This document shows positions 1 through 64,000 of a DNA stretch of 64,000 bases, one piece after another. This DNA comes from Syntrophales bacterium (lineage in GTDB: Bacteria; Desulfobacterota; Syntrophia; Syntrophales; PHBD01), in contig DAOSEM010000006.1 of assembly GCA_035363115.1 (NCBI GenBank), positions 16,244 to 80,243 on the forward strand, given 5' to 3'. Below the pieces are notes generated by a model, which saw nothing but the letters and a program-made list of their open reading frames with translations, did no database searches and had not been told where the DNA came from. The translations under genes and the position numbers were made by a program. Each line of letters starts with the position of its first letter. The first letter of the stretch is position 1.

Positions 1-719
1 ATCCGGTAGTACTTGTCCGTCGATTCGTCGGACGGCCCGGAGATGATGAGGGGCGTCCGGGCCTCGTCAATGAGGATGCTGTCCACCTCGTCGACGATGG
101 CGTAGTGGAAGTCCCTCTGGACGTAATCGTCCAGGGTGAACTTCATGTTGTCCCGAAGGTAGTCGAAGCCGAATTCGTTGTTCGTTCCGTACGTGATGTC
201 CGACAGGTAGGCCTTCCTGCGCTCCGCGTCGTCCATGCCGTGGACGATGACGCCCACGGTCAGGCCGAGAAAGTTGTAAATGGGCCCCATCCACGAAGCG
301 TCGCGGCGGGCCAGGTAGTCGTTCACCGTAACCAGGTGGGCGCCCCGGCCCGTCAGGGCGTTCAGGTACATCGGCATGGTCGCCGCCAGGGTCTTCCCCT
401 CGCCCGTCTTCATCTCGGCGATCTTTCCCTCGTGGAGGACGATGCCGCCGATGACCTGCACGTCGAAGGGGCGCATCAGGAGGGTCCGCCGGGACACCTC
501 CCGCACGACCGCAAAGGCCTCCGGGAGGATGTCGTCCAGGGTGGCTCCGTTTTCCAGCTTCTCCTTGAAATACGGGGTCTTCGCCTGGAGTTCGGCGTCG
601 CTCAGGGCCAGCATCGCCGGTTCCAGATCGTTGACTTCATCGAGGATAAAGGAAAGGCGCTTCAGGTCGCGGTCGTTCTTGCTGCCCACGATTTTCTTCA
701 AAATGGATTCAAACATCAT
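1..719 (-). CDS. secA: Preprotein translocase ATPase SecA, N-terminal part (gene runs off the left edge)
   Basis: My own minus-strand translation from the ATG at 717-719 reads [22 protein letters not shown]...[19 protein letters not shown]...[37 protein letters not shown] (SecA motor domain). It is absent from the ORF track because there is no stop inside the window. Confidence 0.93.
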
Positions 720-731
720 ATCGCATATCCA

Positions 732-760
732 ATAAAAAAACCGGTGTCGCACCGGTGTCG
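732..760 (-). terminator. Candidate rho-independent terminator after the M23 peptidase gene
   Basis: The minus strand reads ACCGGTG cga CACCGGT followed by TTTTTTTATT (plus-strand A-run 734-740, stem 741-757). Confidence 0.5.
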
Positions 761-800
761 GACGGTAGGCGCCGTGGGAAAAAAAGGAAGGAGATCCTCC

Positions 801-1709
801 CTATCGGCGCAGATAATTCCTCGGATTCACGGCGACTCCGCTGAAATAAACAGAGTAGTGAAGATGGGAGCCGGTGCTTCGGCCGGTGTTCCCGACGTAC
901 CCGATGACCTCGCCCCGCCGTACGATCGTCCCTTTCCGGACGGCGATCCGGGACAAATGCCCGTAGAGCGTGGAGAGCCCCCGGCCGTGATCAAGCTTGA
1001 CCACATTCCCATAGCCGCTCTGCATGGACGCCTCCAGAACGACCCCGTCCGCTGGCGCGCGGACCGGCGTTCCGTGCTGCGTGGCAACGTCGATACCCTC
1101 ATGATATTCCCGGCCTCCGCCGAAGGGGGACGAGCGGGTACCGAACTCGGAGGTCACCAGTCCCCGTACCGGCCAGAGAGACGGTGTCGCCGCGACGACC
1201 GAACGCTGGCGGTTCAGGAAATGCAGGATCTGGACAAAACTCTTCTCCCGGGCGGCCGCCTCCTGCTCCAGCCGGTCGACGCCCTGCACGACCTGCGTCA
1301 GGATGGCCTGCCGGTCTCCATCCAGGCGCGACGGGACCGGCCCCTCCTCCGGCACGGCGCCCCCGATGCCCAGAATCACCTGCTTGTCGCGGCTGCCCTC
1401 GATGTTGGCGGCAATGCGGATCTTCCGGTCGAACTCGCTCAACTCGTTCATCCTGGCACTGTACCGCTCCAGGCGTCCGGCGAGCTCGACGATCTGCTTC
1501 TCCTGGTTGCCCGTGACTGCCCGCAGGCGCGCCAACTCGGCGGCATCCCGGCGGACGGAAATGTAATCATAGGCGAAATAGAGCGACGCGAGAATGACGA
1601 CGGCCAGAACCGCGGCCAGCCTCTTCAGGAGGGATCCGGGAATCCCGAAGGTATGGACGGGACCGTCCTTTCGGGGAATGATCAAGAGCGTAAAGCCGCG
1701 TTTCGCCAT
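801..1709 (-). CDS. M23 family metallopeptidase (LytM/NlpD-like) with N-terminal membrane anchor and coiled coil
   Basis: 302-aa ORF. C-terminal HEGIDVA...GYGNVVKLDHG...LYGHLS...GNTGRSTGSHLHY is the M23 HxxxD/HxH signature. ATG at 1707-1709 with GGGAG upstream. Confidence 0.9.
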   Translation of the reverse strand: MAKRGFTLLIIPRKDGPVHTFGIPGSLLKRLAAVLAVVILASLYFAYDYISVRRDAAELARLRAVTGNQEKQIVELAGRLERYSARMNELSEFDRKIRIAANIEGSRDKQVILGIGGAVPEEGPVPSRLDGDRQAILTQVVQGVDRLEQEAAAREKSFVQILHFLNRQRSVVAATPSLWPVRGLVTSEFGTRSSPFGGGREYHEGIDVATQHGTPVRAPADGVVLEASMQSGYGNVVKLDHGRGLSTLYGHLSRIAVRKGTIVRRGEVIGYVGNTGRSTGSHLHYSVYFSGVAVNPRNYLRR

Positions 1710-1968
1710 CCTGACTCCCTGCTGTTATGCGTTTCCTCACGGTGCCGCCCGGGGGCACATGAACACGCCTCTATCGGGTCGGATGTGGACGGATCACCGG
1801 GGCGCGAGCGGAATGAGACTGGAACCGTTGGATACCGGGATTGAAAAAAGGCACGAAACAGTACCACGCATGCCGGGAAAGTCAAGACGGAAATCCCGAA
1901 TCCGTTCGTTTCTCCTTTTCTATCAACCTGTTACGGTCCGGCAGACGGTGATCGGAGCCGGTGCAGCC

Positions 1969-3918
1969 CTATTCCTTCCGGACCGTCATGAGGGGATCCC
2001 CCACCTCGACCTTGTCGCCGGGTGACACCCGGATCTCCACGACCTGTCCCTTCAGGTCGGAAGCCACGTTGTTGAGCATCTTCATGGCCTCCAGAATGAT
2101 CAGGACCTGCCCCGGCTCCACTTGGGCGCCTTCCGTCACGGGAATCTCGTTGACCGTTCCGGTAATATGGGAGCGGATGTCGCCCTTCTTGGCCAGTTCA
2201 CCGATCTCCTTGGCCGACAGGGCCATCTTCTTCTTCGCCTGCCCCGTCGCCTCTTCCTCCAGTACGGTGAGGACGGGCTCGGTGTGATGGTCGATGACCA
2301 TGTAGGTCACCATGTCGCCCCCCTTGGTCTTCCGCTGCGGTCCGATCTCGATGGTGTGGAGCCGGCCGAAGGCATCGGGGAAATCGAACTTCTCGCCCTG
2401 GGAGAATCCTCCCCGGTTGAACCAGATCTTGGGCGACAGGACCCAGGTCTTTCCGAATTTTGTCTCGAACTTGAGGAAATTGACGGCGTCGTTCGGGTGC
2501 TGCAGGTAGAGCACCAGTTCGTCTTCCGTGGCGTGGCGGCCCAGGCGCTTTTCCAGGACCTTCTTCTCCACGTCGAGGTCAACGTCCTCGATGCGCTGGT
2601 AGCAGGTGTCGCATTCCCGGATCTCTTTCCAGTCCGGCCCGAAGACGGCCCGGTAGATCTCGTCGGAGGGCCAGTAGAACGGCAGGTCGCCGTACCTCCC
2701 CAGCATCAGGCTCTTCAGGTCGTCGTTGGCGTCCTTGTAACGGACGCCCTTCAGGACGTTGTTCACCGCCGTGGTCCAGAGGATCTGCGAGCCCGGGGTG
2801 ACGCTCCACCAGTTCCCCAGCTCCGTCTGGACACGGGGAAGCTCATGCTGGAGGATCTCCGGCATCCGGTGGAGGAACCCGCCCTTCACAGCCTGCTCGA
2901 AGCTCGATCCCGTGGCCCCGCCGGGGAGCTTGTGAACCTGGACGGAGGGATCGAATCCCAGAAACTGGGACTCGAGGTCCTTGTAGTACTCCCGCTCCGG
3001 ACGCAGCATGCTGGAGGTGTCCAGAACGGACTGCTTGTCGATGCCCATGGCCCGCTGTCCGTACTCTTCCAGGGTCTCGATGACTGTGAGCAGCGGCGGG
3101 GGTCCATAGAACCCGGTGAAGGCATGGTCCGCCGCGTCGGCGATCTTCGCCCCGTTGCGTACCGCCTCGACGATCCGGCCGATGTCGTTGCCGTCGGTGT
3201 TGTGGCCGTGGTAGTGGATGATGAGATCCGGGTACTTGTCGAGGATCGCCCGCACCAGGTCCCCGATGCGCTTTGATGTTCCGAGCCCCCCGTGGTTCTT
3301 GATGCACAGGAGGATGTCCGGACCCGTGACATCAAGGATCTCCCCCACCTTTCCCACGTAGTATTCATCGGTGTGCTCGGGCCCCGTGGAGAAGCAGATG
3401 GACGGCTCCAGGATGCATCCCGACGCCATCACCTCCTCGAAGACCGCCCGCATGTTGGGAATATAGTTGAGGAAGTCGAACACCCGCCACACGTGGACAT
3501 ACCGGGCGAAGGTGCGCACCGTCAGGCGGACCACGTTTTCCGGGTAGGGACGGTAGCCGAAGAGGTTGATTCCCCGGCAGAGCGTCTGGAACATGGTGTC
3601 GGGCATGCGCTCGCTCAGCACCTGGAGCTTCTCCAGGGGGTTGATCTGCTTGCGCAGCATGTCCACGTGGACCGAGGCCCCGCCGGTGATTTCCAGGGAG
3701 AAGTAGCCCGCGTCGTTGCGCGGACGGGCCACGAGAAGCTGGGTATGGGGCATGATCCGGTTCTTGAAATCGGACTGTGACTGATCCCTCTCCGTATTGG
3801 TCAGATAGTACCCGTCGGCCTGCCGGATCTTGTCCAGCAAGAACCGGACCCCGTGCTCCCGCAGATCCCTCGGGGTGATCCGTTCGTCGAGCAGGTTCTG
3901 GGAAATATTCTTCAGCAT
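1969..3918 (-). CDS. pycB: Pyruvate carboxylase subunit B (carboxyltransferase plus biotinyl carrier domain; oxaloacetate decarboxylase alpha-like)
   Basis: 649-aa ORF. It has a TIM-barrel carboxyltransferase region (HYHGHNTDG) and a C-terminal biotinylation motif ILEAMKM. It lies directly downstream of a biotin carboxylase gene. Confidence 0.85.
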   Translation of the reverse strand: MLKNISQNLLDERITPRDLREHGVRFLLDKIRQADGYYLTNTERDQSQSDFKNRIMPHTQLLVARPRNDAGYFSLEITGGASVHVDMLRKQINPLEKLQVLSERMPDTMFQTLCRGINLFGYRPYPENVVRLTVRTFARYVHVWRVFDFLNYIPNMRAVFEEVMASGCILEPSICFSTGPEHTDEYYVGKVGEILDVTGPDILLCIKNHGGLGTSKRIGDLVRAILDKYPDLIIHYHGHNTDGNDIGRIVEAVRNGAKIADAADHAFTGFYGPPPLLTVIETLEEYGQRAMGIDKQSVLDTSSMLRPEREYYKDLESQFLGFDPSVQVHKLPGGATGSSFEQAVKGGFLHRMPEILQHELPRVQTELGNWWSVTPGSQILWTTAVNNVLKGVRYKDANDDLKSLMLGRYGDLPFYWPSDEIYRAVFGPDWKEIRECDTCYQRIEDVDLDVEKKVLEKRLGRHATEDELVLYLQHPNDAVNFLKFETKFGKTWVLSPKIWFNRGGFSQGEKFDFPDAFGRLHTIEIGPQRKTKGGDMVTYMVIDHHTEPVLTVLEEEATGQAKKKMALSAKEIGELAKKGDIRSHITGTVNEIPVTEGAQVEPGQVLIILEAMKMLNNVASDLKGQVVEIRVSPGDKVEVGDPLMTVRKE

Positions 3919-3981
3919 GGGTCCTCCCTGTCTCCCTTCTCCGGCCGGCCCTTCCGGTTTCCGACACCGGCGCGGGGAGAC

Positions 3982-5442
3982 TCAGTATGCATAAGGGTTG
4001 ATCTTGCGGGCGTGGATCTCCGCGATCAGCTCCGCCAGTTTCGCCACTTCGCGCTCCGGCTCGGGGTAATCGAAAACCCCGGGATGCGTCTCGAGATAAC
4101 TCGTATCGAACCGGCCCGCCTGGAAATCCGGCTCGTCACAGATGGCCAGGTAGAAGGGAATCGTCGTCTTGGGTCCAACGATGAGAAAACCCTGGAGGGC
4201 CCGCTTCAGTCGCTGGATGGCCTGCTCCCAGTTCAGCCCCCGGACGGTCATCTTGACCATCATCGAGTCGTACTCCGTGGGGATCTTGAATCCCTGGTAG
4301 ACCACGCCGTCCAGCCGGACGCCAGGGCCTCCGGAGGACTGGTAGACCTCCAGCCTCTTGCCCCCCTCGGGCATGAAATTGTTCTTCGGGTCTTCCGCGT
4401 TGATCCGAACCTGGATAGCCTTGCCCCTGAGCAGCCCCAGCTCCTGGGGAATGCTCAGGACATGGCCCTCGGCGATGCGGATCTGCTCACGGACGATGTC
4501 CACCCCGGAGAGCTCCTCCGTCACGGTGTGCTCCACCTGGAGCCGGGTATTCATCTCCATGAACCAGAATTCGCTCGTTTTCGAGTCGACGAGAAACTCC
4601 ACCGTGCCGGCGTTGACGTATCCGGACTCCCGGGCAAACCGGATGGCGCAGTCGCACATCGCCTCCAGGACATCCGGCGGCAGGTCCGCCGGGGCGATCT
4701 CCAGGAGCTTCTGGTGGCGCCGCTGGATCGAGCAGTCCCTCGTTCCCAGGTGGATCACGTTGCCGTGCTTATCCGCCAGGATCTGCACCTCCACGTGGCG
4801 CGGCGCCTCGATGCACTTCTCCACATAGATGTTCTCGTCGTTGAAGGCCGCCAGCGTCTCAGCCCGGGCCTGGGGAATCTGCTTGAGGAGGTCGGCCTCG
4901 TCGACCACCTTCCGGATGCCCCGGCCGCCGCCGCCGGCGGATGCCTTGAGCATCAGGGGATATCCGTACATCCGCCCGAAATCGACGGCCTCCCGGACAC
5001 CCGCCTCTCCGCGGAGCAGATCCTTCGTCCCGGGAACGCACGGAATCCCCGCCTTCTGGGCGATCTGGCGGGCCACCACCTTGTTCCCCAGGTTGCTGAT
5101 GACCCCCGGGGGGGGGCCGATAAAGAGGATGCCGGCCTTGTCGCAGGCGGCCGAGAAATCGGGATTCTCCGCCAGGAAGCCGTACCCGGGATGGATCGCA
5201 TCGGCACCGCTCTTCTTGGCCGCCCAGATGATCTTGTCGATGTCCAGGTAGTCCTTCCGGGGCCCGTCACCGATCATGACGGCATCTTCGGCCAGCCGGA
5301 TGTAGTAGGCATCGCTGTCGGGACCTTCAAAAACAACCACGACATCCAGAGACAGTTCCTTGGCCGTCCTCAGGATCCGGAGGGCGATCTCTCCCCGGTT
5401 CGCAATCATCACTCGCCTGATCTGCCGCACAGTCACTTTCAT
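3982..5442 (-). CDS. pycA: Biotin carboxylase (pyruvate carboxylase subunit A / AccC-like)
   Basis: MIANRGEIALR, GYPLMLKASAGGGGRGIR and EMNTRLQVEH motifs. I place the start at the ATG at 5440-5442 (MKVTVRQIRRV) with GGAAAGG upstream, rather than at the 17-codon-longer track start. Confidence 0.9.
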   Translation of the reverse strand: MKVTVRQIRRVMIANRGEIALRILRTAKELSLDVVVVFEGPDSDAYYIRLAEDAVMIGDGPRKDYLDIDKIIWAAKKSGADAIHPGYGFLAENPDFSAACDKAGILFIGPPPGVISNLGNKVVARQIAQKAGIPCVPGTKDLLRGEAGVREAVDFGRMYGYPLMLKASAGGGGRGIRKVVDEADLLKQIPQARAETLAAFNDENIYVEKCIEAPRHVEVQILADKHGNVIHLGTRDCSIQRRHQKLLEIAPADLPPDVLEAMCDCAIRFARESGYVNAGTVEFLVDSKTSEFWFMEMNTRLQVEHTVTEELSGVDIVREQIRIAEGHVLSIPQELGLLRGKAIQVRINAEDPKNNFMPEGGKRLEVYQSSGGPGVRLDGVVYQGFKIPTEYDSMMVKMTVRGLNWEQAIQRLKRALQGFLIVGPKTTIPFYLAICDEPDFQAGRFDTSYLETHPGVFDYPEPEREVAKLAELIAEIHARKINPYAY

Positions 5443-5672
5443 ATTCCGCCTTTCCGAAGGAAAGCCCCTTTCCCCTTTTTTGTTCCCTTGCAACGGATAG
5501 ATACTACGACATTTGGAGAAACGCGGAGAGATCTGGACCCGCTGATTATGGAGCGTGACCTTATACTCATGAACGATTTATAAGTCAAGAGGGATATCAT
5601 CCCGATATTCCCATTGAAAATGCTTGCATTCCCTTCCGCGGTCCCATAGGATACCCGTCTTGAGAGGTGGAT

Positions 5673-6278
5673 ATGCCGGTAATTACGCACATGCTGCGGG
5701 GCGCCGTCCTGGCTCTGGCCCTGCTCCTGATCCTGACTGCCGTGCCGGGATACGTCGCGGCGGACATATACAAGTACGAGGACGAGACAGGGGTCATCCA
5801 TCTGACGAACGTCCCCACCGATGCGACCAAGAAGTACACCCTGATCATGAGGGAGCCGCGGGTCATCTTCAACCGCAAGATCGCCCGGGACATCAACAAG
5901 TTCGATCCGATCATCACCAAGTCGGCCCAGAAGCACGGAATGGACCCGGCGCTCATCAAGGCGGTCATCAAGGCGGAGTCGAATTTCAACCACCAGGCGG
6001 TCTCCCCGAAAGGGGCCCGTGGTCTGATGCAGCTCATGCCGGCCACGGCGTCGTCCCTCCAGGTGGATGATTCCTTCCACCCGGAGAAGAACATCGACGG
6101 CGGGGTCCGATATCTCCGCTACCTGATCCGGCTCTTCAACGGCGACCTCCGGCTGGCACTGGCGGCTTACAACGCCGGCGAAAAGGCGGTCATGCGCTAC
6201 GGCGGCATTCCCCCCTACCGGGAGACCCAGGACTACGTCCAGCGCGTCCTGTCCTACCTGAACGGCTACAAGAAATAG
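5673..6278 (+). CDS. Lytic transglycosylase (SLT domain) with N-terminal signal/DUF4124-like segment
   Basis: AVIKAESNFNHQAVSPKGARGLMQLMP...AYNAGEKAV...RETQDYV is the SLT catalytic signature. ATG at 5673 follows GAGAGG; the track start at 5667 is GTG. Confidence 0.88.
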   Translation: MPVITHMLRGAVLALALLLILTAVPGYVAADIYKYEDETGVIHLTNVPTDATKKYTLIMREPRVIFNRKIARDINKFDPIITKSAQKHGMDPALIKAVIKAESNFNHQAVSPKGARGLMQLMPATASSLQVDDSFHPEKNIDGGVRYLRYLIRLFNGDLRLALAAYNAGEKAVMRYGGIPPYRETQDYVQRVLSYLNGYKK

Positions 6279-6331
6279 CGGTAAAACGACGGAACCCGAT
6301 GGAGGTTCCCGCCGGGGTCGAAAAACGCAGA

Positions 6332-6372
6332 AAAGGGGATCGGCATGAAGCCGGTCCCCTTTTCTCTTTTAT
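6332..6372. terminator. Bidirectional rho-independent terminator between convergent genes
   Basis: AAAGGGGATCGG catgaag CCGGTCCCCTTT forms a 12-bp stem with one mismatch. It is flanked by T-runs on both strands. Confidence 0.7.
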
Positions 6373-6491
6373 TCCCGACTATTGATTAATGGGCAGCCCG
6401 CCGGTCGCCCACTGCCGGATGACAGTCTCCGCGCTCCAGGTGCGGCCGTTCGGCAGACGAGCCTTTCCGGACCTCCGTCACGCCCGGGTTT

Positions 6492-7667
6492 TCAGAGTTT
6501 CGCCGGAAGGCGCTCTGGACCGGACCCTGCGTGTGCCGGGTAGCTCGAGGAATGGGCGAATGACGCCTGTCGCACAGCTCCCTTCCTTTCTCCCATAGCC
6601 ATGATGATCTCTTCCCCAATGATGGGCTTGACCCTGTCGACACTCCCGCTGATGCCGACCAGCTCATCCCGGATCCGCTGCGTGACGGCCGAGAATTCCT
6701 CGGCGCTGGCGGCATTCTGCTGGACGACCTTGTCCATTTCCACCACGGCGCGGCTGATCTGATCGATCCCCTGGGCCTGTTCCTTGGAAGCCTCCGCGAC
6801 CTGGCCGATCAGGTCCGTCACCTTCATGGAGATGTCCCGGTTCCGGGAGAGCTCCCGGCTCATCTCGTCGAACAGGGCCGAGGCCTGGCGGGTCTTCCCC
6901 GTCGAATCGGCGATCAGTTCCTCCGTGTTCCGGGCTGCCGCGGCCGAACGCATGGCCAGGCTGCGGACCTCCTCCGCCACAACGGCAAAGCCGGCCCCGG
7001 CCTCACCGGCCCGGGCCGCCTCGACGGCCGCATTCAGGGCCAGGAGGTTCGTCTGGAAGGCGATCTCGTTGATGGTCTTGATGATCTTGGCCGTCTCCTC
7101 GCCCGCCCGGACGCTGGCCATCACGACGTCGTGCGTCTGTTGCATCTTTTTCTCCACGATGCCGAAGCTCTCCCTGGCTTCCTTTGACATCATCGTGCTC
7201 GCCCGTCCCGCATTCTCGGCGTTCTGGGCGGTCATGGACGTCATCTCCTCGAGGGACGCCGAGGTCTCCTCGATGGCCGCGGCCTGCGCACTGGCCCCTT
7301 CCGCCAGGGACGCACTCGTGGAGGCCATCTGCTCCGTCCCCGCCACGATGTCGTCAACCCCCGTCACGATGCCGTACATGGAGCCGATGATCGGAATCGC
7401 CTTCTTCCTGGCAATCAGGATGAAGCAGGCCAGCACGAAAACCCCCGCCAGAAAGACGGCCGTCAGCGCACTCACCCACGACGACAAAACGGCCAGACGG
7501 CCGAACACGTAAAACATCAGCGCCACGATCACGATCACCGGCACGACAACCCCGTACATCTTGGTGGGCCGGTTCTTCCCGTAGATGATCCTCAACCCGC
7601 CCAGCACGATGACCAGCAGGCCAACGATGAATCCGCCAAAGCCGATTGCTTCGGACATGTACCCCAT
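6492..7667 (-). CDS. Methyl-accepting chemotaxis protein, minimal form (two TM helices plus signalling domain, no obvious sensor or HAMP)
   Basis: [35 protein letters not shown] is the MCP signalling hairpin. ATG at 7665-7667 is preceded by GAAGGAGG; the track start at 7682 is TTG. Confidence 0.88.
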
Positions 7668-7961
7668 AACAGCCTCCTTCAAGCATATTCGTTATTCAAA
7701 ACTGCATATTCCGGATTGGTAAAACCTGCAGAACGGAGAGGGTGACAGGGCCGTCGTCAACGGATTGACTCCCTGTCAAGAAAGGATCGCACACCAATCC
7801 ACCAGGTAAAGCATCATTCATGCTTAACATATCGATATTGAGGCGGTTTATGAAAATCCGCCTCGCCATTGCACGGGGATAATTCGCAAAGAGTGTGCCG
7901 GAGGAATCCATCACCTCGGATGGAGGATTTCTCATGGCGGATCCCGTCCCGATGGCTTCCT

Positions 7962-8621
7962 TCAACGGGATCCCTTTCGATCCGGGAGGAAACCGTCTTC
8001 GCAAGACCAGCACCCGTCCGGCAGGACCGCCAGGTAAGGCCGAAGCGCCTCCAGCCGCTTTTTCTTGATTCCCCGGATGCCCGTCAACTCCTCCAGGCGA
8101 CGGATCCGGCCCCGTTTCTCCCGGAACCGGACGATCTTCTCCGCCATCTTCGGACCGATGCCCGGAGCCATAGCCAACTCCCAGTCTTTCGAGCGGTTTA
8201 TGTCGATGGGCAGTCCCAGGGCGAGACGGCGAGCTGCATCCAGGGGACCGAACCGCGGCGTCTCGCCGGATCCCGGGCCTTTCCAAAGGACGAACGTGCC
8301 GGTTGCCAGAACTCTGTCTGGACATGAACCGCACCGCCATGCCTCCGCCGGAACGCCGATCCGCTCCCCTAAAGTCCTGTGGGTGGTTCCCGGCTTCAGG
8401 AAGTACACGCCGTCCACCATCGATCCGCCTTCGAGAACGACGGCGATGGGGCCGGACCGCTCATCCGTGTCGGACGCCGTTCGCAGGCCCTGTGCAGGAG
8501 GGGTGAAATGGAAAACGAGGATGACCGCCACGGCGATCAGGAAGAGTGCCGTCGTACCGTCGCGCTGGCCGTCCGTAAAGGGGATCTCGCACCATCTCCG
8601 GAGCATCCGCGGGATGCACAT
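7962..8621 (-). CDS. comEA: ComEA-family helix-hairpin-helix DNA-binding protein
   Basis: C-terminal ELAMAPGIGPKMAEKIVRFREKRGRIRRLEELTGIRGIKKKRLEALRPYL is a tandem HhH. An N-terminal TM segment is present. Confidence 0.75.
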   Translation of the reverse strand: MCIPRMLRRWCEIPFTDGQRDGTTALFLIAVAVILVFHFTPPAQGLRTASDTDERSGPIAVVLEGGSMVDGVYFLKPGTTHRTLGERIGVPAEAWRCGSCPDRVLATGTFVLWKGPGSGETPRFGPLDAARRLALGLPIDINRSKDWELAMAPGIGPKMAEKIVRFREKRGRIRRLEELTGIRGIKKKRLEALRPYLAVLPDGCWSCEDGFLPDRKGSR

Positions 8622-8787
8622 GGGTTCCGGGAACGGCTGTGCTGTCGGGAGGGGAATGACAGCCTCCTGGTGCCTGTGAGAACCGGCACCGGGAGGTGAT
8701 TCAACAGTTTATCACCGGCCCGGCTTAGACGGATCGAAGCCGGATCGGGGCAAAGAATCGGTCGCTTTGCCGCCGCTTTTCCACCCC

Positions 8788-8864
8788 GGGTGGCTCCGCA
8801 AAATGCCCGCAGGCAAGGAGCGCAAATCGCGAGGAGGGAGGCGTACTCCTTCGTACGCCGCACC
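8788..8864. repeat. Truncated copy (A) of a ~120-bp palindromic intergenic repeat
   Basis: It shares ...GCAAAATGCCCGCAGGC...GAGGAGGGAGGCGTACTCC(T)TCGTACGCCGCACC with the copy at 22469-22590, then diverges. The right arm is missing. Confidence 0.7.
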
Positions 8865-8882
8865 ATAAAGATCCCGATCGCC

Positions 8883-9008
8883 GGCGACCCTTCAAAACGG
8901 CCGCAGGCGAGGCGTGCGAGGCCCGAGGAGGGAGACGTACTTTTCACGTACGTCGCAGCGACGAGAGCCGAAGCACAACGATGCATCCGGCCGTTTTCAA
9001 GGGTCGCC
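8883..9008. repeat. Full copy (B) of the ~120-bp palindromic intergenic repeat (MITE/REP-like)
   Basis: 20-nt terminal inverted repeats GGCGACCCTTCAAAACGGCC / GGCCGTTTTCAAGGGTCGCC match 19/20. The inner hairpin is GACGTAC...GTACGTC. The copy ends 5 nt before the lysC stop. Confidence 0.75.
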
Positions 9009-9012
9009 AGCC

Positions 9013-10233
9013 CTAGGAGCGCTGCTCTAATTGGAAAGCCTCATGCAACGCCATCACGGCCAACTCGGTGTATTTCGAGTGCACCACACAGGAGATCTTG
9101 ATCTCCGAGGTGCTGATCATCTCGATGTTGATGCCTTCCCGGGCCAGGGTGGCGAACATCTTCGCGGCAACGCCGGAATGGCTGATCATGCCGACGCCGA
9201 CGATGGAGATCTTCGAGACGCTCTCGTCCACTTCCACGCGCTCCGAGCCGACGTCGCGGGCCGCCTTCTCGACGATTTCCCGGGCCGCCTTCACCTCCTT
9301 GCGGGAAACGGTGAAGCTCAGGTCCGTGAAGCCTTCGACGCTGGCGTTCTGGATGATCATGTCCACGACGATATTCTTGTCCGCCAGGGGCGTGAACAGC
9401 TTGGCCGCAACGCCCGGCCGGTCGGGCACGCGGACCACGGTGATCTTGGCCTGATCCCGGTCGTACGTGACCCCGGAGACCACTTCCTTTTCCATGTCCT
9501 TGTCCTCCTTCGTCACCAGGGTTCCCCCCTCGTCGGTGAATGTTGATTTCACGTACACGGGAACGTTGAATTTCTTTGCCATCTCCACGGACCGGGGCTG
9601 CAGGACCTTGGCGCCCGCCCTGGCCATTTCCAGCATCTCGTCGTAGGAGATCTTGCTGAGCCGCCTGGCGTGGGGACAGATGTTCGGATCCGTCGTGTAG
9701 ACGCCGTCCACGTCCGTGTAAATGTCGCAGGCGTCAGCGCGGAGGGCCGCCGCCAGGGCCACGGCACTGGTGTCCGAGCCGCCCCGCCCGAGGGTCGTGA
9801 TGTTCCCCTCGTCGTCGACGCCCTGGAAGCCGGCGACGACGCAGATCGTCCCCTGCCGGAGTTCATCCTTCAGGACCTTCTGGTCGATCTCGACGATCCG
9901 GGCCTTCTTGAAGGCCTGGTCCGTGTGGACCTTCACCTGCGATCCCAGGAAGGACTTGGCGCGATACCCCAGGCGGTTCAGGACCATCGCCAGGAGTGTC
10001 ACGGTCACCTGTTCGCCCGTGGAGATCAGGGAGTCAAACTCCCGCGGATCCGGGTCGTCCGACGCCTTCTGGGCCAGGGCGATCAATCGGTCCGTTTCAC
10101 CGGCCATGGCCGACAGCACCACGACGATCTCATTCCCCGCCTCTTTCGTCCGGATCACCTTCCGGGCCACGTTTTCGATCTTTTCCAGGTCGGCCACCGA
10201 TGTGCCGCCATATTTATGAACGATCAGCCCCAT
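9013..10233 (-). CDS. lysC: Aspartate kinase
   Basis: The 406-aa ORF begins MGLIVHKYGGTSVADLEKI and has C-terminal ACT repeats (ISIVGVGM...ISCVV). Confidence 0.93.
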   Translation of the reverse strand: MGLIVHKYGGTSVADLEKIENVARKVIRTKEAGNEIVVVLSAMAGETDRLIALAQKASDDPDPREFDSLISTGEQVTVTLLAMVLNRLGYRAKSFLGSQVKVHTDQAFKKARIVEIDQKVLKDELRQGTICVVAGFQGVDDEGNITTLGRGGSDTSAVALAAALRADACDIYTDVDGVYTTDPNICPHARRLSKISYDEMLEMARAGAKVLQPRSVEMAKKFNVPVYVKSTFTDEGGTLVTKEDKDMEKEVVSGVTYDRDQAKITVVRVPDRPGVAAKLFTPLADKNIVVDMIIQNASVEGFTDLSFTVSRKEVKAAREIVEKAARDVGSERVEVDESVSKISIVGVGMISHSGVAAKMFATLAREGINIEMISTSEIKISCVVHSKYTELAVMALHEAFQLEQRS

Positions 10234-10271
10234 ACCCTAAAACGCCCTCCGGCATTCCGTTTGATGCCCCC

Positions 10272-10760
10272 TCAGGGGGTGCGGTTACATATTTCAACAA
10301 GTTCATTTTTGCAAGGGATTTCCTCTTGTGCGTCGATCTCGATCCGCCGCGTCTCGTCGTCTACATAGGAGAGGAAAATCCAGAGCGCTCCCTCCGGGAC
10401 GGCCTCGCGGATCTTCTCGGCCCACTCGATGACGACCACCCCCCGCCCCTCGGAAAACTCGTCGAAACCGAGGTCGTACAGGTCCGCCCGCCCGGCCAGG
10501 CGATAAACATCGACGTGGTACAGGGGCAGGCGCCCCGGGTATTCGTTCACCAGCGTGAAGGTGGGGCTGGTGATGCGGTAATCCGCGGATACGTCCAGCC
10601 CCTCGGCGATTCCCTGGGTCAGGCAGGTCTTGCCCGTCCCCAGTTCCCCCGCCAGGGCCACCACGTCGCCGGCCTTCAGGATCCCGCCGAGCACCCGTCC
10701 CAGGGCCCGGGTCATGCCGGCGCTCTTCGTTTCCAGGATCAGCGTTTCATTCCCGGACAT
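10272..10760 (-). CDS. tsaE: tRNA t6A37 biosynthesis ATPase TsaE
   Basis: 162 aa with the GELGTGKTCLTQGIAEGL P-loop and SPTFTLVNEY motif. Confidence 0.88.
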   Translation of the reverse strand: MSGNETLILETKSAGMTRALGRVLGGILKAGDVVALAGELGTGKTCLTQGIAEGLDVSADYRITSPTFTLVNEYPGRLPLYHVDVYRLAGRADLYDLGFDEFSEGRGVVVIEWAEKIREAVPEGALWIFLSYVDDETRRIEIDAQEEIPCKNELVEICNRTP

Positions 10761-11166
10761 GGCTCTTCTTCTCCGTCGGCCTTGTCGCTTCCGTCTCCAG
10801 GATCACCACGGCCGCCGCGTGATCCGCCGTGTGGGTCAGGCTCAGGTGGACCGCTGTAATGCCCCGCTCTCTCAGCATGGAGGCGGCCTTCCCGTGCAGC
10901 ACGAGGACCGGCTTGCCGCGCCGGTCCCGGGAAACTTCGATCTCCCGCAGGTGCACGCCCATCCCCAGGCCGATGCCCAGGCTCTTCAGGAAGGACTCCT
11001 TGGCGGCGAAACGGGCCGCGTAATGGATGGCCGGGCGGGCCTTGGCTCCACAATAGGCGGCCTCCCCGGGGGCGAAGAACCGGCCGGTGAAGCGGTCCCC
11101 CCATTTCTGGAGGAGCCGGTCGATGCGCCGGACCTCCACCAGGTCGATGCCCGTACCGGCAATCAC
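10747..11166 (-). CDS. acpS: Holo-[acyl-carrier-protein] synthase
   Basis: (V/M)IAGTGIDLVEVRRI...FAAKESFLKSLG...ISLTHT pattern. GTG start at 11164-11166 overlaps the folP stop. Confidence 0.88.
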   Translation of the reverse strand: MIAGTGIDLVEVRRIDRLLQKWGDRFTGRFFAPGEAAYCGAKARPAIHYAARFAAKESFLKSLGIGLGMGVHLREIEVSRDRRGKPVLVLHGKAASMLRERGITAVHLSLTHTADHAAAVVILETEATRPTEKKSHVRE

Positions 11167-12398
11167 GTAGCCCCCTCCGGCGCCTCCGCTTCACCTCCCC
11201 GGCGGACCGCATCGGCGACGGCGGCGACCTTCTTCATGGCCTTCACGTCATGAACCCGGATCATGGCGGCCCCGTTCAGGATGGCCGCCGTGACGGCGGC
11301 GGCGGTTCCCGGGAGCCGCTCCGCCGGGGGGTCACCCCCGGTTGCCCGGCCGATGGAGGCCTTCCGGGACACCCCCACCAGGATCGGCCTGCCGAGGGAC
11401 CGGAATTCTTCCAGGTGGCGGAGCATCCGCCAGTTGTCGCGGTCGCTCTTGCCGAAGCCGAACCCCGGATCCACCAGGATCCGCTCTTCCGGGACACCCG
11501 CCGCGGAGGCCGCCTCCATTCGCTCCTCAAGGAAGGCGATCATGTCCCCCGGCACCGAGCCATAGGGAACGTATTCGGACTGCATGATGCGGGGCACACC
11601 GCGGATGTGCATGAGCGACACGGCAGCACCGGTCTCCGCCACAACCCCGGCCATATCATGGTCGAAGGTCATGGCGCTGACGTCGTTGACCATCGCCGCG
11701 CCGGCCTCGACGGCCCGCCGGGCCACCTGCGCCTTCGTGGTGTCCACCGACAGGGGGACGGGGAGCTGCCGCGCCAGGGTCTCGACGACGGGAATCACCC
11801 GCCGGAGCTCCTCGTCCAGGGAAACGGGATCCGATCCCGGCCGGGTCGATTCCCCGCCGACATCGATCCAATCCGCCCCCTCTTCCACCATCTGCAGTGC
11901 CCGGGCCACGGCCTGATCCGGAGCCAGGCAGAGGCCGCCGTCGGAGAAGGAGTCGGGGGTGACGTTCAGGATGCCCATGACAAGGGTCCGCTCCCCCAGG
12001 GCCATCTCCCACTTTCCCGCCCTGAGTACGTGTCGGTCCCGGAAGTGCCGCCCCAGGAGCGACGGGATTGCTTCCGCCAGCGTCTTCAGGCCGAAGGGCT
12101 GGAAGGCCATTTTTTCCGCGAACCGCCGGAGCTGCTTGACCGTGCCCATGAGGACCACATCGGTGAAAGGCAGGCTGCAGGCAACGGTTCCCCGGGCCAC
12201 CGCCGCGTCGCCGCCCGCGGAAAGCATCTCCTGCTTGAGGATGTTGGCGTCCCGGCAGGACACCTTTTCCAGGAGAACGGCCAGCCCGGCCATTTTGGGC
12301 GCCATCGCATCGATCCCCCAAGGGTCACAGCCGGTGCGCCGGAGGATCTCCCGGGCGTCCGCGGGGGTCGGACAGTGGAGCATTCTGGGATTCCGCAT
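11163..12398 (-). CDS. folP: Dihydropteroate synthase with a ~138-aa N-terminal extra domain
   Basis: The pterin-binding core is MGILNVTPDSFSDGG...DVGGESTRPG...VNDVS...GFGFGK. The start is uncertain; I chose the ATG at 12396-12398 (MRNPRMLHC), while the track start is 12533. Confidence 0.85.
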   Translation of the reverse strand: MRNPRMLHCPTPADAREILRRTGCDPWGIDAMAPKMAGLAVLLEKVSCRDANILKQEMLSAGGDAAVARGTVACSLPFTDVVLMGTVKQLRRFAEKMAFQPFGLKTLAEAIPSLLGRHFRDRHVLRAGKWEMALGERTLVMGILNVTPDSFSDGGLCLAPDQAVARALQMVEEGADWIDVGGESTRPGSDPVSLDEELRRVIPVVETLARQLPVPLSVDTTKAQVARRAVEAGAAMVNDVSAMTFDHDMAGVVAETGAAVSLMHIRGVPRIMQSEYVPYGSVPGDMIAFLEERMEAASAAGVPEERILVDPGFGFGKSDRDNWRMLRHLEEFRSLGRPILVGVSRKASIGRATGGDPPAERLPGTAAAVTAAILNGAAMIRVHDVKAMKKVAAVADAVRRGGEAEAPEGAT

Positions 12399-12557
12399 AC
12401 GTTTCACCCGCCGCGGGCCGTCCGGAAACGGCCTGCAGGTCTCACAGGCTGGTTTCTTCCGGGAATTCCTTGGGACAACGGAAATGGAGCGGCGCCACCG
12501 CTCCGGCTCGGGCGCAAAGGCCCGCCGCCTCACTTCGTGCGTCCGGCCGGAACGGGA

Positions 12558-14384
<1,827 letters not shown>

Positions 14385-14490
14385 AGGGTTCGTTCCTCTC
14401 TTGCCGTTTCCGGCCTTGGGAAAAGTGTGGATGCGCCACAAGGACGCATCCCTGAATTTGCCCCTTCCTTACAATAACCGTTTCGCCATT

Positions 14491-15903
14491 TCAAACACTT
14501 TGCGACGGCGCCTCCTCCCGGGGTGTCTCCTCGATTTCCACCCGGAGGACGCGGAGCGTGTCCACCGTCACGAGGGCCCGGTCACCGCGGCAGACGCCCG
14601 CCACCCAGAGGATCCCTCCTCGATCTTCAAGAACCGGCAGGATGGATCGCCGGGACCGAGGAGTCTTCCGGTCGGTGAAAATGTCCTGCAGCTTTTTCGT
14701 TCCACCGAGCCCCAGGGGGCGGATGCGATCCCCCGGACGGGCGGACCGGACTGTCAGCGGAAAGGCAAGCCTGTCCGCATCGAACAGCGCGACCCGGCCG
14801 GTTCCCATCCCCCATGGAGGCTCGACCTGGGACACTTCGAGGCGGCATCCCGCCTCGGGAATGGCGGTCCGTCCCGGCACGTCCACGGGATATTCGTATC
14901 CGGCGGTTTCCGGAACCCGGGTCAGGAGGATCAGCCGGCCGTATTCCCGGACGGCCGTGACACCGCCGGGAAGGTGGAGAGCCCCCTGGGGCCGGTCTCC
15001 CGCCGCCAGGGCCAGGACCGACTCCGCGTGACCGTACCCGACCCTCCGGCCGGGGGCCAGGGCGTCCAGGAGCGCCTTCACCACCCGGAACCGGACCGCT
15101 TCGTGCAGGCCCGCCAGGCCGTCCAAGGGCACCTCGATCCGGGAACCCGTCCGGGCCGGGACAAGCCGCCCCAGGACCTCCCGGACCGTCTCCTCCAGGA
15201 AATCGTTCTCCCGGCGGGCGATGTCCGCCAGCCGGGCCAGCCCCTCCTCCACCCGGATATTGTACTGGGACGAGAGGTGTGGCAGGAGGTCCTGCCGGAG
15301 CCGGTTCCGGAAAAACCGCTGGTCCCGGTTCGTCGCGTCCTCCCGGAAGGACAGCCCTTCTCTCTTCAGGAACTCCGCGATCTCCCGCCGGGATGCATAA
15401 AGAAGCGGCCGCACGAAGAGGCAGTCCCGGACAGGCAGCATTCCCTTCAGGCCATCGAGGCCGGTTCCCCGGACCATGTTCATGAGCACCGTCTCCGCCT
15501 GGTCCCCGCGGTTGTGGCCCAGGGCGATGCGGCCGGCGCCCGCGTTTTCGGCGGCTTCCCGGAGAAAATCATAGCGGGCGTCCCGGGCCGCCTCCTCGAG
15601 GGACTTCCCGTCCCGGTCCCGCAGGGCCCCCTGCTCCAGGCGGCGGCAGGCCAGGGGCACGCGCAGCCGGTCCGCCAGGGACTGGACGAAAGCCTCGTCC
15701 CGGTTCGCCTCCTCGCCGCGGAGACCGTGATTCAAGTGGGCCGCCGACAGGACCCACTTCCGGCCGGAGGCCAGGCGGCAGAGCACCTCCAGGAGGGCCG
15801 CCGAATCGGCCCCGCCGGAGACGGCCGCAAGGACCCGCTCCCCTTCCCCGATCATGGAGAAGCGGTCGATGGTCCGGGAAATCCTGCGCAGGAACGGGTC
15901 CAT
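14491..15903 (-). CDS. tilS: tRNA(Ile)-lysidine synthetase
   Basis: 470 aa with the AVSGGADSAALL PP-loop and LNHGLRGEEA motif. Confidence 0.9.
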   Translation of the reverse strand: MDPFLRRISRTIDRFSMIGEGERVLAAVSGGADSAALLEVLCRLASGRKWVLSAAHLNHGLRGEEANRDEAFVQSLADRLRVPLACRRLEQGALRDRDGKSLEEAARDARYDFLREAAENAGAGRIALGHNRGDQAETVLMNMVRGTGLDGLKGMLPVRDCLFVRPLLYASRREIAEFLKREGLSFREDATNRDQRFFRNRLRQDLLPHLSSQYNIRVEEGLARLADIARRENDFLEETVREVLGRLVPARTGSRIEVPLDGLAGLHEAVRFRVVKALLDALAPGRRVGYGHAESVLALAAGDRPQGALHLPGGVTAVREYGRLILLTRVPETAGYEYPVDVPGRTAIPEAGCRLEVSQVEPPWGMGTGRVALFDADRLAFPLTVRSARPGDRIRPLGLGGTKKLQDIFTDRKTPRSRRSILPVLEDRGGILWVAGVCRGDRALVTVDTLRVLRVEIEETPREEAPSQSV

Positions 15904-15946
15904 GCCTTGTCCTTGTTGCGGCGGATCGGGGCCGGCGCCGCGGGTC

Positions 15947-16597
15947 TCAGCGGATCAGCGTCACGAGCTCCGCCGGATCCTCGTACGTGCGGTCGGGACG
16001 GAGGGCCAGGAGTTTCTCCCGGGGCGTGAGCCCCTTCAGGTACGCACAGCTCAAGGCACCGCCGTTTTGAGCCAGGAGCACGTCGTTGACGCCGTCTCCG
16101 ATCACGGCGGTCCGGCCGGGGGAAACGCCGAACCGCCGGGTCACCAGGTCCAGCAGGCGGGGGTCCGGCTTGATGAAGGGGGTGCTGTCGGCGCCGATCA
16201 CCTCGTCGAAATGCCCCGTCAGGCCCAGGGCCTCGGCGATGGGCAGCGCGAAGGAATGGCGCTTGTTCGTCAGGATCACCTTGCGCTTGCCCGCGAAGTG
16301 GCGGAGCGCCTCCTCGATGCCGGGGTACGGGCGGGTCGTGTCCAGCATGTGCTCCCGGTAATGGGTGCCGAAATACTCGAGGGCCTCGTCGAAGCGTCCG
16401 CCGTCCAACCCGCCCAGGCTGCGCTCGATCAGCACGCGCACCCCGTCGCCGACGAACCGGAGGATCTCCTCAACGGGCCGCTCAGGCAGGCTCAGGCGCC
16501 GCAGGGTTGCGTTCACCGATGCCGCAATGTCTCCCCCGGAAGACACGAGTGTGCCGTCGAGGTCAAAAATCAAAAGGTCCGCTTCCATGGTTCGCAT
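15947..16597 (-). CDS. HAD-superfamily hydrolase (phosphoglycolate phosphatase-like)
   Basis: LLIFDLDGTLVSS motif I, ILTNK motif II and GDGVNDV motif IV. Confidence 0.85.
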   Translation of the reverse strand: MRTMEADLLIFDLDGTLVSSGGDIAASVNATLRRLSLPERPVEEILRFVGDGVRVLIERSLGGLDGGRFDEALEYFGTHYREHMLDTTRPYPGIEEALRHFAGKRKVILTNKRHSFALPIAEALGLTGHFDEVIGADSTPFIKPDPRLLDLVTRRFGVSPGRTAVIGDGVNDVLLAQNGGALSCAYLKGLTPREKLLALRPDRTYEDPAELVTLIR

Positions 16598-16652
16598 ATC
16601 TCTCCCGCGGGGAAACCGGCGGAAACCGGTCCCCCTCCTTTCCTTTCGTTTG

Positions 16653-19115
16653 TCACCCGACCCGGGCCAGTTCTAGCCGGCCGTGCCAGCGCTTCAGGAG
16701 CACCTCCTTCAGGAGGGCGTGCTCCGGCCTCACCAGCGCCGGATCCCGTTCGGCCAGCGCAAAGGCGTCGGCTCGCGCCTCCGCCAGGATCCTCCCGTCC
16801 CGGACGATGTCGGCCACCCGGAAGTCCGGGAGGCCCGACTGCCGCGTCCCCAGGAACTCGCCGGGCCCCCGGATCGCAAGGTCCTCCTCGGCGATCCGGA
16901 ATCCGTCCTGGGTCTCCTCCATCACCCGGAGCCGGCGGCGGGCGTCGGGGGAGCCGGCGTGCCCCGCCAGAAGGATGCAGAGCGACTCCGCCTCCCCCCG
17001 TCCCACCCGTCCGCGGAGCTGGTGGAGCTGGGAGAGGCCGAAGCGCTCGGCATGCTCGATCACCATCACCGAGGCCTCCGGGATGTCGATCCCCACCTCG
17101 ATGACCGTCGTGGAGACGAGAATGTGGATGCTCCCGGCGGCGAAATCCGCCATGACGGCGTCCTTTTCGGTTCCCTTCATCCGCCCCGTGACCAGGCCCA
17201 CCCTGTATTCCGGGAAGATCTCCGCCTGCAGGTGCCCGGCCATGCGGGTGGCGTCCTTGAGGTCCAGGGCCTCCGACTCCTCCACGAGGGGATAGACGAT
17301 GAAGGCCTGGTTCCCCTTCCGGATCTCCCGCCGGATCGCATCGTAGACCCGGGCGCGGTGATGCTCATACACGACGCGGGTATCCACGGGCTTCTTCCCC
17401 GGCGGCATCTCGTCCAGCACCGATACGTCGAGATCGCCATAGACCGTCATGGCCAGGGTCCGGGGGATCGGGGTGGCCGTCATCACCAGGACGTCCGGGT
17501 TGCCCCCCTTGTCCCGGAGGGTGGCCCGCTGGAGGACGCCAAACCGGTGCTGCTCGTCGATCACCACCATGCCCAGCCGCCGGTACTCCACGCCCTCCTG
17601 GATCAGGGCATGGGTCCCGACCACAACCTGCACCTCCCCCCGGGCGACCGCCTCCAGGGTTTCCTTCCGGTCGTTTCCTTTCCGTCCGCCTGAGAGGAAC
17701 CCCGCCCGGAGGCCGAGGTCCCCGGCCCACCGCTCGATGTTGCGGAAGTGCTGCCGGGCGAGGATCTCCGTCGGGGCCATGAAGGCGCCCTGGAAACCGT
17801 TTTCACAGGCCGCCACGATGGCCGCAAAGGCAACCACGGTCTTGCCGGAGCAGACGTCTCCCTGGAGCAGGCGGTTCATCCGGTGCGGCCGCTCCATGTC
17901 GCCGGCGATCTCGCCCAGGACCCTCTTCTGCGCCATGGTGAGACGGAACGGAAGCCCGTTCAGGAACCGCTTCACCAGCGGACCGCCGGTCCGGAAGGCG
18001 ATGCCCTCCTCGATGGCCTGGCCGCGCCGGCGCAGGGCCATTCCAAGCTGCAGGAAGAAGAATTCGTCGTAGATCAGTCGCCGGTGGGCCGGGGAGGCAA
18101 ACCGGTTCAGGTCGTCCGGGTCGGACTCCGGCCCCGGAAAGTGAACCTCCCGGACGGCCTCAACCATCGCCGGAAGGCGGCGGCTCTGCAGGATGAAAGG
18201 CGGGATCGGGCTGATCAGGTGGCCCGCATACTCCTCCAGGACCTCAGCCAGGATCCGCCGCAGGACCTTCTGGTAGAGCCCCTCCGTCTCGGAATAGACG
18301 GGGACGATCCGCCGGAAATGGAGGCTGTCGGTCCCCTCCTCTTCGTCGATGACCTCGTAGTCGGGGTGGATCATCTCCTTGCCCCCCAGGAAGCCGCGGA
18401 CCTCGCCCGTGAGGATGACCGTTCCCCCCTCCCGGAAAACCCGCTTGAGGTAGGCCGATCCGCCCCGGAACCACTTGCACAGGAGCGTCCCCGTCCCGTC
18501 CTCCACGGCGGCCTCGAAGACGCGCCGGCGTCCGTACTGGCGGAACCCGGCGGCGGTGACCCTCCCCACCACGGTTTCCCGGCGGCCGAAGATCGCCGCG
18601 GCGATTTTGCGGATTTCCCGCCGGTCCTCGTAGCGCCGCGGCAGGAAGTAGAGCAGGTCCTCCACCGTGACGAGACCCTTCTTTTCGAGGAGGGATGAGA
18701 TTCGGGGGCCGACGCCCCGGACATAGCGGGCGGGGGTGGACAACTGGTAGAGGGACAGCCGGACATCCTCCGTCCCGGGCAGGGCGGGCGTCGCATCGGG
18801 GGCTGCGGCCGTGCGGCGGGGGATCCAGCGCCGGATTTCGTCGAGGAGCCGCACGGCCCGGACGATGCGCCCCTTCTTCTCTTCGTCCGGCAGCGCGTCA
18901 TACCCGCGGAAGATCTCCCCGAACTCGTCCAGGAGGCCCGAGGGCGGCGGCTGTCCGGGGGAGACGGACTCCCAGTCCTTTCCCTTCAGCGCCGCCACAT
19001 GGCCCGCCATGAGCGGCTCCAGGTCGCGCAGCGCGGACACGTGCCGGTATCCCTCCCGGGAGGCGAACCGGAGCGGGCTTTCCATGCGCTGGAGGATTTC
19101 TTCCACGGATTCCAT
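16653..19115 (-). CDS. recG: ATP-dependent DNA helicase RecG (with long N-terminal extension)
   Basis: LLQGDVCSGKT Walker A, VIDEQHRFG DEQH box and QLHQLRGRVGRG motif VI. The track start at 19133 is TTG; the first ATG is at 19113-19115 (MESVEEIL). Confidence 0.9.
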   Translation of the reverse strand: MESVEEILQRMESPLRFASREGYRHVSALRDLEPLMAGHVAALKGKDWESVSPGQPPPSGLLDEFGEIFRGYDALPDEEKKGRIVRAVRLLDEIRRWIPRRTAAAPDATPALPGTEDVRLSLYQLSTPARYVRGVGPRISSLLEKKGLVTVEDLLYFLPRRYEDRREIRKIAAAIFGRRETVVGRVTAAGFRQYGRRRVFEAAVEDGTGTLLCKWFRGGSAYLKRVFREGGTVILTGEVRGFLGGKEMIHPDYEVIDEEEGTDSLHFRRIVPVYSETEGLYQKVLRRILAEVLEEYAGHLISPIPPFILQSRRLPAMVEAVREVHFPGPESDPDDLNRFASPAHRRLIYDEFFFLQLGMALRRRGQAIEEGIAFRTGGPLVKRFLNGLPFRLTMAQKRVLGEIAGDMERPHRMNRLLQGDVCSGKTVVAFAAIVAACENGFQGAFMAPTEILARQHFRNIERWAGDLGLRAGFLSGGRKGNDRKETLEAVARGEVQVVVGTHALIQEGVEYRRLGMVVIDEQHRFGVLQRATLRDKGGNPDVLVMTATPIPRTLAMTVYGDLDVSVLDEMPPGKKPVDTRVVYEHHRARVYDAIRREIRKGNQAFIVYPLVEESEALDLKDATRMAGHLQAEIFPEYRVGLVTGRMKGTEKDAVMADFAAGSIHILVSTTVIEVGIDIPEASVMVIEHAERFGLSQLHQLRGRVGRGEAESLCILLAGHAGSPDARRRLRVMEETQDGFRIAEEDLAIRGPGEFLGTRQSGLPDFRVADIVRDGRILAEARADAFALAERDPALVRPEHALLKEVLLKRWHGRLELARVG

Positions 19116-19222
19116 GATTCCCGTGGATATCAAAAGGGGAACCGCACCTCAAGGGAGAATCCGGGCTGATTGACTTTTCAGCGGTTTCACGCTACACAGG
19201 ACGGCATTTCCAGGGGGTGCGC

Positions 19223-20272
19223 ATGTCCAATTCAGCAACGTATCGTGAGGCCGGTGTCGACATCGACAAGGCCAATCTTTTTGTAGACCGGATCAAGCCA
19301 GTCGTCCGGAACACCTTCCGGAAGGAGGTCATGAGCGGCATCGGGGGATTCGGGGCCCTCTTCCGGATGGACCTGACCCGCTGGCGCAAGCCCATTCTCG
19401 TGTCCTCCACCGACGGGGTCGGGACCAAGCTCCGCATCGCGCACTGGATGAACCGGCACGATACCATCGGCATCGACCTCGTGGCCATGTCCGTCAACGA
19501 TGTCCTCGTACAGGGTGCGGAGCCCCTGTTTTTCCTCGATTACCTGGCCACCGGCCGGATCGACGTGGAGACGAGCGTGAAGGTCGTCGAGGGAATCGCC
19601 CATGGATGCCAGGACGCGGGATGCGCCCTCATCGGCGGCGAGACCGCCGAGATGCCCGGGTTTTACGGCGACGGCGAATACGACTTGGCGGGGTTCTGCG
19701 TCGGCGCCGTCGAGGAGGACCGGCTGATCGACGGCTCCGAAGTCAGGGTGGGCGACGTCCTCATAGGGATCGCCTCGACGGGACTCCACAGCAACGGTTA
19801 CTCCCTGGCCCGCAGGGTCTTCTTCGACCGGCAGGGTCTGTCGGTCCAGGACCGGGTGGCCGGCCTCGAGGGAACCGTGGGCGAAGAGCTCCTGAAGCCG
19901 ACCCGGATCTATGTCAAGTCGGTCCTGAACGTCCTGAAGAACTTTCCGGTCCACGGTCTCGTCCACGTGACCGGCGGCGGCTTCTACGACAACATCCCCC
20001 GCATTGTCCGCGGCTCCATCCGGGCCGTCGTCCGGCGGGATTCCTGGATCATTCCCCCGATTTTCAGGGTTCTCCAGGAGCTGGGCCGGGTCGAGGAGGG
20101 GGAGATGTTCCGGGTCTTCAACATGGGCATCGGCATGATTCTCGTCGTGCCGGAGCAGGACGCGCCGGAGATCCTCAACCGGCTGCACCAGCTCGGCGAG
20201 ACGGCGTGGCCCATCGGCCACATCGACCGGCGGGAGGACGATCAGCCTCCGCTGGAAATGGTCTCCCCCTGA
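19223..20272 (+). CDS. purM: Phosphoribosylformylglycinamidine cyclo-ligase
   Basis: YREAGVDIDKAN...GIGGFGALF...DGVGTK...DYLA pattern. ATG at 19223 follows AGGGGG; the track start at 19217 is GTG. Confidence 0.93.
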   Translation: MSNSATYREAGVDIDKANLFVDRIKPVVRNTFRKEVMSGIGGFGALFRMDLTRWRKPILVSSTDGVGTKLRIAHWMNRHDTIGIDLVAMSVNDVLVQGAEPLFFLDYLATGRIDVETSVKVVEGIAHGCQDAGCALIGGETAEMPGFYGDGEYDLAGFCVGAVEEDRLIDGSEVRVGDVLIGIASTGLHSNGYSLARRVFFDRQGLSVQDRVAGLEGTVGEELLKPTRIYVKSVLNVLKNFPVHGLVHVTGGGFYDNIPRIVRGSIRAVVRRDSWIIPPIFRVLQELGRVEEGEMFRVFNMGIGMILVVPEQDAPEILNRLHQLGETAWPIGHIDRREDDQPPLEMVSP

Positions 20273-20357
20273 GGCGACTCTCCGCTCCCTCCGCCGGCAA
20301 GCCCGTCCGCTGTTCCGGGCCTCCCGGCGTCTTCGAGCGAACGAACGGTGAATCCAG

Positions 20358-21020
20358 ATGAATCAAGTGCCCATCGGCGTCCTGGTATCCGGAAGCGGCT
20401 CCAACCTGCAGTCCCTGATCGACCGCATCGAGGAGGGAACGCTGGACGCCCGGATCCGGATCGTCATCAGCAACAACCCGGACGCCTTTGCCCTGAAACG
20501 CTGTGAAAAGCACGGTATCCGGACGGCGGTCATCCGGCACGCCGACTATCCCGACCGGGAATCCTTCGACCGGAAAATGGCGGAGATCCTCAAGGCCAGC
20601 GGGGTGGAGCTGGTGGTCATGGCGGGGTTCATGCGCATCCTGTCCTCGTGGTTCCTCCGGGAATTCCCCCTGCGGATCATGAACATCCACCCGGCGCTGC
20701 TCCCGGCCTTTCCGGGACTGCACGTCCAGCGGCAGGCGGTTCTCCACGGGGTCAGGTTTTCCGGCTGCACGGTCCACTTCGCCGACGAGGGCGTCGACAC
20801 CGGCCCCATCATCATCCAGGCGGTCGTCCCCGTCCTCGACGACGACACGGAAGACACCCTGGCCGCGCGGATCCTCAGACAGGAGCACCGGATCTACCCG
20901 CAGGCCGTCCAGTTGTATGCCGAGGGAAGGCTCCGGATCGAAGGGCGGCGGGTCATCGTCGTCGACAATCCGGCCGGCGGCGACGAGGCCCTTCACAATC
21001 CTCCCGTCACGAATTTCTGA
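20358..21020 (+). CDS. purN: Phosphoribosylglycinamide formyltransferase
   Basis: IGVLVSGSGSNLQSLID...NIHPALLPAFPG...GCTVHFADEGVDTGPII. Confidence 0.93.
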   Translation: MNQVPIGVLVSGSGSNLQSLIDRIEEGTLDARIRIVISNNPDAFALKRCEKHGIRTAVIRHADYPDRESFDRKMAEILKASGVELVVMAGFMRILSSWFLREFPLRIMNIHPALLPAFPGLHVQRQAVLHGVRFSGCTVHFADEGVDTGPIIIQAVVPVLDDDTEDTLAARILRQEHRIYPQAVQLYAEGRLRIEGRRVIVVDNPAGGDEALHNPPVTNF

Positions 21021-21070
21021 ATACCGCTGCCGAGAAACGGCATCCGAGATTTCCAGAAGGAAAGGATTCC

Positions 21071-22387
21071 ATGAACGAGACAGGCTACGATTTCAGCATC
21101 ACAAACCTCGGTGAGCGCACGATTCCCTCCCCGGTCATCGCGAACTACTACACCCCGGATGACCGGCGGATCCTCTTCAATATCGATCCGCTGCACTTCG
21201 CCGAATGGAAGGCCCCGGACGGATCGCCCCTGTCCATGGAAGTTGCCGGCCCCCGGGAGAAGATCTTTTTCGATCCGTCGAAAACGAAGGTTGCCATTGT
21301 AACCTGCGGGGGACTCTGCCCCGGCATCAACGACGTCATCCGCGCCGTTGTGATGGAGCTCCATCACCGCTACGGCGTCCGCAATATTCAGGGAATCCGC
21401 TACGGATTCCAGGGCCTGATCCCGAAATACGGACATGCCATGCTGGACCTGACCCCGGATGTGGTCAAGGACATCCACACCCTGGGAGGGAGCTTCCTGT
21501 CGTCTTCCCGGGGTCTTCAGGATGTGTGCGAAATGGTCAACGCCCTCAAGCGCATGAACGTGGATATCCTGTTCTGCATCGGCGGCGACGGGACCATGCG
21601 GGCCGCGGAGCAGATCACCTGCGAGATCCTGAGCAGGCATCTGAACATCGGGGTCATCGGCATCCCCAAGACCATCGACAACGACCTTAACCTGATCCAG
21701 AAGACCTTCGGCTACGATACGGCCATTTCGGAGGCGGTCCGGGTCATTCAGTGCGCCCACGCGGAGGCCAAGGGAGCGCCCCTCGGCATCGGCCTGGTAA
21801 AACTCATGGGGCGCCTCTCCGGCCACATCGCCGTCGGGGCCGCATTGGCCCAGAACGAGGCCAACTTCGTCCTGATCCCGGAGGTGCCTTTCGACCTCGA
21901 TGGGGAAAGGGGCTTTTTGAGGGCTCTCGAACAGCGGCTCCGGGAACGCCAGCACTGTGTCATCCTCGTGGCCGAGGGCGCCGGTCAGGACCTGGTGCCC
22001 CACAGCGGGGAAGAACGGGCAACGGACGCATCGGGAAACATCCGCCTCCTGGACATCGGCCTGTTCCTGAAGGAGCGGATCGAGCGGTACTTCCAGGGCC
22101 TGGGGCAGGACATCAACCTGAAATACATCGACCCCAGCTACACCCTGCGGAGTGTTCCCGCCAGCGCCAGCGACAGCATCTACTGCGGCGCCCTGGGCCA
22201 GTACGCCGCCCATGCCGGCATGGCGGGCAAGACGGGCATGCTCGTGGGGCTCATGAAAGACGAATTCGTCCACCTGCCCCTGAAGGCCGTCACGTCGGGC
22301 AAACGGGTGGAACCGGCGGGAAACCTGTGGATGCGCGTCCTCGAATCGACGGGCCAGCCGCTGTCCATGAAGAACGTCCCGGCCTGA
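21071..22387 (+). CDS. pfk: 6-phosphofructokinase (long ATP/PPi-PFK family)
   Basis: The internal ATG at 21071 (MNETGYDF) lies within the longer track ORF. Motifs are TCGGLCPGINDVIRAV, CIGGDGT and GIPKTIDNDL. Confidence 0.9.
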   Translation: MNETGYDFSITNLGERTIPSPVIANYYTPDDRRILFNIDPLHFAEWKAPDGSPLSMEVAGPREKIFFDPSKTKVAIVTCGGLCPGINDVIRAVVMELHHRYGVRNIQGIRYGFQGLIPKYGHAMLDLTPDVVKDIHTLGGSFLSSSRGLQDVCEMVNALKRMNVDILFCIGGDGTMRAAEQITCEILSRHLNIGVIGIPKTIDNDLNLIQKTFGYDTAISEAVRVIQCAHAEAKGAPLGIGLVKLMGRLSGHIAVGAALAQNEANFVLIPEVPFDLDGERGFLRALEQRLRERQHCVILVAEGAGQDLVPHSGEERATDASGNIRLLDIGLFLKERIERYFQGLGQDINLKYIDPSYTLRSVPASASDSIYCGALGQYAAHAGMAGKTGMLVGLMKDEFVHLPLKAVTSGKRVEPAGNLWMRVLESTGQPLSMKNVPA

Positions 22388-22468
22388 AAGACGGGCCGGA
22401 TCCTTTTTCTCTGCGAAGCTGGGCGAAGCATCCCGACATCTTCCCGCGCCGCCGGCAGAACCACACGG

Positions 22469-22590
22469 GCGGCCCTGCAAAATGGCCGCAGGCGAGGCGC
22501 GCAATGACCGAGGAGGGAGGCGTACTCCTCGTACGCCGCACCGACGAGGGCGAAGCGCAACGAAGCATCCGGCCATTTTCCAGGGCCGCC
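22469..22590. repeat. Full copy (C) of the ~120-bp palindromic intergenic repeat
   Basis: Terminal inverted repeats GGCGGCCCTGCAAAATGGCC / GGCCATTTTCCAGGGCCGCC match 19/20. The inner hairpin is GGCGTAC tcctc GTACGCC. The copy sits downstream of the pfk stop. Confidence 0.75.
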
Positions 22591-22662
22591 GGTTTTTTCC
22601 TTGCTATTTCGGCACAGATAGTTTAGAAGCGCGTTTCCATTCTTTCAGGAGGCATTATCGAA

Positions 22663-22860
22663 ATGGCCAGGGTATGTGATGTGTGCGGCAAGAGGCCCGT
22701 CGTCGGAAACAACGTGAGCCACGCCAACAACAAGTCCAAGCGGATCTGGTATCCGAACCTCAAGAAGATCCGCGCCGTGGAGAAGGCTACCGGCGCCGTG
22801 AAGCACATGAAGGTCTGCACCCGCTGCCTTCGCTCCGGGGTCGTTCAGAAGGCGGCCTGA
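22663..22860 (+). CDS. rpmB: 50S ribosomal protein L28
   Basis: [33 protein letters not shown]; AGGAGG lies upstream. Confidence 0.95.
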
Positions 22861-22868
22861 CGCCGTCT

Positions 22869-23657
22869 CTACAGGGGAAGCCGGAAGCCCGTATCCTGGA
22901 CGGCATCCAGGACGGGCTCCAGAAACCCGCCGCTGTCCCCGGTCGCATCCAGGGCGAGTTCCATCAGCACCCTGACTCCCTCCCAGGTATCCCGATCTTC
23001 CTGATCCAGGCGAAATTTACCGATAAATCCGGCCGTCCGTCCTTCAAGTCTCAGGAATCCCTCCATGCGCAGCCGGTCGTAGGTATCCCGTCCCCGCACC
23101 ACCGCCTCGGCGACCGTGTTCGGTTCAACCCCGATCAGCCTTCCCATCGTCCCGGAAAAGCCTTCCAGGCCGTTTCGGGCGGTGTAGCCCAGGGCCGCCA
23201 GGAACAGGTCCAGGAGTCCCCCGTTTCCCCGGAGATACAGGTTCAGGTCGAAGGCCATCTCGATCATCATGTGCGACTGGTAAACGGCATCGGACCGGGA
23301 AATTTCCCGGCCGATCCGCCGGTGGAGCTCCTCCAGGCGCGGGACGAGGAACCGTCCCTGCCGGTAGGAATAGCCGTCGGCTCCGGGATCGAATTCCCCG
23401 GGCGAATCCTGTCCGACCCGGCCGTAGTGGGCCATGTCGTCCACCAGGAGGTGGAACTGGGCATAGGCCCCCCTGGCGTCTTCCGGCGGAAGGGGATCCA
23501 GCCGCGGGATCCTGTGGGTCATGGCGGAGGTGATGTCCGGATGGATCGTCAGGAGGTCCGGGGCGACGTTGTAGATGTAGGCGTCCGGCTCCCGGGGATC
23601 CTTCCCGATACGGCGGCAGAGTTCCCGGAGAACCCAGGTGTGGGTGAGCATCAGCAT
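22869..23657 (-). CDS. Hypothetical protein (possibly a His/Asp metal-dependent hydrolase, weakly zinc-phospholipase-C/P1-nuclease-like)
   Basis: 262-aa ORF with an ATG start and normal amino-acid composition. MLTHTW...NVAPD...FHLLVDDMAHYG is only a weak resemblance; no firm family call. Confidence 0.6.
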   Translation of the reverse strand: MLMLTHTWVLRELCRRIGKDPREPDAYIYNVAPDLLTIHPDITSAMTHRIPRLDPLPPEDARGAYAQFHLLVDDMAHYGRVGQDSPGEFDPGADGYSYRQGRFLVPRLEELHRRIGREISRSDAVYQSHMMIEMAFDLNLYLRGNGGLLDLFLAALGYTARNGLEGFSGTMGRLIGVEPNTVAEAVVRGRDTYDRLRMEGFLRLEGRTAGFIGKFRLDQEDRDTWEGVRVLMELALDATGDSGGFLEPVLDAVQDTGFRLPL

Positions 23658-23679
23658 GGGCGGGTTCCGGCCCGGAGGG

Positions 23680-24093
23680 CTACGATTTGCGGAGGGTCAG
23701 CTTCTTCAGGTCGACGAGCTGGATCTGGAACGTCCCGTAACTGGTCATCCCGTAGGCCCGGTGCTTCTTGTCCGCCGTCAGCTCCATCGTCTTTCCGTCG
23801 CCCAGCCGAACCGTGGCGATCAGGTTGTTCCCGCTCAACCGGAACAGGACGGAGGTGATGTTCTGGAACGGAATGGTGACGATTCCCCCGCCCCGCTTCC
23901 CCTCCAGAAACGTGATCCCCTCGATGGTGACTTCGCTGCACTCCGTCACGACGTCCATGTGGTCCACGAAGACGGCGGAATACTGCTTGTCCGGCTTCGG
24001 GATCTTGCCCGGCGCCCCCCCCTGGGATCCCAGACCCATCAGCAACGGAACGGCCACCAGAACCATGACGATCGACAGGATTCGCTTCCGCAT
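23680..24093 (-). CDS. Small secreted hypothetical protein
   Basis: The internal ATG at 24091-24093 gives MRKRILSIVMVLVAVPLLMG, a signal peptide. The upstream 80 codons of the track ORF are low-complexity G/S/P read-through. Confidence 0.6.
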   Translation of the reverse strand: MRKRILSIVMVLVAVPLLMGLGSQGGAPGKIPKPDKQYSAVFVDHMDVVTECSEVTIEGITFLEGKRGGGIVTIPFQNITSVLFRLSGNNLIATVRLGDGKTMELTADKKHRAYGMTSYGTFQIQLVDLKKLTLRKS

Positions 24094-24326
24094 CGGTCCC
24101 CCTGCCGGCGCATCCGCCGGACTTGGCGTGATGGGGCCACCATAAGACGGGCCTCCCCCTTTGTCAATCCCGTTATTCCTGCATCCGCCGGCATCACCGC
24201 CCGGGGAAGCGGATGTTTGACTTCCGCTCCCGCTTCCGGTATACGACGTCAATTCTTCAGAATATTTCACGAATCCAACGGATCCGCGGATCCGTACCGA
24301 AAGGACCGCCTGTTTCGGCATATCCC

Positions 24327-25334
24327 ATGGCAACCTCCCCTTCCCTTCCGCAGCCCGGTGCCGTCCGTGCCGTCGCCCTCTTTTCGGGCGGCCTGGACAG
24401 CGTCCTGGCCGTTCAGGTCGTTCGTCTCCAGGGCATCGACGTACTGGGCGTCAGCTTCGAAACTCCGTTCTTCAGCGCCAGGAAGGCCCGGGAGGCGGCC
24501 CGGCAGATCGATCTTTCCCTCCGCGTCGTGGACTTCGCCGACGAACACCTCGAGATGGTCAAGGCCCCCCGGTACGGATATGGCAGGAACATGAACCCCT
24601 GCATCGACTGCCACGCCCTGATGCTGCGCAAGGCCGGCGGGATCATGGAGGAAACGGGCGCGGCATTCATCCTGACCGGTGAGGTCCTCGGACAGCGTCC
24701 CATGTCGCAGGGAAAGCAGTCGCTCTACGTGGTGGCGAAGAACTCGGGGTACCTCGACCGGGTGGTCCGCCCCCTGAGCGCCCTGCTCCTGCCGGAAACA
24801 GCGCCGGAACGGGAGGGTAAGGTCGACCGGGAGCGGCTTTTGGCGATCCAGGGTCGGGGAAGAAAGATCCAGATGCAGATGGCAGCCGACATGGGCATCA
24901 CCCGCTACGAGACCCCCGCCGGCGGCTGCCTGCTCACGGACGTCTCGTTCTCCCGGCGCCTCCGGGACCTCTTCGCGCACAACCCCGGATGCACGCCCCG
25001 GGACGTGGAAATGCTCAAGCAGGGCCGACACTTCCGGATCGACGAGCGGACCCGGGCCGTGGTGGGGAGAAACCACCGGGACAATCTGGCCATCGAGCGG
25101 GCCGCCGGAGACCGGTACACCCTGATCCGCATGGCCGGGTATCCGGGCCCCCTGACGGCCCTGTCCCCCGGCTGGAGCGAGGAGGGGCTTCGCCTGGCTG
25201 CCTCCCTGTGCGTGCTGTACAGCGATGCCCCGAAGGACCGTCCGGTGGAGGTGAACATCCGGGCGGGAACAGCCACCCGGTCGCTGGAGGTGGCGGCCGC
25301 AACCCCCGACGAGGCCGCAGGCCGGCTTGTCTGA
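24327..25334 (+). CDS. PP-loop ATP pyrophosphatase family protein (ThiI/MnmA-like, probable tRNA thiolation enzyme)
   Basis: VALFSGGLDSVLA is an SGGxDS PP-loop. NPCIDCHALM...FILTGEVLGQRPMSQ resembles tRNA sulfurtransferases. ATG at 24327. Confidence 0.75.
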   Translation: MATSPSLPQPGAVRAVALFSGGLDSVLAVQVVRLQGIDVLGVSFETPFFSARKAREAARQIDLSLRVVDFADEHLEMVKAPRYGYGRNMNPCIDCHALMLRKAGGIMEETGAAFILTGEVLGQRPMSQGKQSLYVVAKNSGYLDRVVRPLSALLLPETAPEREGKVDRERLLAIQGRGRKIQMQMAADMGITRYETPAGGCLLTDVSFSRRLRDLFAHNPGCTPRDVEMLKQGRHFRIDERTRAVVGRNHRDNLAIERAAGDRYTLIRMAGYPGPLTALSPGWSEEGLRLAASLCVLYSDAPKDRPVEVNIRAGTATRSLEVAAATPDEAAGRLV

Positions 25335-25345
25335 TCCACGGAACC

Positions 25346-25954
25346 ATGTGCGGACGATTCGTCCTCCTGACAGACCTGGCCACCCTTGCCGGGGATTTCG
25401 GCTTCGAGGCCCCGCAGGGTCTTTCCCTGCCCGCGGGGGAGCACTTCCCCGGGCAGGAGATCGTGGCGATCCTGCGCGATCCGGTTCTACGGCCGGCCCT
25501 GTTCCACTGGGGCTTGGTGCCCTCCTGGGCCAGGGATCCCTCCATCGGCCGGAGGCTCTTCAACGCCCGCTCGGAGACAGCCGCCGTCAAGCCGAGCTTC
25601 CGTGACGCCTTCCGCCACCGTCGCTGCCTGATCCCTGCCGACGGATTTTTCGAGTGGGACCGAACGGGAAAACCGGCGCGCCCGGTCCTCTACGGCCTGC
25701 GCTCGGATCGGCCCATGGCCCTCGCCGGGCTCTACGAGTACCGGAAAACCGCCCCGGGAGATCCCTCCGCCGCCACCTGCACGATTCTCACCACCGAGGC
25801 CAACGACCTGATCCGGCCCGTTCACGACCGGATGCCCGTGATCCTGGACCGGGAGGGCGCCGCCCTCTGGCTGGCCCCCGCACAAACCTCCCCTTCCACC
25901 CTGCAGGCCCTGCTCGCGCCCTTCCCGTCCTCGGGGATGCGGATCCTCCCCTGA
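25346..25954 (+). CDS. SOS-response-associated peptidase (SRAP/YedK family, abasic-site processing)
   Basis: The internal ATG at 25346 gives MCGRF, with the catalytic Cys2. Also ...FNARSETAAVKPSFR...RRCLIPADGFFEW. Confidence 0.88.
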   Translation: MCGRFVLLTDLATLAGDFGFEAPQGLSLPAGEHFPGQEIVAILRDPVLRPALFHWGLVPSWARDPSIGRRLFNARSETAAVKPSFRDAFRHRRCLIPADGFFEWDRTGKPARPVLYGLRSDRPMALAGLYEYRKTAPGDPSAATCTILTTEANDLIRPVHDRMPVILDREGAALWLAPAQTSPSTLQALLAPFPSSGMRILP

Positions 25955-25967
25955 CTCCCGGCCCGGC

Positions 25968-26852
25968 CTAGCCCCGATTCAGGCGTCTTTCCCTCCAGAT
26001 CGCCTCCAGGTTGGGGGCGGCGATCCCCGCCACGATCAGCGCCATGCCCGCCCACTGCAGGGTGTCGACGGTCTCGCCCAGGACCGCCGCGGCCAGGGCG
26101 ACCGTGGCCGCCGGCTCCAGGGTCGAGAAGACGGACGTGTAGGTGCTGCCGATCTCCTCGATGGCCCGGTACTGGAACACGATGGCCACCGCCGTGGGGA
26201 ACAGCCCGAGCGAAACGGCGATCAGGAGCTGCGTTCCGTTCATCCTCAGGATTTCAAGCGGATTGTGGAGAAAGAGGAAGGCCAGCCCGGTGAACACGAT
26301 CACGTAGAAGGCCACGGTGAGGGGCCTTTCCCCTTTCATGAAGACCTGCACCAGGATCAGGTAGACGGAGAAGGTCAGGGTCGTGCCGAAGGCGAACAGA
26401 AGCCCCAGGAGATTCATCTCCCGGAGGAAGGCGTCGTAGAAGACCAGGCACGAGCCGGCCGAGAGAATCAGGAGCGACAGAACGAGCGTCCGCCCCACCT
26501 TCAGGCGGAGAAAGGCCGCCGAGAGGACCGTCACCGTGACCGGATAGATGTAGAGGATGAGCGACGTCGTGGACGCCGGGATGTAGTTGAGGGCCTTGAA
26601 GAAAAACGTGCTCTGGAGGACGTGGAGGGCAAGGCCGAGGAAGGCCGCCTTCCCCAGGACGGCGGGGCGGATTTTCAGGAGCGACGGGTCCACGAGGAGG
26701 AGGAAAAGAAAGAGGAGGGCCGCGCCGAAGAGAAAGCGGCACTGGAGGAGCGCCATGTCGGAGAGCCCCGCCCGGTAGCCCAGCTTCGCCAGGATGGCCA
26801 GCGAAGCGAAGCAGACGGCGGACAGGAGAGAGAAGGCAAGTCCCCGGTACAT
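25968..26852 (-). CDS. EamA/DMT-family transporter
   Basis: 294 aa, about 10 hydrophobic helices with a duplicated EamA-type pattern. Confidence 0.82.
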   Translation of the reverse strand: MYRGLAFSLLSAVCFASLAILAKLGYRAGLSDMALLQCRFLFGAALLFLFLLLVDPSLLKIRPAVLGKAAFLGLALHVLQSTFFFKALNYIPASTTSLILYIYPVTVTVLSAAFLRLKVGRTLVLSLLILSAGSCLVFYDAFLREMNLLGLLFAFGTTLTFSVYLILVQVFMKGERPLTVAFYVIVFTGLAFLFLHNPLEILRMNGTQLLIAVSLGLFPTAVAIVFQYRAIEEIGSTYTSVFSTLEPAATVALAAAVLGETVDTLQWAGMALIVAGIAAPNLEAIWRERRLNRG

Positions 26853-26864
26853 CTTCAGCAGGCC

Positions 26865-29447
26865 TCAGGCGTTCTCCTGCGGTCCCAGGAGACGGAACAC
26901 CCGGTTGCTCCCGATGGCGTCCGTCGGCTCGGCCGGTGTCACCTCCTCGACCTGGTAGTTGGACTGGGCCGAGCGGCGGGTCCTGCCGCTCAGGAGGATG
27001 GAGTCGGGGTGGATGTGGCAGAGATCCTGGATCCGGAAAAGGACGTTTACCGCGTCGCCGATGACGGTGTAGTCCATTTTCTTCTCGAAGCCGATGTTGC
27101 CGACGACGACCTCTCCCGTATGAATGGCGATGCCCACGACCAGGGTGGCCGAAAAGCGGCGCTGGAACTCCGTGTTCAGGCCTTCGAGCCGCGACATCAT
27201 CTCCAGGGCCGACCGGATCGCGTTTTCCGCGTCAGCGGCGCTCGAGACGGGCGCCCCGAAGACAGCCAGGAAACCGTCCCCCAGGTACTTGTCCACGATC
27301 CCGCCCTGGCGGAACACGATCTCCCCCATGACGGCGAAGAACTCGTTCAGCAGGGCAACCGTCCTCTGAGGTCCCATGTCCCGGGAGAGGAGCGAGAAAT
27401 TGCGGATGTCGATGTTGAGCAGCGTCACGGTCTTGAATTCCTCGACGTGGGACCGCCCCGACTCGGCGCCCAGGATGATCTCGTCCACCACCGCCTTGGG
27501 CACGAACTTCTGGAAGACGCTGCGGATGCTCCGCTCCTTGTCCGCCATGCTTCGGGTCTCACGGTACAGGTGGGCATTCTCGATGGCGATGCTCACCGAG
27601 GAGGCGATGGACTGGAGGAGGTGCTTGTCGCTCTCGTCGAAGGCCGCCCCGATCTTGTTGATCACCTCGATAACACCGATGACGCGGCTCTGGGAGATCA
27701 TGGGCACGCAGAGGATCGAGCGGGTCCTGAAGTTCGTCCGCCCGTCGATCTCGTCATAGAAATGCGGGTTGTTCTGGACGTCCTCGACGAGGATCGCTTC
27801 CCCCCGGGACGCGCAGTACCCGGCGATCCCCTGCCCCAGCTTGATGCGGATATCCGGAACGGTCTGGAGATCGGTGTTGAAGGCCGCCTGGAACCGGAGG
27901 TCGTCTCCCTCGACGAGAAACAGGGTTCCGGCCTCCACGTTGATGGCCACCCGAATCATGTCCATCGTATAATTCAGGACTTTTTCCATGTCGAAGGTCG
28001 CCGTGGAGAGGGCGCTGCCGATCTGGCGGATGGCCGCGAGCTCCTGGTTCCGCTTCAGGGTGGCCGAGATGAGCCGCTCCTTCTCCAGGGCCAGGGACAG
28101 GCCCTCGCCGATCGCTTCCAGGTATTCCTTGAACTGGGTGAAGGCATCCGGCGGAACGCCCTGCAGCACGAGGGCGCCGGTGGAGCCTCCCTCCGCTTCA
28201 AGGGGGATCAGGATCGAGGCCGCCTCCGGGTCGGCTCCGAACAGCAGCCTGTCCAGGGGATGCTCCGAAGCGTCCCCCCCGCGGACGGTCACCAGGTTTT
28301 TCATGCGGAGGGTCCGCTCAAGGATGGACCCCTCCACTCCGGAGAGCGGCCCGGCGACAATGCCCGTGGGTTCGAACGCGAGGACTTCGCTCACATGAAG
28401 GCCCCCGGAATTCGACCGGTCCTGGTATAGGAGGACGGCCACGCCGTAGGGCACGGCCCCGCGGATCTCCTGCAGGATCGACTGCACCAGCTCCGCCGGC
28501 TTGAGGCTCGAATTGATGGACTTGATCACGTTCTGCAGCGAAGCGAGATGAACGTCCTGGCTCTCACTCCGCTGGATGAGCCGGAGGTTGTCGTAGGTGA
28601 AGGCGGCGTTGCTGAGGAGGGGACTGAGAAGCTCCGCGTCCTCCAGGCGGAAGGCCAGGTCCGTGCGGCTCCGGGAAATCGTGACGACCCCGATCACGTC
28701 ATGGATGGTCTTCAGGGGCATGCAGATGAACGACTTCGTCGCGTACTGGTTCCGGGACATCCGTCCGAATCGCGTGTCGTTTTCGATGTCCTCCACCACG
28801 AGGGGCGTCTTGTTGATGACGGCGTACTTGGCGATGCTCCCGGCGTAGGAGATGCGATCGCCCTTCTTGACCATGCCGCCGAGGCCGATGGAGGCAACCA
28901 CCTGGAAGATGTCCCGCCGGGGACGCTCCAGAATGAGGACGGAGCCGATGTCGGCGTCCACGAGCTTGAGGGCCCGCTCGAGGGTGATGTGGAGCAGGTC
29001 GTCCGGGTTGAAGGTGATGTAGCAGAGGTCCGCCAGCTCCTTCAGCGTCGTGATGTCCTGGCTCTTCTTGTCGAGTTTCTGAAAGCTGTATCGGAGCTCC
29101 TGCTCCAGGGTCTGAAACGAGGAGATGATCCCCTTCATCTCGTCGGTGTGGGTGGACACCGGCGCCTTCCCTTTCAGGTTCTCCTCGAGGGCCCGGTTCG
29201 CGTGCCGGGACAGGGCGATGATATCGTCCGCCAGCTTGCGGAGCAGGAGGAAACCGAAAAAGAACAGGATCAGGAGTGCGATAAAATAGATGGGGATGAA
29301 CTCATCCTGGAGGATGTCGTATTTGACGGCAAAATAGAGGAATCCGAAGACGGGGACGAGGAAGAACAGTCCGAAGACGATGTAAAGCTTGTAATACAGG
29401 CCCTTGTTCTCGATGGAAAACCAGTCGAACAGGGCCTGCAGGTGCAT
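26865..29447 (-). CDS. Membrane-anchored class III adenylate/guanylate cyclase with HAMP-like linker and multiple GAF domains
   Basis: 860 aa with N-terminal TM helices. The C-terminus TLLNIDIRNFS...DKYLGDGFLAVFGAP...GIAIHTGEVVVGNIG is the CYCc signature. Confidence 0.88.
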   Translation of the reverse strand: MHLQALFDWFSIENKGLYYKLYIVFGLFFLVPVFGFLYFAVKYDILQDEFIPIYFIALLILFFFGFLLLRKLADDIIALSRHANRALEENLKGKAPVSTHTDEMKGIISSFQTLEQELRYSFQKLDKKSQDITTLKELADLCYITFNPDDLLHITLERALKLVDADIGSVLILERPRRDIFQVVASIGLGGMVKKGDRISYAGSIAKYAVINKTPLVVEDIENDTRFGRMSRNQYATKSFICMPLKTIHDVIGVVTISRSRTDLAFRLEDAELLSPLLSNAAFTYDNLRLIQRSESQDVHLASLQNVIKSINSSLKPAELVQSILQEIRGAVPYGVAVLLYQDRSNSGGLHVSEVLAFEPTGIVAGPLSGVEGSILERTLRMKNLVTVRGGDASEHPLDRLLFGADPEAASILIPLEAEGGSTGALVLQGVPPDAFTQFKEYLEAIGEGLSLALEKERLISATLKRNQELAAIRQIGSALSTATFDMEKVLNYTMDMIRVAINVEAGTLFLVEGDDLRFQAAFNTDLQTVPDIRIKLGQGIAGYCASRGEAILVEDVQNNPHFYDEIDGRTNFRTRSILCVPMISQSRVIGVIEVINKIGAAFDESDKHLLQSIASSVSIAIENAHLYRETRSMADKERSIRSVFQKFVPKAVVDEIILGAESGRSHVEEFKTVTLLNIDIRNFSLLSRDMGPQRTVALLNEFFAVMGEIVFRQGGIVDKYLGDGFLAVFGAPVSSAADAENAIRSALEMMSRLEGLNTEFQRRFSATLVVGIAIHTGEVVVGNIGFEKKMDYTVIGDAVNVLFRIQDLCHIHPDSILLSGRTRRSAQSNYQVEEVTPAEPTDAIGSNRVFRLLGPQENA

Positions 29448-29599
29448 GCGGTTTCCTCTTTCCGGTTTCGGTTCAGGACGTTGTGGCGGTGAGCATTGTC
29501 ACGCTTTATAAGCCGGGGGGGAAAATTGAGCAAGGGAAAAGAGGGGCATCGAACGGGGATGAAGCCGCCTCCCACGGCCCCGGCACCCGTGCCTCTACT

Positions 29600-29989
29600 T
29601 CAGTCCAGGACGGCCGGACGCGTTCCCTGGCCGATGGGCCTCTTGAAGGTGAAATAGAACGGATCCCCGATCAGGGCCTTGGTGACCTTGTCCATGCTTC
29701 CGCTCGGCAGGGCGAAAGGCAGGGCAATGATGGTCGCCGCCAGTCCCGCCACGCAGGCGACCAGGCCGACGGGCCGGAGGATCACGACGTCGATGAAGGG
29801 GGGGATCTCTTCCAGCTGCTGCTCCTGCTGTGCCGGCTGCGCCGGCTCCGGCCGCGTGTCTGCGATGCCCTGCGCACATGACAGGCCCGGAATTGCCAGA
29901 ATGACGAAGAAAGCCAGAACCACCGACAGGATACGCCTCACCCGTTCCTCCTCTTGTCGACCCTTTGTATTTTTTTGTATTTCTGTCAT
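29600..29989 (-). CDS. Hypothetical exported/membrane protein
   Basis: 129 aa with a signal-like ILSVVLAFFVILAIPGLSCAQG, a Q/E/P-rich linker and a C-terminal hydrophobic segment. Confidence 0.55.
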   Translation of the reverse strand: MTEIQKNTKGRQEEERVRRILSVVLAFFVILAIPGLSCAQGIADTRPEPAQPAQQEQQLEEIPPFIDVVILRPVGLVACVAGLAATIIALPFALPSGSMDKVTKALIGDPFYFTFKRPIGQGTRPAVLD

Positions 29990-30063
29990 ATAGAAATTCG
30001 ACTCATCCTGTCAACCTGTGCGAGGCGGTCCGGATGCAGGCGAATCGGACGCCGGAAGGCATG

Positions 30064-30118
30064 ACTTCATCGATTTGTAACCCATTTGTCATGATTCTGT
30101 AACAATCCGCGCTTAGAG
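30064..30118 (+). promoter_or_regulatory. Candidate double Pho box plus -10 upstream of the 4HB-pit pair
   Basis: ACTTCAT cgat TTGTAAC ccat TTGTCAT gatt CTGTAAC aatccgcg CTTAGAG. Four 7-mers lie on an exact 11-bp register. Confidence 0.6.
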
Positions 30119-30205
30119 TCGGCACGCCGGACAAGAACGCAGGGCCCCCCCAATTTTTTCAAGCGGCGGAGGTGGAAGCACCTCACGACCGCGGAAACCG
30201 AGGTG

Positions 30206-30952
30206 ATGGTCATGAACGGTCCGAACACTTCATTTCAGGACATTTCCATACGCCGCCGGGTCATCATCACGGTCGGGATCTTCACGGTCCTGACCGTCGT
30301 CACCGGGCTCTACGGCCTCATCGCCATCATGGAGACCAACAAGCGCCTCCATCAGACCTCACAGGAGGGACAGGCGCTGATCCGGGCCGTGGACGCGGGA
30401 CGCCAGGCGGAGGTCCATTTCAAGAAGCAGGTGCAGGAATGGAAGGACATCCTCCTCCGGGGCAACGACCCGCGGCTCTATGAATCGCACGTGCGGGCCT
30501 TCGAGGCGGAAGAGAAGCTTGCCCGCGAGCACCTGCAGTCGCTGCTGACCATGGCGCCGGCCCTGGGACTTCCGGTTCCGGAGATCTCGGAGGCGATCCG
30601 GGTTCACCAGCAGTTGGGACACCAGTACCGGGACGCCCTGGCAAATTACAACCAGTCCGACCTCAAGAGCGCCGTTCTCGTCGACAAGATGGTTCGGGGA
30701 ATCGACCGCGAACCGACGGACCGGATCGACGCCATTGTCGATCTCATCAAGGTCCAGGCGAAGGACCGGCTGAACGCCGCGGAAACGATGGCGAAAACGC
30801 AGATGGAAGCGTACCGGAGCTTTTCCGTCTTCCTGATTTTCCTCGTCCTGGCGGCCGTCGGCTTCGGGATCTACAACGCCATGTCGATCACCCGCGACCT
30901 GCCGCCCGAAAACGAAGACGAAAACGCAGATCGAGAGAATGAACAGCCATGA
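30206..30952 (+). CDS. Membrane protein with two TM helices flanking a predicted periplasmic four-helix-bundle (4HB_MCP-like) and an acidic tail
   Basis: TM1 is VIITVGIFTVLTVVTGLYGLIAI. A ~165-aa helical region follows, then TM2 FSVFLIFLVLAAVGFGIY and the tail ENEDENADRENEQP. The stop overlaps the pit ATG (ATGA at 30949-30952). Start is GTG 30203 or ATG 30206/30212. Confidence 0.7.
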   Translation: MVMNGPNTSFQDISIRRRVIITVGIFTVLTVVTGLYGLIAIMETNKRLHQTSQEGQALIRAVDAGRQAEVHFKKQVQEWKDILLRGNDPRLYESHVRAFEAEEKLAREHLQSLLTMAPALGLPVPEISEAIRVHQQLGHQYRDALANYNQSDLKSAVLVDKMVRGIDREPTDRIDAIVDLIKVQAKDRLNAAETMAKTQMEAYRSFSVFLIFLVLAAVGFGIYNAMSITRDLPPENEDENADRENEQP

Positions 30953-31953
30953 TCGATGTCTCCCTGGCGGTCGTCATCTCCATCGTCATCGTTGCGTTGA
31001 TTTTCGACTACATCAACGGGTTCCACGACTCCGCCAATTCGATCGCCACCATTGTCTCGACGCAGGTCCTCAAGCCCCACCAGGCGGTTGTCTGGGCCGC
31101 CTTCTTCAACTTTGTGGCCGTCTTCCTGTTCGACGCGCACGTGGCGAAAACCATAGGAACCGGCATCATCAACACGTCCATCGTCAACAACACGCTGATC
31201 ATAGCGGCCCTGGGAGGCGCCATCATCTGGAATCTGTTGACCTGGTGGTTCGGCCTCCCGAGCAGCTCTTCCCACGCGCTGATCGGAGGCCTCATCGGCT
31301 CCGGACTCGCCAGGGGGGGCTTCGACGTTCTGGTCTGGAAGGGAATCGCAAAGACGGCGAGCTTCATCGTCTTCTCCCCGGTGATCGGCCTGATCCTGGG
31401 ACTCGTCCTGATGATCATCGTCCTCAACCTCACCCGCTTCGGCAGCGTGACTACATCCAACATGCTGTTCAGGAGGCTGCAGCTCCTCTCCGCGGCGATT
31501 TACAGCGTCAGCCACGGCATGAACGACGCCCAGAAGACCATCGGCATCATCGCCCTGGTCCTGTTCAGCGGCGGCTATCTCGGCCCGACCTTTCGCATTC
31601 CCCTCTGGGTGATCATCGCCTGTTACACGGTCATCGCCCTGGGAACCATGTCGGGGGGGTGGCGGATCGTCAAGACGATGGGGACCAAAATCACGAAACT
31701 CCAGCCCATGGGCGGATTCTGCGCCGAGACGGCCGCGGCCGTGTCCATCATCGGCGCCTCCCTGGCGGGGATTCCCGTGAGCACGACCCACACGATCACC
31801 GGGGCGATCATGGGCGTGGGGGCCACGAAAAGGCTGTCCGCCGTCCGCTGGGGAGTCGCCGGAAACATCATCTGGGCCTGGATCCTGACCATCCCGATCT
31901 CGGGCGTTCTATCCGCCGGCCTGTACCTCTTGCTGACGGCGATCTTCGAATAA
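30949..31953 (+). CDS. pit: Inorganic phosphate transporter, PiT family
   Basis: FDYINGFHDSANSIAT...SSSHALIGGLIG...SHGMNDAQKTIG...PVSTTHTITGAIMGVG, the duplicated PiT signature. Confidence 0.92.
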   Translation: MIDVSLAVVISIVIVALIFDYINGFHDSANSIATIVSTQVLKPHQAVVWAAFFNFVAVFLFDAHVAKTIGTGIINTSIVNNTLIIAALGGAIIWNLLTWWFGLPSSSSHALIGGLIGSGLARGGFDVLVWKGIAKTASFIVFSPVIGLILGLVLMIIVLNLTRFGSVTTSNMLFRRLQLLSAAIYSVSHGMNDAQKTIGIIALVLFSGGYLGPTFRIPLWVIIACYTVIALGTMSGGWRIVKTMGTKITKLQPMGGFCAETAAAVSIIGASLAGIPVSTTHTITGAIMGVGATKRLSAVRWGVAGNIIWAWILTIPISGVLSAGLYLLLTAIFE

Positions 31954-33909
31954 CCCGGCCCGCTCGCCCTCCGGCTGCCTGTCGAGCACATTCCTCAGCC
32001 TGGCGGCAAGCTCATCCATGCAGAAAGGCTTCTGGATCAGGGCCGGCGGGCCGCCCTCCCGGATGTCCGGAGGAAGGTCTCCGGCTCCACAGCCGGTCAT
32101 GAAGAGGACGGACAGTCCGGGCCGGATTTCCTTCATCCTGGCGTACGCCTCCAGGCCGCCCATCCGGGGCATCATGACGTCCATCAGGACGAGATCGATT
32201 CTTTCCTGCTCCCTGCGAAAGACCTCCACCCCCTCCACCCCGTCGGCGGCAACGGTCACCGAGTATCCCAGCAGAACAAGGATCTCCTCCGTGGTCCTCC
32301 GGACATCCTCGTTGTCCTCGACCAGGAGAATGGATTCGCTCCCTGTCTCCGCCGCTGCACGCTGTCCGGAAGCAGGCGCTGTCCCGGCCCCGGCCGGCAT
32401 CGCCGGCAGGAACACCCGGAAGATCGTCCCCCCGCCCGGATTGCTGCGGGCATCGAGGAATCCGCGATGCTGCTTGACAATTCCGTATACGATGGAAAGC
32501 CCGAGGCCCGTTCCACCCTTTTTGGTCGTGAAGAACGGCTCGAAGATCTTCTCCCGGATCTCGACGGGAATTCCGGCGCCCGTATCGGATATCGACAGTA
32601 CGATATAATCCACCGCCTCGGCATCCGGAAAGGGCGCCAGGATCGAGCCGTCCATGGTGAGGGGAAACGTCTCGACGTTGATCGCTCCCCCTTCGGGCAT
32701 GGCGTCCCGGGCGTTCACCAGCAGGTTGAGAAGGACCTGGTTGAACTGGGAAACGTCGATACGGATCCAGAGCGGAGACGGATGAAGGCACATGGAGAGC
32801 TCGATGTTCGTTCCGATCATTCGCTGCGCCATCTGGTGAAACTCCGCCAGGACGGAATGAATGTCCACGGTCTCCAGGTTCAGGGTCTGCTGCCGGCTGA
32901 AGGCAAGCAGAGGTTTTACGAAGCCGGAGGCCCTCCTGACGGCGTTTTCGATGGAGCGGCTGTGCCTCGTCACGGTCGCATCCAGGGGACGGCTCACCCT
33001 CATGAGTTCGGCATCCCCCAGGATAGCCCCAAGAACATTGTTGAAATCATGAGCGATTCCTCCTGCCAGGCGGCCGAGGGTCTCCAGCTTCTGCGACTGG
33101 CGGAGCTGCTGCTCCAGGTCCCTGGCCTCCCGGAGACGGGCCACCATGTTCTTCATGGCCTCCAGGAGCTTGCCCGCCTCATCCCTCCGATCCACCCGGA
33201 TCTCCATGGATAGATCTCCCTCCGCCAGGCGGTCGGCGATGGAAACCCCGTTCCGAATCGGCACGGTGATGCTCCGGGTCATGTGGACACCCGTCCAGAC
33301 GGCGATGACGACGGCGACGACGGCAAATAGGATGAAGGAAGCCCGGATGTCGGCGTGCCGGTCCGCCACAGCCCTGCGCTCCAGGAGCGTCTGCTGTTCC
33401 TGATGGGTGATCAGCTCCCGGCAATGCTGATGGAGGGAAATGAGAAGCGGATGGATGCGCAGCACGAACTCCGTCTGGGCGTCCCGATTCATCCCCATGC
33501 GCTGCATCTTCATGACCCGCTCGCCACCCCGATCCAGGAGTGCCAGCTCTCTCCTGAGCCTGGAGAGAATCTCCCGCCCCCGGTCCGACGTCTCGATCCG
33601 CTCGATCTCCTCCAGGGCATTGCCGGCGGTGGCCCGGGCCGTCAGAAACTGGACGCCCAGCAGGGTCCATCTCCCTCCGTCGCGGACCTGCAGGTAGGTT
33701 GTCAGAACCTCCCGGACGGAATGGATGGAATCGCTGACAACGCTGGCGCACCAGATCTGCCGGTGGTTTTTCTGCACGAACGAATCCATGGTCTCATGGT
33801 CCCGGTTGATGACCCACGCGCTTAGGAGGATGAGCAGGATCAGGATGATGCCGATCAGGCCGAGACCCAGCCCGAGACGCATTCCGATGGGGATGTTTCT
33901 GAGCTTCAC
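31909..33909 (-). CDS. Hybrid sensor histidine kinase/response regulator (TM-4HB-like sensor, HAMP, HisKA, HATPase, REC)
   Basis: GGIAHDFNNVL H-box, DTGAGIP and GTGLGLSIVYG, and a C-terminal REC (ILLVEDNEDV...LVLMDVMMPRMGG). GTG start at 33907-33909. The 3' end overlaps the pit 3' end by 45 nt. Confidence 0.88.
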   Translation of the reverse strand: MKLRNIPIGMRLGLGLGLIGIILILLILLSAWVINRDHETMDSFVQKNHRQIWCASVVSDSIHSVREVLTTYLQVRDGGRWTLLGVQFLTARATAGNALEEIERIETSDRGREILSRLRRELALLDRGGERVMKMQRMGMNRDAQTEFVLRIHPLLISLHQHCRELITHQEQQTLLERRAVADRHADIRASFILFAVVAVVIAVWTGVHMTRSITVPIRNGVSIADRLAEGDLSMEIRVDRRDEAGKLLEAMKNMVARLREARDLEQQLRQSQKLETLGRLAGGIAHDFNNVLGAILGDAELMRVSRPLDATVTRHSRSIENAVRRASGFVKPLLAFSRQQTLNLETVDIHSVLAEFHQMAQRMIGTNIELSMCLHPSPLWIRIDVSQFNQVLLNLLVNARDAMPEGGAINVETFPLTMDGSILAPFPDAEAVDYIVLSISDTGAGIPVEIREKIFEPFFTTKKGGTGLGLSIVYGIVKQHRGFLDARSNPGGGTIFRVFLPAMPAGAGTAPASGQRAAAETGSESILLVEDNEDVRRTTEEILVLLGYSVTVAADGVEGVEVFRREQERIDLVLMDVMMPRMGGLEAYARMKEIRPGLSVLFMTGCGAGDLPPDIREGGPPALIQKPFCMDELAARLRNVLDRQPEGERAGLFEDRRQQEVQAGG

Positions 33910-33980
33910 AAGACATTCCTCGGGGGAGATTTCAGGATGAGATCGAAGAGAAGGATCGGGGTTGCTCCACCCGCCCGCCT

Positions 33981-35039
33981 TTACCGTCTACGCTTCAGCA
34001 GGGGGATTCCCTTCCAGGTGATTTTCCGGAGGTCCGCCTCGGCCTGGATCACGGCCGCCCCGGGCAGGGGGACATATTGAAGCTCCTCCGCATACTTCTG
34101 CCCTTCATGGGTCACCCAGTAAAGCAGGTTTACCAGCTCCTCGGCGTCTTTCCGTTTCTTCCCGGCCGGGTGGGACTGGTCCCGGAAGACCATGAGCCAG
34201 GTATATCCGACGACGGGATAGCCCTCCCGGGACGGGGTGTCCGTCAGCGACCGGCTGCCGTTGGAGCTTTTCGCCGCCTCGGCGGCCAGGGAGATGCTTG
34301 CCATGGTCGGTGCGACAAACCGGCCGGACCGGTTCGCCAGGTGCCCGATGGTCATGCTGTTGGCCATCGCGTAGATCAGCTCGACGTAACCGATGGAGCC
34401 GGACACCTCCCTCACCAGGCCGGCGACGCCGGCGTTGCCGCCGGTGCCGCGCCCGACGGGCCAGCGGAGGATTTTTCCGGTGCCCATGGCCGCTCGCCAG
34501 GCCGTGTCGACTTTCGACAGGTATTCGCTCAGGATGTACGTCGTCCCGCTCTCATCCGACCGGTGGATCACCTGGATCGGCAGATTCGGAAGAGGAACGT
34601 TCGGGTTGAGGGCCGCAATCCCCGGGTCGTTCCAGGCGGTGATACGACCGAGAAAGATGCCCGACAGAACCTGCGCTGTAAACCGGAGCTGCGGATTCCC
34701 CGGAAGGTTGTAGACGACGGCCACGGCGCCGATGCAGGTCGGAATCCGGACGAACTTTTCTCCGGATATCCCCTCCTCCCCGGAGGAGGCGATGTCGGTA
34801 CCGGCGAAATCCACATCCCGGGCCAGGAGCTTCCGGACGCCCTTGCCGGAACCGGTTCCCTGATAGAGAATTTCAACCCCCGTCTGGAGTTGGTACTGCT
34901 CGAAAATCTTCAGGTAGAACGGCAGGGGGAACGTTGCGCCCGCACCCTTGAGCGTTACGGAGGCGCCGGAGACGCTTCCCGGAGAGAGGAGCGCAAAGGC
35001 CAAAAGGAGCAGGATTCCGCACACGCTTCGACGGTTCAT
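33981..35039 (-). CDS. pstS: Phosphate ABC transporter substrate-binding protein (PstS paralog)
   Basis: The internal ATG at 35037-35039 gives the signal peptide MNRRSVCGILLLLAFALLSPGSVSG. This is followed by VTLKGAGATFPLPFY and GTGSGKGV. Confidence 0.88.
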   Translation of the reverse strand: MNRRSVCGILLLLAFALLSPGSVSGASVTLKGAGATFPLPFYLKIFEQYQLQTGVEILYQGTGSGKGVRKLLARDVDFAGTDIASSGEEGISGEKFVRIPTCIGAVAVVYNLPGNPQLRFTAQVLSGIFLGRITAWNDPGIAALNPNVPLPNLPIQVIHRSDESGTTYILSEYLSKVDTAWRAAMGTGKILRWPVGRGTGGNAGVAGLVREVSGSIGYVELIYAMANSMTIGHLANRSGRFVAPTMASISLAAEAAKSSNGSRSLTDTPSREGYPVVGYTWLMVFRDQSHPAGKKRKDAEELVNLLYWVTHEGQKYAEELQYVPLPGAAVIQAEADLRKITWKGIPLLKRRR

Positions 35040-35066
35040 GAAAGGGCCTCCCGATTTGTCCTTACC

Positions 35067-35110
35067 GAATACCAGAGGATTGTGACCTCCAGGAGACACT
35101 GCTGTGAACG
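35067..35110 (-). promoter_or_regulatory. Weaker candidate Pho box upstream of the PstS paralog
   Basis: The minus strand reads CGTTCAC agca GTGTCTC ctgg AGGTCAC aatcctct GGTATTC. Three 5/7 matches to CTGTCAC lie on an 11-bp register in the 73-bp gap. Confidence 0.4.
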
Positions 35111-35112
35111 TT

Positions 35113-36102
35113 TCATGAATCCGCTTCCCTTTTGAGGATGTGACCGATGACGGCCTTCTCGACTTCTCTCCAGGCATTCCGTCCCATGGCCGCCTCGTCG
35201 ATGACGAGATGATGGGACGTCGCAGCCGCCACGTTCCCGTCTTTCGCGACGGCGAGAACGCGCCAGCGGCTGAGCCCCCTGACGGTCATGAATTCCCGGA
35301 TCTTTTCCGTGGAGATGAACTCATCCCCCGGGTCGATCAGGACCAGGGTCGGGACGTTCAACCTGGGGCCGGCGCCAGCTTCCACGCGCCCGATCGCCTC
35401 GAAGAGAGCCCTGTAGGCGGCCATGGGAGTGCCGTCGTTTGCCCGGTACCACCGGGGAGACAGGCTGTCGATGACCAGGCTTGGAAAGGGGGTCAGGAAT
35501 TTCAGGAGGTGGGCCTCGATCTTGACGGACAGTGCGGGAGCGAAGAGAACCATCCGCCGGACGTCCGAACCGGCATTCGTCAGGACGAGATCGCAGCCCA
35601 GGAGGCCGCCGAGGGAATAACCGACCAGGAAGAGGGGAACCCTGTTCCGGTCGGCCCGGATCCCCGCCTTCCGGCAGGCGTTCATGACCTCCCGCTGCCA
35701 GACCGGGTATGAAACGGTGCGGAAGGTTTCCAGGCGGGCCGCCTCCGCGGTCAGGCCGCCGGAGGGTTCATAATTGTCGCCGTGTCCGGAGAGCGAAACG
35801 TTCAGGACGTCGATGCCGGCGCGATTCAGGGCCGCAATAATGTATCCCATGCGCTCCGGCTTCAGGTTGAGGCCGTGGATGACGACGGCGACGCCCCTTC
35901 GTTTCACGAAGCGCTCTTTCAGAAACCAGCCGGAGGAACGATCCCGATCGTCCTGCGCCTGCTGCGTATCCGGAGGGGTCATCCGCCCGGGAAGTCGGTC
36001 GTGGGACGGTTCCCGGCAGAAAACGAACACGGAGACAAGTACGAGAACGACGGCCGCCGCCGGGAGAATGCACAACGATGCGCGCACACCGGACTCCCTC
36101 AT
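35113..36102 (-). CDS. Membrane-anchored alpha/beta hydrolase (lysophospholipase/monoacylglycerol-lipase-like)
   Basis: N-terminal TM helix, HGLN oxyanion region and the nucleophile elbow VGYSLGG. The ATG overlaps the upstream stop (ATGA). Confidence 0.8.
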   Translation of the reverse strand: MRESGVRASLCILPAAAVVLVLVSVFVFCREPSHDRLPGRMTPPDTQQAQDDRDRSSGWFLKERFVKRRGVAVVIHGLNLKPERMGYIIAALNRAGIDVLNVSLSGHGDNYEPSGGLTAEAARLETFRTVSYPVWQREVMNACRKAGIRADRNRVPLFLVGYSLGGLLGCDLVLTNAGSDVRRMVLFAPALSVKIEAHLLKFLTPFPSLVIDSLSPRWYRANDGTPMAAYRALFEAIGRVEAGAGPRLNVPTLVLIDPGDEFISTEKIREFMTVRGLSRWRVLAVAKDGNVAAATSHHLVIDEAAMGRNAWREVEKAVIGHILKREADS

Positions 36103-36872
36103 CGGGTGGAAAAGAAGATATCGCCGATGTGCCCCTCCGCCTCACTGCCGGTCTTGTGGGTGTTGATGAACAGAAGAATCCCTTCCGCGGGCGGCGGCTC
36201 GCCGAGTCCCAGGTCACGGTACAGCGCCGACGCATCCTTCAGGACGTCCCGCTTTTCCGTCACCCGGGCTCCGAGCGGGTCCGTCCGGTTGCGCAGGACG
36301 ATGTACCGGACCCGCTTCATCGACGGCTGGGGGCTGGATGTCACGAGGCCCTTCGGCGCCTGGTTCTCCCACACATAGGCGAGGGCGGTCCTGGAAAGCC
36401 GCCCGTTGAGACCTCTCCCCGGGAAAACGACATACAACTGAAGGGCCTGGTCGTCCGTCTCGCGGTGCCGGACATCCCCACCCCGGGGAAGGCGGGTGGC
36501 CATCCAGGTCCATTGCAGGCAGGGAAATTCCCGGAGGTCGACGTTGATTTTCTTCCGGATGCCCCAGGCCATGTCGCCCCGGCTCGCCAGGCGCAGCCGG
36601 AATCGTCCGCCCTGCTCTTCCAGGACCGGCTCCGGCTCTCCCCGGTAACGCTGGACCTGCCAGCCCGCGGGGACCCCCCTCGGCCCGGCCGGATCCGGAA
36701 CCATCCGGATTTCCAGCTTCTGCGTTTCCCGGGAGTCCCGCGGCGGCCCGGCCGATGCAGGCTCCCATCGGGAAACAAGCAGGACGACAGCAGCCACGGA
36801 AGCCCAGAAGACCAGCCCGGACGGGCTTCTCCGCAGTCGCTCCCGGAGTCCGAGGCGCGGGGTCAAGATCAT
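36099..36872 (-). CDS. DUF3047-like exported protein of unknown function
   Basis: 257 aa with a signal/TM segment. DDQALQLYVVFPG...ALAYVWEN resembles DUF3047; the family call is from memory and has low certainty. ATGA overlaps at both ends. Confidence 0.65.
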   Translation of the reverse strand: MILTPRLGLRERLRRSPSGLVFWASVAAVVLLVSRWEPASAGPPRDSRETQKLEIRMVPDPAGPRGVPAGWQVQRYRGEPEPVLEEQGGRFRLRLASRGDMAWGIRKKINVDLREFPCLQWTWMATRLPRGGDVRHRETDDQALQLYVVFPGRGLNGRLSRTALAYVWENQAPKGLVTSSPQPSMKRVRYIVLRNRTDPLGARVTEKRDVLKDASALYRDLGLGEPPPAEGILLFINTHKTGSEAEGHIGDIFFSTR

Positions 36873-38746
36873 CCCGCCTCTCGGCCTCCGTATCCCTCAT
36901 AGTGCAGGGTGTCCGCGCCGCCGTAGATCCGCTGTTCGAAGAGGAATCCGCTCCGGCCGGCCTCGCGGGTCATCTCCTTCACCTTCTTCTTCAGGGACGC
37001 CGCCACGACGGAAAACAGGGCCGGGTGCGGATCCACCCAGACGCGCCGGCTGTCGACGATGGCAATGCTGATCGTCGACAGGGGCGCCTGGAAGGAGTTC
37101 CCCTGCCGGTCCCGGATGTCCATGTATCCCTGCCGGACATGCTCCTCCCGGAACAGCGCCATCTTCTCCCGGTCGAAGGCCTCGCACATCCTCCGAACCG
37201 CGTCGTCATCCACAATCCCGGGACACACAATGACGAAATCGTCTCCGCCGATGTGCCCGAGCCGGGAACCAGCCGGAAGCGACGGGAGGCTTTCCGAGAG
37301 GACCTTCGCGGTCAGGCGCAGCATTTCGTCGCCCATGAGAAAGCCGTATACATCGTTGAATCCCTTGAAGTTGTCCAGATCGGCGTACAGGATGGAGTAG
37401 GCCGGCAAGAGCAGGGCGTCGTGGATCCAGTTGCGGATCATTTCGTTCCCGGGGAGGTTCGTCAGGGGATTCGCCCCCATGGCGCAGCGGACTTCCAGCT
37501 CGACGGCCTTCGTGATGATCTGCTTCATGGTGACGCTGCCCACGAATCGCTGGTTGCGGTCCACCACCAGCACCGGGTCGTAGAGATCCTCCTGGAAGCG
37601 GTCCATGGCCAGCTTGGCCAGGGTGGTCACGGTGATCCGGTCCTCCACCACCAGGGGGTTCCGCTTACAGACTGTTTCGACGGGCTTCTTCTGGAAGAGC
37701 TGGTAGCCGAAGGCCCCTCCCGTCTGGATGTAGAAGTGCTGCCGGGTGACGAGCCCGCCGATTTCCTCCCCGTCGAGGACCACCACGTGATCCAGGTGAA
37801 GGGAATTCTTGAACATGCCGTCCATCGCCCGGCAGTCGACCGTTCGTTTCGCTATCGTCATCGGCCGGATGACGAGGCTGCCGATCACCTCGTCCAGGTC
37901 CACTTTCGCGGAGTCGTAACGCTTGACCAGGGAGGCGATGGTCCTCTTCATTTCCTCCGTGGGTAGATACGGCTCCGCTTCGGGCAGGCCGAAGAGAAAC
38001 CCCTGGGCATAGCGGACGCCGAATTTCAGGAGGACGTCCAGCTCCTCCCACGACTCGACCCCCTCGGCGATGAGCTTGGCGTTTACGCTGCTGGCAAAGG
38101 ACGCCATCGATTTCAGAAGCTTCTGCTTGTAGTCGTGGAGGTGGACGTCCCGGACGATGGCCATGTCCAGCTTGAGATAATGGGGTGTCGAGGCGACCAG
38201 GGAGATCAGCCCCGAATAGCCGGAGCCGAAGTCATCCAGGGAAATCCGGAAGCCCTGGTTCACATAGTGCCGGATCAGACCGGCAAAGTGCTCGACGTCC
38301 GCAAAGGCCTTCTCTTCGGTGATCTCGATGACGATCTGCCCCTGGTCGAGGCCGTACTCGCTCAGCCGGACCTGGGTGAAGCGTTCGAGGAAGCGGGGAT
38401 CGCTGAAGATGTCCGGGCTCACGTTGATGAAATAGACGGCGGAGCGATAATCCTCCGGCAGGGCAGCGATCTTTTCCAGGGCGGCGATCCGGCAGGCCCT
38501 CTCCATTTCCCAGGTGCAGCCCCTTTTTGCGGCCTCGCCGAACATGGATCCGGGGCTGGCAAAGGGGGGATTTCCCCGGGACAGGACCTCAAACCCCAGG
38601 ACGCTTCCCGTCAGGAGGTCGAGGAGGGGATGAAAGTGGGGACGGGGGGCGACGCGGCCGATGAATTCGGCGATCCGGCTCTCGTCCGGCGACTCCAGGG
38701 TATTCCCGCGCCGGACATGCCGGCGGACGCTTGTCATGGATTCCAT
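36869..38746 (-). CDS. c-di-GMP turnover protein in the unusual order EAL - tandem CBS - GGDEF (GGDDF variant)
   Basis: EAL region: GFEVLSRG...YFINVS...IEITE...DDFGSGYS...KLD. It is followed by CBS-like repeats and RLGHIGGDDFVIV. I prefer the ATG at 38744-38746 (MESMTS, with GAGGGAAA upstream) over the track start at 38818. Confidence 0.82.
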   Translation of the reverse strand: MESMTSVRRHVRRGNTLESPDESRIAEFIGRVAPRPHFHPLLDLLTGSVLGFEVLSRGNPPFASPGSMFGEAAKRGCTWEMERACRIAALEKIAALPEDYRSAVYFINVSPDIFSDPRFLERFTQVRLSEYGLDQGQIVIEITEEKAFADVEHFAGLIRHYVNQGFRISLDDFGSGYSGLISLVASTPHYLKLDMAIVRDVHLHDYKQKLLKSMASFASSVNAKLIAEGVESWEELDVLLKFGVRYAQGFLFGLPEAEPYLPTEEMKRTIASLVKRYDSAKVDLDEVIGSLVIRPMTIAKRTVDCRAMDGMFKNSLHLDHVVVLDGEEIGGLVTRQHFYIQTGGAFGYQLFQKKPVETVCKRNPLVVEDRITVTTLAKLAMDRFQEDLYDPVLVVDRNQRFVGSVTMKQIITKAVELEVRCAMGANPLTNLPGNEMIRNWIHDALLLPAYSILYADLDNFKGFNDVYGFLMGDEMLRLTAKVLSESLPSLPAGSRLGHIGGDDFVIVCPGIVDDDAVRRMCEAFDREKMALFREEHVRQGYMDIRDRQGNSFQAPLSTISIAIVDSRRVWVDPHPALFSVVAASLKKKVKEMTREAGRSGFLFEQRIYGGADTLHYEGYGGREAG

Positions 38747-38840
38747 TTTCCCTCGTCTTGCCTTTCCCGGATCCCGGATCCGGAGGCGGAACCGCCGGAT
38801 GCACATGGAACGGCGCATCCGTTCCCGCCGGGGATGCGAT

Positions 38841-39899
38841 TCAGATTCGATCCTTCAGCACATGGATAGAGATATGGGAGGCCGTCACGCTGCTCCGGCC
38901 CGTGAGAACCATCAGGACCGTCCAGAGGGCCTGCAGGAAGAGAATCATCGACGGCTGCCAGAGCGCTTCCAGCCCCGCCAGGATGTCCGCCCGGCCGGGT
39001 GGGGCTTCGGCGGCGAACAGAAACGCCAGGCACAGGCCATAGCAGACACCGGCGAGGGCCATGACCTGGTAGGCGGAAAAGGATTGTCCGCCCCGGTAAT
39101 CGGCCCGCAGGAACTCGGACAGGACCCGCCAGACCTGGGTGACCGACAGGGTCAGGAGGAACGCGGCGGTCCCGTGCCCGTCCAGGAAAAGGAGGATCCC
39201 GATGAGTCCCGCCGTCGTGTACAGCAGGGACGTCATTCCCTGGACGGGGACCACGGGGCATCCCTCGAGCCCGTGTGCATAGGCGATCTTCTTCGTCTCC
39301 CCCCGGAATGTGAAACGGAAAGGCCCGAGGATCTTCCGGACAAGGGGAGGAACGTCGGAGAGCGGCCTCCCATAGCAGCAGCCGAAACTGATGCAGGCCA
39401 GCCGGCCGATTCCTTCTCCCAGGGCATAGGAGATCGACATCGCCGCGAGAACCGCCATGACGTCGACCGGCCGGCCCAGCAGGCGCTCCGATCCGGCGCC
39501 GGCCATGAGGACGACCCAGGGCGCGGCCAGCATCCCGACAAAGGAAGCGCCGCCCACGGTGAAGGTATGCCGCTTGCCTTCGACCCATGTCGCAATCATG
39601 CGCGATGCGGGCACGCACACGATCAGGACGGCCAGGACCATGCAGACGGTCAGCGGTGGTGTCACCCCCACGGAGGCCATCAGGACCAGCATGACCGCCA
39701 CGGCGAGGACGTACGCCGTCGCCGTGAAGAATCCGTACCAGGTCAGGTTCAGGCCGCTCCAGCGGCCGTCGGCCATCCGGTTCCCGGGGATGCAGGCGGC
39801 GATCTGCCAGGTTTCCGCGGGAAGCTTCCGGAAGCCCCAGAACAGGAGGGAATAGAGCGCACCTCCCAGGCCGAGGACAAAGACCGTGTTGCCGTTCAT
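38841..39899 (-). CDS. Lgt-family (prolipoprotein diacylglyceryl transferase-like) polytopic membrane protein
   Basis: The internal ATG at 39897-39899 (MNGNTVFVLGLGG) overlaps the DksA-like stop (ATGA). There are about 8 TM helices. GIGRLACISFGCCYGRP resembles the GR(I/L)G...GCCYG motif of Lgt-family proteins. The upstream 207 codons of the track ORF are read-through. Confidence 0.65.
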   Translation of the reverse strand: MNGNTVFVLGLGGALYSLLFWGFRKLPAETWQIAACIPGNRMADGRWSGLNLTWYGFFTATAYVLAVAVMLVLMASVGVTPPLTVCMVLAVLIVCVPASRMIATWVEGKRHTFTVGGASFVGMLAAPWVVLMAGAGSERLLGRPVDVMAVLAAMSISYALGEGIGRLACISFGCCYGRPLSDVPPLVRKILGPFRFTFRGETKKIAYAHGLEGCPVVPVQGMTSLLYTTAGLIGILLFLDGHGTAAFLLTLSVTQVWRVLSEFLRADYRGGQSFSAYQVMALAGVCYGLCLAFLFAAEAPPGRADILAGLEALWQPSMILFLQALWTVLMVLTGRSSVTASHISIHVLKDRI

Positions 39900-40402
39900 C
39901 CCGCGTTCCCCCCCAGGCCACTGCGATCTTTGGCCCTCCCCGGGCCTCCCGGGCCCGGTTTGCCCGTCTCCGGCATTCCCTCCCCGCGGGGGACCCGACG
40001 GGAGTCGGATGCCGTACGCGACCGGGACAAAATCCGCGAAGAATCCCCGTTCGATCCGATGTGCAATTCCGCGAGTTCCTGGCATTCCCGGCAAAGACGC
40101 GTCGTCGGTTCGGCAAGCAGCCTTCTCTCCGTAATGGTCGACCCGCAGATGACGCAGGTGCCGAAAAGCCCCTGGTCCATCCGCCGGATGGTTTCCTGGA
40201 TCTCCTGAATCGCGTTCCATTCCCTTCCGCGAATGGTCAACTCCACCTGGCGGTCGTGTTCGAGGGCCGCATGATCGATCGGGTCGGCACTGTGTACACC
40301 GTTGTTCTTCATGTCGGAGACGGTGCGGCTGGCGGTTCCCTGGAGCCTGTCCAGCCTGGCAAGCAACTGATTCCTGATCTGCTTGATCCGGGAAGCATTC
40401 AT
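39896..40402 (-). CDS. DksA/TraR-family C4 zinc-finger protein with G/P/R-rich C-terminal tail
   Basis: The acidic tip DPIDHA fits DxxDxA. The zinc finger is CVICGSTI...LCRECQ. There are ATGA overlaps at both ends. Confidence 0.8.
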   Translation of the reverse strand: MNASRIKQIRNQLLARLDRLQGTASRTVSDMKNNGVHSADPIDHAALEHDRQVELTIRGREWNAIQEIQETIRRMDQGLFGTCVICGSTITERRLLAEPTTRLCRECQELAELHIGSNGDSSRILSRSRTASDSRRVPRGEGMPETGKPGPGGPGRAKDRSGLGGNAG

Positions 40403-41484
40403 TCATCCGCCTCCTTATGGAACGTGTGCGACGAACGGCATGCCGTGCCGATCCTGACGCGGACCGGGATCTCCGTCTCCGTGAGGGGCTGTCCGAATCC
40501 GCGGGTATAAATGCTGTCAATGCCGGGTCGCTTCATGTTCCAGACGATGTCATCGTCGAAGCGGACCCGGTCCCGCTCGAAAAGAAGCACCACGGTGCTG
40601 CTGCCGGGGCGGAAGAGGCTTTTCGGGCGGCCCCGTTTCAGGAACCGGTCCGCACCGACGGACAGGGGAGCGTTGTATCGCTCCTCGCTGTAACACTGGA
40701 CGATGTCCCCGATCATCAGGGCGACGACCTCGATCATGGCCACCTTGCCCGCTCCGGTCCCGCCGGGCACGTCCGTGTCGATGACGGTGACGACCCTTTT
40801 GTTTTTCGAGAAGGGGCGCACCACGGAGACGACCGCCTCGGGATGGCAGGCGTGGTAATGCCCTTCGAGCGGATAGACGTCCAGGACCGTTCCCGCCGCC
40901 GGGACATGATTGTAGTGATACTTGTCCGGGGTGAGCCGGAAAACGGCGAAGGATCCCCCCTCGAAGGTCTCCCGCCATCGCCGCTTTCCCAGCAGCTCCT
41001 CCAGGTCGAAGAACTTGCCCTTGATGAAGAGACTGGAGTTCTCGTCGAGGGATCCCACCAGCATTCTCGAATCGGCCGGTGAAACGACGGCGGCGGGATC
41101 GTTCGGCGTCGGTCGGCACTCCCAGTAGCGGATCTTCCGCTCGAAGATTTTTTTCGGCGTATCGAGCCGGAGGGGCGGATCGAGGCATTCCCGCGGATCG
41201 ATTCCGGCTCTTTTCATGAATTCCTCCGGATCGGCCAGTCTCCCGGTCAGGAATCCCTCGTAGTTGAAGAATCCCAGGAGCGACGACATGCGCCGGCCCG
41301 TCAGGGCGCGGAACAGGAAGGGAGCATGCTCCCGGAGGGGCGAATAGAGAAAACGAATGACCCGGTCTCCATAGAGTCTCTCCGCCTGAACGGCGCGGCT
41401 GTCCCGGTCAATATACTGATGCGACGGGGACGGACTCGGGGTCGAAAGGGTCCACCAGGGGCTGGTCATGCAGTTTGTCTTCAT
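40399..41484 (-). CDS. psd: Phosphatidylserine decarboxylase family proenzyme (long, clostridial-type N-terminus)
   Basis: RPGSSTVVLLFE contains the G-S self-cleavage site, and the N-terminus reads YIDRDS...ERLYGDRVIRFLYS. The start is uncertain; the conserved N-terminus forces an overlap with the upstream gene's 3' end. Confidence 0.78.
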   Translation of the reverse strand: MKTNCMTSPWWTLSTPSPSPSHQYIDRDSRAVQAERLYGDRVIRFLYSPLREHAPFLFRALTGRRMSSLLGFFNYEGFLTGRLADPEEFMKRAGIDPRECLDPPLRLDTPKKIFERKIRYWECRPTPNDPAAVVSPADSRMLVGSLDENSSLFIKGKFFDLEELLGKRRWRETFEGGSFAVFRLTPDKYHYNHVPAAGTVLDVYPLEGHYHACHPEAVVSVVRPFSKNKRVVTVIDTDVPGGTGAGKVAMIEVVALMIGDIVQCYSEERYNAPLSVGADRFLKRGRPKSLFRPGSSTVVLLFERDRVRFDDDIVWNMKRPGIDSIYTRGFGQPLTETEIPVRVRIGTACRSSHTFHKEADE

Positions 41485-43867
41485 GGATCACAACCATCAT
41501 TAAGAATAAGAGTTTCAGCAGAACGGGTTCCGGGGCCTTCTCTTCCAGAACGCTCCGCCGCGCCAGATCCAGATATTCCAGCGGATCCCCGTTTCCCAGG
41601 ACGGCCCGCAGGGCCTCCCCGGATCCGGGCCTGAGAGGCCGGTCGGCCGCGCCCAGCGCCGCGACCTTCTCCTCCAGGAACCGGAAGGCCTCCGTCATGT
41701 GGCGGCCCCGCAGGTCCTGCCGGTAATAGGCCTCCGCGGCCCGATTGAAATCGCCCGCCGGCATGGCCAGCGGATGGGGGGCCTGCTTCCCCTTGAGGAC
41801 GGCCCGGGTGATCTTTCCCGCCGCCCCCAGCCGCTCCGGGTCCTCCAGGCGTCGCTCCAGGTCAAGGATGGTTTCCTCGAATCCCAGCATTTCGATCAGG
41901 TCCGCCGCTTCCTCCCGGAGGACGTTCACCAGGGCTCTCCGGTACTCCAGGTTGTGGACCCGGATGTATCCCGGATACCGCCGGCTGGGGCGGGTCCTCT
42001 CCGTGCGGGCGAGAATCGCCATGAGAAACCGGTTGGCGCTGTCCTGGCGAACGAAGAACGTCGGAATGCCGATGGCGGCGCCGAATAGGATCTGCCGGCG
42101 TTCACTCTCGATGACGGGCGAATCGGGAATCCGGTCGTGGGTAACCATTCCCCCGGCGATGTATTTAAAGGCGAGACAATACAGCAGGTTCTGGAGATTG
42201 ATCGCCCGGGCGGCGTCCTCCTCGAAGCTCTCGAAGAGGCTGTAATGCCGGGCCTCGAACCCGGAAAACCCCATCACATTGAACTCACGGAGCTTTTCCA
42301 GAAGGTAGAGGGACATCTTCGTGTCAAAGACGCCCAGGTCCTGGAGGTCGCGCTTCAGGCGCTCGCCATTGTGAAGCCGCCCGTCCAGGGCGGGGCTCCG
42401 CTCGGTGCTCAGGATCACCACCAGGTAATCGATCAGGCGGTAGTCTGGAATGAAGTCTCCCTTCAGGGAGAAGAGCCCGCGCAGGAAACGGTCCAGCCAC
42501 AGGGGGCCGAAGGGGGTGACGGGACGGCCTAACACCCGGATGCCGGCCTTCTTCTGCCAACGCCGCCAGAGCATCCGCAGATGGGTGTAGTCGAGCTCGT
42601 GGGGAAGGAATCCCAGGGCCTTTTCGGGGTGAAAATCAAGAAAATCCATCCGGTAGGGAGCGGCGCTGTATGTTCCTACGAACAGAGGAAGAAAGTGCTC
42701 GACGATTTTGACGGCGAGGTCCCCCAGGTACTTTTCACAGGCGGCATGGAAGCCGGAGGATGGATCCGCCATGGCGGCGCCGATCCGTCGGCTTCCCATG
42801 CTGACATGGGTACCGTTGTTGGCGAGGCTTACGTTTGAGGTGTTGGGGAGCGTCACGAGATTGCTGGTCACGACGCCCGCCTCGCGAAGCTTTCCCACCG
42901 CGTTGAGCTGGCTGCGGCTGAGCACCCGGTGGCACAGGTGCATGTACTGGTGCTTTTCCTCTCCCCTGCTCCATCCGGAAAGGCAGGGACTCATGAACAG
43001 CTCGCGGTAGAAGGCGTCGGAGATGCAGTCGTTCAGCCTTTTCTGGCGGATCGGCGGATGCGGCGAATAGAACAGCATGGCCTTCTGCCCGCCGGAGGTC
43101 AGGCCGAACCTCTCGTTGGCGAACTGGACGAGAAGCTGCGTGAAGAGGTACCGGACGGCCATTTCCGCGGCAACGGCCCGGCCCATGCCCTCTTCCGGCC
43201 GCAGGGCGGTGATGGAAAAGGAAAAGGTCTCCGGCGACGTGTTGTCGTTCAGGAAATGATCCAGGAGCGCCAGCCCGGTCTCACGGACCGGTCCGGGCAG
43301 GTCCCTTCCCGAATCCATCGCCTCCGCCAGCGCCAGCTTCAGCAGGTAGCTCACGGGCACCCGGAGTTCCTGCCGGTTCCGGTGCACACAGACAAACCGG
43401 TCCGCGTCGCTTCGGTTTCCCAGGGAGGGATTCTCCTTGTCCGCCAGGAGATCCCGCTGCCAGACCCTCCAGGCGAACGGCCCGAGGGAGTCGGCGGGGA
43501 AGCCGACCCAGCTGTTTTCCCACAACTGATCCGTCCCGGAATCCAGGTAGCTCTCCAGGTCCGTGACCACCCTCTTCTTCGTGTCCCCGGCGGCGGCCCG
43601 GCGGAGCATGTTGGTGAAATAATTGGAGGCCTCGATGGTCAGCGGCAGATCCACGTTGCTTCTCTGGCCGACCACGGCGGCCTGGAGCTCCGTCTCGCTT
43701 CCCGCCGTTGCATCGTAGCGGGCGAACGGAAGTGTCTCGACGTCCGTTCCGTTCACACCGGTGCGGACGCCCAGCATGGCCGTCATGCGGGCCTGCGACG
43801 GGATGCCGCTCGGTTCCTGGTCGATTTGAAAAACCTTGACGCCCGTGCTGTTCTGAAAACGGCTCAT
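41408..43867 (-). CDS. Large (819 aa) soluble protein of unknown function
   Basis: Uninterrupted ORF with balanced, non-shadow amino-acid composition. ATG at 43865-43867 is preceded by GCAGGAGGAG. I see no TM helix, signal peptide or recognisable catalytic motif. Confidence 0.8.
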   Translation of the reverse strand: MSRFQNSTGVKVFQIDQEPSGIPSQARMTAMLGVRTGVNGTDVETLPFARYDATAGSETELQAAVVGQRSNVDLPLTIEASNYFTNMLRRAAAGDTKKRVVTDLESYLDSGTDQLWENSWVGFPADSLGPFAWRVWQRDLLADKENPSLGNRSDADRFVCVHRNRQELRVPVSYLLKLALAEAMDSGRDLPGPVRETGLALLDHFLNDNTSPETFSFSITALRPEEGMGRAVAAEMAVRYLFTQLLVQFANERFGLTSGGQKAMLFYSPHPPIRQKRLNDCISDAFYRELFMSPCLSGWSRGEEKHQYMHLCHRVLSRSQLNAVGKLREAGVVTSNLVTLPNTSNVSLANNGTHVSMGSRRIGAAMADPSSGFHAACEKYLGDLAVKIVEHFLPLFVGTYSAAPYRMDFLDFHPEKALGFLPHELDYTHLRMLWRRWQKKAGIRVLGRPVTPFGPLWLDRFLRGLFSLKGDFIPDYRLIDYLVVILSTERSPALDGRLHNGERLKRDLQDLGVFDTKMSLYLLEKLREFNVMGFSGFEARHYSLFESFEEDAARAINLQNLLYCLAFKYIAGGMVTHDRIPDSPVIESERRQILFGAAIGIPTFFVRQDSANRFLMAILARTERTRPSRRYPGYIRVHNLEYRRALVNVLREEAADLIEMLGFEETILDLERRLEDPERLGAAGKITRAVLKGKQAPHPLAMPAGDFNRAAEAYYRQDLRGRHMTEAFRFLEEKVAALGAADRPLRPGSGEALRAVLGNGDPLEYLDLARRSVLEEKAPEPVLLKLLFLMMVVIHEDKLHDQPLVDPFDPESVPVASVY

Positions 43868-43893
43868 GACTCCTCCTGCATCGGTTGCGGGAA

Positions 43894-43926
43894 CCCTACA
43901 GAAGAAATGTGACAGGTCGATGAAGG
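43894..43926 (-). promoter_or_regulatory. Candidate Pho box plus -10 for the 819-aa gene operon
   Basis: The minus strand reads CCTTCAT cgac CTGTCAC atttcttc TGTAGGG. It ends about 25 nt before the RBS. Confidence 0.5.
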
Positions 43927-43972
43927 CCAGGCGTCTTTCCTGTGAAATCTATGGGTTGCCGCGTGGCCGCAC

Positions 43973-44027
43973 ACGTCACCAACCTTTCATCCCCCTGTCA
44001 TCCTCACGAGACAATTCTTCCATACAC
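43973..44027 (+). promoter_or_regulatory. Candidate double Pho box plus -10 for the HAD-phosphodiesterase gene
   Basis: ACGTCAC caac CTTTCAT cccc CTGTCAT cctc ACGAGAC aattcttc CATACAC. The first 33 nt are 29/33 identical to the pstS promoter site at 58136. Confidence 0.65.
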
Positions 44028-44143
44028 TGGATCCCGTCATTACCTCGCCGGACGCAACGGACGAACGGACCGTGACTCCCTGGGAGTCTCGACGACATCC
44101 GTGCGAACCCGTGCAGAACAAGGAAAAGGAGAACCATTTCGAA

Positions 44144-45628
44144 ATGAGTTCCTGGATGCAGAGACTGTCCCGGCATTACGAGCGGATGCGCGGCCGCCAC
44201 CCTGATGACGAGGTCATGATCCTCTTCGACATCGACGGCACGATCCTCGACTCCCGCTATATGATTCACCACACCCTCCAGTCCTACGACCGGGTGAACG
44301 GCACGGACTGGTTTGCGGATCTTGCCGTCGAGGATGTTACGGCCAGCGAGAGCCAGGTGGAGCAGCTTCTGGAATCGATGGGCATCCACAGTGCTTTGCA
44401 GGAGGGCATCCTGGCCTGGTACACGGAGCGGTGCTGGACACAGGACAATATCCTGCGATCCCATCGCCCTTTTGCAGGGGTCATGGACGTCATCCGCTGG
44501 TTCGAGATCCAGCCCCGGACCCACGTAGGTCTCAACACCGGCCGCCCCGAGCAGATCAGGCAGGAAACGCTGCTTTCGCTCAACAATATCGGCAGGGAAT
44601 ACAAGGTGAGGTTCCTGAGCGAACACCTATTCATGAACCGGCGCGGCTGGAACGAGGGGATCCTGGAGGAAAAGGCGGAGGGCATTCGCCATTTCCAGGG
44701 AAAAGGATACCGCGTGATCGCGTTTGTGGACAACGAACCGGAAAATCTGCAGGCGGTCGCAGAATTGGGCAACGACGAGATCCTGCTCCTGCACGCCCGC
44801 ACAATCTTCCGCTCCCGGCGCGATCAGCTCCCGTTGCGGACAGTGGAGGGCCGGGCTTACGACATCACGGATCTGGTACCGGAAAAATCGCTTCCGAGGC
44901 ACGTTCAGTTCGTCTGGCACGGCGTGAACGACGAGGCCAACCTGAGGCAGTTCATGGCCTCCGGCATCGAGTGGGCCGAATGCGACGTGCGTTTCGATCC
45001 GGACGGCGAGCGGGTTATCCTGCGCAACGACTCCTTCCGGGAAACGCCGTCCGATCCCGACGAGACGTTCATCCGACTCGAGAATATCCTCGAAAAATGC
45101 CGGGAAGGAGGGAAATCCCTCAAACTGGACCTGAAGGAAAACGGGCACCTGCTTGACCGCGTCCTCACGATCCTGAGAAACACGGGCATGCCGACGCACC
45201 GCGTTTGGTTCAACGGGACCGTCGAGATGCTGCAGAAAGAAGGTTTCCGCAAGCTTTCGGAGGCGTTCCCGGGATCCGTCATCCAGTGCCCCGTCGATTT
45301 TCTCGTTCCCCTCATCATTGGCGCCCCGACCCGGGCACTGTCCGTCCTGGACACCCTTCACGGCTGGGGCATCAACCGTTTCTCCGTCAACTGGAGGGCG
45401 TCCGAGAAGCACGACATCATCGACAGGCTGGAGAAGTGGGGCTACGAATTGAACATCTACAATGTGCCCGACCTCGAAGCATTCCTCAAGGCCGTCGTGC
45501 TGCTCCCCCGGTCGGTCACATCGGACTTCAACTTCCCGAAATGGCACTACTACGGACGGGGCCCCGGACCCGGGCAGAGGCATTTTGAATATTCCATCGT
45601 CCATGCACCGGAGATTCCGGCCTTCTGA
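44144..45628 (+). CDS. Fusion protein: N-terminal HAD phosphatase plus C-terminal PLC-like/GDPD-like (DUF2181/FAM151-like) phosphodiesterase domain
   Basis: ATG at 44144 follows AAGGAAAAGGAG. HAD motifs are ILFDIDGTILD, GLNTGRP and FVDNEPEN. The C-terminal FVWHGVND...GIEWAECDVRFDPDGERVILRND resembles the H...E.DV...D pattern of GDPD/PI-PLC-like barrels. The domain calls are from memory. Confidence 0.7.
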   Translation: MSSWMQRLSRHYERMRGRHPDDEVMILFDIDGTILDSRYMIHHTLQSYDRVNGTDWFADLAVEDVTASESQVEQLLESMGIHSALQEGILAWYTERCWTQDNILRSHRPFAGVMDVIRWFEIQPRTHVGLNTGRPEQIRQETLLSLNNIGREYKVRFLSEHLFMNRRGWNEGILEEKAEGIRHFQGKGYRVIAFVDNEPENLQAVAELGNDEILLLHARTIFRSRRDQLPLRTVEGRAYDITDLVPEKSLPRHVQFVWHGVNDEANLRQFMASGIEWAECDVRFDPDGERVILRNDSFRETPSDPDETFIRLENILEKCREGGKSLKLDLKENGHLLDRVLTILRNTGMPTHRVWFNGTVEMLQKEGFRKLSEAFPGSVIQCPVDFLVPLIIGAPTRALSVLDTLHGWGINRFSVNWRASEKHDIIDRLEKWGYELNIYNVPDLEAFLKAVVLLPRSVTSDFNFPKWHYYGRGPGPGQRHFEYSIVHAPEIPAF

Positions 45629-45811
45629 GCGCGAGGTCCATCCTGCAAACGGATCCTTCCGTCGAAACCCGCCTTCCGGCGCCGCCCCGACCGACCTTCC
45701 GGCCGTTTCTCCGGATCTCATCCACCCCGGGCATCCCGGGACGACTTCCCGCGCGGACGGTCCTGCGGGTCTGTCCGCTTCATCCCTTCAACCGAGGAGG
45801 AACATGATTCC

Positions 45812-47116
45812 ATGGTAAAATTGTTTGTTCTCGACACGAACGTGCTGCTCCACAACCCGGGATCCCTCTTTTCCTTCGAGGACAATGAGGTCGTCATCCC
45901 CATCGCGGTCATCGAGGAGATCGACAACCAGAAGCGCAGGCAGGATGAAATCGGGCGCAACGCCCGCGTCGTGTCCCAGGAGCTTGACAAAATGCGCGGG
46001 TCGGGATGCCTTTCCACAGGCATTCCGCTTCCCCGGGGAGGACGGCTGCGCATCGAACTCAACCACCAGGAATGCTGCGAAGAATTCCCACCCGGTTTCG
46101 ACCCCCGCAAGACGGACAACCGGATTCTTTCCGTGGCCTGGAGCCTGAACCGGGACTTCCCGGGGCGGGTCTTCCTGGTCTCGAAGGACCTCAACCTGCG
46201 CGTCAAATCCGACGTCCTGGGCATCCCGGCCCAGGATTTCTACGGCGACAAGATCAACTACCATGAGCTCTATACGGGATGGGGCATGGCGGATGTGACG
46301 TCGGAAGAGCTCGATACCTTCTTCCGGGAAGGACACCTCGAAATGAACGGCCGCGGTCCCGGCCGGCCCAACCAGTTCTTCGTGCTGAAAGACCCCGTCT
46401 CCCCTTCCCGGTCGGCGCTGTCGCGCTTTTTCCGCGGAGAGCTGCGGCCGCTGGTCCACGGGGAAAGCACGAACCAGGGCATCAAGGCGCGCAACAAGGA
46501 ACAGCGGTTCGCCCTGGAGCTGCTGCTCAACGACCAGGTCCGGGTGGCGACCCTCGTGGGACTCGCCGGAACGGGAAAGACGCTCCTGGCCATCGCCGTC
46601 GGCCTTGAGAAGGTCATGGAACAGAAGGCCTATGCGCGCCTGCTGATCACCCGTCCCGTCATTCCGCTCGGCAACGACCTGGGATTTCTCCCGGGCTCCA
46701 AGGAAGAGAAGCTCAGGCCCTGGATGCAGCCCATCTACGACAACCTGGAGTTCATCTTCAGCAACAACCAGGAGCCGCACCGGATCATCGAGCACATCAT
46801 GGACCGCGGCCTCCTCGAGATGGAGGCCCTGGCCTATATCCGGGGGCGGAGCATCCCCAGGCAGTTCATCATCTGCGACGAAGCGCAGAACCTGACCCCG
46901 CACATGATCAAAACGCTGATCACCCGTGTGGGCGAAGGCACGAAGATCGTCTTCACGGGCGACCCGGAACAGATCGACCACCCCTATCTCGACTCCAGCA
47001 GCAACGGCCTGAGTTATCTCGTGGAGCACTTAAAGGACGAGGAGATCGCCGGCCATGTCACCCTCGTCAAGGGGGAGCGCTCCCAGGTGGCGGAGATGGG
47101 GGCACGGCTCCTGTAG
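45812..47116 (+). CDS. PIN-domain plus PhoH-like ATPase (PhoH2/YlaK family)
   Basis: The N-terminus FVLDTNVLLH...VIPIAVIEEID is a PIN domain. [11 protein letters not shown] is the Walker A, and IICDEAQN and TGDPEQID are present. Confidence 0.9.
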   Translation: MVKLFVLDTNVLLHNPGSLFSFEDNEVVIPIAVIEEIDNQKRRQDEIGRNARVVSQELDKMRGSGCLSTGIPLPRGGRLRIELNHQECCEEFPPGFDPRKTDNRILSVAWSLNRDFPGRVFLVSKDLNLRVKSDVLGIPAQDFYGDKINYHELYTGWGMADVTSEELDTFFREGHLEMNGRGPGRPNQFFVLKDPVSPSRSALSRFFRGELRPLVHGESTNQGIKARNKEQRFALELLLNDQVRVATLVGLAGTGKTLLAIAVGLEKVMEQKAYARLLITRPVIPLGNDLGFLPGSKEEKLRPWMQPIYDNLEFIFSNNQEPHRIIEHIMDRGLLEMEALAYIRGRSIPRQFIICDEAQNLTPHMIKTLITRVGEGTKIVFTGDPEQIDHPYLDSSSNGLSYLVEHLKDEEIAGHVTLVKGERSQVAEMGARLL

Positions 47117-47260
47117 GGGAGGCGGCAGGGGACGGGAGGAGGGAAACGCCCGGCGGGCCGTGTCCGGAACCTGTGCCGCCGGCCGTCCGCGGAACCCGAA
47201 CCGGCTTGGGGAGTTCCAGCCTCGCCCCCGGCGGCCCGACGACGCCGCTCCGGAGTCCGG

Positions 47261-48184
47261 TCATGCGCACAGGTTTTGCAGGATTGCCTTCAGGTTGTCC
47301 ACGGACTCTCCCGTGTATTCGAAATAGCGGCTTCGCAGCTCCGAGATCAGGAGGCCGTCGTACGAGCCGGCAAAGGTCTTCAGGATCGCCTCGAAGGGGA
47401 TTCCGCCCCAGCCCACGGGCATATGGAGGTCGCCGCGTCCGAAGGGGACGAGATGGGTCTGCTGCTTTTCCGTGTAGTAGACGGGATGGCCGAAATTGTC
47501 GTGGATGTGCACGTGGCCGATGAATTCCCGGATCGCCGCCGTCTCTTCGACGGGATCGAAACCGTAGTGCGCCGCCGCCAGGAAGAGATGGCCGACGTCC
47601 AGGGTGATGCGGACATTCGGCCTGGCGACGCGGACGACCTGATCCAGGAGCACCCGGGGCTGCTCGGCGTAGCAGTACGGGGAATGGTACAGGTAGGGCC
47701 GCGCGTTCTCGATGCAGATGCAGACGGCGGGAAATTCGTCGGCGAGATCCCGGAGGGTCCGGGCCTCCCGTTCGAGCAGATCCCGTCTTTCCTCCTCCGA
47801 CAGCATCCGGCAGCCGGGAATGGCGAACTGCTCCTCGGACACGTACCGGCCGGCATGATAGACCGCCACACCGGCGCCGATCTCCGAGGCAAACTCCAGG
47901 CTGGACCGGAACACCCGTTCATGGAGATCCCGGTTGTCTTCGTCCATCAGGTTGAGCGGATTGGGCGTGTGAACGCTGTATGCAAACCCGTAATCCCATA
48001 GGATTGCCTTCATTTCCTCGAGCCGCCCGCGATGGAGGCGCCCGTGAACGACGGCGTCAAGTCCGTGAACGGGCAACTCCACCGCCTCCAGCCCCAGAGC
48101 GGCAAATTCGTCGAGGTCGCGGCGGAGCTTCTCCGGTTGCCCGTCGACCCGAATCTCGTCAATCTTGCTTCCCGTTTCAAGCAT
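47261..48184 (-). CDS. Xylose-isomerase-like TIM-barrel protein (sugar phosphate isomerase/epimerase / endonuclease-IV superfamily), last gene of the phn operon
   Basis: 307 aa; AVELPVHG...SVHTP...VYHAG...CIENA...LDVGHL...HIHDN is the typical metal-ligand pattern. The ATG at 48182-48184 overlaps the phnM 3' end by 8 nt. Confidence 0.82.
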   Translation of the reverse strand: MLETGSKIDEIRVDGQPEKLRRDLDEFAALGLEAVELPVHGLDAVVHGRLHRGRLEEMKAILWDYGFAYSVHTPNPLNLMDEDNRDLHERVFRSSLEFASEIGAGVAVYHAGRYVSEEQFAIPGCRMLSEEERRDLLEREARTLRDLADEFPAVCICIENARPYLYHSPYCYAEQPRVLLDQVVRVARPNVRITLDVGHLFLAAAHYGFDPVEETAAIREFIGHVHIHDNFGHPVYYTEKQQTHLVPFGRGDLHMPVGWGGIPFEAILKTFAGSYDGLLISELRSRYFEYTGESVDNLKAILQNLCA

Positions 48185-49334
48185 GTCGGAAAATCTCCCT
48201 TCCCCCGATGTATGTCTTTTGGACGCGGTGAATCCCGCCGTCGTTCCGGACCAGGACCAGGTCCGCCGCCTTGCCCTCCTCGAGCGAACCCGTCTCGCCG
48301 GCGATCCCGAGGGACCGCGCCGGCAGAAGGCTGGCCATGTTCACGGCCCGGTGCAGGGGAAGGATGCCCAGTCCGTCCAGCATGAAGACGGCGTGCAGTA
48401 TGCTCATGGGCGCGTAGTCGGAGCAGAGGATGTCGCCGCAGCCCTCCATGATCGCGTCCCGGGCGCTCAGGTTCCGCGCCTGGGAATTGCCCCGGACGAT
48501 GTTGGGCGCCCCCAGGCAGACGTAGAGGCCCTTCTCGCGGGCGGCGCGGAGGGCATCGAGATTGACGGGAAACTCGGTAATCCCGATGCCCTGTTCACAG
48601 AGCCACTCGATTTTGTCCCGGCAGTCGTCGTCGTGGGAGGCCATCGGAACGCCGAACCGGCGGCAGGACTGGACGATCCGCTCGATGTTCGCCTTCACGT
48701 GGCTGCGGGCCTTCCGCTTGCGGTCGATGATGGCGCGGATCTCCTCGTCCGTCTTTCCGTAGACGGCCTGATAGTAATTCCGGAAAGACACCACTTCGCG
48801 AAACTGCCCCTGTCCCGGCGAATGGTCCATGAGGGACAGGAGCTGGATCTTCCCGTTCTCCAGCAGCGACTCCAGTTCCGGCATCGCCGCGCCGTCGGTG
48901 ATCTCGAACCGGGCATGGACCCGGGTCCGAACATGAAGCCGCTCCGCCCGATCCCGGATCGTCGAGATGATGCCGGCGGCCATGCGGTTGGACCGGACCC
49001 CGATCTCGTCCTCTGCGAAGGAGATGGAATGGTAGATCGTCGTCACCCCGCAGGCGGCCAGCTTCTTGTCGAGCTCGTACAGGACGATGTCCAGGGGGAA
49101 GAAGGCGTTGGGCCGGGGCTCGATGTCCTTTTCCAGCGCGTCGCTGTGCATGTCGATCAGACCCGGCAGCAGCCAGCTGCCGTCTGCGTCGATGCGCGCT
49201 CCTCCGTTGCCGATGAATCCGTCGCGGATCTTATAGAGTCGTCCCTGGCGGATGGAAGCGGAGGCGCCGTCCAGGGTTCCCTCCGGCGTTACGATGCGGG
49301 CGTTTTCAATGATGAAATCGACCGGTTCTTTCAT
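48177..49334 (-). CDS. phnM: Alpha-D-ribose 1-methylphosphonate 5-triphosphate diphosphatase
   Basis: The internal ATG at 49332-49334 (MKEPVDFIIENARIV) overlaps the phnL stop. LPGLIDMHSD...SLMDHSPGQGQF...ASHDD...CSDY is the amidohydrolase PhnM pattern. Confidence 0.9.
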   Translation of the reverse strand: MKEPVDFIIENARIVTPEGTLDGASASIRQGRLYKIRDGFIGNGGARIDADGSWLLPGLIDMHSDALEKDIEPRPNAFFPLDIVLYELDKKLAACGVTTIYHSISFAEDEIGVRSNRMAAGIISTIRDRAERLHVRTRVHARFEITDGAAMPELESLLENGKIQLLSLMDHSPGQGQFREVVSFRNYYQAVYGKTDEEIRAIIDRKRKARSHVKANIERIVQSCRRFGVPMASHDDDCRDKIEWLCEQGIGITEFPVNLDALRAAREKGLYVCLGAPNIVRGNSQARNLSARDAIMEGCGDILCSDYAPMSILHAVFMLDGLGILPLHRAVNMASLLPARSLGIAGETGSLEEGKAADLVLVRNDGGIHRVQKTYIGGREIFRHA

Positions 49335-50119
49335 TTTCCGCCCTTTCCATTGCCGAGGTCGAGGACCCGATCGGCGACGGCATTCATGGAGGATCGGTCG
49401 TGGAAGACGCCGACCATGGCGGTTCCCTTCCCTTTCAGCTCCTTCAGCAGTTCGATGACGACCGTCCGGGAACGCCGGTCCAGCGACGCCGTGGGCTCGT
49501 CGAGCAGAAGCAGCCTGGGCTCCCAGATGACGGCCCGGGCAATGTTGATCCGCTGCTGCTCCCCCCCGCTGAATGTGGCCGGATAGGCGTCGTGGAGCTC
49601 CGCGGGAATGGACAGCCGCTCCAGCAGAACCGAGGCCCGGCGCCGGGCCTCTCCGGCGTCTTTCCCCAGATTGAGCAGAGGCTCGGCGACGACGTCTACG
49701 GCGGCGACCCGCGGGACGACCCGGAGAAACTGGGAAACGTACCCCATCTCGCGGCTGCGGATCCGGAGCAGGGTCTGTTCGCACCCGCCGGCCAGATTGA
49801 CCCGTCCGTGGCGGTCGGAGGCGAACCACACGTCGCCCGACGTGGGCAGGTAGGTCCCGTAGATGCACTTGAGAACGGAGCTCTTTCCCGACCCGCTTCG
49901 GCCGGCCAGGCCGAGAAACTCCCCCGGCGACAGCCGGAAAGACACGCCGCCGAATCCGTCGATGACCTTCCCGCCGAGAATGTGGAGCATAAACGTCTTG
50001 GACAGGTTGACGACTTCCAGCATTCTCAGGACGCCTTCTGAACCGGACGTCAAAGCCGGAGCGGCGGGCCGGGGATCCCTCCCTCCCGCCGGGGCCTCTT
50101 CCTTTTCCGGGCGCTTCAT
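49331..50119 (-). CDS. phnL: C-P lyase system ATP-binding protein PhnL
   Basis: GRSGSGKSS Walker A, FSGGEQQR signature and LLLLDEPT. Start is ATG 50119 (MKRPEK, 14 nt after the phnK stop) or ATG 50023 (MLEVVNLSK). Confidence 0.88.
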   Translation of the reverse strand: MKRPEKEEAPAGGRDPRPAAPALTSGSEGVLRMLEVVNLSKTFMLHILGGKVIDGFGGVSFRLSPGEFLGLAGRSGSGKSSVLKCIYGTYLPTSGDVWFASDRHGRVNLAGGCEQTLLRIRSREMGYVSQFLRVVPRVAAVDVVAEPLLNLGKDAGEARRRASVLLERLSIPAELHDAYPATFSGGEQQRINIARAVIWEPRLLLLDEPTASLDRRSRTVVIELLKELKGKGTAMVGVFHDRSSMNAVADRVLDLGNGKGGK

Positions 50120-50133
50120 GGATCCGCCTTTCT

Positions 50134-50970
50134 TCAAAGCTGTGAGCTGACCAGCAGCTGCGTGTATCCGTGCTGCGGGTCCTCGAAGATCCGGTCCGTC
50201 AGGCCCGATTCGACGACCCGCCCGTAACGCATGACCAGGGTGCGCTGGCACAGGAGGCGGATCACGCCCAGATCGTGGGACACCACGATCATGGCGATGC
50301 CGAGCTCCCGCTGAAGGCTGCGGATCAGGTCCAGGACGCGGGCCTGCACGGACAAGTCAAGGCCCGTCGTCACCTCGTCCAGCAGCAGCACCTGAGGGCT
50401 GTTGGACAGCGCCTTGGCGATCTGCACGCGCTGTTGCATCCCGCCGCTGAAGTTCGCCGGCGGCTCGTCCATCCGCTCCAGGGGTATTTCCGTGCGTGCC
50501 AGCAGGTCCGCGGCGCGTCCGCGGATCTTCGAGATGCTCCGCCAGCCCGCGGCCAGGAGCTTTTCGGCGATGTTGCCGCCGGAGCTGACCTGCATCCGGA
50601 GGCCCAGATAGGGATTCTGGTAGACGATCCCCATGTGGCGGCTCCGGACCTGACGCCGGTGGAACGGGCTCTGCCGCAGAAGGTTTCCCGCCGCGGCGTC
50701 CTGTCCGTTGTGCAGATAGATCTCCCCGGCCGTCGCCTCGTACTCGAAATGGATGAGCCGGACCAGGGTGCTCTTGCCTGAACCGCTCTCCCCCACGATG
50801 CCCAGCACCTCGCCGGGATGGATCTCCAGGGAGACGTTGCAGCAGCCCACGACGGCTCCGCAGCGGGAACAGCGGTTCCCCTCGTCCGCGGAAACGCCCC
50901 CGGGCAGGCAGTGCCCGCAGCCGTCCCCGAACAGCTTCGTAAGCCCGCGCACCTCGAGCAGCGGCTTCAT
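50134..50970 (-). CDS. phnK: C-P lyase system ATP-binding protein PhnK (with Cys-rich N-terminal insertion)
   Basis: The internal ATG at 50968-50970 (MKPLLEVRGL) overlaps the phnJ stop. Motifs are GESGSGKST, FSGGMQQR and HGYTQLLVSS. Confidence 0.9.
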   Translation of the reverse strand: MKPLLEVRGLTKLFGDGCGHCLPGGVSADEGNRCSRCGAVVGCCNVSLEIHPGEVLGIVGESGSGKSTLVRLIHFEYEATAGEIYLHNGQDAAAGNLLRQSPFHRRQVRSRHMGIVYQNPYLGLRMQVSSGGNIAEKLLAAGWRSISKIRGRAADLLARTEIPLERMDEPPANFSGGMQQRVQIAKALSNSPQVLLLDEVTTGLDLSVQARVLDLIRSLQRELGIAMIVVSHDLGVIRLLCQRTLVMRYGRVVESGLTDRIFEDPQHGYTQLLVSSQL

Positions 50971-51848
50971 CGCCGGCACCTCTTGTCGCAATAGCCCGTA
51001 TCGGAGCAGAAATAGAGGCGTTTTCCCGAGATGTCGTCGATGATCTCGTCGAGGTACGTGTCCGTGGCACCGCACCGCTCGCAGGCCTTCCCGCGGAAGT
51101 CCTCGACCCGGAACCGGTAGTCCTCGAATTCCAGGGGCTCGACGGGCGTATGGGGCGGAACGGCGTAGATCCGCTTTTCGCGGCCCGCCCCGAAGAGAAA
51201 CAGCGTCTCGGCCATGTGGAGCTTGGGGATGTCCCAGCGGGGAATCGGGCTCGGGTCCATGACGTAGTGGCCGTTCACCGTGACGGGATAGCGGTAGCCG
51301 ATAGTGATCTCGTCGAACTTCACGATGTCCTCGTACAGGAAGAGCCACATGCGGCTGTAGTCCGCCTCGGCATGCATGCGCCGCGTCACCGCTTCCGACG
51401 GCTCCACCTCGCGCAGCGCCTCGGGATAGGGGACCTGGAGCACCAGGATCTGGTCTTCCGTCATGGGCTCCTCGGGAATGCGGTGGCGCGTCTGGATGAG
51501 GGTCGCCTCGCGGGCGTCCGTCGTCGTCTTCACGCCCGTCACGGTGTTGACGAAGCGCTTGATGTTGACGGCGTTCACGCTCCCGTCGCAGCCCTGGTCG
51601 ATGACCTTGAGCACGTCCTCCGGGAGGATGATGGACAGCGTCACCTGGAGGCCGCCGGTCCCCCAGCCCCGGGCCACCGGTAGCTCCCTCGAGGCGAAGG
51701 GCACCTGGTAGCCTGGGATGGCGACGGCTTTGAGGATCTTCCGCCGGACCTCCCGTTTCGACACATCGTCGAGAAAGGCGAAATTGTAGTCGAGACGGCC
51801 CCGGCGGCCGCTCCTGCTGTTAACGCTGATCCACTCGCCGAGATTCAT
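50967..51848 (-). CDS. phnJ: Alpha-D-ribose 1-methylphosphonate 5-phosphate C-P lyase
   Basis: YNFAFLDD...KAVAIPGYQVPFASRELPVARGWGTGGLQ plus the C-terminal cysteines CERCG...FCSDTGYC. Confidence 0.93.
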   Translation of the reverse strand: MNLGEWISVNSRSGRRGRLDYNFAFLDDVSKREVRRKILKAVAIPGYQVPFASRELPVARGWGTGGLQVTLSIILPEDVLKVIDQGCDGSVNAVNIKRFVNTVTGVKTTTDAREATLIQTRHRIPEEPMTEDQILVLQVPYPEALREVEPSEAVTRRMHAEADYSRMWLFLYEDIVKFDEITIGYRYPVTVNGHYVMDPSPIPRWDIPKLHMAETLFLFGAGREKRIYAVPPHTPVEPLEFEDYRFRVEDFRGKACERCGATDTYLDEIIDDISGKRLYFCSDTGYCDKRCRR

Positions 51849-52920
51849 GGATTTCCTTCGCTCTCCGAAGACGGTCCAGGTCCGACTGGAAGTCCACGTA
51901 ATGGGGAAGCTTCCAGTGATTGCAGAAGCCCATGGATTCGATCCCGTCGATGTGGGACAGCACGAACTCGCCGTCCTCCGACGGGGACGCTCCGCCTCCG
52001 GCCTGGATAGACCGGTCCAGGATGGCCATGGAGATGGCCTTGACCTCGTTGTGGCCGAAGCAGAGGCCGTATCCGATAGTGAAGCGGGGCCCGTCCGTCT
52101 TCTCCGTGAACCGGGCCAGGATCTCCGCCTCCGTCACCATCACCTCCCCGGCCGTGTACGGCTCTCCGCTGACGGGATGCCGGACGCAGAGCGGCATGTA
52201 CCCCACGCGAAGCTCCCCGATGGTCGGATGAATGTTCCCGTAGCCGCGCATGTTGGAGTAGGCCAACAGGAGCAGGCCCCCCGTCTCCCCGCGCGCCATC
52301 GCCTGCAGGGCGGCGCTCCGGGGCACGGGGAAGAGGAGCGAGTCTTTCGTCACGTCGCAGGGCGTTTTGTCCCTGGCGGACCGATTTGCCTCGGCAATCA
52401 GGTTCTCCCTGCGCAGGATCTCGATCACCTTCGGAAACTCCTCCGGCAGGGGCTCCGCCGATTTCGCGCCGCCCAAGATCTCGTTGACGAGCTTCATCCG
52501 GTGGATCTTCGACCGCTCGCCCGTTTCAAAATTCAGGAGCCTCAGGGTGTAGTCGTTCGTCGGGCCCAGGATCTGGCCGCCCGGGACGTCCTTGAAGGCC
52601 GCCGAGATCCTTCGGACGACCCGCATCCGGCTGGAGGGCCGGGCGATCGAATAGCCCAGGCGCGGCTGCGTGGTCCGGTAGGCCCTCAGGAGAAAAGCCG
52701 CCTCCAGGGTGTCCCCCGCGGCCTGCCGGATGGCCATGGCGGCCAGCTCCGGGGCATAGAGGGACCCTTCTCCCATGACGCGGTCGACGAGCAGGAAGAG
52801 CTGGTCCCGGATCTGTTCGATGCTCAGGGGCGCCGCGTCCCCTTTCAGGCCCTCGAAAAGAAAGGCCCGGCAGGCGTTTTCGATGGCCTCGGCGCCGCCT
52901 TTAACCGCAACGTATCCCAT
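51820..52920 (-). CDS. phnI: C-P lyase core complex subunit PhnI
   Basis: MGYVAVKGGAEAIENA...EGSLYAPELAAMAIRQAAGD...LLRAYRTT. Confidence 0.92.
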   Translation of the reverse strand: MGYVAVKGGAEAIENACRAFLFEGLKGDAAPLSIEQIRDQLFLLVDRVMGEGSLYAPELAAMAIRQAAGDTLEAAFLLRAYRTTQPRLGYSIARPSSRMRVVRRISAAFKDVPGGQILGPTNDYTLRLLNFETGERSKIHRMKLVNEILGGAKSAEPLPEEFPKVIEILRRENLIAEANRSARDKTPCDVTKDSLLFPVPRSAALQAMARGETGGLLLLAYSNMRGYGNIHPTIGELRVGYMPLCVRHPVSGEPYTAGEVMVTEAEILARFTEKTDGPRFTIGYGLCFGHNEVKAISMAILDRSIQAGGGASPSEDGEFVLSHIDGIESMGFCNHWKLPHYVDFQSDLDRLRRAKEIHESRRVDQR

Positions 52921-52921
52921 A

Positions 52922-53518
52922 TCAACTCTCCATCATCAGGATGTCCGTGGACCGCGGAATGCCCAGGATACGGCCCGCATCGTCGACAAAAACGGCGTCC
53001 ACACCGAGGGGAAAATCGGCGTTCGCTTCCCTCAGCCAGTCGAGCTCGCGGGCGGCCAGTCCCCGGATGGCTCCCAGCATCAGTTCATCCCGAATGCCCG
53101 GTCCTTTCAGGATCGCCCGGGATCTTGCCCTGTCGGTGGAGACCAGCGAACGAACACGGAAGACAATGGTGGCGGACGCATCGGGGTATTGCAGCGTCCC
53201 CCGCTTCGCCCGGAGGACCTCTCCCCGGCTTTCGCCGTCGGCAACGATGACGAAGTCCGCCTGGCCGACGTCCGCCACGCGGCACTGCGTCCGTTCCGTG
53301 ATCCGCGCCGGCAGTCTCTCAGCCTCCCCGCCCCCGATGACGGCAATGCTGACCTCGTGATCGAGCAGGCTCTCCAGAAGCAGAAGCAGCACTCCCCAGG
53401 GCTTGCGAAGGGCCGGCGGCGACACCGGCAGCGTGCAGATCCGTCCCGGCCGGCTCATGGCCTGAAGAATCTGCCGGAAGACCCGCTGCGCCGTTATTTC
53501 GTCGCTTGAGATCCGCAT
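52922..53518 (-). CDS. phnH: C-P lyase core complex subunit PhnH
   Basis: QRVFRQILQAMSRPGRI is the PhnH N-terminal signature; the position between phnG and phnI agrees. Confidence 0.88.
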   Translation of the reverse strand: MRISSDEITAQRVFRQILQAMSRPGRICTLPVSPPALRKPWGVLLLLLESLLDHEVSIAVIGGGEAERLPARITERTQCRVADVGQADFVIVADGESRGEVLRAKRGTLQYPDASATIVFRVRSLVSTDRARSRAILKGPGIRDELMLGAIRGLAARELDWLREANADFPLGVDAVFVDDAGRILGIPRSTDILMMES

Positions 53519-53519
53519 C

Positions 53520-53960
53520 TCAGGTCCTTTTCATCGTCTCGAAATCCACCCGCGTCCGGGCGATCAGGGAACTCTCCCTCTTCCGCCGGGTCTCCTGTTT
53601 CCTGGCCTCCATGTTCAGGAAGCGGTTCAGCCGCTCCCGGAGGGCATTGTTCGAAGATGCCAGGACGGCATCCACCGAAGCCCGGGCCATCGCCCGCTCG
53701 GCGTCGTCGCCGATCACCATTCCATAACCGCGGCAGCCTGCGTATTCCACTTCGACCTCCGTGACAAAGACCTCGCCCAGGTAAAACTCATCCTCGGAGG
53801 AATCCAGGGCCGCCATCATCACCAGGCCCGTCCGGGGACCGCGCACAATGGAGATTTCCTCGGCCGGAACCAGGCCGAGGAGCTTCCGGACGGCCCGCAC
53901 GGACATCTGCATGATGCACTCCGGAAGAGGTTTTCCCGGGGCAGCCGGTGTCTGTTTCAT
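53520..53960 (-). CDS. phnG: C-P lyase core complex subunit PhnG
   Basis: RGPRTGLVMM...FYLGEVFVTEVEV...GYGMVIG pattern. The ATG overlaps the GNAT stop (ATGA). Confidence 0.88.
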   Translation of the reverse strand: MKQTPAAPGKPLPECIMQMSVRAVRKLLGLVPAEEISIVRGPRTGLVMMAALDSSEDEFYLGEVFVTEVEVEYAGCRGYGMVIGDDAERAMARASVDAVLASSNNALRERLNRFLNMEARKQETRRKRESSLIARTRVDFETMKRT

Positions 53961-54394
53961 GTCACGTCCACTTCAAAGCTCAAGCCGTGTTCGCGGAATC
54001 CCAGCGAGCGGTAGAACCGGTGGGCATCCACGCGGCGGCGATTGCTCGAGAGCACCATCTTGTAGCAATGCTTCTCCCGGCAGCGGTTCATGGCGAAGCG
54101 CATCATCTCCCTCCCGATCCCCCTTCCTCTCCAGCCTTCGAGAACCACGACGTCCTCCACGACACCTGACGGCGCCCCGAGGTGGCCCAGGTTGTCCATG
54201 ACGAGCAGAGCAAAGGCGCCGAGGACCTCTCCCTCCAGGACGGCCAGGTAAAGCCGGTAGTCCGGATAGCTGCGCATCCGTTCGAAGAGCCGGCGCGCAG
54301 CGTCGGCATCGAGCACGCGCCCGTTGTCCAGGCCGAGCCCGGCGAAAAGCGGCAGGACGCGGGGCAGGTCGGCTTCCCCGGCCTCCCGGATCAT
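53957..54394 (-). CDS. GNAT-family N-acetyltransferase (PhnO-like position, possible aminoalkylphosphonate acetyltransferase)
   Basis: This is the C-terminal 145 aa of the 443-aa track ORF. VVVLEGWRGRGIGREMM is the acetyl-CoA motif A. Start is ATG 54394 or GTG 54421, the latter directly after the phnE stop. Confidence 0.8.
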   Translation of the reverse strand: MIREAGEADLPRVLPLFAGLGLDNGRVLDADAARRLFERMRSYPDYRLYLAVLEGEVLGAFALLVMDNLGHLGAPSGVVEDVVVLEGWRGRGIGREMMRFAMNRCREKHCYKMVLSSNRRRVDAHRFYRSLGFREHGLSFEVDVT

Positions 54395-54423
54395 GAGATT
54401 CCGGATGATTCCCTCGTCCACGG

Positions 54424-55281
54424 TCAGGTGTACCTCCTTCGGATCACGGCGCTCAGACGATCCACGAGCGCCACGGTGATGACGATGACGATCAGGATCG
54501 TGGTCACGTCCTGGTTTTCGTAGCTCCTCAGCTTGTCGTAAAGGTAGACGCCGATCCCCCCGGCGCCGGTGAAGCCAAGGATGGTCGCCGAGCGCACGTC
54601 CGACTCGAACCGGTAGAGGGTCATGGAGACGAAGTAGGGCGTTATCTGCGGGATCACGGCATAGCGGATCACCTTGAGAGGGCCGGCCCCCGTGGCCATG
54701 AGCGCCGTGACCGGCTCCGGCTGCACGTTTTCGATGCCCTCGGAAAACAGCTTGATGAGCACCCCCGAGGTGTGGATCCCCAGCGCCAGGATGCCCGGCA
54801 TGGGTCCGAGCCCGACGGCGGATACGAAGATCAGCGCCCAGACCAGCTCGTTGATGGAGCGCGACAGGTTCGCGAAAAAGCGGATCGCTGTGTACAGGAT
54901 CTTCCGGAGCAGGATCGACGCGATGCGCCTGCCGGGGATCAGGATCTCCAGTGTGTTGCGAGAGGCTCCGAAGGCCAGCGGAAAGGCGATCAGCACGGAG
55001 AGGATAAGGGCCAGGACGGCCATCTGCACCGTCTCCAGCATGGAAAGAAAATACCGGTTCAGACCCGCGCTCTTCAGGCTCGGCGGGAAGAATCCGCTCT
55101 CGGCGATCTCCGGGTTTCCCCGGATGTAGACGATCATGTTGTTCCAGCCGTCGAGCAGGGCGGTGACGCTCATCTGGGTGGAGCTCCAGCTCCAGGTGAC
55201 CACGGCCAGGCCCAGGAAAATCATGGCCAGGTTGAACGCGCTGAACGGGTTCGTCTTTCTCTTGATGTCGGTCAGGGGCAT
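54424..55281 (-). CDS. phnE: Phosphonate ABC transporter permease
   Basis: 285 aa with 6 TM helices. ETVQMAVLALILSVLIAFPLAF and RSINELVWALIFVSAVGLGP are typical of PhnE. Confidence 0.9.
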   Translation of the reverse strand: MPLTDIKRKTNPFSAFNLAMIFLGLAVVTWSWSSTQMSVTALLDGWNNMIVYIRGNPEIAESGFFPPSLKSAGLNRYFLSMLETVQMAVLALILSVLIAFPLAFGASRNTLEILIPGRRIASILLRKILYTAIRFFANLSRSINELVWALIFVSAVGLGPMPGILALGIHTSGVLIKLFSEGIENVQPEPVTALMATGAGPLKVIRYAVIPQITPYFVSMTLYRFESDVRSATILGFTGAGGIGVYLYDKLRSYENQDVTTILIVIVITVALVDRLSAVIRRRYT

Positions 55282-55348
55282 AATTCATCCGGGGGGTAGG
55301 GGGCGGGACACAGCCCGCCCCCTGCAGCAGGTACGAGAGGGGTCCCGG

Positions 55349-56218
55349 TTATTTTTTCATTCTTTTCTGAACATCCATCAGGGCCCGGATCGGATCGTAC
55401 GTCCTGTCCGTGACGGGGGCGTAGCCCTTGACCTTCAGCATCTCGAGGCCAGCCTTGTCGCTGTAGCCCAGGAAAGCCTTCGCCAGGGCCTTCTTCAGGG
55501 ATTCCGGCAGGTCCTTCCGGTAGGCCATGGGCGAGCCGGGGATCAGCGGCGATTTCCAGATGATCTCGAAGTCCTTCTCCGCGTTCCACTGCTTGCCGTT
55601 GCCGCGGGCCATGTCGAGATCGTTGGTCGAGGCGGCGTCGATCTTCCCCGCCTTCACGGAAATCATGGAGGCCTCGTGGCTGCCGGAGTAGATGACCTTG
55701 GAGAAATACGCCGCCGGGTCGATCTTCAGATCGTTGACGAAGTGGACCATGGGAACAAGGGTTCCGCTCGTGGAATTGGGATCCACGAAGGCCCATACCT
55801 TCCCCTTCAGGTCGGCCATGGTCTTCAGGCCCGACCCTTTCTTCGTGATGATCAGGCCGTGGTACCCCTTCGCCCCGTCTTTGCTTACCTCGATGACGAA
55901 CGCCTCGGCACCGGCGCGCCTGGACGCCTCGACGTAGGACTTGGGTCCGAAATAGGCGAAGTCCACGTGCTTGAACTGCATGCCCGTGATCACGCCGGCG
56001 TAATCGGTGGCCACCTTGACCTCGATGGGCAGGCCGAGCTTCCTCTCCAGGTGCTTCACGAGGCTGTCGAAGCGCTCCGTGATGTTGGCCGTCGAATCCG
56101 TGGGGATGATGCCGAAGACGAGCTTCTTCGGCCAGTCGGCGGGCGCGGCGAAGGCAGGTGCACTGAAAAGGCAGACGGTAAGAATTACGGCGGTCAGGAA
56201 CGGGATCAGTCTCTTCAT
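55349..56218 (-). CDS. phnD: Phosphonate ABC transporter substrate-binding protein
   Basis: Signal peptide, then LVFGIIPTDS...DYAGVITGMQFKHVDFAYFGPKSYV. Confidence 0.9.
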   Translation of the reverse strand: MKRLIPFLTAVILTVCLFSAPAFAAPADWPKKLVFGIIPTDSTANITERFDSLVKHLERKLGLPIEVKVATDYAGVITGMQFKHVDFAYFGPKSYVEASRRAGAEAFVIEVSKDGAKGYHGLIITKKGSGLKTMADLKGKVWAFVDPNSTSGTLVPMVHFVNDLKIDPAAYFSKVIYSGSHEASMISVKAGKIDAASTNDLDMARGNGKQWNAEKDFEIIWKSPLIPGSPMAYRKDLPESLKKALAKAFLGYSDKAGLEMLKVKGYAPVTDRTYDPIRALMDVQKRMKK

Positions 56219-56251
56219 GGGTTTCTCCTTCTTTCTTTTTTTGGTTCCGAT

Positions 56252-57070
56252 TCAGGCGTTCAGTGCCGCCTCCGGGACGAACGGCCGGAAGGGCAGTCCC
56301 CTCCCGCTTCGCTCTTCGAATGCGTCACGCTCCGAGCCGCTATAGATTTCCTGAAGAGCGTCCTCCGTCAGGCGGGCCGGGGGACCGTCGAAAACGATCC
56401 TTCCGTCCCTGAGGCCGAGGATCCGCGTACAGCACGCTCGGGCATAATCGAGCTGGTGGAGGTTGGAAACGACGGTGATGCCGTATTTCTCGTTGATGGC
56501 GCGGAGCGTGTCCATGACCCTGCCGGCGCTCAGGGGATCGAGGGAGGAGATGGGCTCGTCGGCCAGGATGATCTCCGGCTCCTGGGCCAGCGCCCGGGCG
56601 ATGGCCACCCGCTGCATCTGCCCGCCCGAAAGCCGGTCACAGCGCTGGAGCGCCGCGTCCTCAATGCCGACGATGCGCATGCACTCCCAGATCCTTTCGT
56701 ATTGTCCCGAGGTGTAGTATTTGATCATTGCGGGCAGGAGATACATCCGCCCGAGCATGCCACCGGCGATGTTGTCCACCACCGTCAGGCGCTTGACCAG
56801 GTTGAACCCCTGGAAAATGATCCCGATCCGGGCGCGGAGGCGCTTCAGGGAGGCGCCGGCGACCCGGTGGACCGGCTCGCCCAGGACGTGAAGCTCTCCG
56901 CCGAAGATGGAGACGCCCGCGTTGATGGACATGAGCAGGGTTGATTTGCCCGCCCCGGACGGCCCGATGATGCTGATGAACTCCCCCTTGCGGATCTGCA
57001 GGTCGACGTCGGGGAGGACCACGCGTTTTCCGTAACCCAGGGCCAGGGCGCGCGCTTCGATCTGAACCAT
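56252..57070 (-). CDS. phnC: Phosphonate ABC transporter ATP-binding protein
   Basis: GPSGAGKSTLL, LSGGQMQRVAIARAL, ILADEP and INEKYGITVVSNLHQLD. Confidence 0.92.
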   Translation of the reverse strand: MVQIEARALALGYGKRVVLPDVDLQIRKGEFISIIGPSGAGKSTLLMSINAGVSIFGGELHVLGEPVHRVAGASLKRLRARIGIIFQGFNLVKRLTVVDNIAGGMLGRMYLLPAMIKYYTSGQYERIWECMRIVGIEDAALQRCDRLSGGQMQRVAIARALAQEPEIILADEPISSLDPLSAGRVMDTLRAINEKYGITVVSNLHQLDYARACCTRILGLRDGRIVFDGPPARLTEDALQEIYSGSERDAFEERSGRGLPFRPFVPEAALNA

Positions 57071-57134
57071 GGAGCACCTCTCTCGGGGAAATTTGCGGTA
57101 CGGGCCGGTCCTGTCCGATCCGCTGCGGCTCCCC

Positions 57135-57178
57135 TTGTAGGAGATCCATGTTACGGGGTGATGATGCGGCCGTTACAA
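57135..57178 (-). promoter_or_regulatory. Candidate Pho box plus -10 for the phn operon
   Basis: The minus strand reads TTGTAAC ggcc GCATCAT cacc CCGTAAC atggatct CCTACAA, with 11-bp register. Confidence 0.5.
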
Positions 57179-57200
57179 TTTCGTGAAAGAAGATCCGGAT

Positions 57201-57255
57201 GTGTCATTTCCATGAAAGCGGGATGTCATTTCCATGAAATATGACCGTCCATAAA
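57201..57255 (+). promoter_or_regulatory. Tandem 22-bp direct repeat: candidate double Pho box plus -10 for phoB (autoregulation)
   Basis: GTGTCAT ttcc ATGAAAG cggg ATGTCAT ttcc ATGAAAT atgaccgt CCATAAA. The 17-nt unit is repeated 16/17 at a 22-bp spacing. Confidence 0.55.
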
Positions 57256-57423
57256 GAGGTCGACAGGAACAAAATTCTCTCCAGGACCCCGGTAGGGCTG
57301 TGTTCGGTGACGGTCGATCCGTCCCGCCCGAACCGGAAGGACCCGATTGAGAGAATCGTTCCTCTTCTGTATAATGCAGCCCGACCCAAGGTCGAATCAT
57401 TCGATAAAGGGAGAGCGCACTTC

Positions 57424-58128
57424 ATGGCGGCACGGATCCTCATCGCCGATGATGAAAAAGACATCGTGGAACTGATCGCCTTCAACCTGGAGAAGGAGGG
57501 GTTTCCGGTCCTGAAAGCCTACGACGGCGAGACCGCCCTGGAGCTCGCCCGGAGCGGAAGGCCGGACCTGCTTCTCCTGGACCTGATGCTGCCGGGCATT
57601 CCGGGGCTCGATCTCTGCCGGATCCTTCGAAAAGACCCCCGCACGGCATCCCTTCCCATCATCATGGTCACCGCCAAGGGCGAGGAAATGGACCGGGTGC
57701 TGGGCCTGGAGATGGGGGCCGACGACTACGTGACGAAACCCTTCAGCGTCCGGGAGCTCGCCGCCCGGGTCCGGGCCGTCCTCCGCCGGCGGACGGATCA
57801 GGAAAAAACGCCGGAAGAGATCATCGAAGGCGGCCCGCTCCGAGTCAACCTGTCCACCTGCGAGGTTTTTGTCGGCGGCCGCCGGGTGGAGCTGAGCGCC
57901 AAGGAACTCCGGCTTCTCGCCTTCCTCGCCCGCCGGCCCGGCCGGGTCTACACCCGGGAACAGATCCTGGACCAGGTCTGGGGAGACGAGGTCTACGTCG
58001 AGCCCCGCACCGTGGACGTCCACATCAAGCGCCTGCGCGCCCGCATCGAGGAAAATCCGGAAAAGCCGCGGCTGATCCAGACGGTCCGGGGGATCGGATA
58101 CCGCCTGGCCGACGGTGTCCCGGAATAG
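57424..58128 (+). CDS. phoB: Phosphate regulon response regulator (OmpR/PhoB family)
   Basis: ATG at 57424 (MAARILIADDE). REC motifs DLLLLDLMLPG and VTAKG, and a winged-helix C-terminus RTVDVHIKRLR...IQTVRGIGYRL. It is adjacent to pstSCAB-phoU-phoR. Confidence 0.9.
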   Translation: MAARILIADDEKDIVELIAFNLEKEGFPVLKAYDGETALELARSGRPDLLLLDLMLPGIPGLDLCRILRKDPRTASLPIIMVTAKGEEMDRVLGLEMGADDYVTKPFSVRELAARVRAVLRRRTDQEKTPEEIIEGGPLRVNLSTCEVFVGGRRVELSAKELRLLAFLARRPGRVYTREQILDQVWGDEVYVEPRTVDVHIKRLRARIEENPEKPRLIQTVRGIGYRLADGVPE

Positions 58129-58135
58129 GATCCAG

Positions 58136-58190
58136 ACGTCACCTATCTTTCATCGCGCTGTCATCCTCCTGTAACAATGTTCCCATAGAT
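58136..58190 (+). promoter_or_regulatory. Double Pho box plus -10 upstream of pstS
   Basis: ACGTCAC ctat CTTTCAT cgcg CTGTCAT cctc CTGTAAC aatgttcc CATAGAT. CTGTCATcctcCTGTAAC fits the 7-4-7 Pho-box consensus. Confidence 0.72.
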
Positions 58191-58219
58191 TGCCCCCATC
58201 AACCATGAAGGAGGACATC

Positions 58220-59068
58220 ATGAACATCCGGAAAGCGGCAGCCCTGGCGATCGTGTGCTGCCTGGTCGCGGCAGCACCCGTACTCGCCGCGGAGAACATC
58301 GTCATCAAGGGATCCACCACGGTCCTGCCCATCGCTCAGAGGGCTCTGGAAACCTACATGAAGGCCCATCCCGGGGTACAGATCTCCCTGTCGGGCGGCG
58401 GCTCCGGGGAAGGCATCAAGGCCATCGTCGACAAGACGGCGGACATCGGGAACTCCTCCCGGGAGATCAAGAAGGAGGAGATCGCCCTGGCCGCAAAGAA
58501 GGGCGTCCAGCCCGTCGCCCACGTGGTCGCCTTCGACGCCCTCGTGCCTGTCGTTCACCCGTCAAACCCGGTCCAGGGCCTGACCGTCGAGCAGCTAAGC
58601 CTGATCTACCAGGGAAAGATCACCAACTGGAAGGAAGTGGGCGGCAAGGACATGCGGATCGTCGCCATCTCCCGCGACTCCTCGTCGGGAACCTTCGAGT
58701 CCTGGGATCATTTCGTCATGAAGAAGGCCAAGGTCTCCCCCCGGGCCCAGATGCTGGCCTCCAACGGCGCCGTCTACACCGCCGTCTCGAAGAACCGTTA
58801 CAGCATCGGCTACCTCGGGATGGGCTACGTGAAGAAGGGGGTGAAGGCCCTCGCGGTGGCGGGCGTCCAGGCAACCCCGGAGACGGCCCTCTCAAGGCAG
58901 TACCCCATGTCCAGGGAGCTCTACATGTACACCAACGGCGAGCCTGCGGGTGAGACGGCAAAGTTCATTGCCTTCATCAAGAGCCCGACGGGCCAGAAGA
59001 TCGTGGCTGGCGAGGGTTTCGTGCCGATCCAGGGAGCCGCCCCGGCCGGGAAGGGCAAAAAGAAATAG
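58220..59068 (+). CDS. pstS: Phosphate ABC transporter substrate-binding protein
   Basis: ATG at 58220 lies 5 nt after AGGAGG. The signal peptide is followed by IVIKGSTTVLP...SGGGSGEGI...SRDSSSGT. Confidence 0.9.
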   Translation: MNIRKAAALAIVCCLVAAAPVLAAENIVIKGSTTVLPIAQRALETYMKAHPGVQISLSGGGSGEGIKAIVDKTADIGNSSREIKKEEIALAAKKGVQPVAHVVAFDALVPVVHPSNPVQGLTVEQLSLIYQGKITNWKEVGGKDMRIVAISRDSSSGTFESWDHFVMKKAKVSPRAQMLASNGAVYTAVSKNRYSIGYLGMGYVKKGVKALAVAGVQATPETALSRQYPMSRELYMYTNGEPAGETAKFIAFIKSPTGQKIVAGEGFVPIQGAAPAGKGKKK

Positions 59069-59083
59069 AGCAGGAAAGAAACG

Positions 59084-59971
59084 ATGAACCGGAAACAGAA
59101 GGAGGCCGCCATCCGGGCGGTCTTCTTTTCCTTCGCCCTCATATCGATCCTGATCCTGGGACTGATCGTCGTGTCCCTCTTCCGGGAGGGACTGCCCATC
59201 TTCAAGCAGGTGTCCGTGAAGGACTTCCTCTTCGGAATGGAGTGGTATCCGACGTACGATCCGCCCTCCTTCGGGATCTGGCCGCTGATCGTCGGTTCCG
59301 TCATCGTGACGGTCCTGGCGACGATCATCGCCATTCCCGTGGGGATCCTGACGGCCGTATACATCGCCGAGGTGGCGCCCGGCCTCGTCAAGGACGTCTT
59401 CAAGTCCATCATCGAGCTTCTGGCGGGGCTTCCCTCGGTGGTCCTGGGCTTCTTCGGCATGGTCGTGGTGGCGCCCTGGCTCCAGGACACCTTCGACCTG
59501 CCCACGGGGCTCAACATCATCAATGCTTCCATGATCCTCGCCCTGATGGCGGTCCCCACCATCGCGAGCATCTCCGAGGACGCCCTGTACGCCGTCCCCC
59601 GTGAATACAAGGAGGCTTCCTACGCCCTCGGGGCGACGACCCATGAGACCATCCTCCGGGTGGTCATCCCGTCGGCCCTCTCGGGGATCTCAACGGCGGT
59701 CATCCTCGGGATGTCCCGGGCCATCGGGGAGACCATGGTAGTGCTGATGGTCGCCGGTGGCGCCGCCGCCATCCCGGAGAGCCTCTTCGATTCGGTCCGG
59801 CCGATGCCCGCCAGCATCGCCGCGGAGATGGGCGAGGCGCCGTTCCGGAGCGCCCACTACCAGGCCCTGTTCGCCACGGGCATCGTGCTCTTCTTCATCA
59901 CCCTGGCCTTCAACCTGGTGGCGGATTACATATCCAACAAATTCAAGGAGGTCGGATCGGGAACGCTATGA
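59084..59971 (+). CDS. pstC: Phosphate ABC transporter permease PstC
   Basis: 295 aa with 6 TM helices. [26 protein letters not shown] is the EAA loop. Confidence 0.92.
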
Positions 59972-60837
59972 CCACGTCCTCCCTCCGGTATCGATACGTC
60001 AAGCAGCATGTCTTTTTCGGGCTCGTCCGCCTGTCGGCCTTCGTCCTCGCCCTCGCCCTGTGCGGCATCCTGGCCTACATCGTCGTTCACGGGATCGGGG
60101 CGCTGAGCTGGGAGTTCATCACCCAGCCCCCCCGGGACGCCATGACGAAGGGCGGGATCATGCCGGCCATCGTCGGGACCTTCTACCTCACCGTCGGCGC
60201 CATCCTGGTGGGGCTTCCGCTGGGGATCGTCTCGGCGGTGTACCTGACCGAATACGCCAAGCAGGGGCCGGTCATCCGGATCATCCGCATCGGCATCAAC
60301 TGCCTCGCGGGAGTGCCGTCGGTCGTCTTCGGCCTCTTCGGCCTCGGCCTCTTCGTGGTCTCCCTCAAGTTCGGGTCCTCCATCCTGGCAGGCTCGCTGA
60401 CCCTGGGATTCCTGATCCTGCCGACGATCATCGGCGCCTCGGAGGAGGCCCTGAAGTCGGTCCCCCAGACGTTCCGGGAGGCGTCGCTGGCACTGGGCGT
60501 GTCGAAGTGGCAGACCATCTGGCGCATCGTCCTGCCGTCGGCCCTGCCGGGTATCCTGACGGGGTCCATCCTCGGCCTCGGCCGGGCGGCCGGCGAGACG
60601 GCGCCCATCATGTTCACGGCGGCGGCCTTCTTTACCGCCAAGCTGCCCTCCTCGATCTTCGACGAGGTCATGGCGCTTCCCTACCACATCTACGTGCTGG
60701 CGACGGCGGGGACCCACATCGAGGAGACGCGGCCCCTCCAGTACGGGACCGTGCTCGTCCTCATCCTCCTTGTCCTCGGGATCGACCTCGTGGCCATCCT
60801 GATCCGGGCGGCCATCCGAAGGAGAAAAAAATGGTAA
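59968..60837 (+). CDS. pstA: Phosphate ABC transporter permease PstA
   Basis: 289 aa. [26 protein letters not shown] is the EAA loop. The ATG overlaps the pstC stop. Confidence 0.92.
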
Positions 60838-61601
60838 ATCAGGCAGACCGGATCATCATCCGGGCGGAGGACATCAACTTCTACTACGGGTCCTTCAAGG
60901 CCCTGACGGACGTCAGCATGGCCTTCGAAACGAACCGGGTCACGGCCCTTATCGGCCCCTCCGGATGCGGGAAGTCCACGCTGCTCCGGCTCCTCAACCG
61001 GATGAACGACCTCATCGACGGGTCCCGGGTGGAGGGCCGGATCCTCTTCGAGGGCCGGAACATCTACGACCCGGACGTGGATCCCGTGGAGGTCCGCCGC
61101 CGGATCGGCATGGTCTTCCAGAAGCCCAACCCCTTCCCGAAGTCGATCTTCAACAACATCACCTATGGTCCCCGCCTGGCGGGGGTCAGCGGCAAGGGGG
61201 ATCTGGAGGCCCTGGTGGAGCATAGCCTCCGGCAGGCGGTGCTCTGGGACGAAGTGAAGGACATCCTCGGCCAGTCGGCCATGATGCTCTCCGGCGGCCA
61301 GCAGCAACGCCTCTGCATCGCCCGGGCCCTGGCAATGAAGCCGGACATCCTCCTCATGGACGAGCCGACCTCGGCCCTCGACCCCATCTCGACGGCGAGA
61401 ATCGAGGAGTTGATCGAAGAGCTGAAAAAGACGTATACCATCATCATCGTCACGCACAACATGCAGCAGGCGGCCCGCGTCTCGGACTTCACGGGGTTCT
61501 TCTACCTGGGAAAGCTGATCGAGTTCAACGCGACGGAAACGATCTTCACGAAACCCGACGTGAAGCAGACGGAAGACTACATCACCGGCCGGTTCGGCTG
61601 A
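60831..61601 (+). CDS. pstB: Phosphate ABC transporter ATP-binding protein
   Basis: The internal ATG at 60831 lies within the 614-aa track ORF. Motifs are [39 protein letters not shown] and VTHNMQQA. Confidence 0.94.
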
Positions 61602-61617
61602 GAGGAGGAGCGTGGCC

Positions 61618-62313
61618 ATGGAGGAGAAGAGGCACACCAGCACCCATTACGAGCGGGAGCTCCGGGAGGTCAAGGAAGGCCTGCTTTACATCGGGGCCCT
61701 CACGGAGAAGGCCATCGAGCAGGCCATGGGGGCGCTCCTGGAGAGGGATTCCCTGCTGGCCCGCCGGGTCATCGCCGAGGATGACCGGATCGACGCCCTG
61801 GACATGGAGCTGGAGGAGAAATGCATCCGCCTCCTCGCCCTCCGCCAGCCCGCCGCCAAGGACCTGCGCTTCATCACGACGTCCATCAAGATCAACGGCC
61901 ACCTGGAGCGGATCGGCGACATGGCCGTCAACATCGCCCAGAAGGCCATCATTCTCAACGACGAGCCCCAGCTCAAGCCCTACATCGACCTGCCCCGGAT
62001 GGCCGAGATCACCCGGAGGATGATCCAGAAAAGCCTGGACGCACTCGTCCGGGAAGACTGCCCCCTGGCGGAAGAGGTCCGCCAGGAGGAAAGCGCGGTG
62101 GACTGCCTGAACGACCAGATCTTCCGCGAGCTCCTGACCTTCATGATGGAGGACCCCCGGACGATCCACCGGGCGCTCCTGATCATGCAGATCTCCAAGA
62201 ACTTGGAGCGGATCGCCGACCACGCCAAGGGCGTCGCCGACATGGTCATCTACATGGTGACAGGCCAGAGCGTCCGCCACCAGATCCCCCAATGCCCGGA
62301 CCGAAACGGATAA
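61618..62313 (+). CDS. phoU: Phosphate signalling complex protein PhoU
   Basis: Two-repeat helical protein with the ERIGDMAVNIA / ERIADHAKGVA motifs. ATG at 61618 lies 8 nt after GAGGAGGAG. Confidence 0.92.
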   Translation: MEEKRHTSTHYERELREVKEGLLYIGALTEKAIEQAMGALLERDSLLARRVIAEDDRIDALDMELEEKCIRLLALRQPAAKDLRFITTSIKINGHLERIGDMAVNIAQKAIILNDEPQLKPYIDLPRMAEITRRMIQKSLDALVREDCPLAEEVRQEESAVDCLNDQIFRELLTFMMEDPRTIHRALLIMQISKNLERIADHAKGVADMVIYMVTGQSVRHQIPQCPDRNG

Positions 62314-64000
62314 TGAAAAACAGGCTGTTCTTCCGCACGCTTGCATCGTACGTCGTCATCGTCCTGTTGACGTTCGGGATGATTTACGCCCTGCTGAGCC
62401 GGCAGATCCGGGAGACCTCCCTGGAGCGGAACGAGGTGACACTGACGGCCTACGCGCACATCATCGACCTGGGCACACTGTCCCAGGTCGTCCTCCAGGT
62501 GGACGACCTGGCCCGCATCACCGGTGCGCGGGTCACCGTCGTGGACGCCTCGGGAAAGGTCCTGGCGGACTCGGCGAGGCACGATGGAATCATGCAGACC
62601 CACCTGGACCGTCCGGAGATCCAGGAAGCGCGCCTGCGCGGCAAGGGGCGGGCCGTCCGCTACAGCCAGACCTTGGGCGTGGACATGCTCTACGTGGCTT
62701 TCCCGATCAGGGCCGGCGCAGGGGAGACCGGTTTCATCCGCCTCGCCCTGCCCCTCACGGAGGTCCGCACATCCCTCAAAAACCTCCAGGAATCCCTGCT
62801 CGCCACGGGCCTGCTGGCCCTGGCGGCGTCCCTCTTCCTGGCGGCTTTCTTCTCCTGGCGTTTTGCGGCCCCGATCCGGGAGATGGAGCTCTTCACCGAA
62901 CGGCTGCGGCATGGCGAGCTCTCCGGCAACCTGATTGTCCGGGGATCCGACGAGATGAAGCTCCTGGGGGAAAACATCAACCACCTGGTGGAGGAGCTGC
63001 GGGGGCAGGTCGCGGAGCTGCGCGATGAGCGGGCGAAGCTCATTGCCACCTTCGCCGGAATGAGCGAAGGGGTCATGCTCCTGGATGCAGGCGGACGGAT
63101 TGAGGGCTATAACCGGGCGTTCCGTTCCATGATCGCGGAACGCTACGGGGACGTGACCGGCAAGACCCTGATGGAGGCCTTCCGGAACATCGATCTGCAA
63201 AACCTGTTCGAGGAGTTCCGGAAGACAAACGAGCCGCAGACAGGGGAGCTGATCCTGGGGACGCAGCATTCCCTCGTCCTGGATGTCAGCATCGACCCGG
63301 TGCAGGGAGATCCCGGGGAGGAAAAGACGGTCTTCGTCTTCCACGACGTGACGCGGATGAAGCGGCTGGAGCAGATGCGGATCGACTTCGTCGCCAACAT
63401 GGCCCACGAGATCCGCACGCCCCTGACGGCCATCCTGGGATTCGTGGAGACGCTCCGGAGCGGCGACGTGGAAGACCCGGAGCAGGCCGCAAGATTCCTG
63501 GCAATCATCGAGGAGCAGGCCCGGCGGCTGAATCGTCTCCTGGACGACCTGATGACGCTGTCCAACATCGAACTCGGGGAGACACGGTTTTCCTTCGAGG
63601 AGGTTCCCCTCGGCGAGGCCCTGGACCAGATCCTGCCGATGCTGGAAGAGCGGATCCGGCAGAAGCGGCTCACCCTGAATCGGGAAATCCCGCCGGAGAT
63701 GTCTCCCCTGCGGGCCGACCGGGACCGGCTGGTTCAAGCCCTCCTCAACGTCCTGGACAACGCCGTGAAGTTCACGCCGGAGGAGGGAAAGATCCGTATT
63801 TCCGCGGAGACCGACGCCACCGGATGGACGATCGTCCGGATCAGCGACACCGGGATCGGCATCCCCGAGGGTGAAATCAGCCGGATCGGCGAGCGGTTCT
63901 ACCGGGTGGACCGGACCCGCTCCCGGGAGATGGGCGGCACAGGCCTGGGTCTTTCCATCGTCAAGCACATTGTGGCCGCCCACGGCGGCTCCATGCTCAT
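62313..64000 (+). CDS. phoR: Phosphate regulon sensor histidine kinase PhoR (3' end beyond window)
   Basis: My own translation from the ATG at 62313 (TAATG overlap with the phoU stop) reads MKNRLFFRTLASYVVIVLL...HAMP...PAS...FVANMAHEIRTPLTAI...DTGIGIP...GGTGLGLSIVKHIVAAHGGS. It is absent from the ORF track because there is no stop in the window. Confidence 0.9.
   Translation, partial: MKNRLFFRTLASYVVIVLLTFGMIYALLSRQIRETSLERNEVTLTAYAHIIDLGTLSQVVLQVDDLARITGARVTVVDASGKVLADSARHDGIMQTHLDRPEIQEARLRGKGRAVRYSQTLGVDMLYVAFPIRAGAGETGFIRLALPLTEVRTSLKNLQESLLATGLLALAASLFLAAFFSWRFAAPIREMELFTERLRHGELSGNLIVRGSDEMKLLGENINHLVEELRGQVAELRDERAKLIATFAGMSEGVMLLDAGGRIEGYNRAFRSMIAERYGDVTGKTLMEAFRNIDLQNLFEEFRKTNEPQTGELILGTQHSLVLDVSIDPVQGDPGEEKTVFVFHDVTRMKRLEQMRIDFVANMAHEIRTPLTAILGFVETLRSGDVEDPEQAARFLAIIEEQARRLNRLLDDLMTLSNIELGETRFSFEEVPLGEALDQILPMLEERIRQKRLTLNREIPPEMSPLRADRDRLVQALLNVLDNAVKFTPEEGKIRISAETDATGWTIVRISDTGIGIPEGEISRIGERFYRVDRTRSREMGGTGLGLSIVKHIVAAHGGSML

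Follow-up and report, generated by a model that had tools for sequence, protein, structure and literature searches.

Does the Lgt-like gene at positions 38841-39899 (-) of this locus encode the housekeeping prolipoprotein diacylglyceryl transferase, or a relative with a different acceptor? The window analyzed here is a 64,000-nucleotide stretch of a Syntrophales bacterium contig. The original prediction held that the gene is an Lgt-family paralog outside any lipoprotein context, which may transfer diacylglyceryl to a non-protein acceptor or may simply liberate glycerol phosphate from phosphatidylglycerol (PG) during phosphate stress. Our analysis confirmed the observation and supports this interpretation, although a non-protein acceptor is supported only indirectly. 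The ORF starts at ATG 39899 and encodes a 352-aa protein with the motif GRLACISFGCCYGRP at residues 165-179. It matches Pfam LGT (PF01790) at 43.3 bits (gathering score 24.9, E 3.7e-11) over profile positions 9-239 of 240. The protein is polytopic: hydropathy shows 6-7 hydrophobic segments, and the AF2 model (pLDDT 87) has nine long helices, including an extra N-terminal helix (residues 3-25) and an extra C-terminal helix (residues 316-334). The only credible PDB match to this model was E. coli Lgt (5AZB; Foldseek probability 1.0, TM 0.43/0.52).

We next examined whether the residues important in canonical Lgt are retained. Neither a single-sequence search nor a family-profile search of PDB sequences found 5AZB at E <= 10, and hhalign against E. 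coli Lgt alone was insignificant. When a second canonical Lgt was added, hhalign gave 88% probability over 256 columns. The equivalents of E. coli Y26, G27, R143, G154, R239, E243, and R246, whose roles have been described (PMC4728403), are invariant in 32 members of the family, with Tyr55, Arg166, Gly177, Arg258, Glu262, and Arg265 among them, suggesting that the protein is probably catalytically active. The signature motif G-R-L-x-C/N-x-x-x-G-x-x-x-G (residues 161-178) is also present, and the head domain carries its own invariant FxGxTKKIAYA motif. In contrast, His103 of the HGGL motif, which is essential in E. coli, is replaced by Val, Ala, or Ile at the aligned position 121. Notably, a canonical Brocadia Lgt also lacks this His (it has Tyr), indicating that the residue is not universal. 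The same Brocadia Lgt has the GCFLNGCCFG variant of the motif, with Cys in place of N146 and E151. The three cysteines therefore do not by themselves mark the paralog, and they say nothing about a new acceptor.

Several lines of evidence argue against this being the housekeeping Lgt, a reading we consider very unlikely. Source databases name the protein prolipoprotein diacylglyceryl transferase, and the catalytic arginines are kept. However, it scores far below the equivalog models used for naming lgt (26.6 against a cut-off of 118.9 for TIGR00544; 23.1 against 334 for NF000778), and RefSeq names it only a 'family protein' in Desulfococcus and Desulfosarcina. On one Brocadia contig, a canonical Lgt (149.1 bits) lies 6.4 kb from the paralog. 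At least 579 species carry a relative, and the phyletic range is restricted. Within the 64-kb window, tblastn with E. coli Lgt found no other Lgt-like sequence, and none of the window ORFs scanned with Pfam is a lipoprotein-pathway gene. A search for defense systems with PADLOC gave no hits.

The genes surrounding the paralog form a conserved module, almost always arranged as an orphan protein of ~810 aa, then a phosphatidylserine decarboxylase (PSD)-like gene, then the Lgt-like gene. Here, the first gene (41408-43867 (-)) encodes a soluble 819-aa protein, which we call H819, with no Pfam, NCBIfam, PDB sequence, or PDB fold match. It lies upstream on the same strand in 58 of 59 related loci. 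The PSD-like pyruvoyl-type decarboxylase (40399-41484 (-)) is directly upstream of the Lgt-like gene in 70 of 74 loci. Its start is uncertain, with other gene callers giving 296 or 356 aa. It matches Pfam PS_Dcarbxylase at 135.7 bits, and Asp138, His190/His193, and the Gly-Ser-Ser cleavage site (294-296) are conserved. However, its best equivalog score is 150 against a cut-off of 371, and its fixed coupling to an Lgt-like gene suggests another substrate.

Between the PSD-like and Lgt-like genes lies a DksA-like ORF (39896-40402 (-)) encoding a 168-aa C4 zinc-finger protein with a DxxDxA-type tip (DPIDHA). DksA_N and zf-dksA_traR are both above Pfam cut-offs (46.9 and 40.9 bits), although the TIGR02420 equivalog score (89.3) is below its cut-off of 115.5. 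Its TGA overlaps the Lgt-like ATG as GGGATGAACGGC, and its start overlaps the stop of the PSD-like ORF by 4 nt. Interestingly, this coupling is lineage-specific. The DksA-like gene occupies this position in only about 20 of 83 related loci, where it is about 108-136 aa and ends 45-70 nt before the Lgt-like start, whereas here a 55-aa low-complexity tail reaches the ATG. Downstream on the same strand are an EAL-CBS-GGDEF protein (36869-38818 (-)), possibly in the same transcript; a DUF3047 protein (36099-36872 (-)) with an N-terminal hydrophobic segment, which overlaps both neighbors by 4 nt; a lysophospholipase-like alpha/beta hydrolase (Hydrolase_4; 35113-36102 (-)), also with an N-terminal hydrophobic segment, which follows the module in 4 loci; and, as the last gene of the run, the phosphate-binding protein PstS (33981-35177 (-), likely start near 35039; TIGR00975, 315.7 bits). 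A terminator and promoter scan of the operon was uninformative.

We then asked whether the operon belongs to the Pho regulon. A Pho-box-like 7-4-7 direct repeat, CCTTCAT-CGAC-CTGTCAC (43909-43926 (-), one mismatch), lies 42 nt upstream of the H819 start codon. Three tandem half-sites, ACGTCAC-CAAC-CTTTCAT-CCCC-CTGTCAT (43973-44001 (+)), face the divergently transcribed gene HAD518 (44072-45628 (+)), which encodes a protein of 505-518 aa with an N-terminal HAD phosphatase domain and an unassigned C-terminal half. Strikingly, the window contains 10 Pho-box matches against 2.24 +/- 1.43 expected (0 of 100 shuffles reached 10), and all ten lie before the PHO4 operon, this operon, HAD518, phnCDE, or pstS. 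A similar tandem KTCAY repeat lies upstream of H819 in 18 of 57 related loci, against about 1.1 expected. Pst, PhoU, or alkaline phosphatase genes lie within 10 kb in 35 of 83 loci, and 49 of 83 have some Pho-type gene. Although only about 40% of loci have Pst-type neighbors and only about a third show the Pho-box pattern we scanned for, these data strongly support the phosphate-stress component of the original prediction.

We also considered which side of the membrane the active site faces. Lys+Arg counts were 18.4 on the catalytic face and 1.5 on the other face, the opposite of E. coli Lgt (5 and 13), which has seven TM helices with the catalytic face in the periplasm. The active site is therefore predicted to face the cytoplasm, although this rests on the positive-inside rule applied to AF2 helix boundaries and not on experiment. 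Neither H819 nor the PSD-like protein has a signal peptide or TM segment. The retained catalytic core and the frequency of PstS neighbors could suggest a starvation-specific transferase that lipidates exported prolipoproteins such as PstS when PG is scarce, perhaps using another donor lipid. This is improbable, given that the charge bias places the catalytic face away from exported lipobox cysteines and that the fixed partners are cytoplasmic enzymes. Alternatively, the protein could lipidate H819, which has invariant cysteines C295 and C312, or the PSD-like proenzyme to anchor it to the inner leaflet. We regard this as more doubtful still, as there is no lipobox-like motif, no precedent, and no explanation for Pho control.

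Taken together, we propose, with a probability of roughly 0.5 in the absence of biochemical or expression data, that this divergent and probably active Lgt-family member is part of a phosphate-starvation operon and acts on the cytoplasmic face of the inner membrane, moving the diacylglyceryl group of PG onto a small cytoplasmic thiol, namely cysteine or a gamma-glutamyl-cysteine-type compound. This would make a phosphorus-free thioether lipid and release glycerol phosphate inside the cell for phosphate salvage; HAD518, found within 10 kb of the module in 10 loci, is a candidate phosphatase for this by-product. The PSD-like enzyme would remove an alpha-carboxyl, and H819 would form the amide bond or supply the acceptor, although H819 shows no detectable similarity to any ligase or known family. 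The donor, acceptor, product, and order of steps are all inferred.

Neighboring genes in related loci are consistent with lipid remodeling. A PHP-GT4 glycosyltransferase occurs in 14 loci, a Metallophos gene lies downstream in one locus, and a PmtA/OlsG-like lipid N-methyltransferase follows the Lgt-like gene in two loci, from Brocadia and Nitrospinae. One possibility, which we consider unlikely, is that the protein acts as a PG-specific lipase of phospholipase C/D type, cleaving PG to diacylglycerol (DAG) plus glycerol phosphate during phosphate starvation, with the DAG feeding the neighboring glycosyltransferase and no new thioether lipid being made. E. coli Lgt slowly hydrolyses PG to DAG in crystals (PMC4728403), HAD518 could dephosphorylate the released glycerol phosphate, and the Pho boxes and pst neighbors fit this reading as well. 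However, it does not explain the two fixed partners, and known remodeling systems already use a metallophosphoesterase for this step. Similarly unlikely is a head-group pathway that is not phosphorus-free, such as an alternative route to a PS/PE-like lipid or transfer of diacylglyceryl to a hydroxyl or amine acceptor. The intact catalytic residues of the PSD-like partner and the downstream N-methyltransferase are compatible with this idea, but making more phospholipid under Pho control would be counter-productive, and Lgt chemistry releases the phosphate-bearing head group. Like this operon, PlcP-Agt (glycolipids), BtaAB (the betaine lipid DGTS), and OlsBA/OlsF (ornithine lipids) are under Pho control, and they replace phospholipids with phosphorus-free lipids. 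No component is homologous, and here the diacylglyceryl group would be taken directly from PG by an Lgt-type alkyl transfer and not from free DAG or SAM chemistry.

Notably, an orphan product of suitable composition has been reported. Phosphate-limited Desulfatibacillum alkenivorans, from a related order, replaces PE, PG, and CL with glucuronosyl lipids and cysteine-containing aminolipids, the N-butyramide cysteine glycerolipids (BACys), for which no genes are assigned (Ding et al., 2024, PMC11181052). Their head group, C7H13O3N2S+, has a tentative, MS-based structure. The composition C7H14N2O3S equals 4-aminobutanoyl-cysteine, which is gamma-Glu-Cys minus CO2, and the fragment C7H13N2O3S+ calculates to 205.0641 against 205.064 reported. 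Thioether formation, amide bond formation, and decarboxylation would therefore match the three genes, although this shows compatibility only. Desulfatibacillum was not among the best 120 hits in any of three searches, including one with a Desulfobacterales profile, which does not show absence but leaves the link inferred. In our literature searches, no paper linked the Lgt family to aminolipids, PSD, or phosphate starvation. The specific proposal that the H819/PSD-like/Lgt-like operon is the missing pathway for the cysteine aminolipids that anaerobic Thermodesulfobacteriota make when starved of phosphate remains tentative. If correct, the Lgt-like protein would be the first Lgt-family enzyme shown to face the cytoplasm and to alkylate a small-molecule thiol rather than a protein.

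Lgt is treated as a single-purpose, essential, periplasm-facing enzyme and is pursued as an antibiotic target. A large, conserved subfamily with opposite orientation and a non-lipoprotein role would widen the chemistry known for this fold. This work also flags an abundant 810-aa protein family with no known fold or domain as a probable lipid head-group enzyme. Finally, such a subfamily would give a concrete gene set for an orphan class of phosphorus-sparing membrane lipids in sulfate reducers, syntrophs, Geobacter relatives, and anammox bacteria, organisms that dominate phosphorus-poor anoxic sediments.

The minus-strand ORF at 38841-39899 starts at ATG 39899 and encodes a 352-aa protein with GRLACISFGCCYGRP at residues 165-179. 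The sequence ...GGGATGAACGGC... shows that the TGA of the upstream DksA-like ORF (39896-40402, minus strand) overlaps this ATG, and the DksA-like start in turn overlaps the stop of a PSD-like ORF (40399-41484) by 4 nt. The three proteins were placed by Pfam in LGT (43.3 bits), DksA_N plus zf-dksA_traR, and PS_Dcarbxylase (135.7 bits). The original prediction, which described an Lgt-family membrane protein coupled to a DksA-like gene and located two genes downstream of a PSD-type enzyme, is therefore correct as an observation. Upstream on the same strand is an 819-aa ORF (41408-43867), here called H819, that has no family match. Downstream on the same strand are four tightly packed genes encoding an EAL-CBS-GGDEF protein (36869-38818), a DUF3047 protein, an alpha/beta hydrolase and PstS. 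The EAL-CBS-GGDEF gene lies immediately after the Lgt-like gene and may share its transcript, which hints that c-di-GMP signalling is tied to the phosphate response in this organism. The DUF3047 protein and the lysophospholipase-like alpha/beta hydrolase (35113-36872, minus strand) both have N-terminal hydrophobic segments and overlap by 4 nt. They follow the module here and in a few relatives, and may be further lipid-remodelling components.

The Lgt-like protein, which is 100% identical to one from a Syntrophales MAG, belongs to a large and well-conserved family of about 350-aa proteins. The best 120 hits share 47-79% identity, and mean column identity in a 32-sequence alignment is 60%. A pattern scan of one genome per species found at least 579 species with a relative. 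Most are Syntrophales/Smithella, Desulfobacterales, Desulfuromonadales/Geobacter and Syntrophobacterales, but MAGs labelled Ca. Brocadia, NC10, Nitrospinae and Acidobacteriota also carry it. Cultured carriers include Desulfonema ishimotonii, Syntrophus gentianae, Desulfuromusa kysingii, Desulfosarcina alkanivorans, Citrifermentans bremense, Desulfococcus, Desulfosarcina ovata and D. variabilis.

We next examined how this family relates to canonical Lgt. Homology is real: in addition to the Pfam hit, which is above threshold, a confident AF2 model (pLDDT 87, pTM 0.89) has E. coli Lgt (5AZB) as its only credible PDB match (prob 1.0, TM 0.43/0.52, 16% identity), and hhalign against a two-sequence canonical profile gives 88% probability over 256 columns. 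In that alignment, Y55 and G56 of the Lgt-like family correspond to E. coli Y26 and G27, G116 and G117 to G98 and G99, R166 to R143, G177 to G154, R258 to R239, E262 to E243, and R265 to R246. These residues are invariant in the family and form the catalytic and PG-binding core described by Mao et al. (PMC4728403). In contrast, E. coli H103 is lost (Val, Ala or Ile at position 121), and G145, N146 and E151 are changed to A168, C169 and C174, respectively. These differences from E. coli must be read with care. The canonical Lgt of a Brocadia MAG passes the equivalog model, yet it has GRIGCFLNGCCFG and a Tyr at the His103 position. The cysteine-rich motif highlighted in the original prediction is therefore a normal Lgt variant.

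Several results argue against the possibility that this protein is a housekeeping Lgt. It scores 26.6 bits on TIGR00544 against a cut-off of 118.9, and 23.1 on NF000778 against 334. A profile of the family does not find 5AZB at E <= 10, and RefSeq names the isolates' proteins only 'family protein'. Notably, one Brocadia contig (L055; 2752-3621 (-) and 11122-12153 (+)) carries a canonical Lgt, which scores 149.1 bits on TIGR00544, 6.4 kb from the paralog, which scores 24.6 bits. No second Lgt is present within the 64-kb window.

The Lgt-like gene is part of a fixed three-gene module. In 83 related loci, the PSD-like gene is directly upstream on the same strand in 70 of 74 loci with enough flank, and H819 is upstream in 58 of 59. 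The DksA-like gene sits between the PSD-like and Lgt-like genes only in about 20 Syntrophales/Smithella-type loci. It has a DPIDHA tip motif and a C4 zinc finger, its last 55 residues are low-complexity and absent from relatives, and only here does it run into the Lgt-like start codon. The PSD-like family keeps Asp138, His190/His193 and the Gly294-Ser-Ser site, the residues expected for self-cleavage to a pyruvoyl enzyme, although it still scores well below the PSD equivalog cut-offs. H819 is very conserved (69% mean column identity, and about 60% identical across orders) but is a true orphan, with no Pfam, NCBIfam or PADLOC hit, no PDB sequence hit and no Foldseek PDB hit. An exhaustive search of 1.84 billion representatives returned only 877 matches at E <= 0.001. 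The AF2 model of H819 is only moderate (pLDDT 66), and the most conserved stretch (residues 290-545), in the central part, is the part that could not be modelled.

The genomic setting provides support for control by phosphate starvation. The region at 30-64 kb of the window is a phosphate-acquisition island containing a PHO4 transporter, a hybrid sensor kinase, PstS, PhoH, C-P lyase genes (PhnG) and phnCDE, a PhoB-like regulator and a second PstS. Its C-P lyase/phosphonate cluster (47261-57070) includes a xylose-isomerase-like TIM-barrel (AP_endonuc_2) protein at 47261-48184, PhnG at 53520-53960, and phnE/phnD/phnC-like genes at 54424-57070 on the minus strand, followed by the PhoB-like regulator (57241-58128) and the second PstS (58190-59068). 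A search for the classical, E. coli-like Pho box (CTKTCAY-N4-CTKTCAY, up to 2 mismatches) gave 10 matches, compared to 2.24 +/- 1.43 in shuffled sequences, and 0 of 100 shuffles reached 10. Strikingly, all ten fall in five promoter regions, often as three or four half-sites in tandem: before the PHO4 operon (30086-30103), before the H819 operon (43909-43926, minus strand, 42 nt from the H819 start), before a divergent gene termed HAD518 (43973-44001), before phnCDE (57172-57229), and before the second pstS (58136-58175). Together these sites define a compact predicted PhoB regulon. HAD518 (44072-45628, plus strand) is a 505-518-aa protein with a weak N-terminal HAD phosphatase match and a C-terminal half of about 270 aa with no family hit. 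In relatives, tandem KTCAY half-sites 10-12 bp apart lie within 250 nt upstream of H819 in 18 of 57 loci, against about 1.1 expected.

To identify other genes associated with the module, we clustered all neighbours within 10 kb. After the core, the commonest were a sensor kinase (24 loci), PstB (22), PstS (21), a PhoB-like regulator (20), PstC/A (18), PhoU (15), a PHP-GT4 glycosyltransferase (14), PhoH (12), HAD518 (10) and alkaline phosphatase (8). In all, 35 of 83 loci have a Pst, PhoU or alkaline phosphatase gene nearby, whereas a rough estimate from genome size suggests that about 1% would be expected by chance. The proposal of a role in phosphate stress, made in the original prediction, is therefore well supported. 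The PHP-GT4 protein, exemplified by 834-3278 (-) in related locus L005, is an approximately 814-aa fusion of a PHP (histidinol-phosphatase-like) domain with a GT4 glycosyltransferase. It recurs next to the module, often with a radical-SAM gene, and is a candidate glycolipid (glucuronosyl-DAG) synthase for phosphate starvation. In two other related loci that were scanned (L049, 2643-3191; L029, 11107-11619), a small DUF2062 membrane protein follows the Lgt-like gene on the same strand, and the two ORF clusters to which these belong cover 7 loci.

Interestingly, the predicted topology of this family is inverted relative to that of E. coli Lgt. The model has two helices that E. coli Lgt lacks, at residues 3-25 and 316-334. 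We counted Lys+Arg in the loops of 32 family members. The side carrying the signature motif, the arms and the head domain, which is the periplasmic, catalytic side in E. coli Lgt, has 18.4 Lys+Arg on average in this family (minimum 14), whereas the opposite side has 1.5 (maximum 3). E. coli Lgt shows the reverse, with 5 periplasmic and 13 cytoplasmic, and a manual count for the Brocadia canonical Lgt gives about 10 and 17, in the same direction as E. coli. By the positive-inside rule, the catalytic face of this family is predicted, though not measured, to lie in the cytoplasm. This orientation fits H819 and the PSD-like protein, which have no signal peptide or membrane segment, and argues against exported prolipoproteins as acceptors.

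These observations suggest a possible mechanism. Lgt is known to displace sn-glycerol-1-phosphate from PG with a thiolate, forming a thioether, and PSD-type enzymes decarboxylate an alpha-amino acid head group on a lipid. We infer that, under PhoB control, the Lgt-like enzyme uses PG on the inner leaflet and a small cytoplasmic thiol to produce a phosphorus-free S-diacylglyceryl lipid. Glycerol phosphate would be released inside the cell, where a phosphatase can recover phosphate, and the Pho-box-controlled HAD518 is a candidate for that step. We place the probability of lipid remodelling with a non-protein acceptor at about 0.5.

A matching orphan product exists. Phosphate-limited Desulfatibacillum alkenivorans was reported to replace PE, PG and CL almost completely with glucuronosyl glycerolipids and new 'N-butyramide cysteine' glycerolipids that have a C7H13O3N2S+ head-group fragment, and no genes are assigned (Ding et al. 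2024, PMC11181052). That composition equals 4-aminobutanoyl-cysteine, which is gamma-glutamyl-cysteine minus CO2. Three steps would be needed (thioether formation, amide formation and alpha-decarboxylation), and these map onto the three fixed genes. The intermediate would be anionic and the final lipid zwitterionic, in parallel with PS and PE. Assignment of the module to this specific pathway nevertheless remains tentative, since Desulfatibacillum could not be shown to carry the operon, H819 cannot be shown to be a ligase, and the published structure is itself tentative. The genomic context provides two further observations that fit. The PHP-GT4 neighbour would fit the co-occurring glucuronosyl lipids, and a PmtA/OlsG-like lipid N-methyltransferase directly follows the Lgt-like gene in the Brocadia and Nitrospinae loci (together with a GT4 fragment in the Brocadia locus), which fits an amine-bearing lipid product.

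No paper in the literature searched links the Lgt family to aminolipids, PSD or phosphate starvation. Overall, the protein is a member of the Lgt superfamily that differs from canonical Lgt in equivalog score and predicted topology, and a relative's contig carries a separate canonical Lgt. A non-housekeeping role linked to phosphate starvation can be assigned with high confidence. We regard the protein as a probably Pho-regulated and cytoplasm-facing Lgt-family transferase within a conserved, uncharacterised operon that may function in lipid remodelling.
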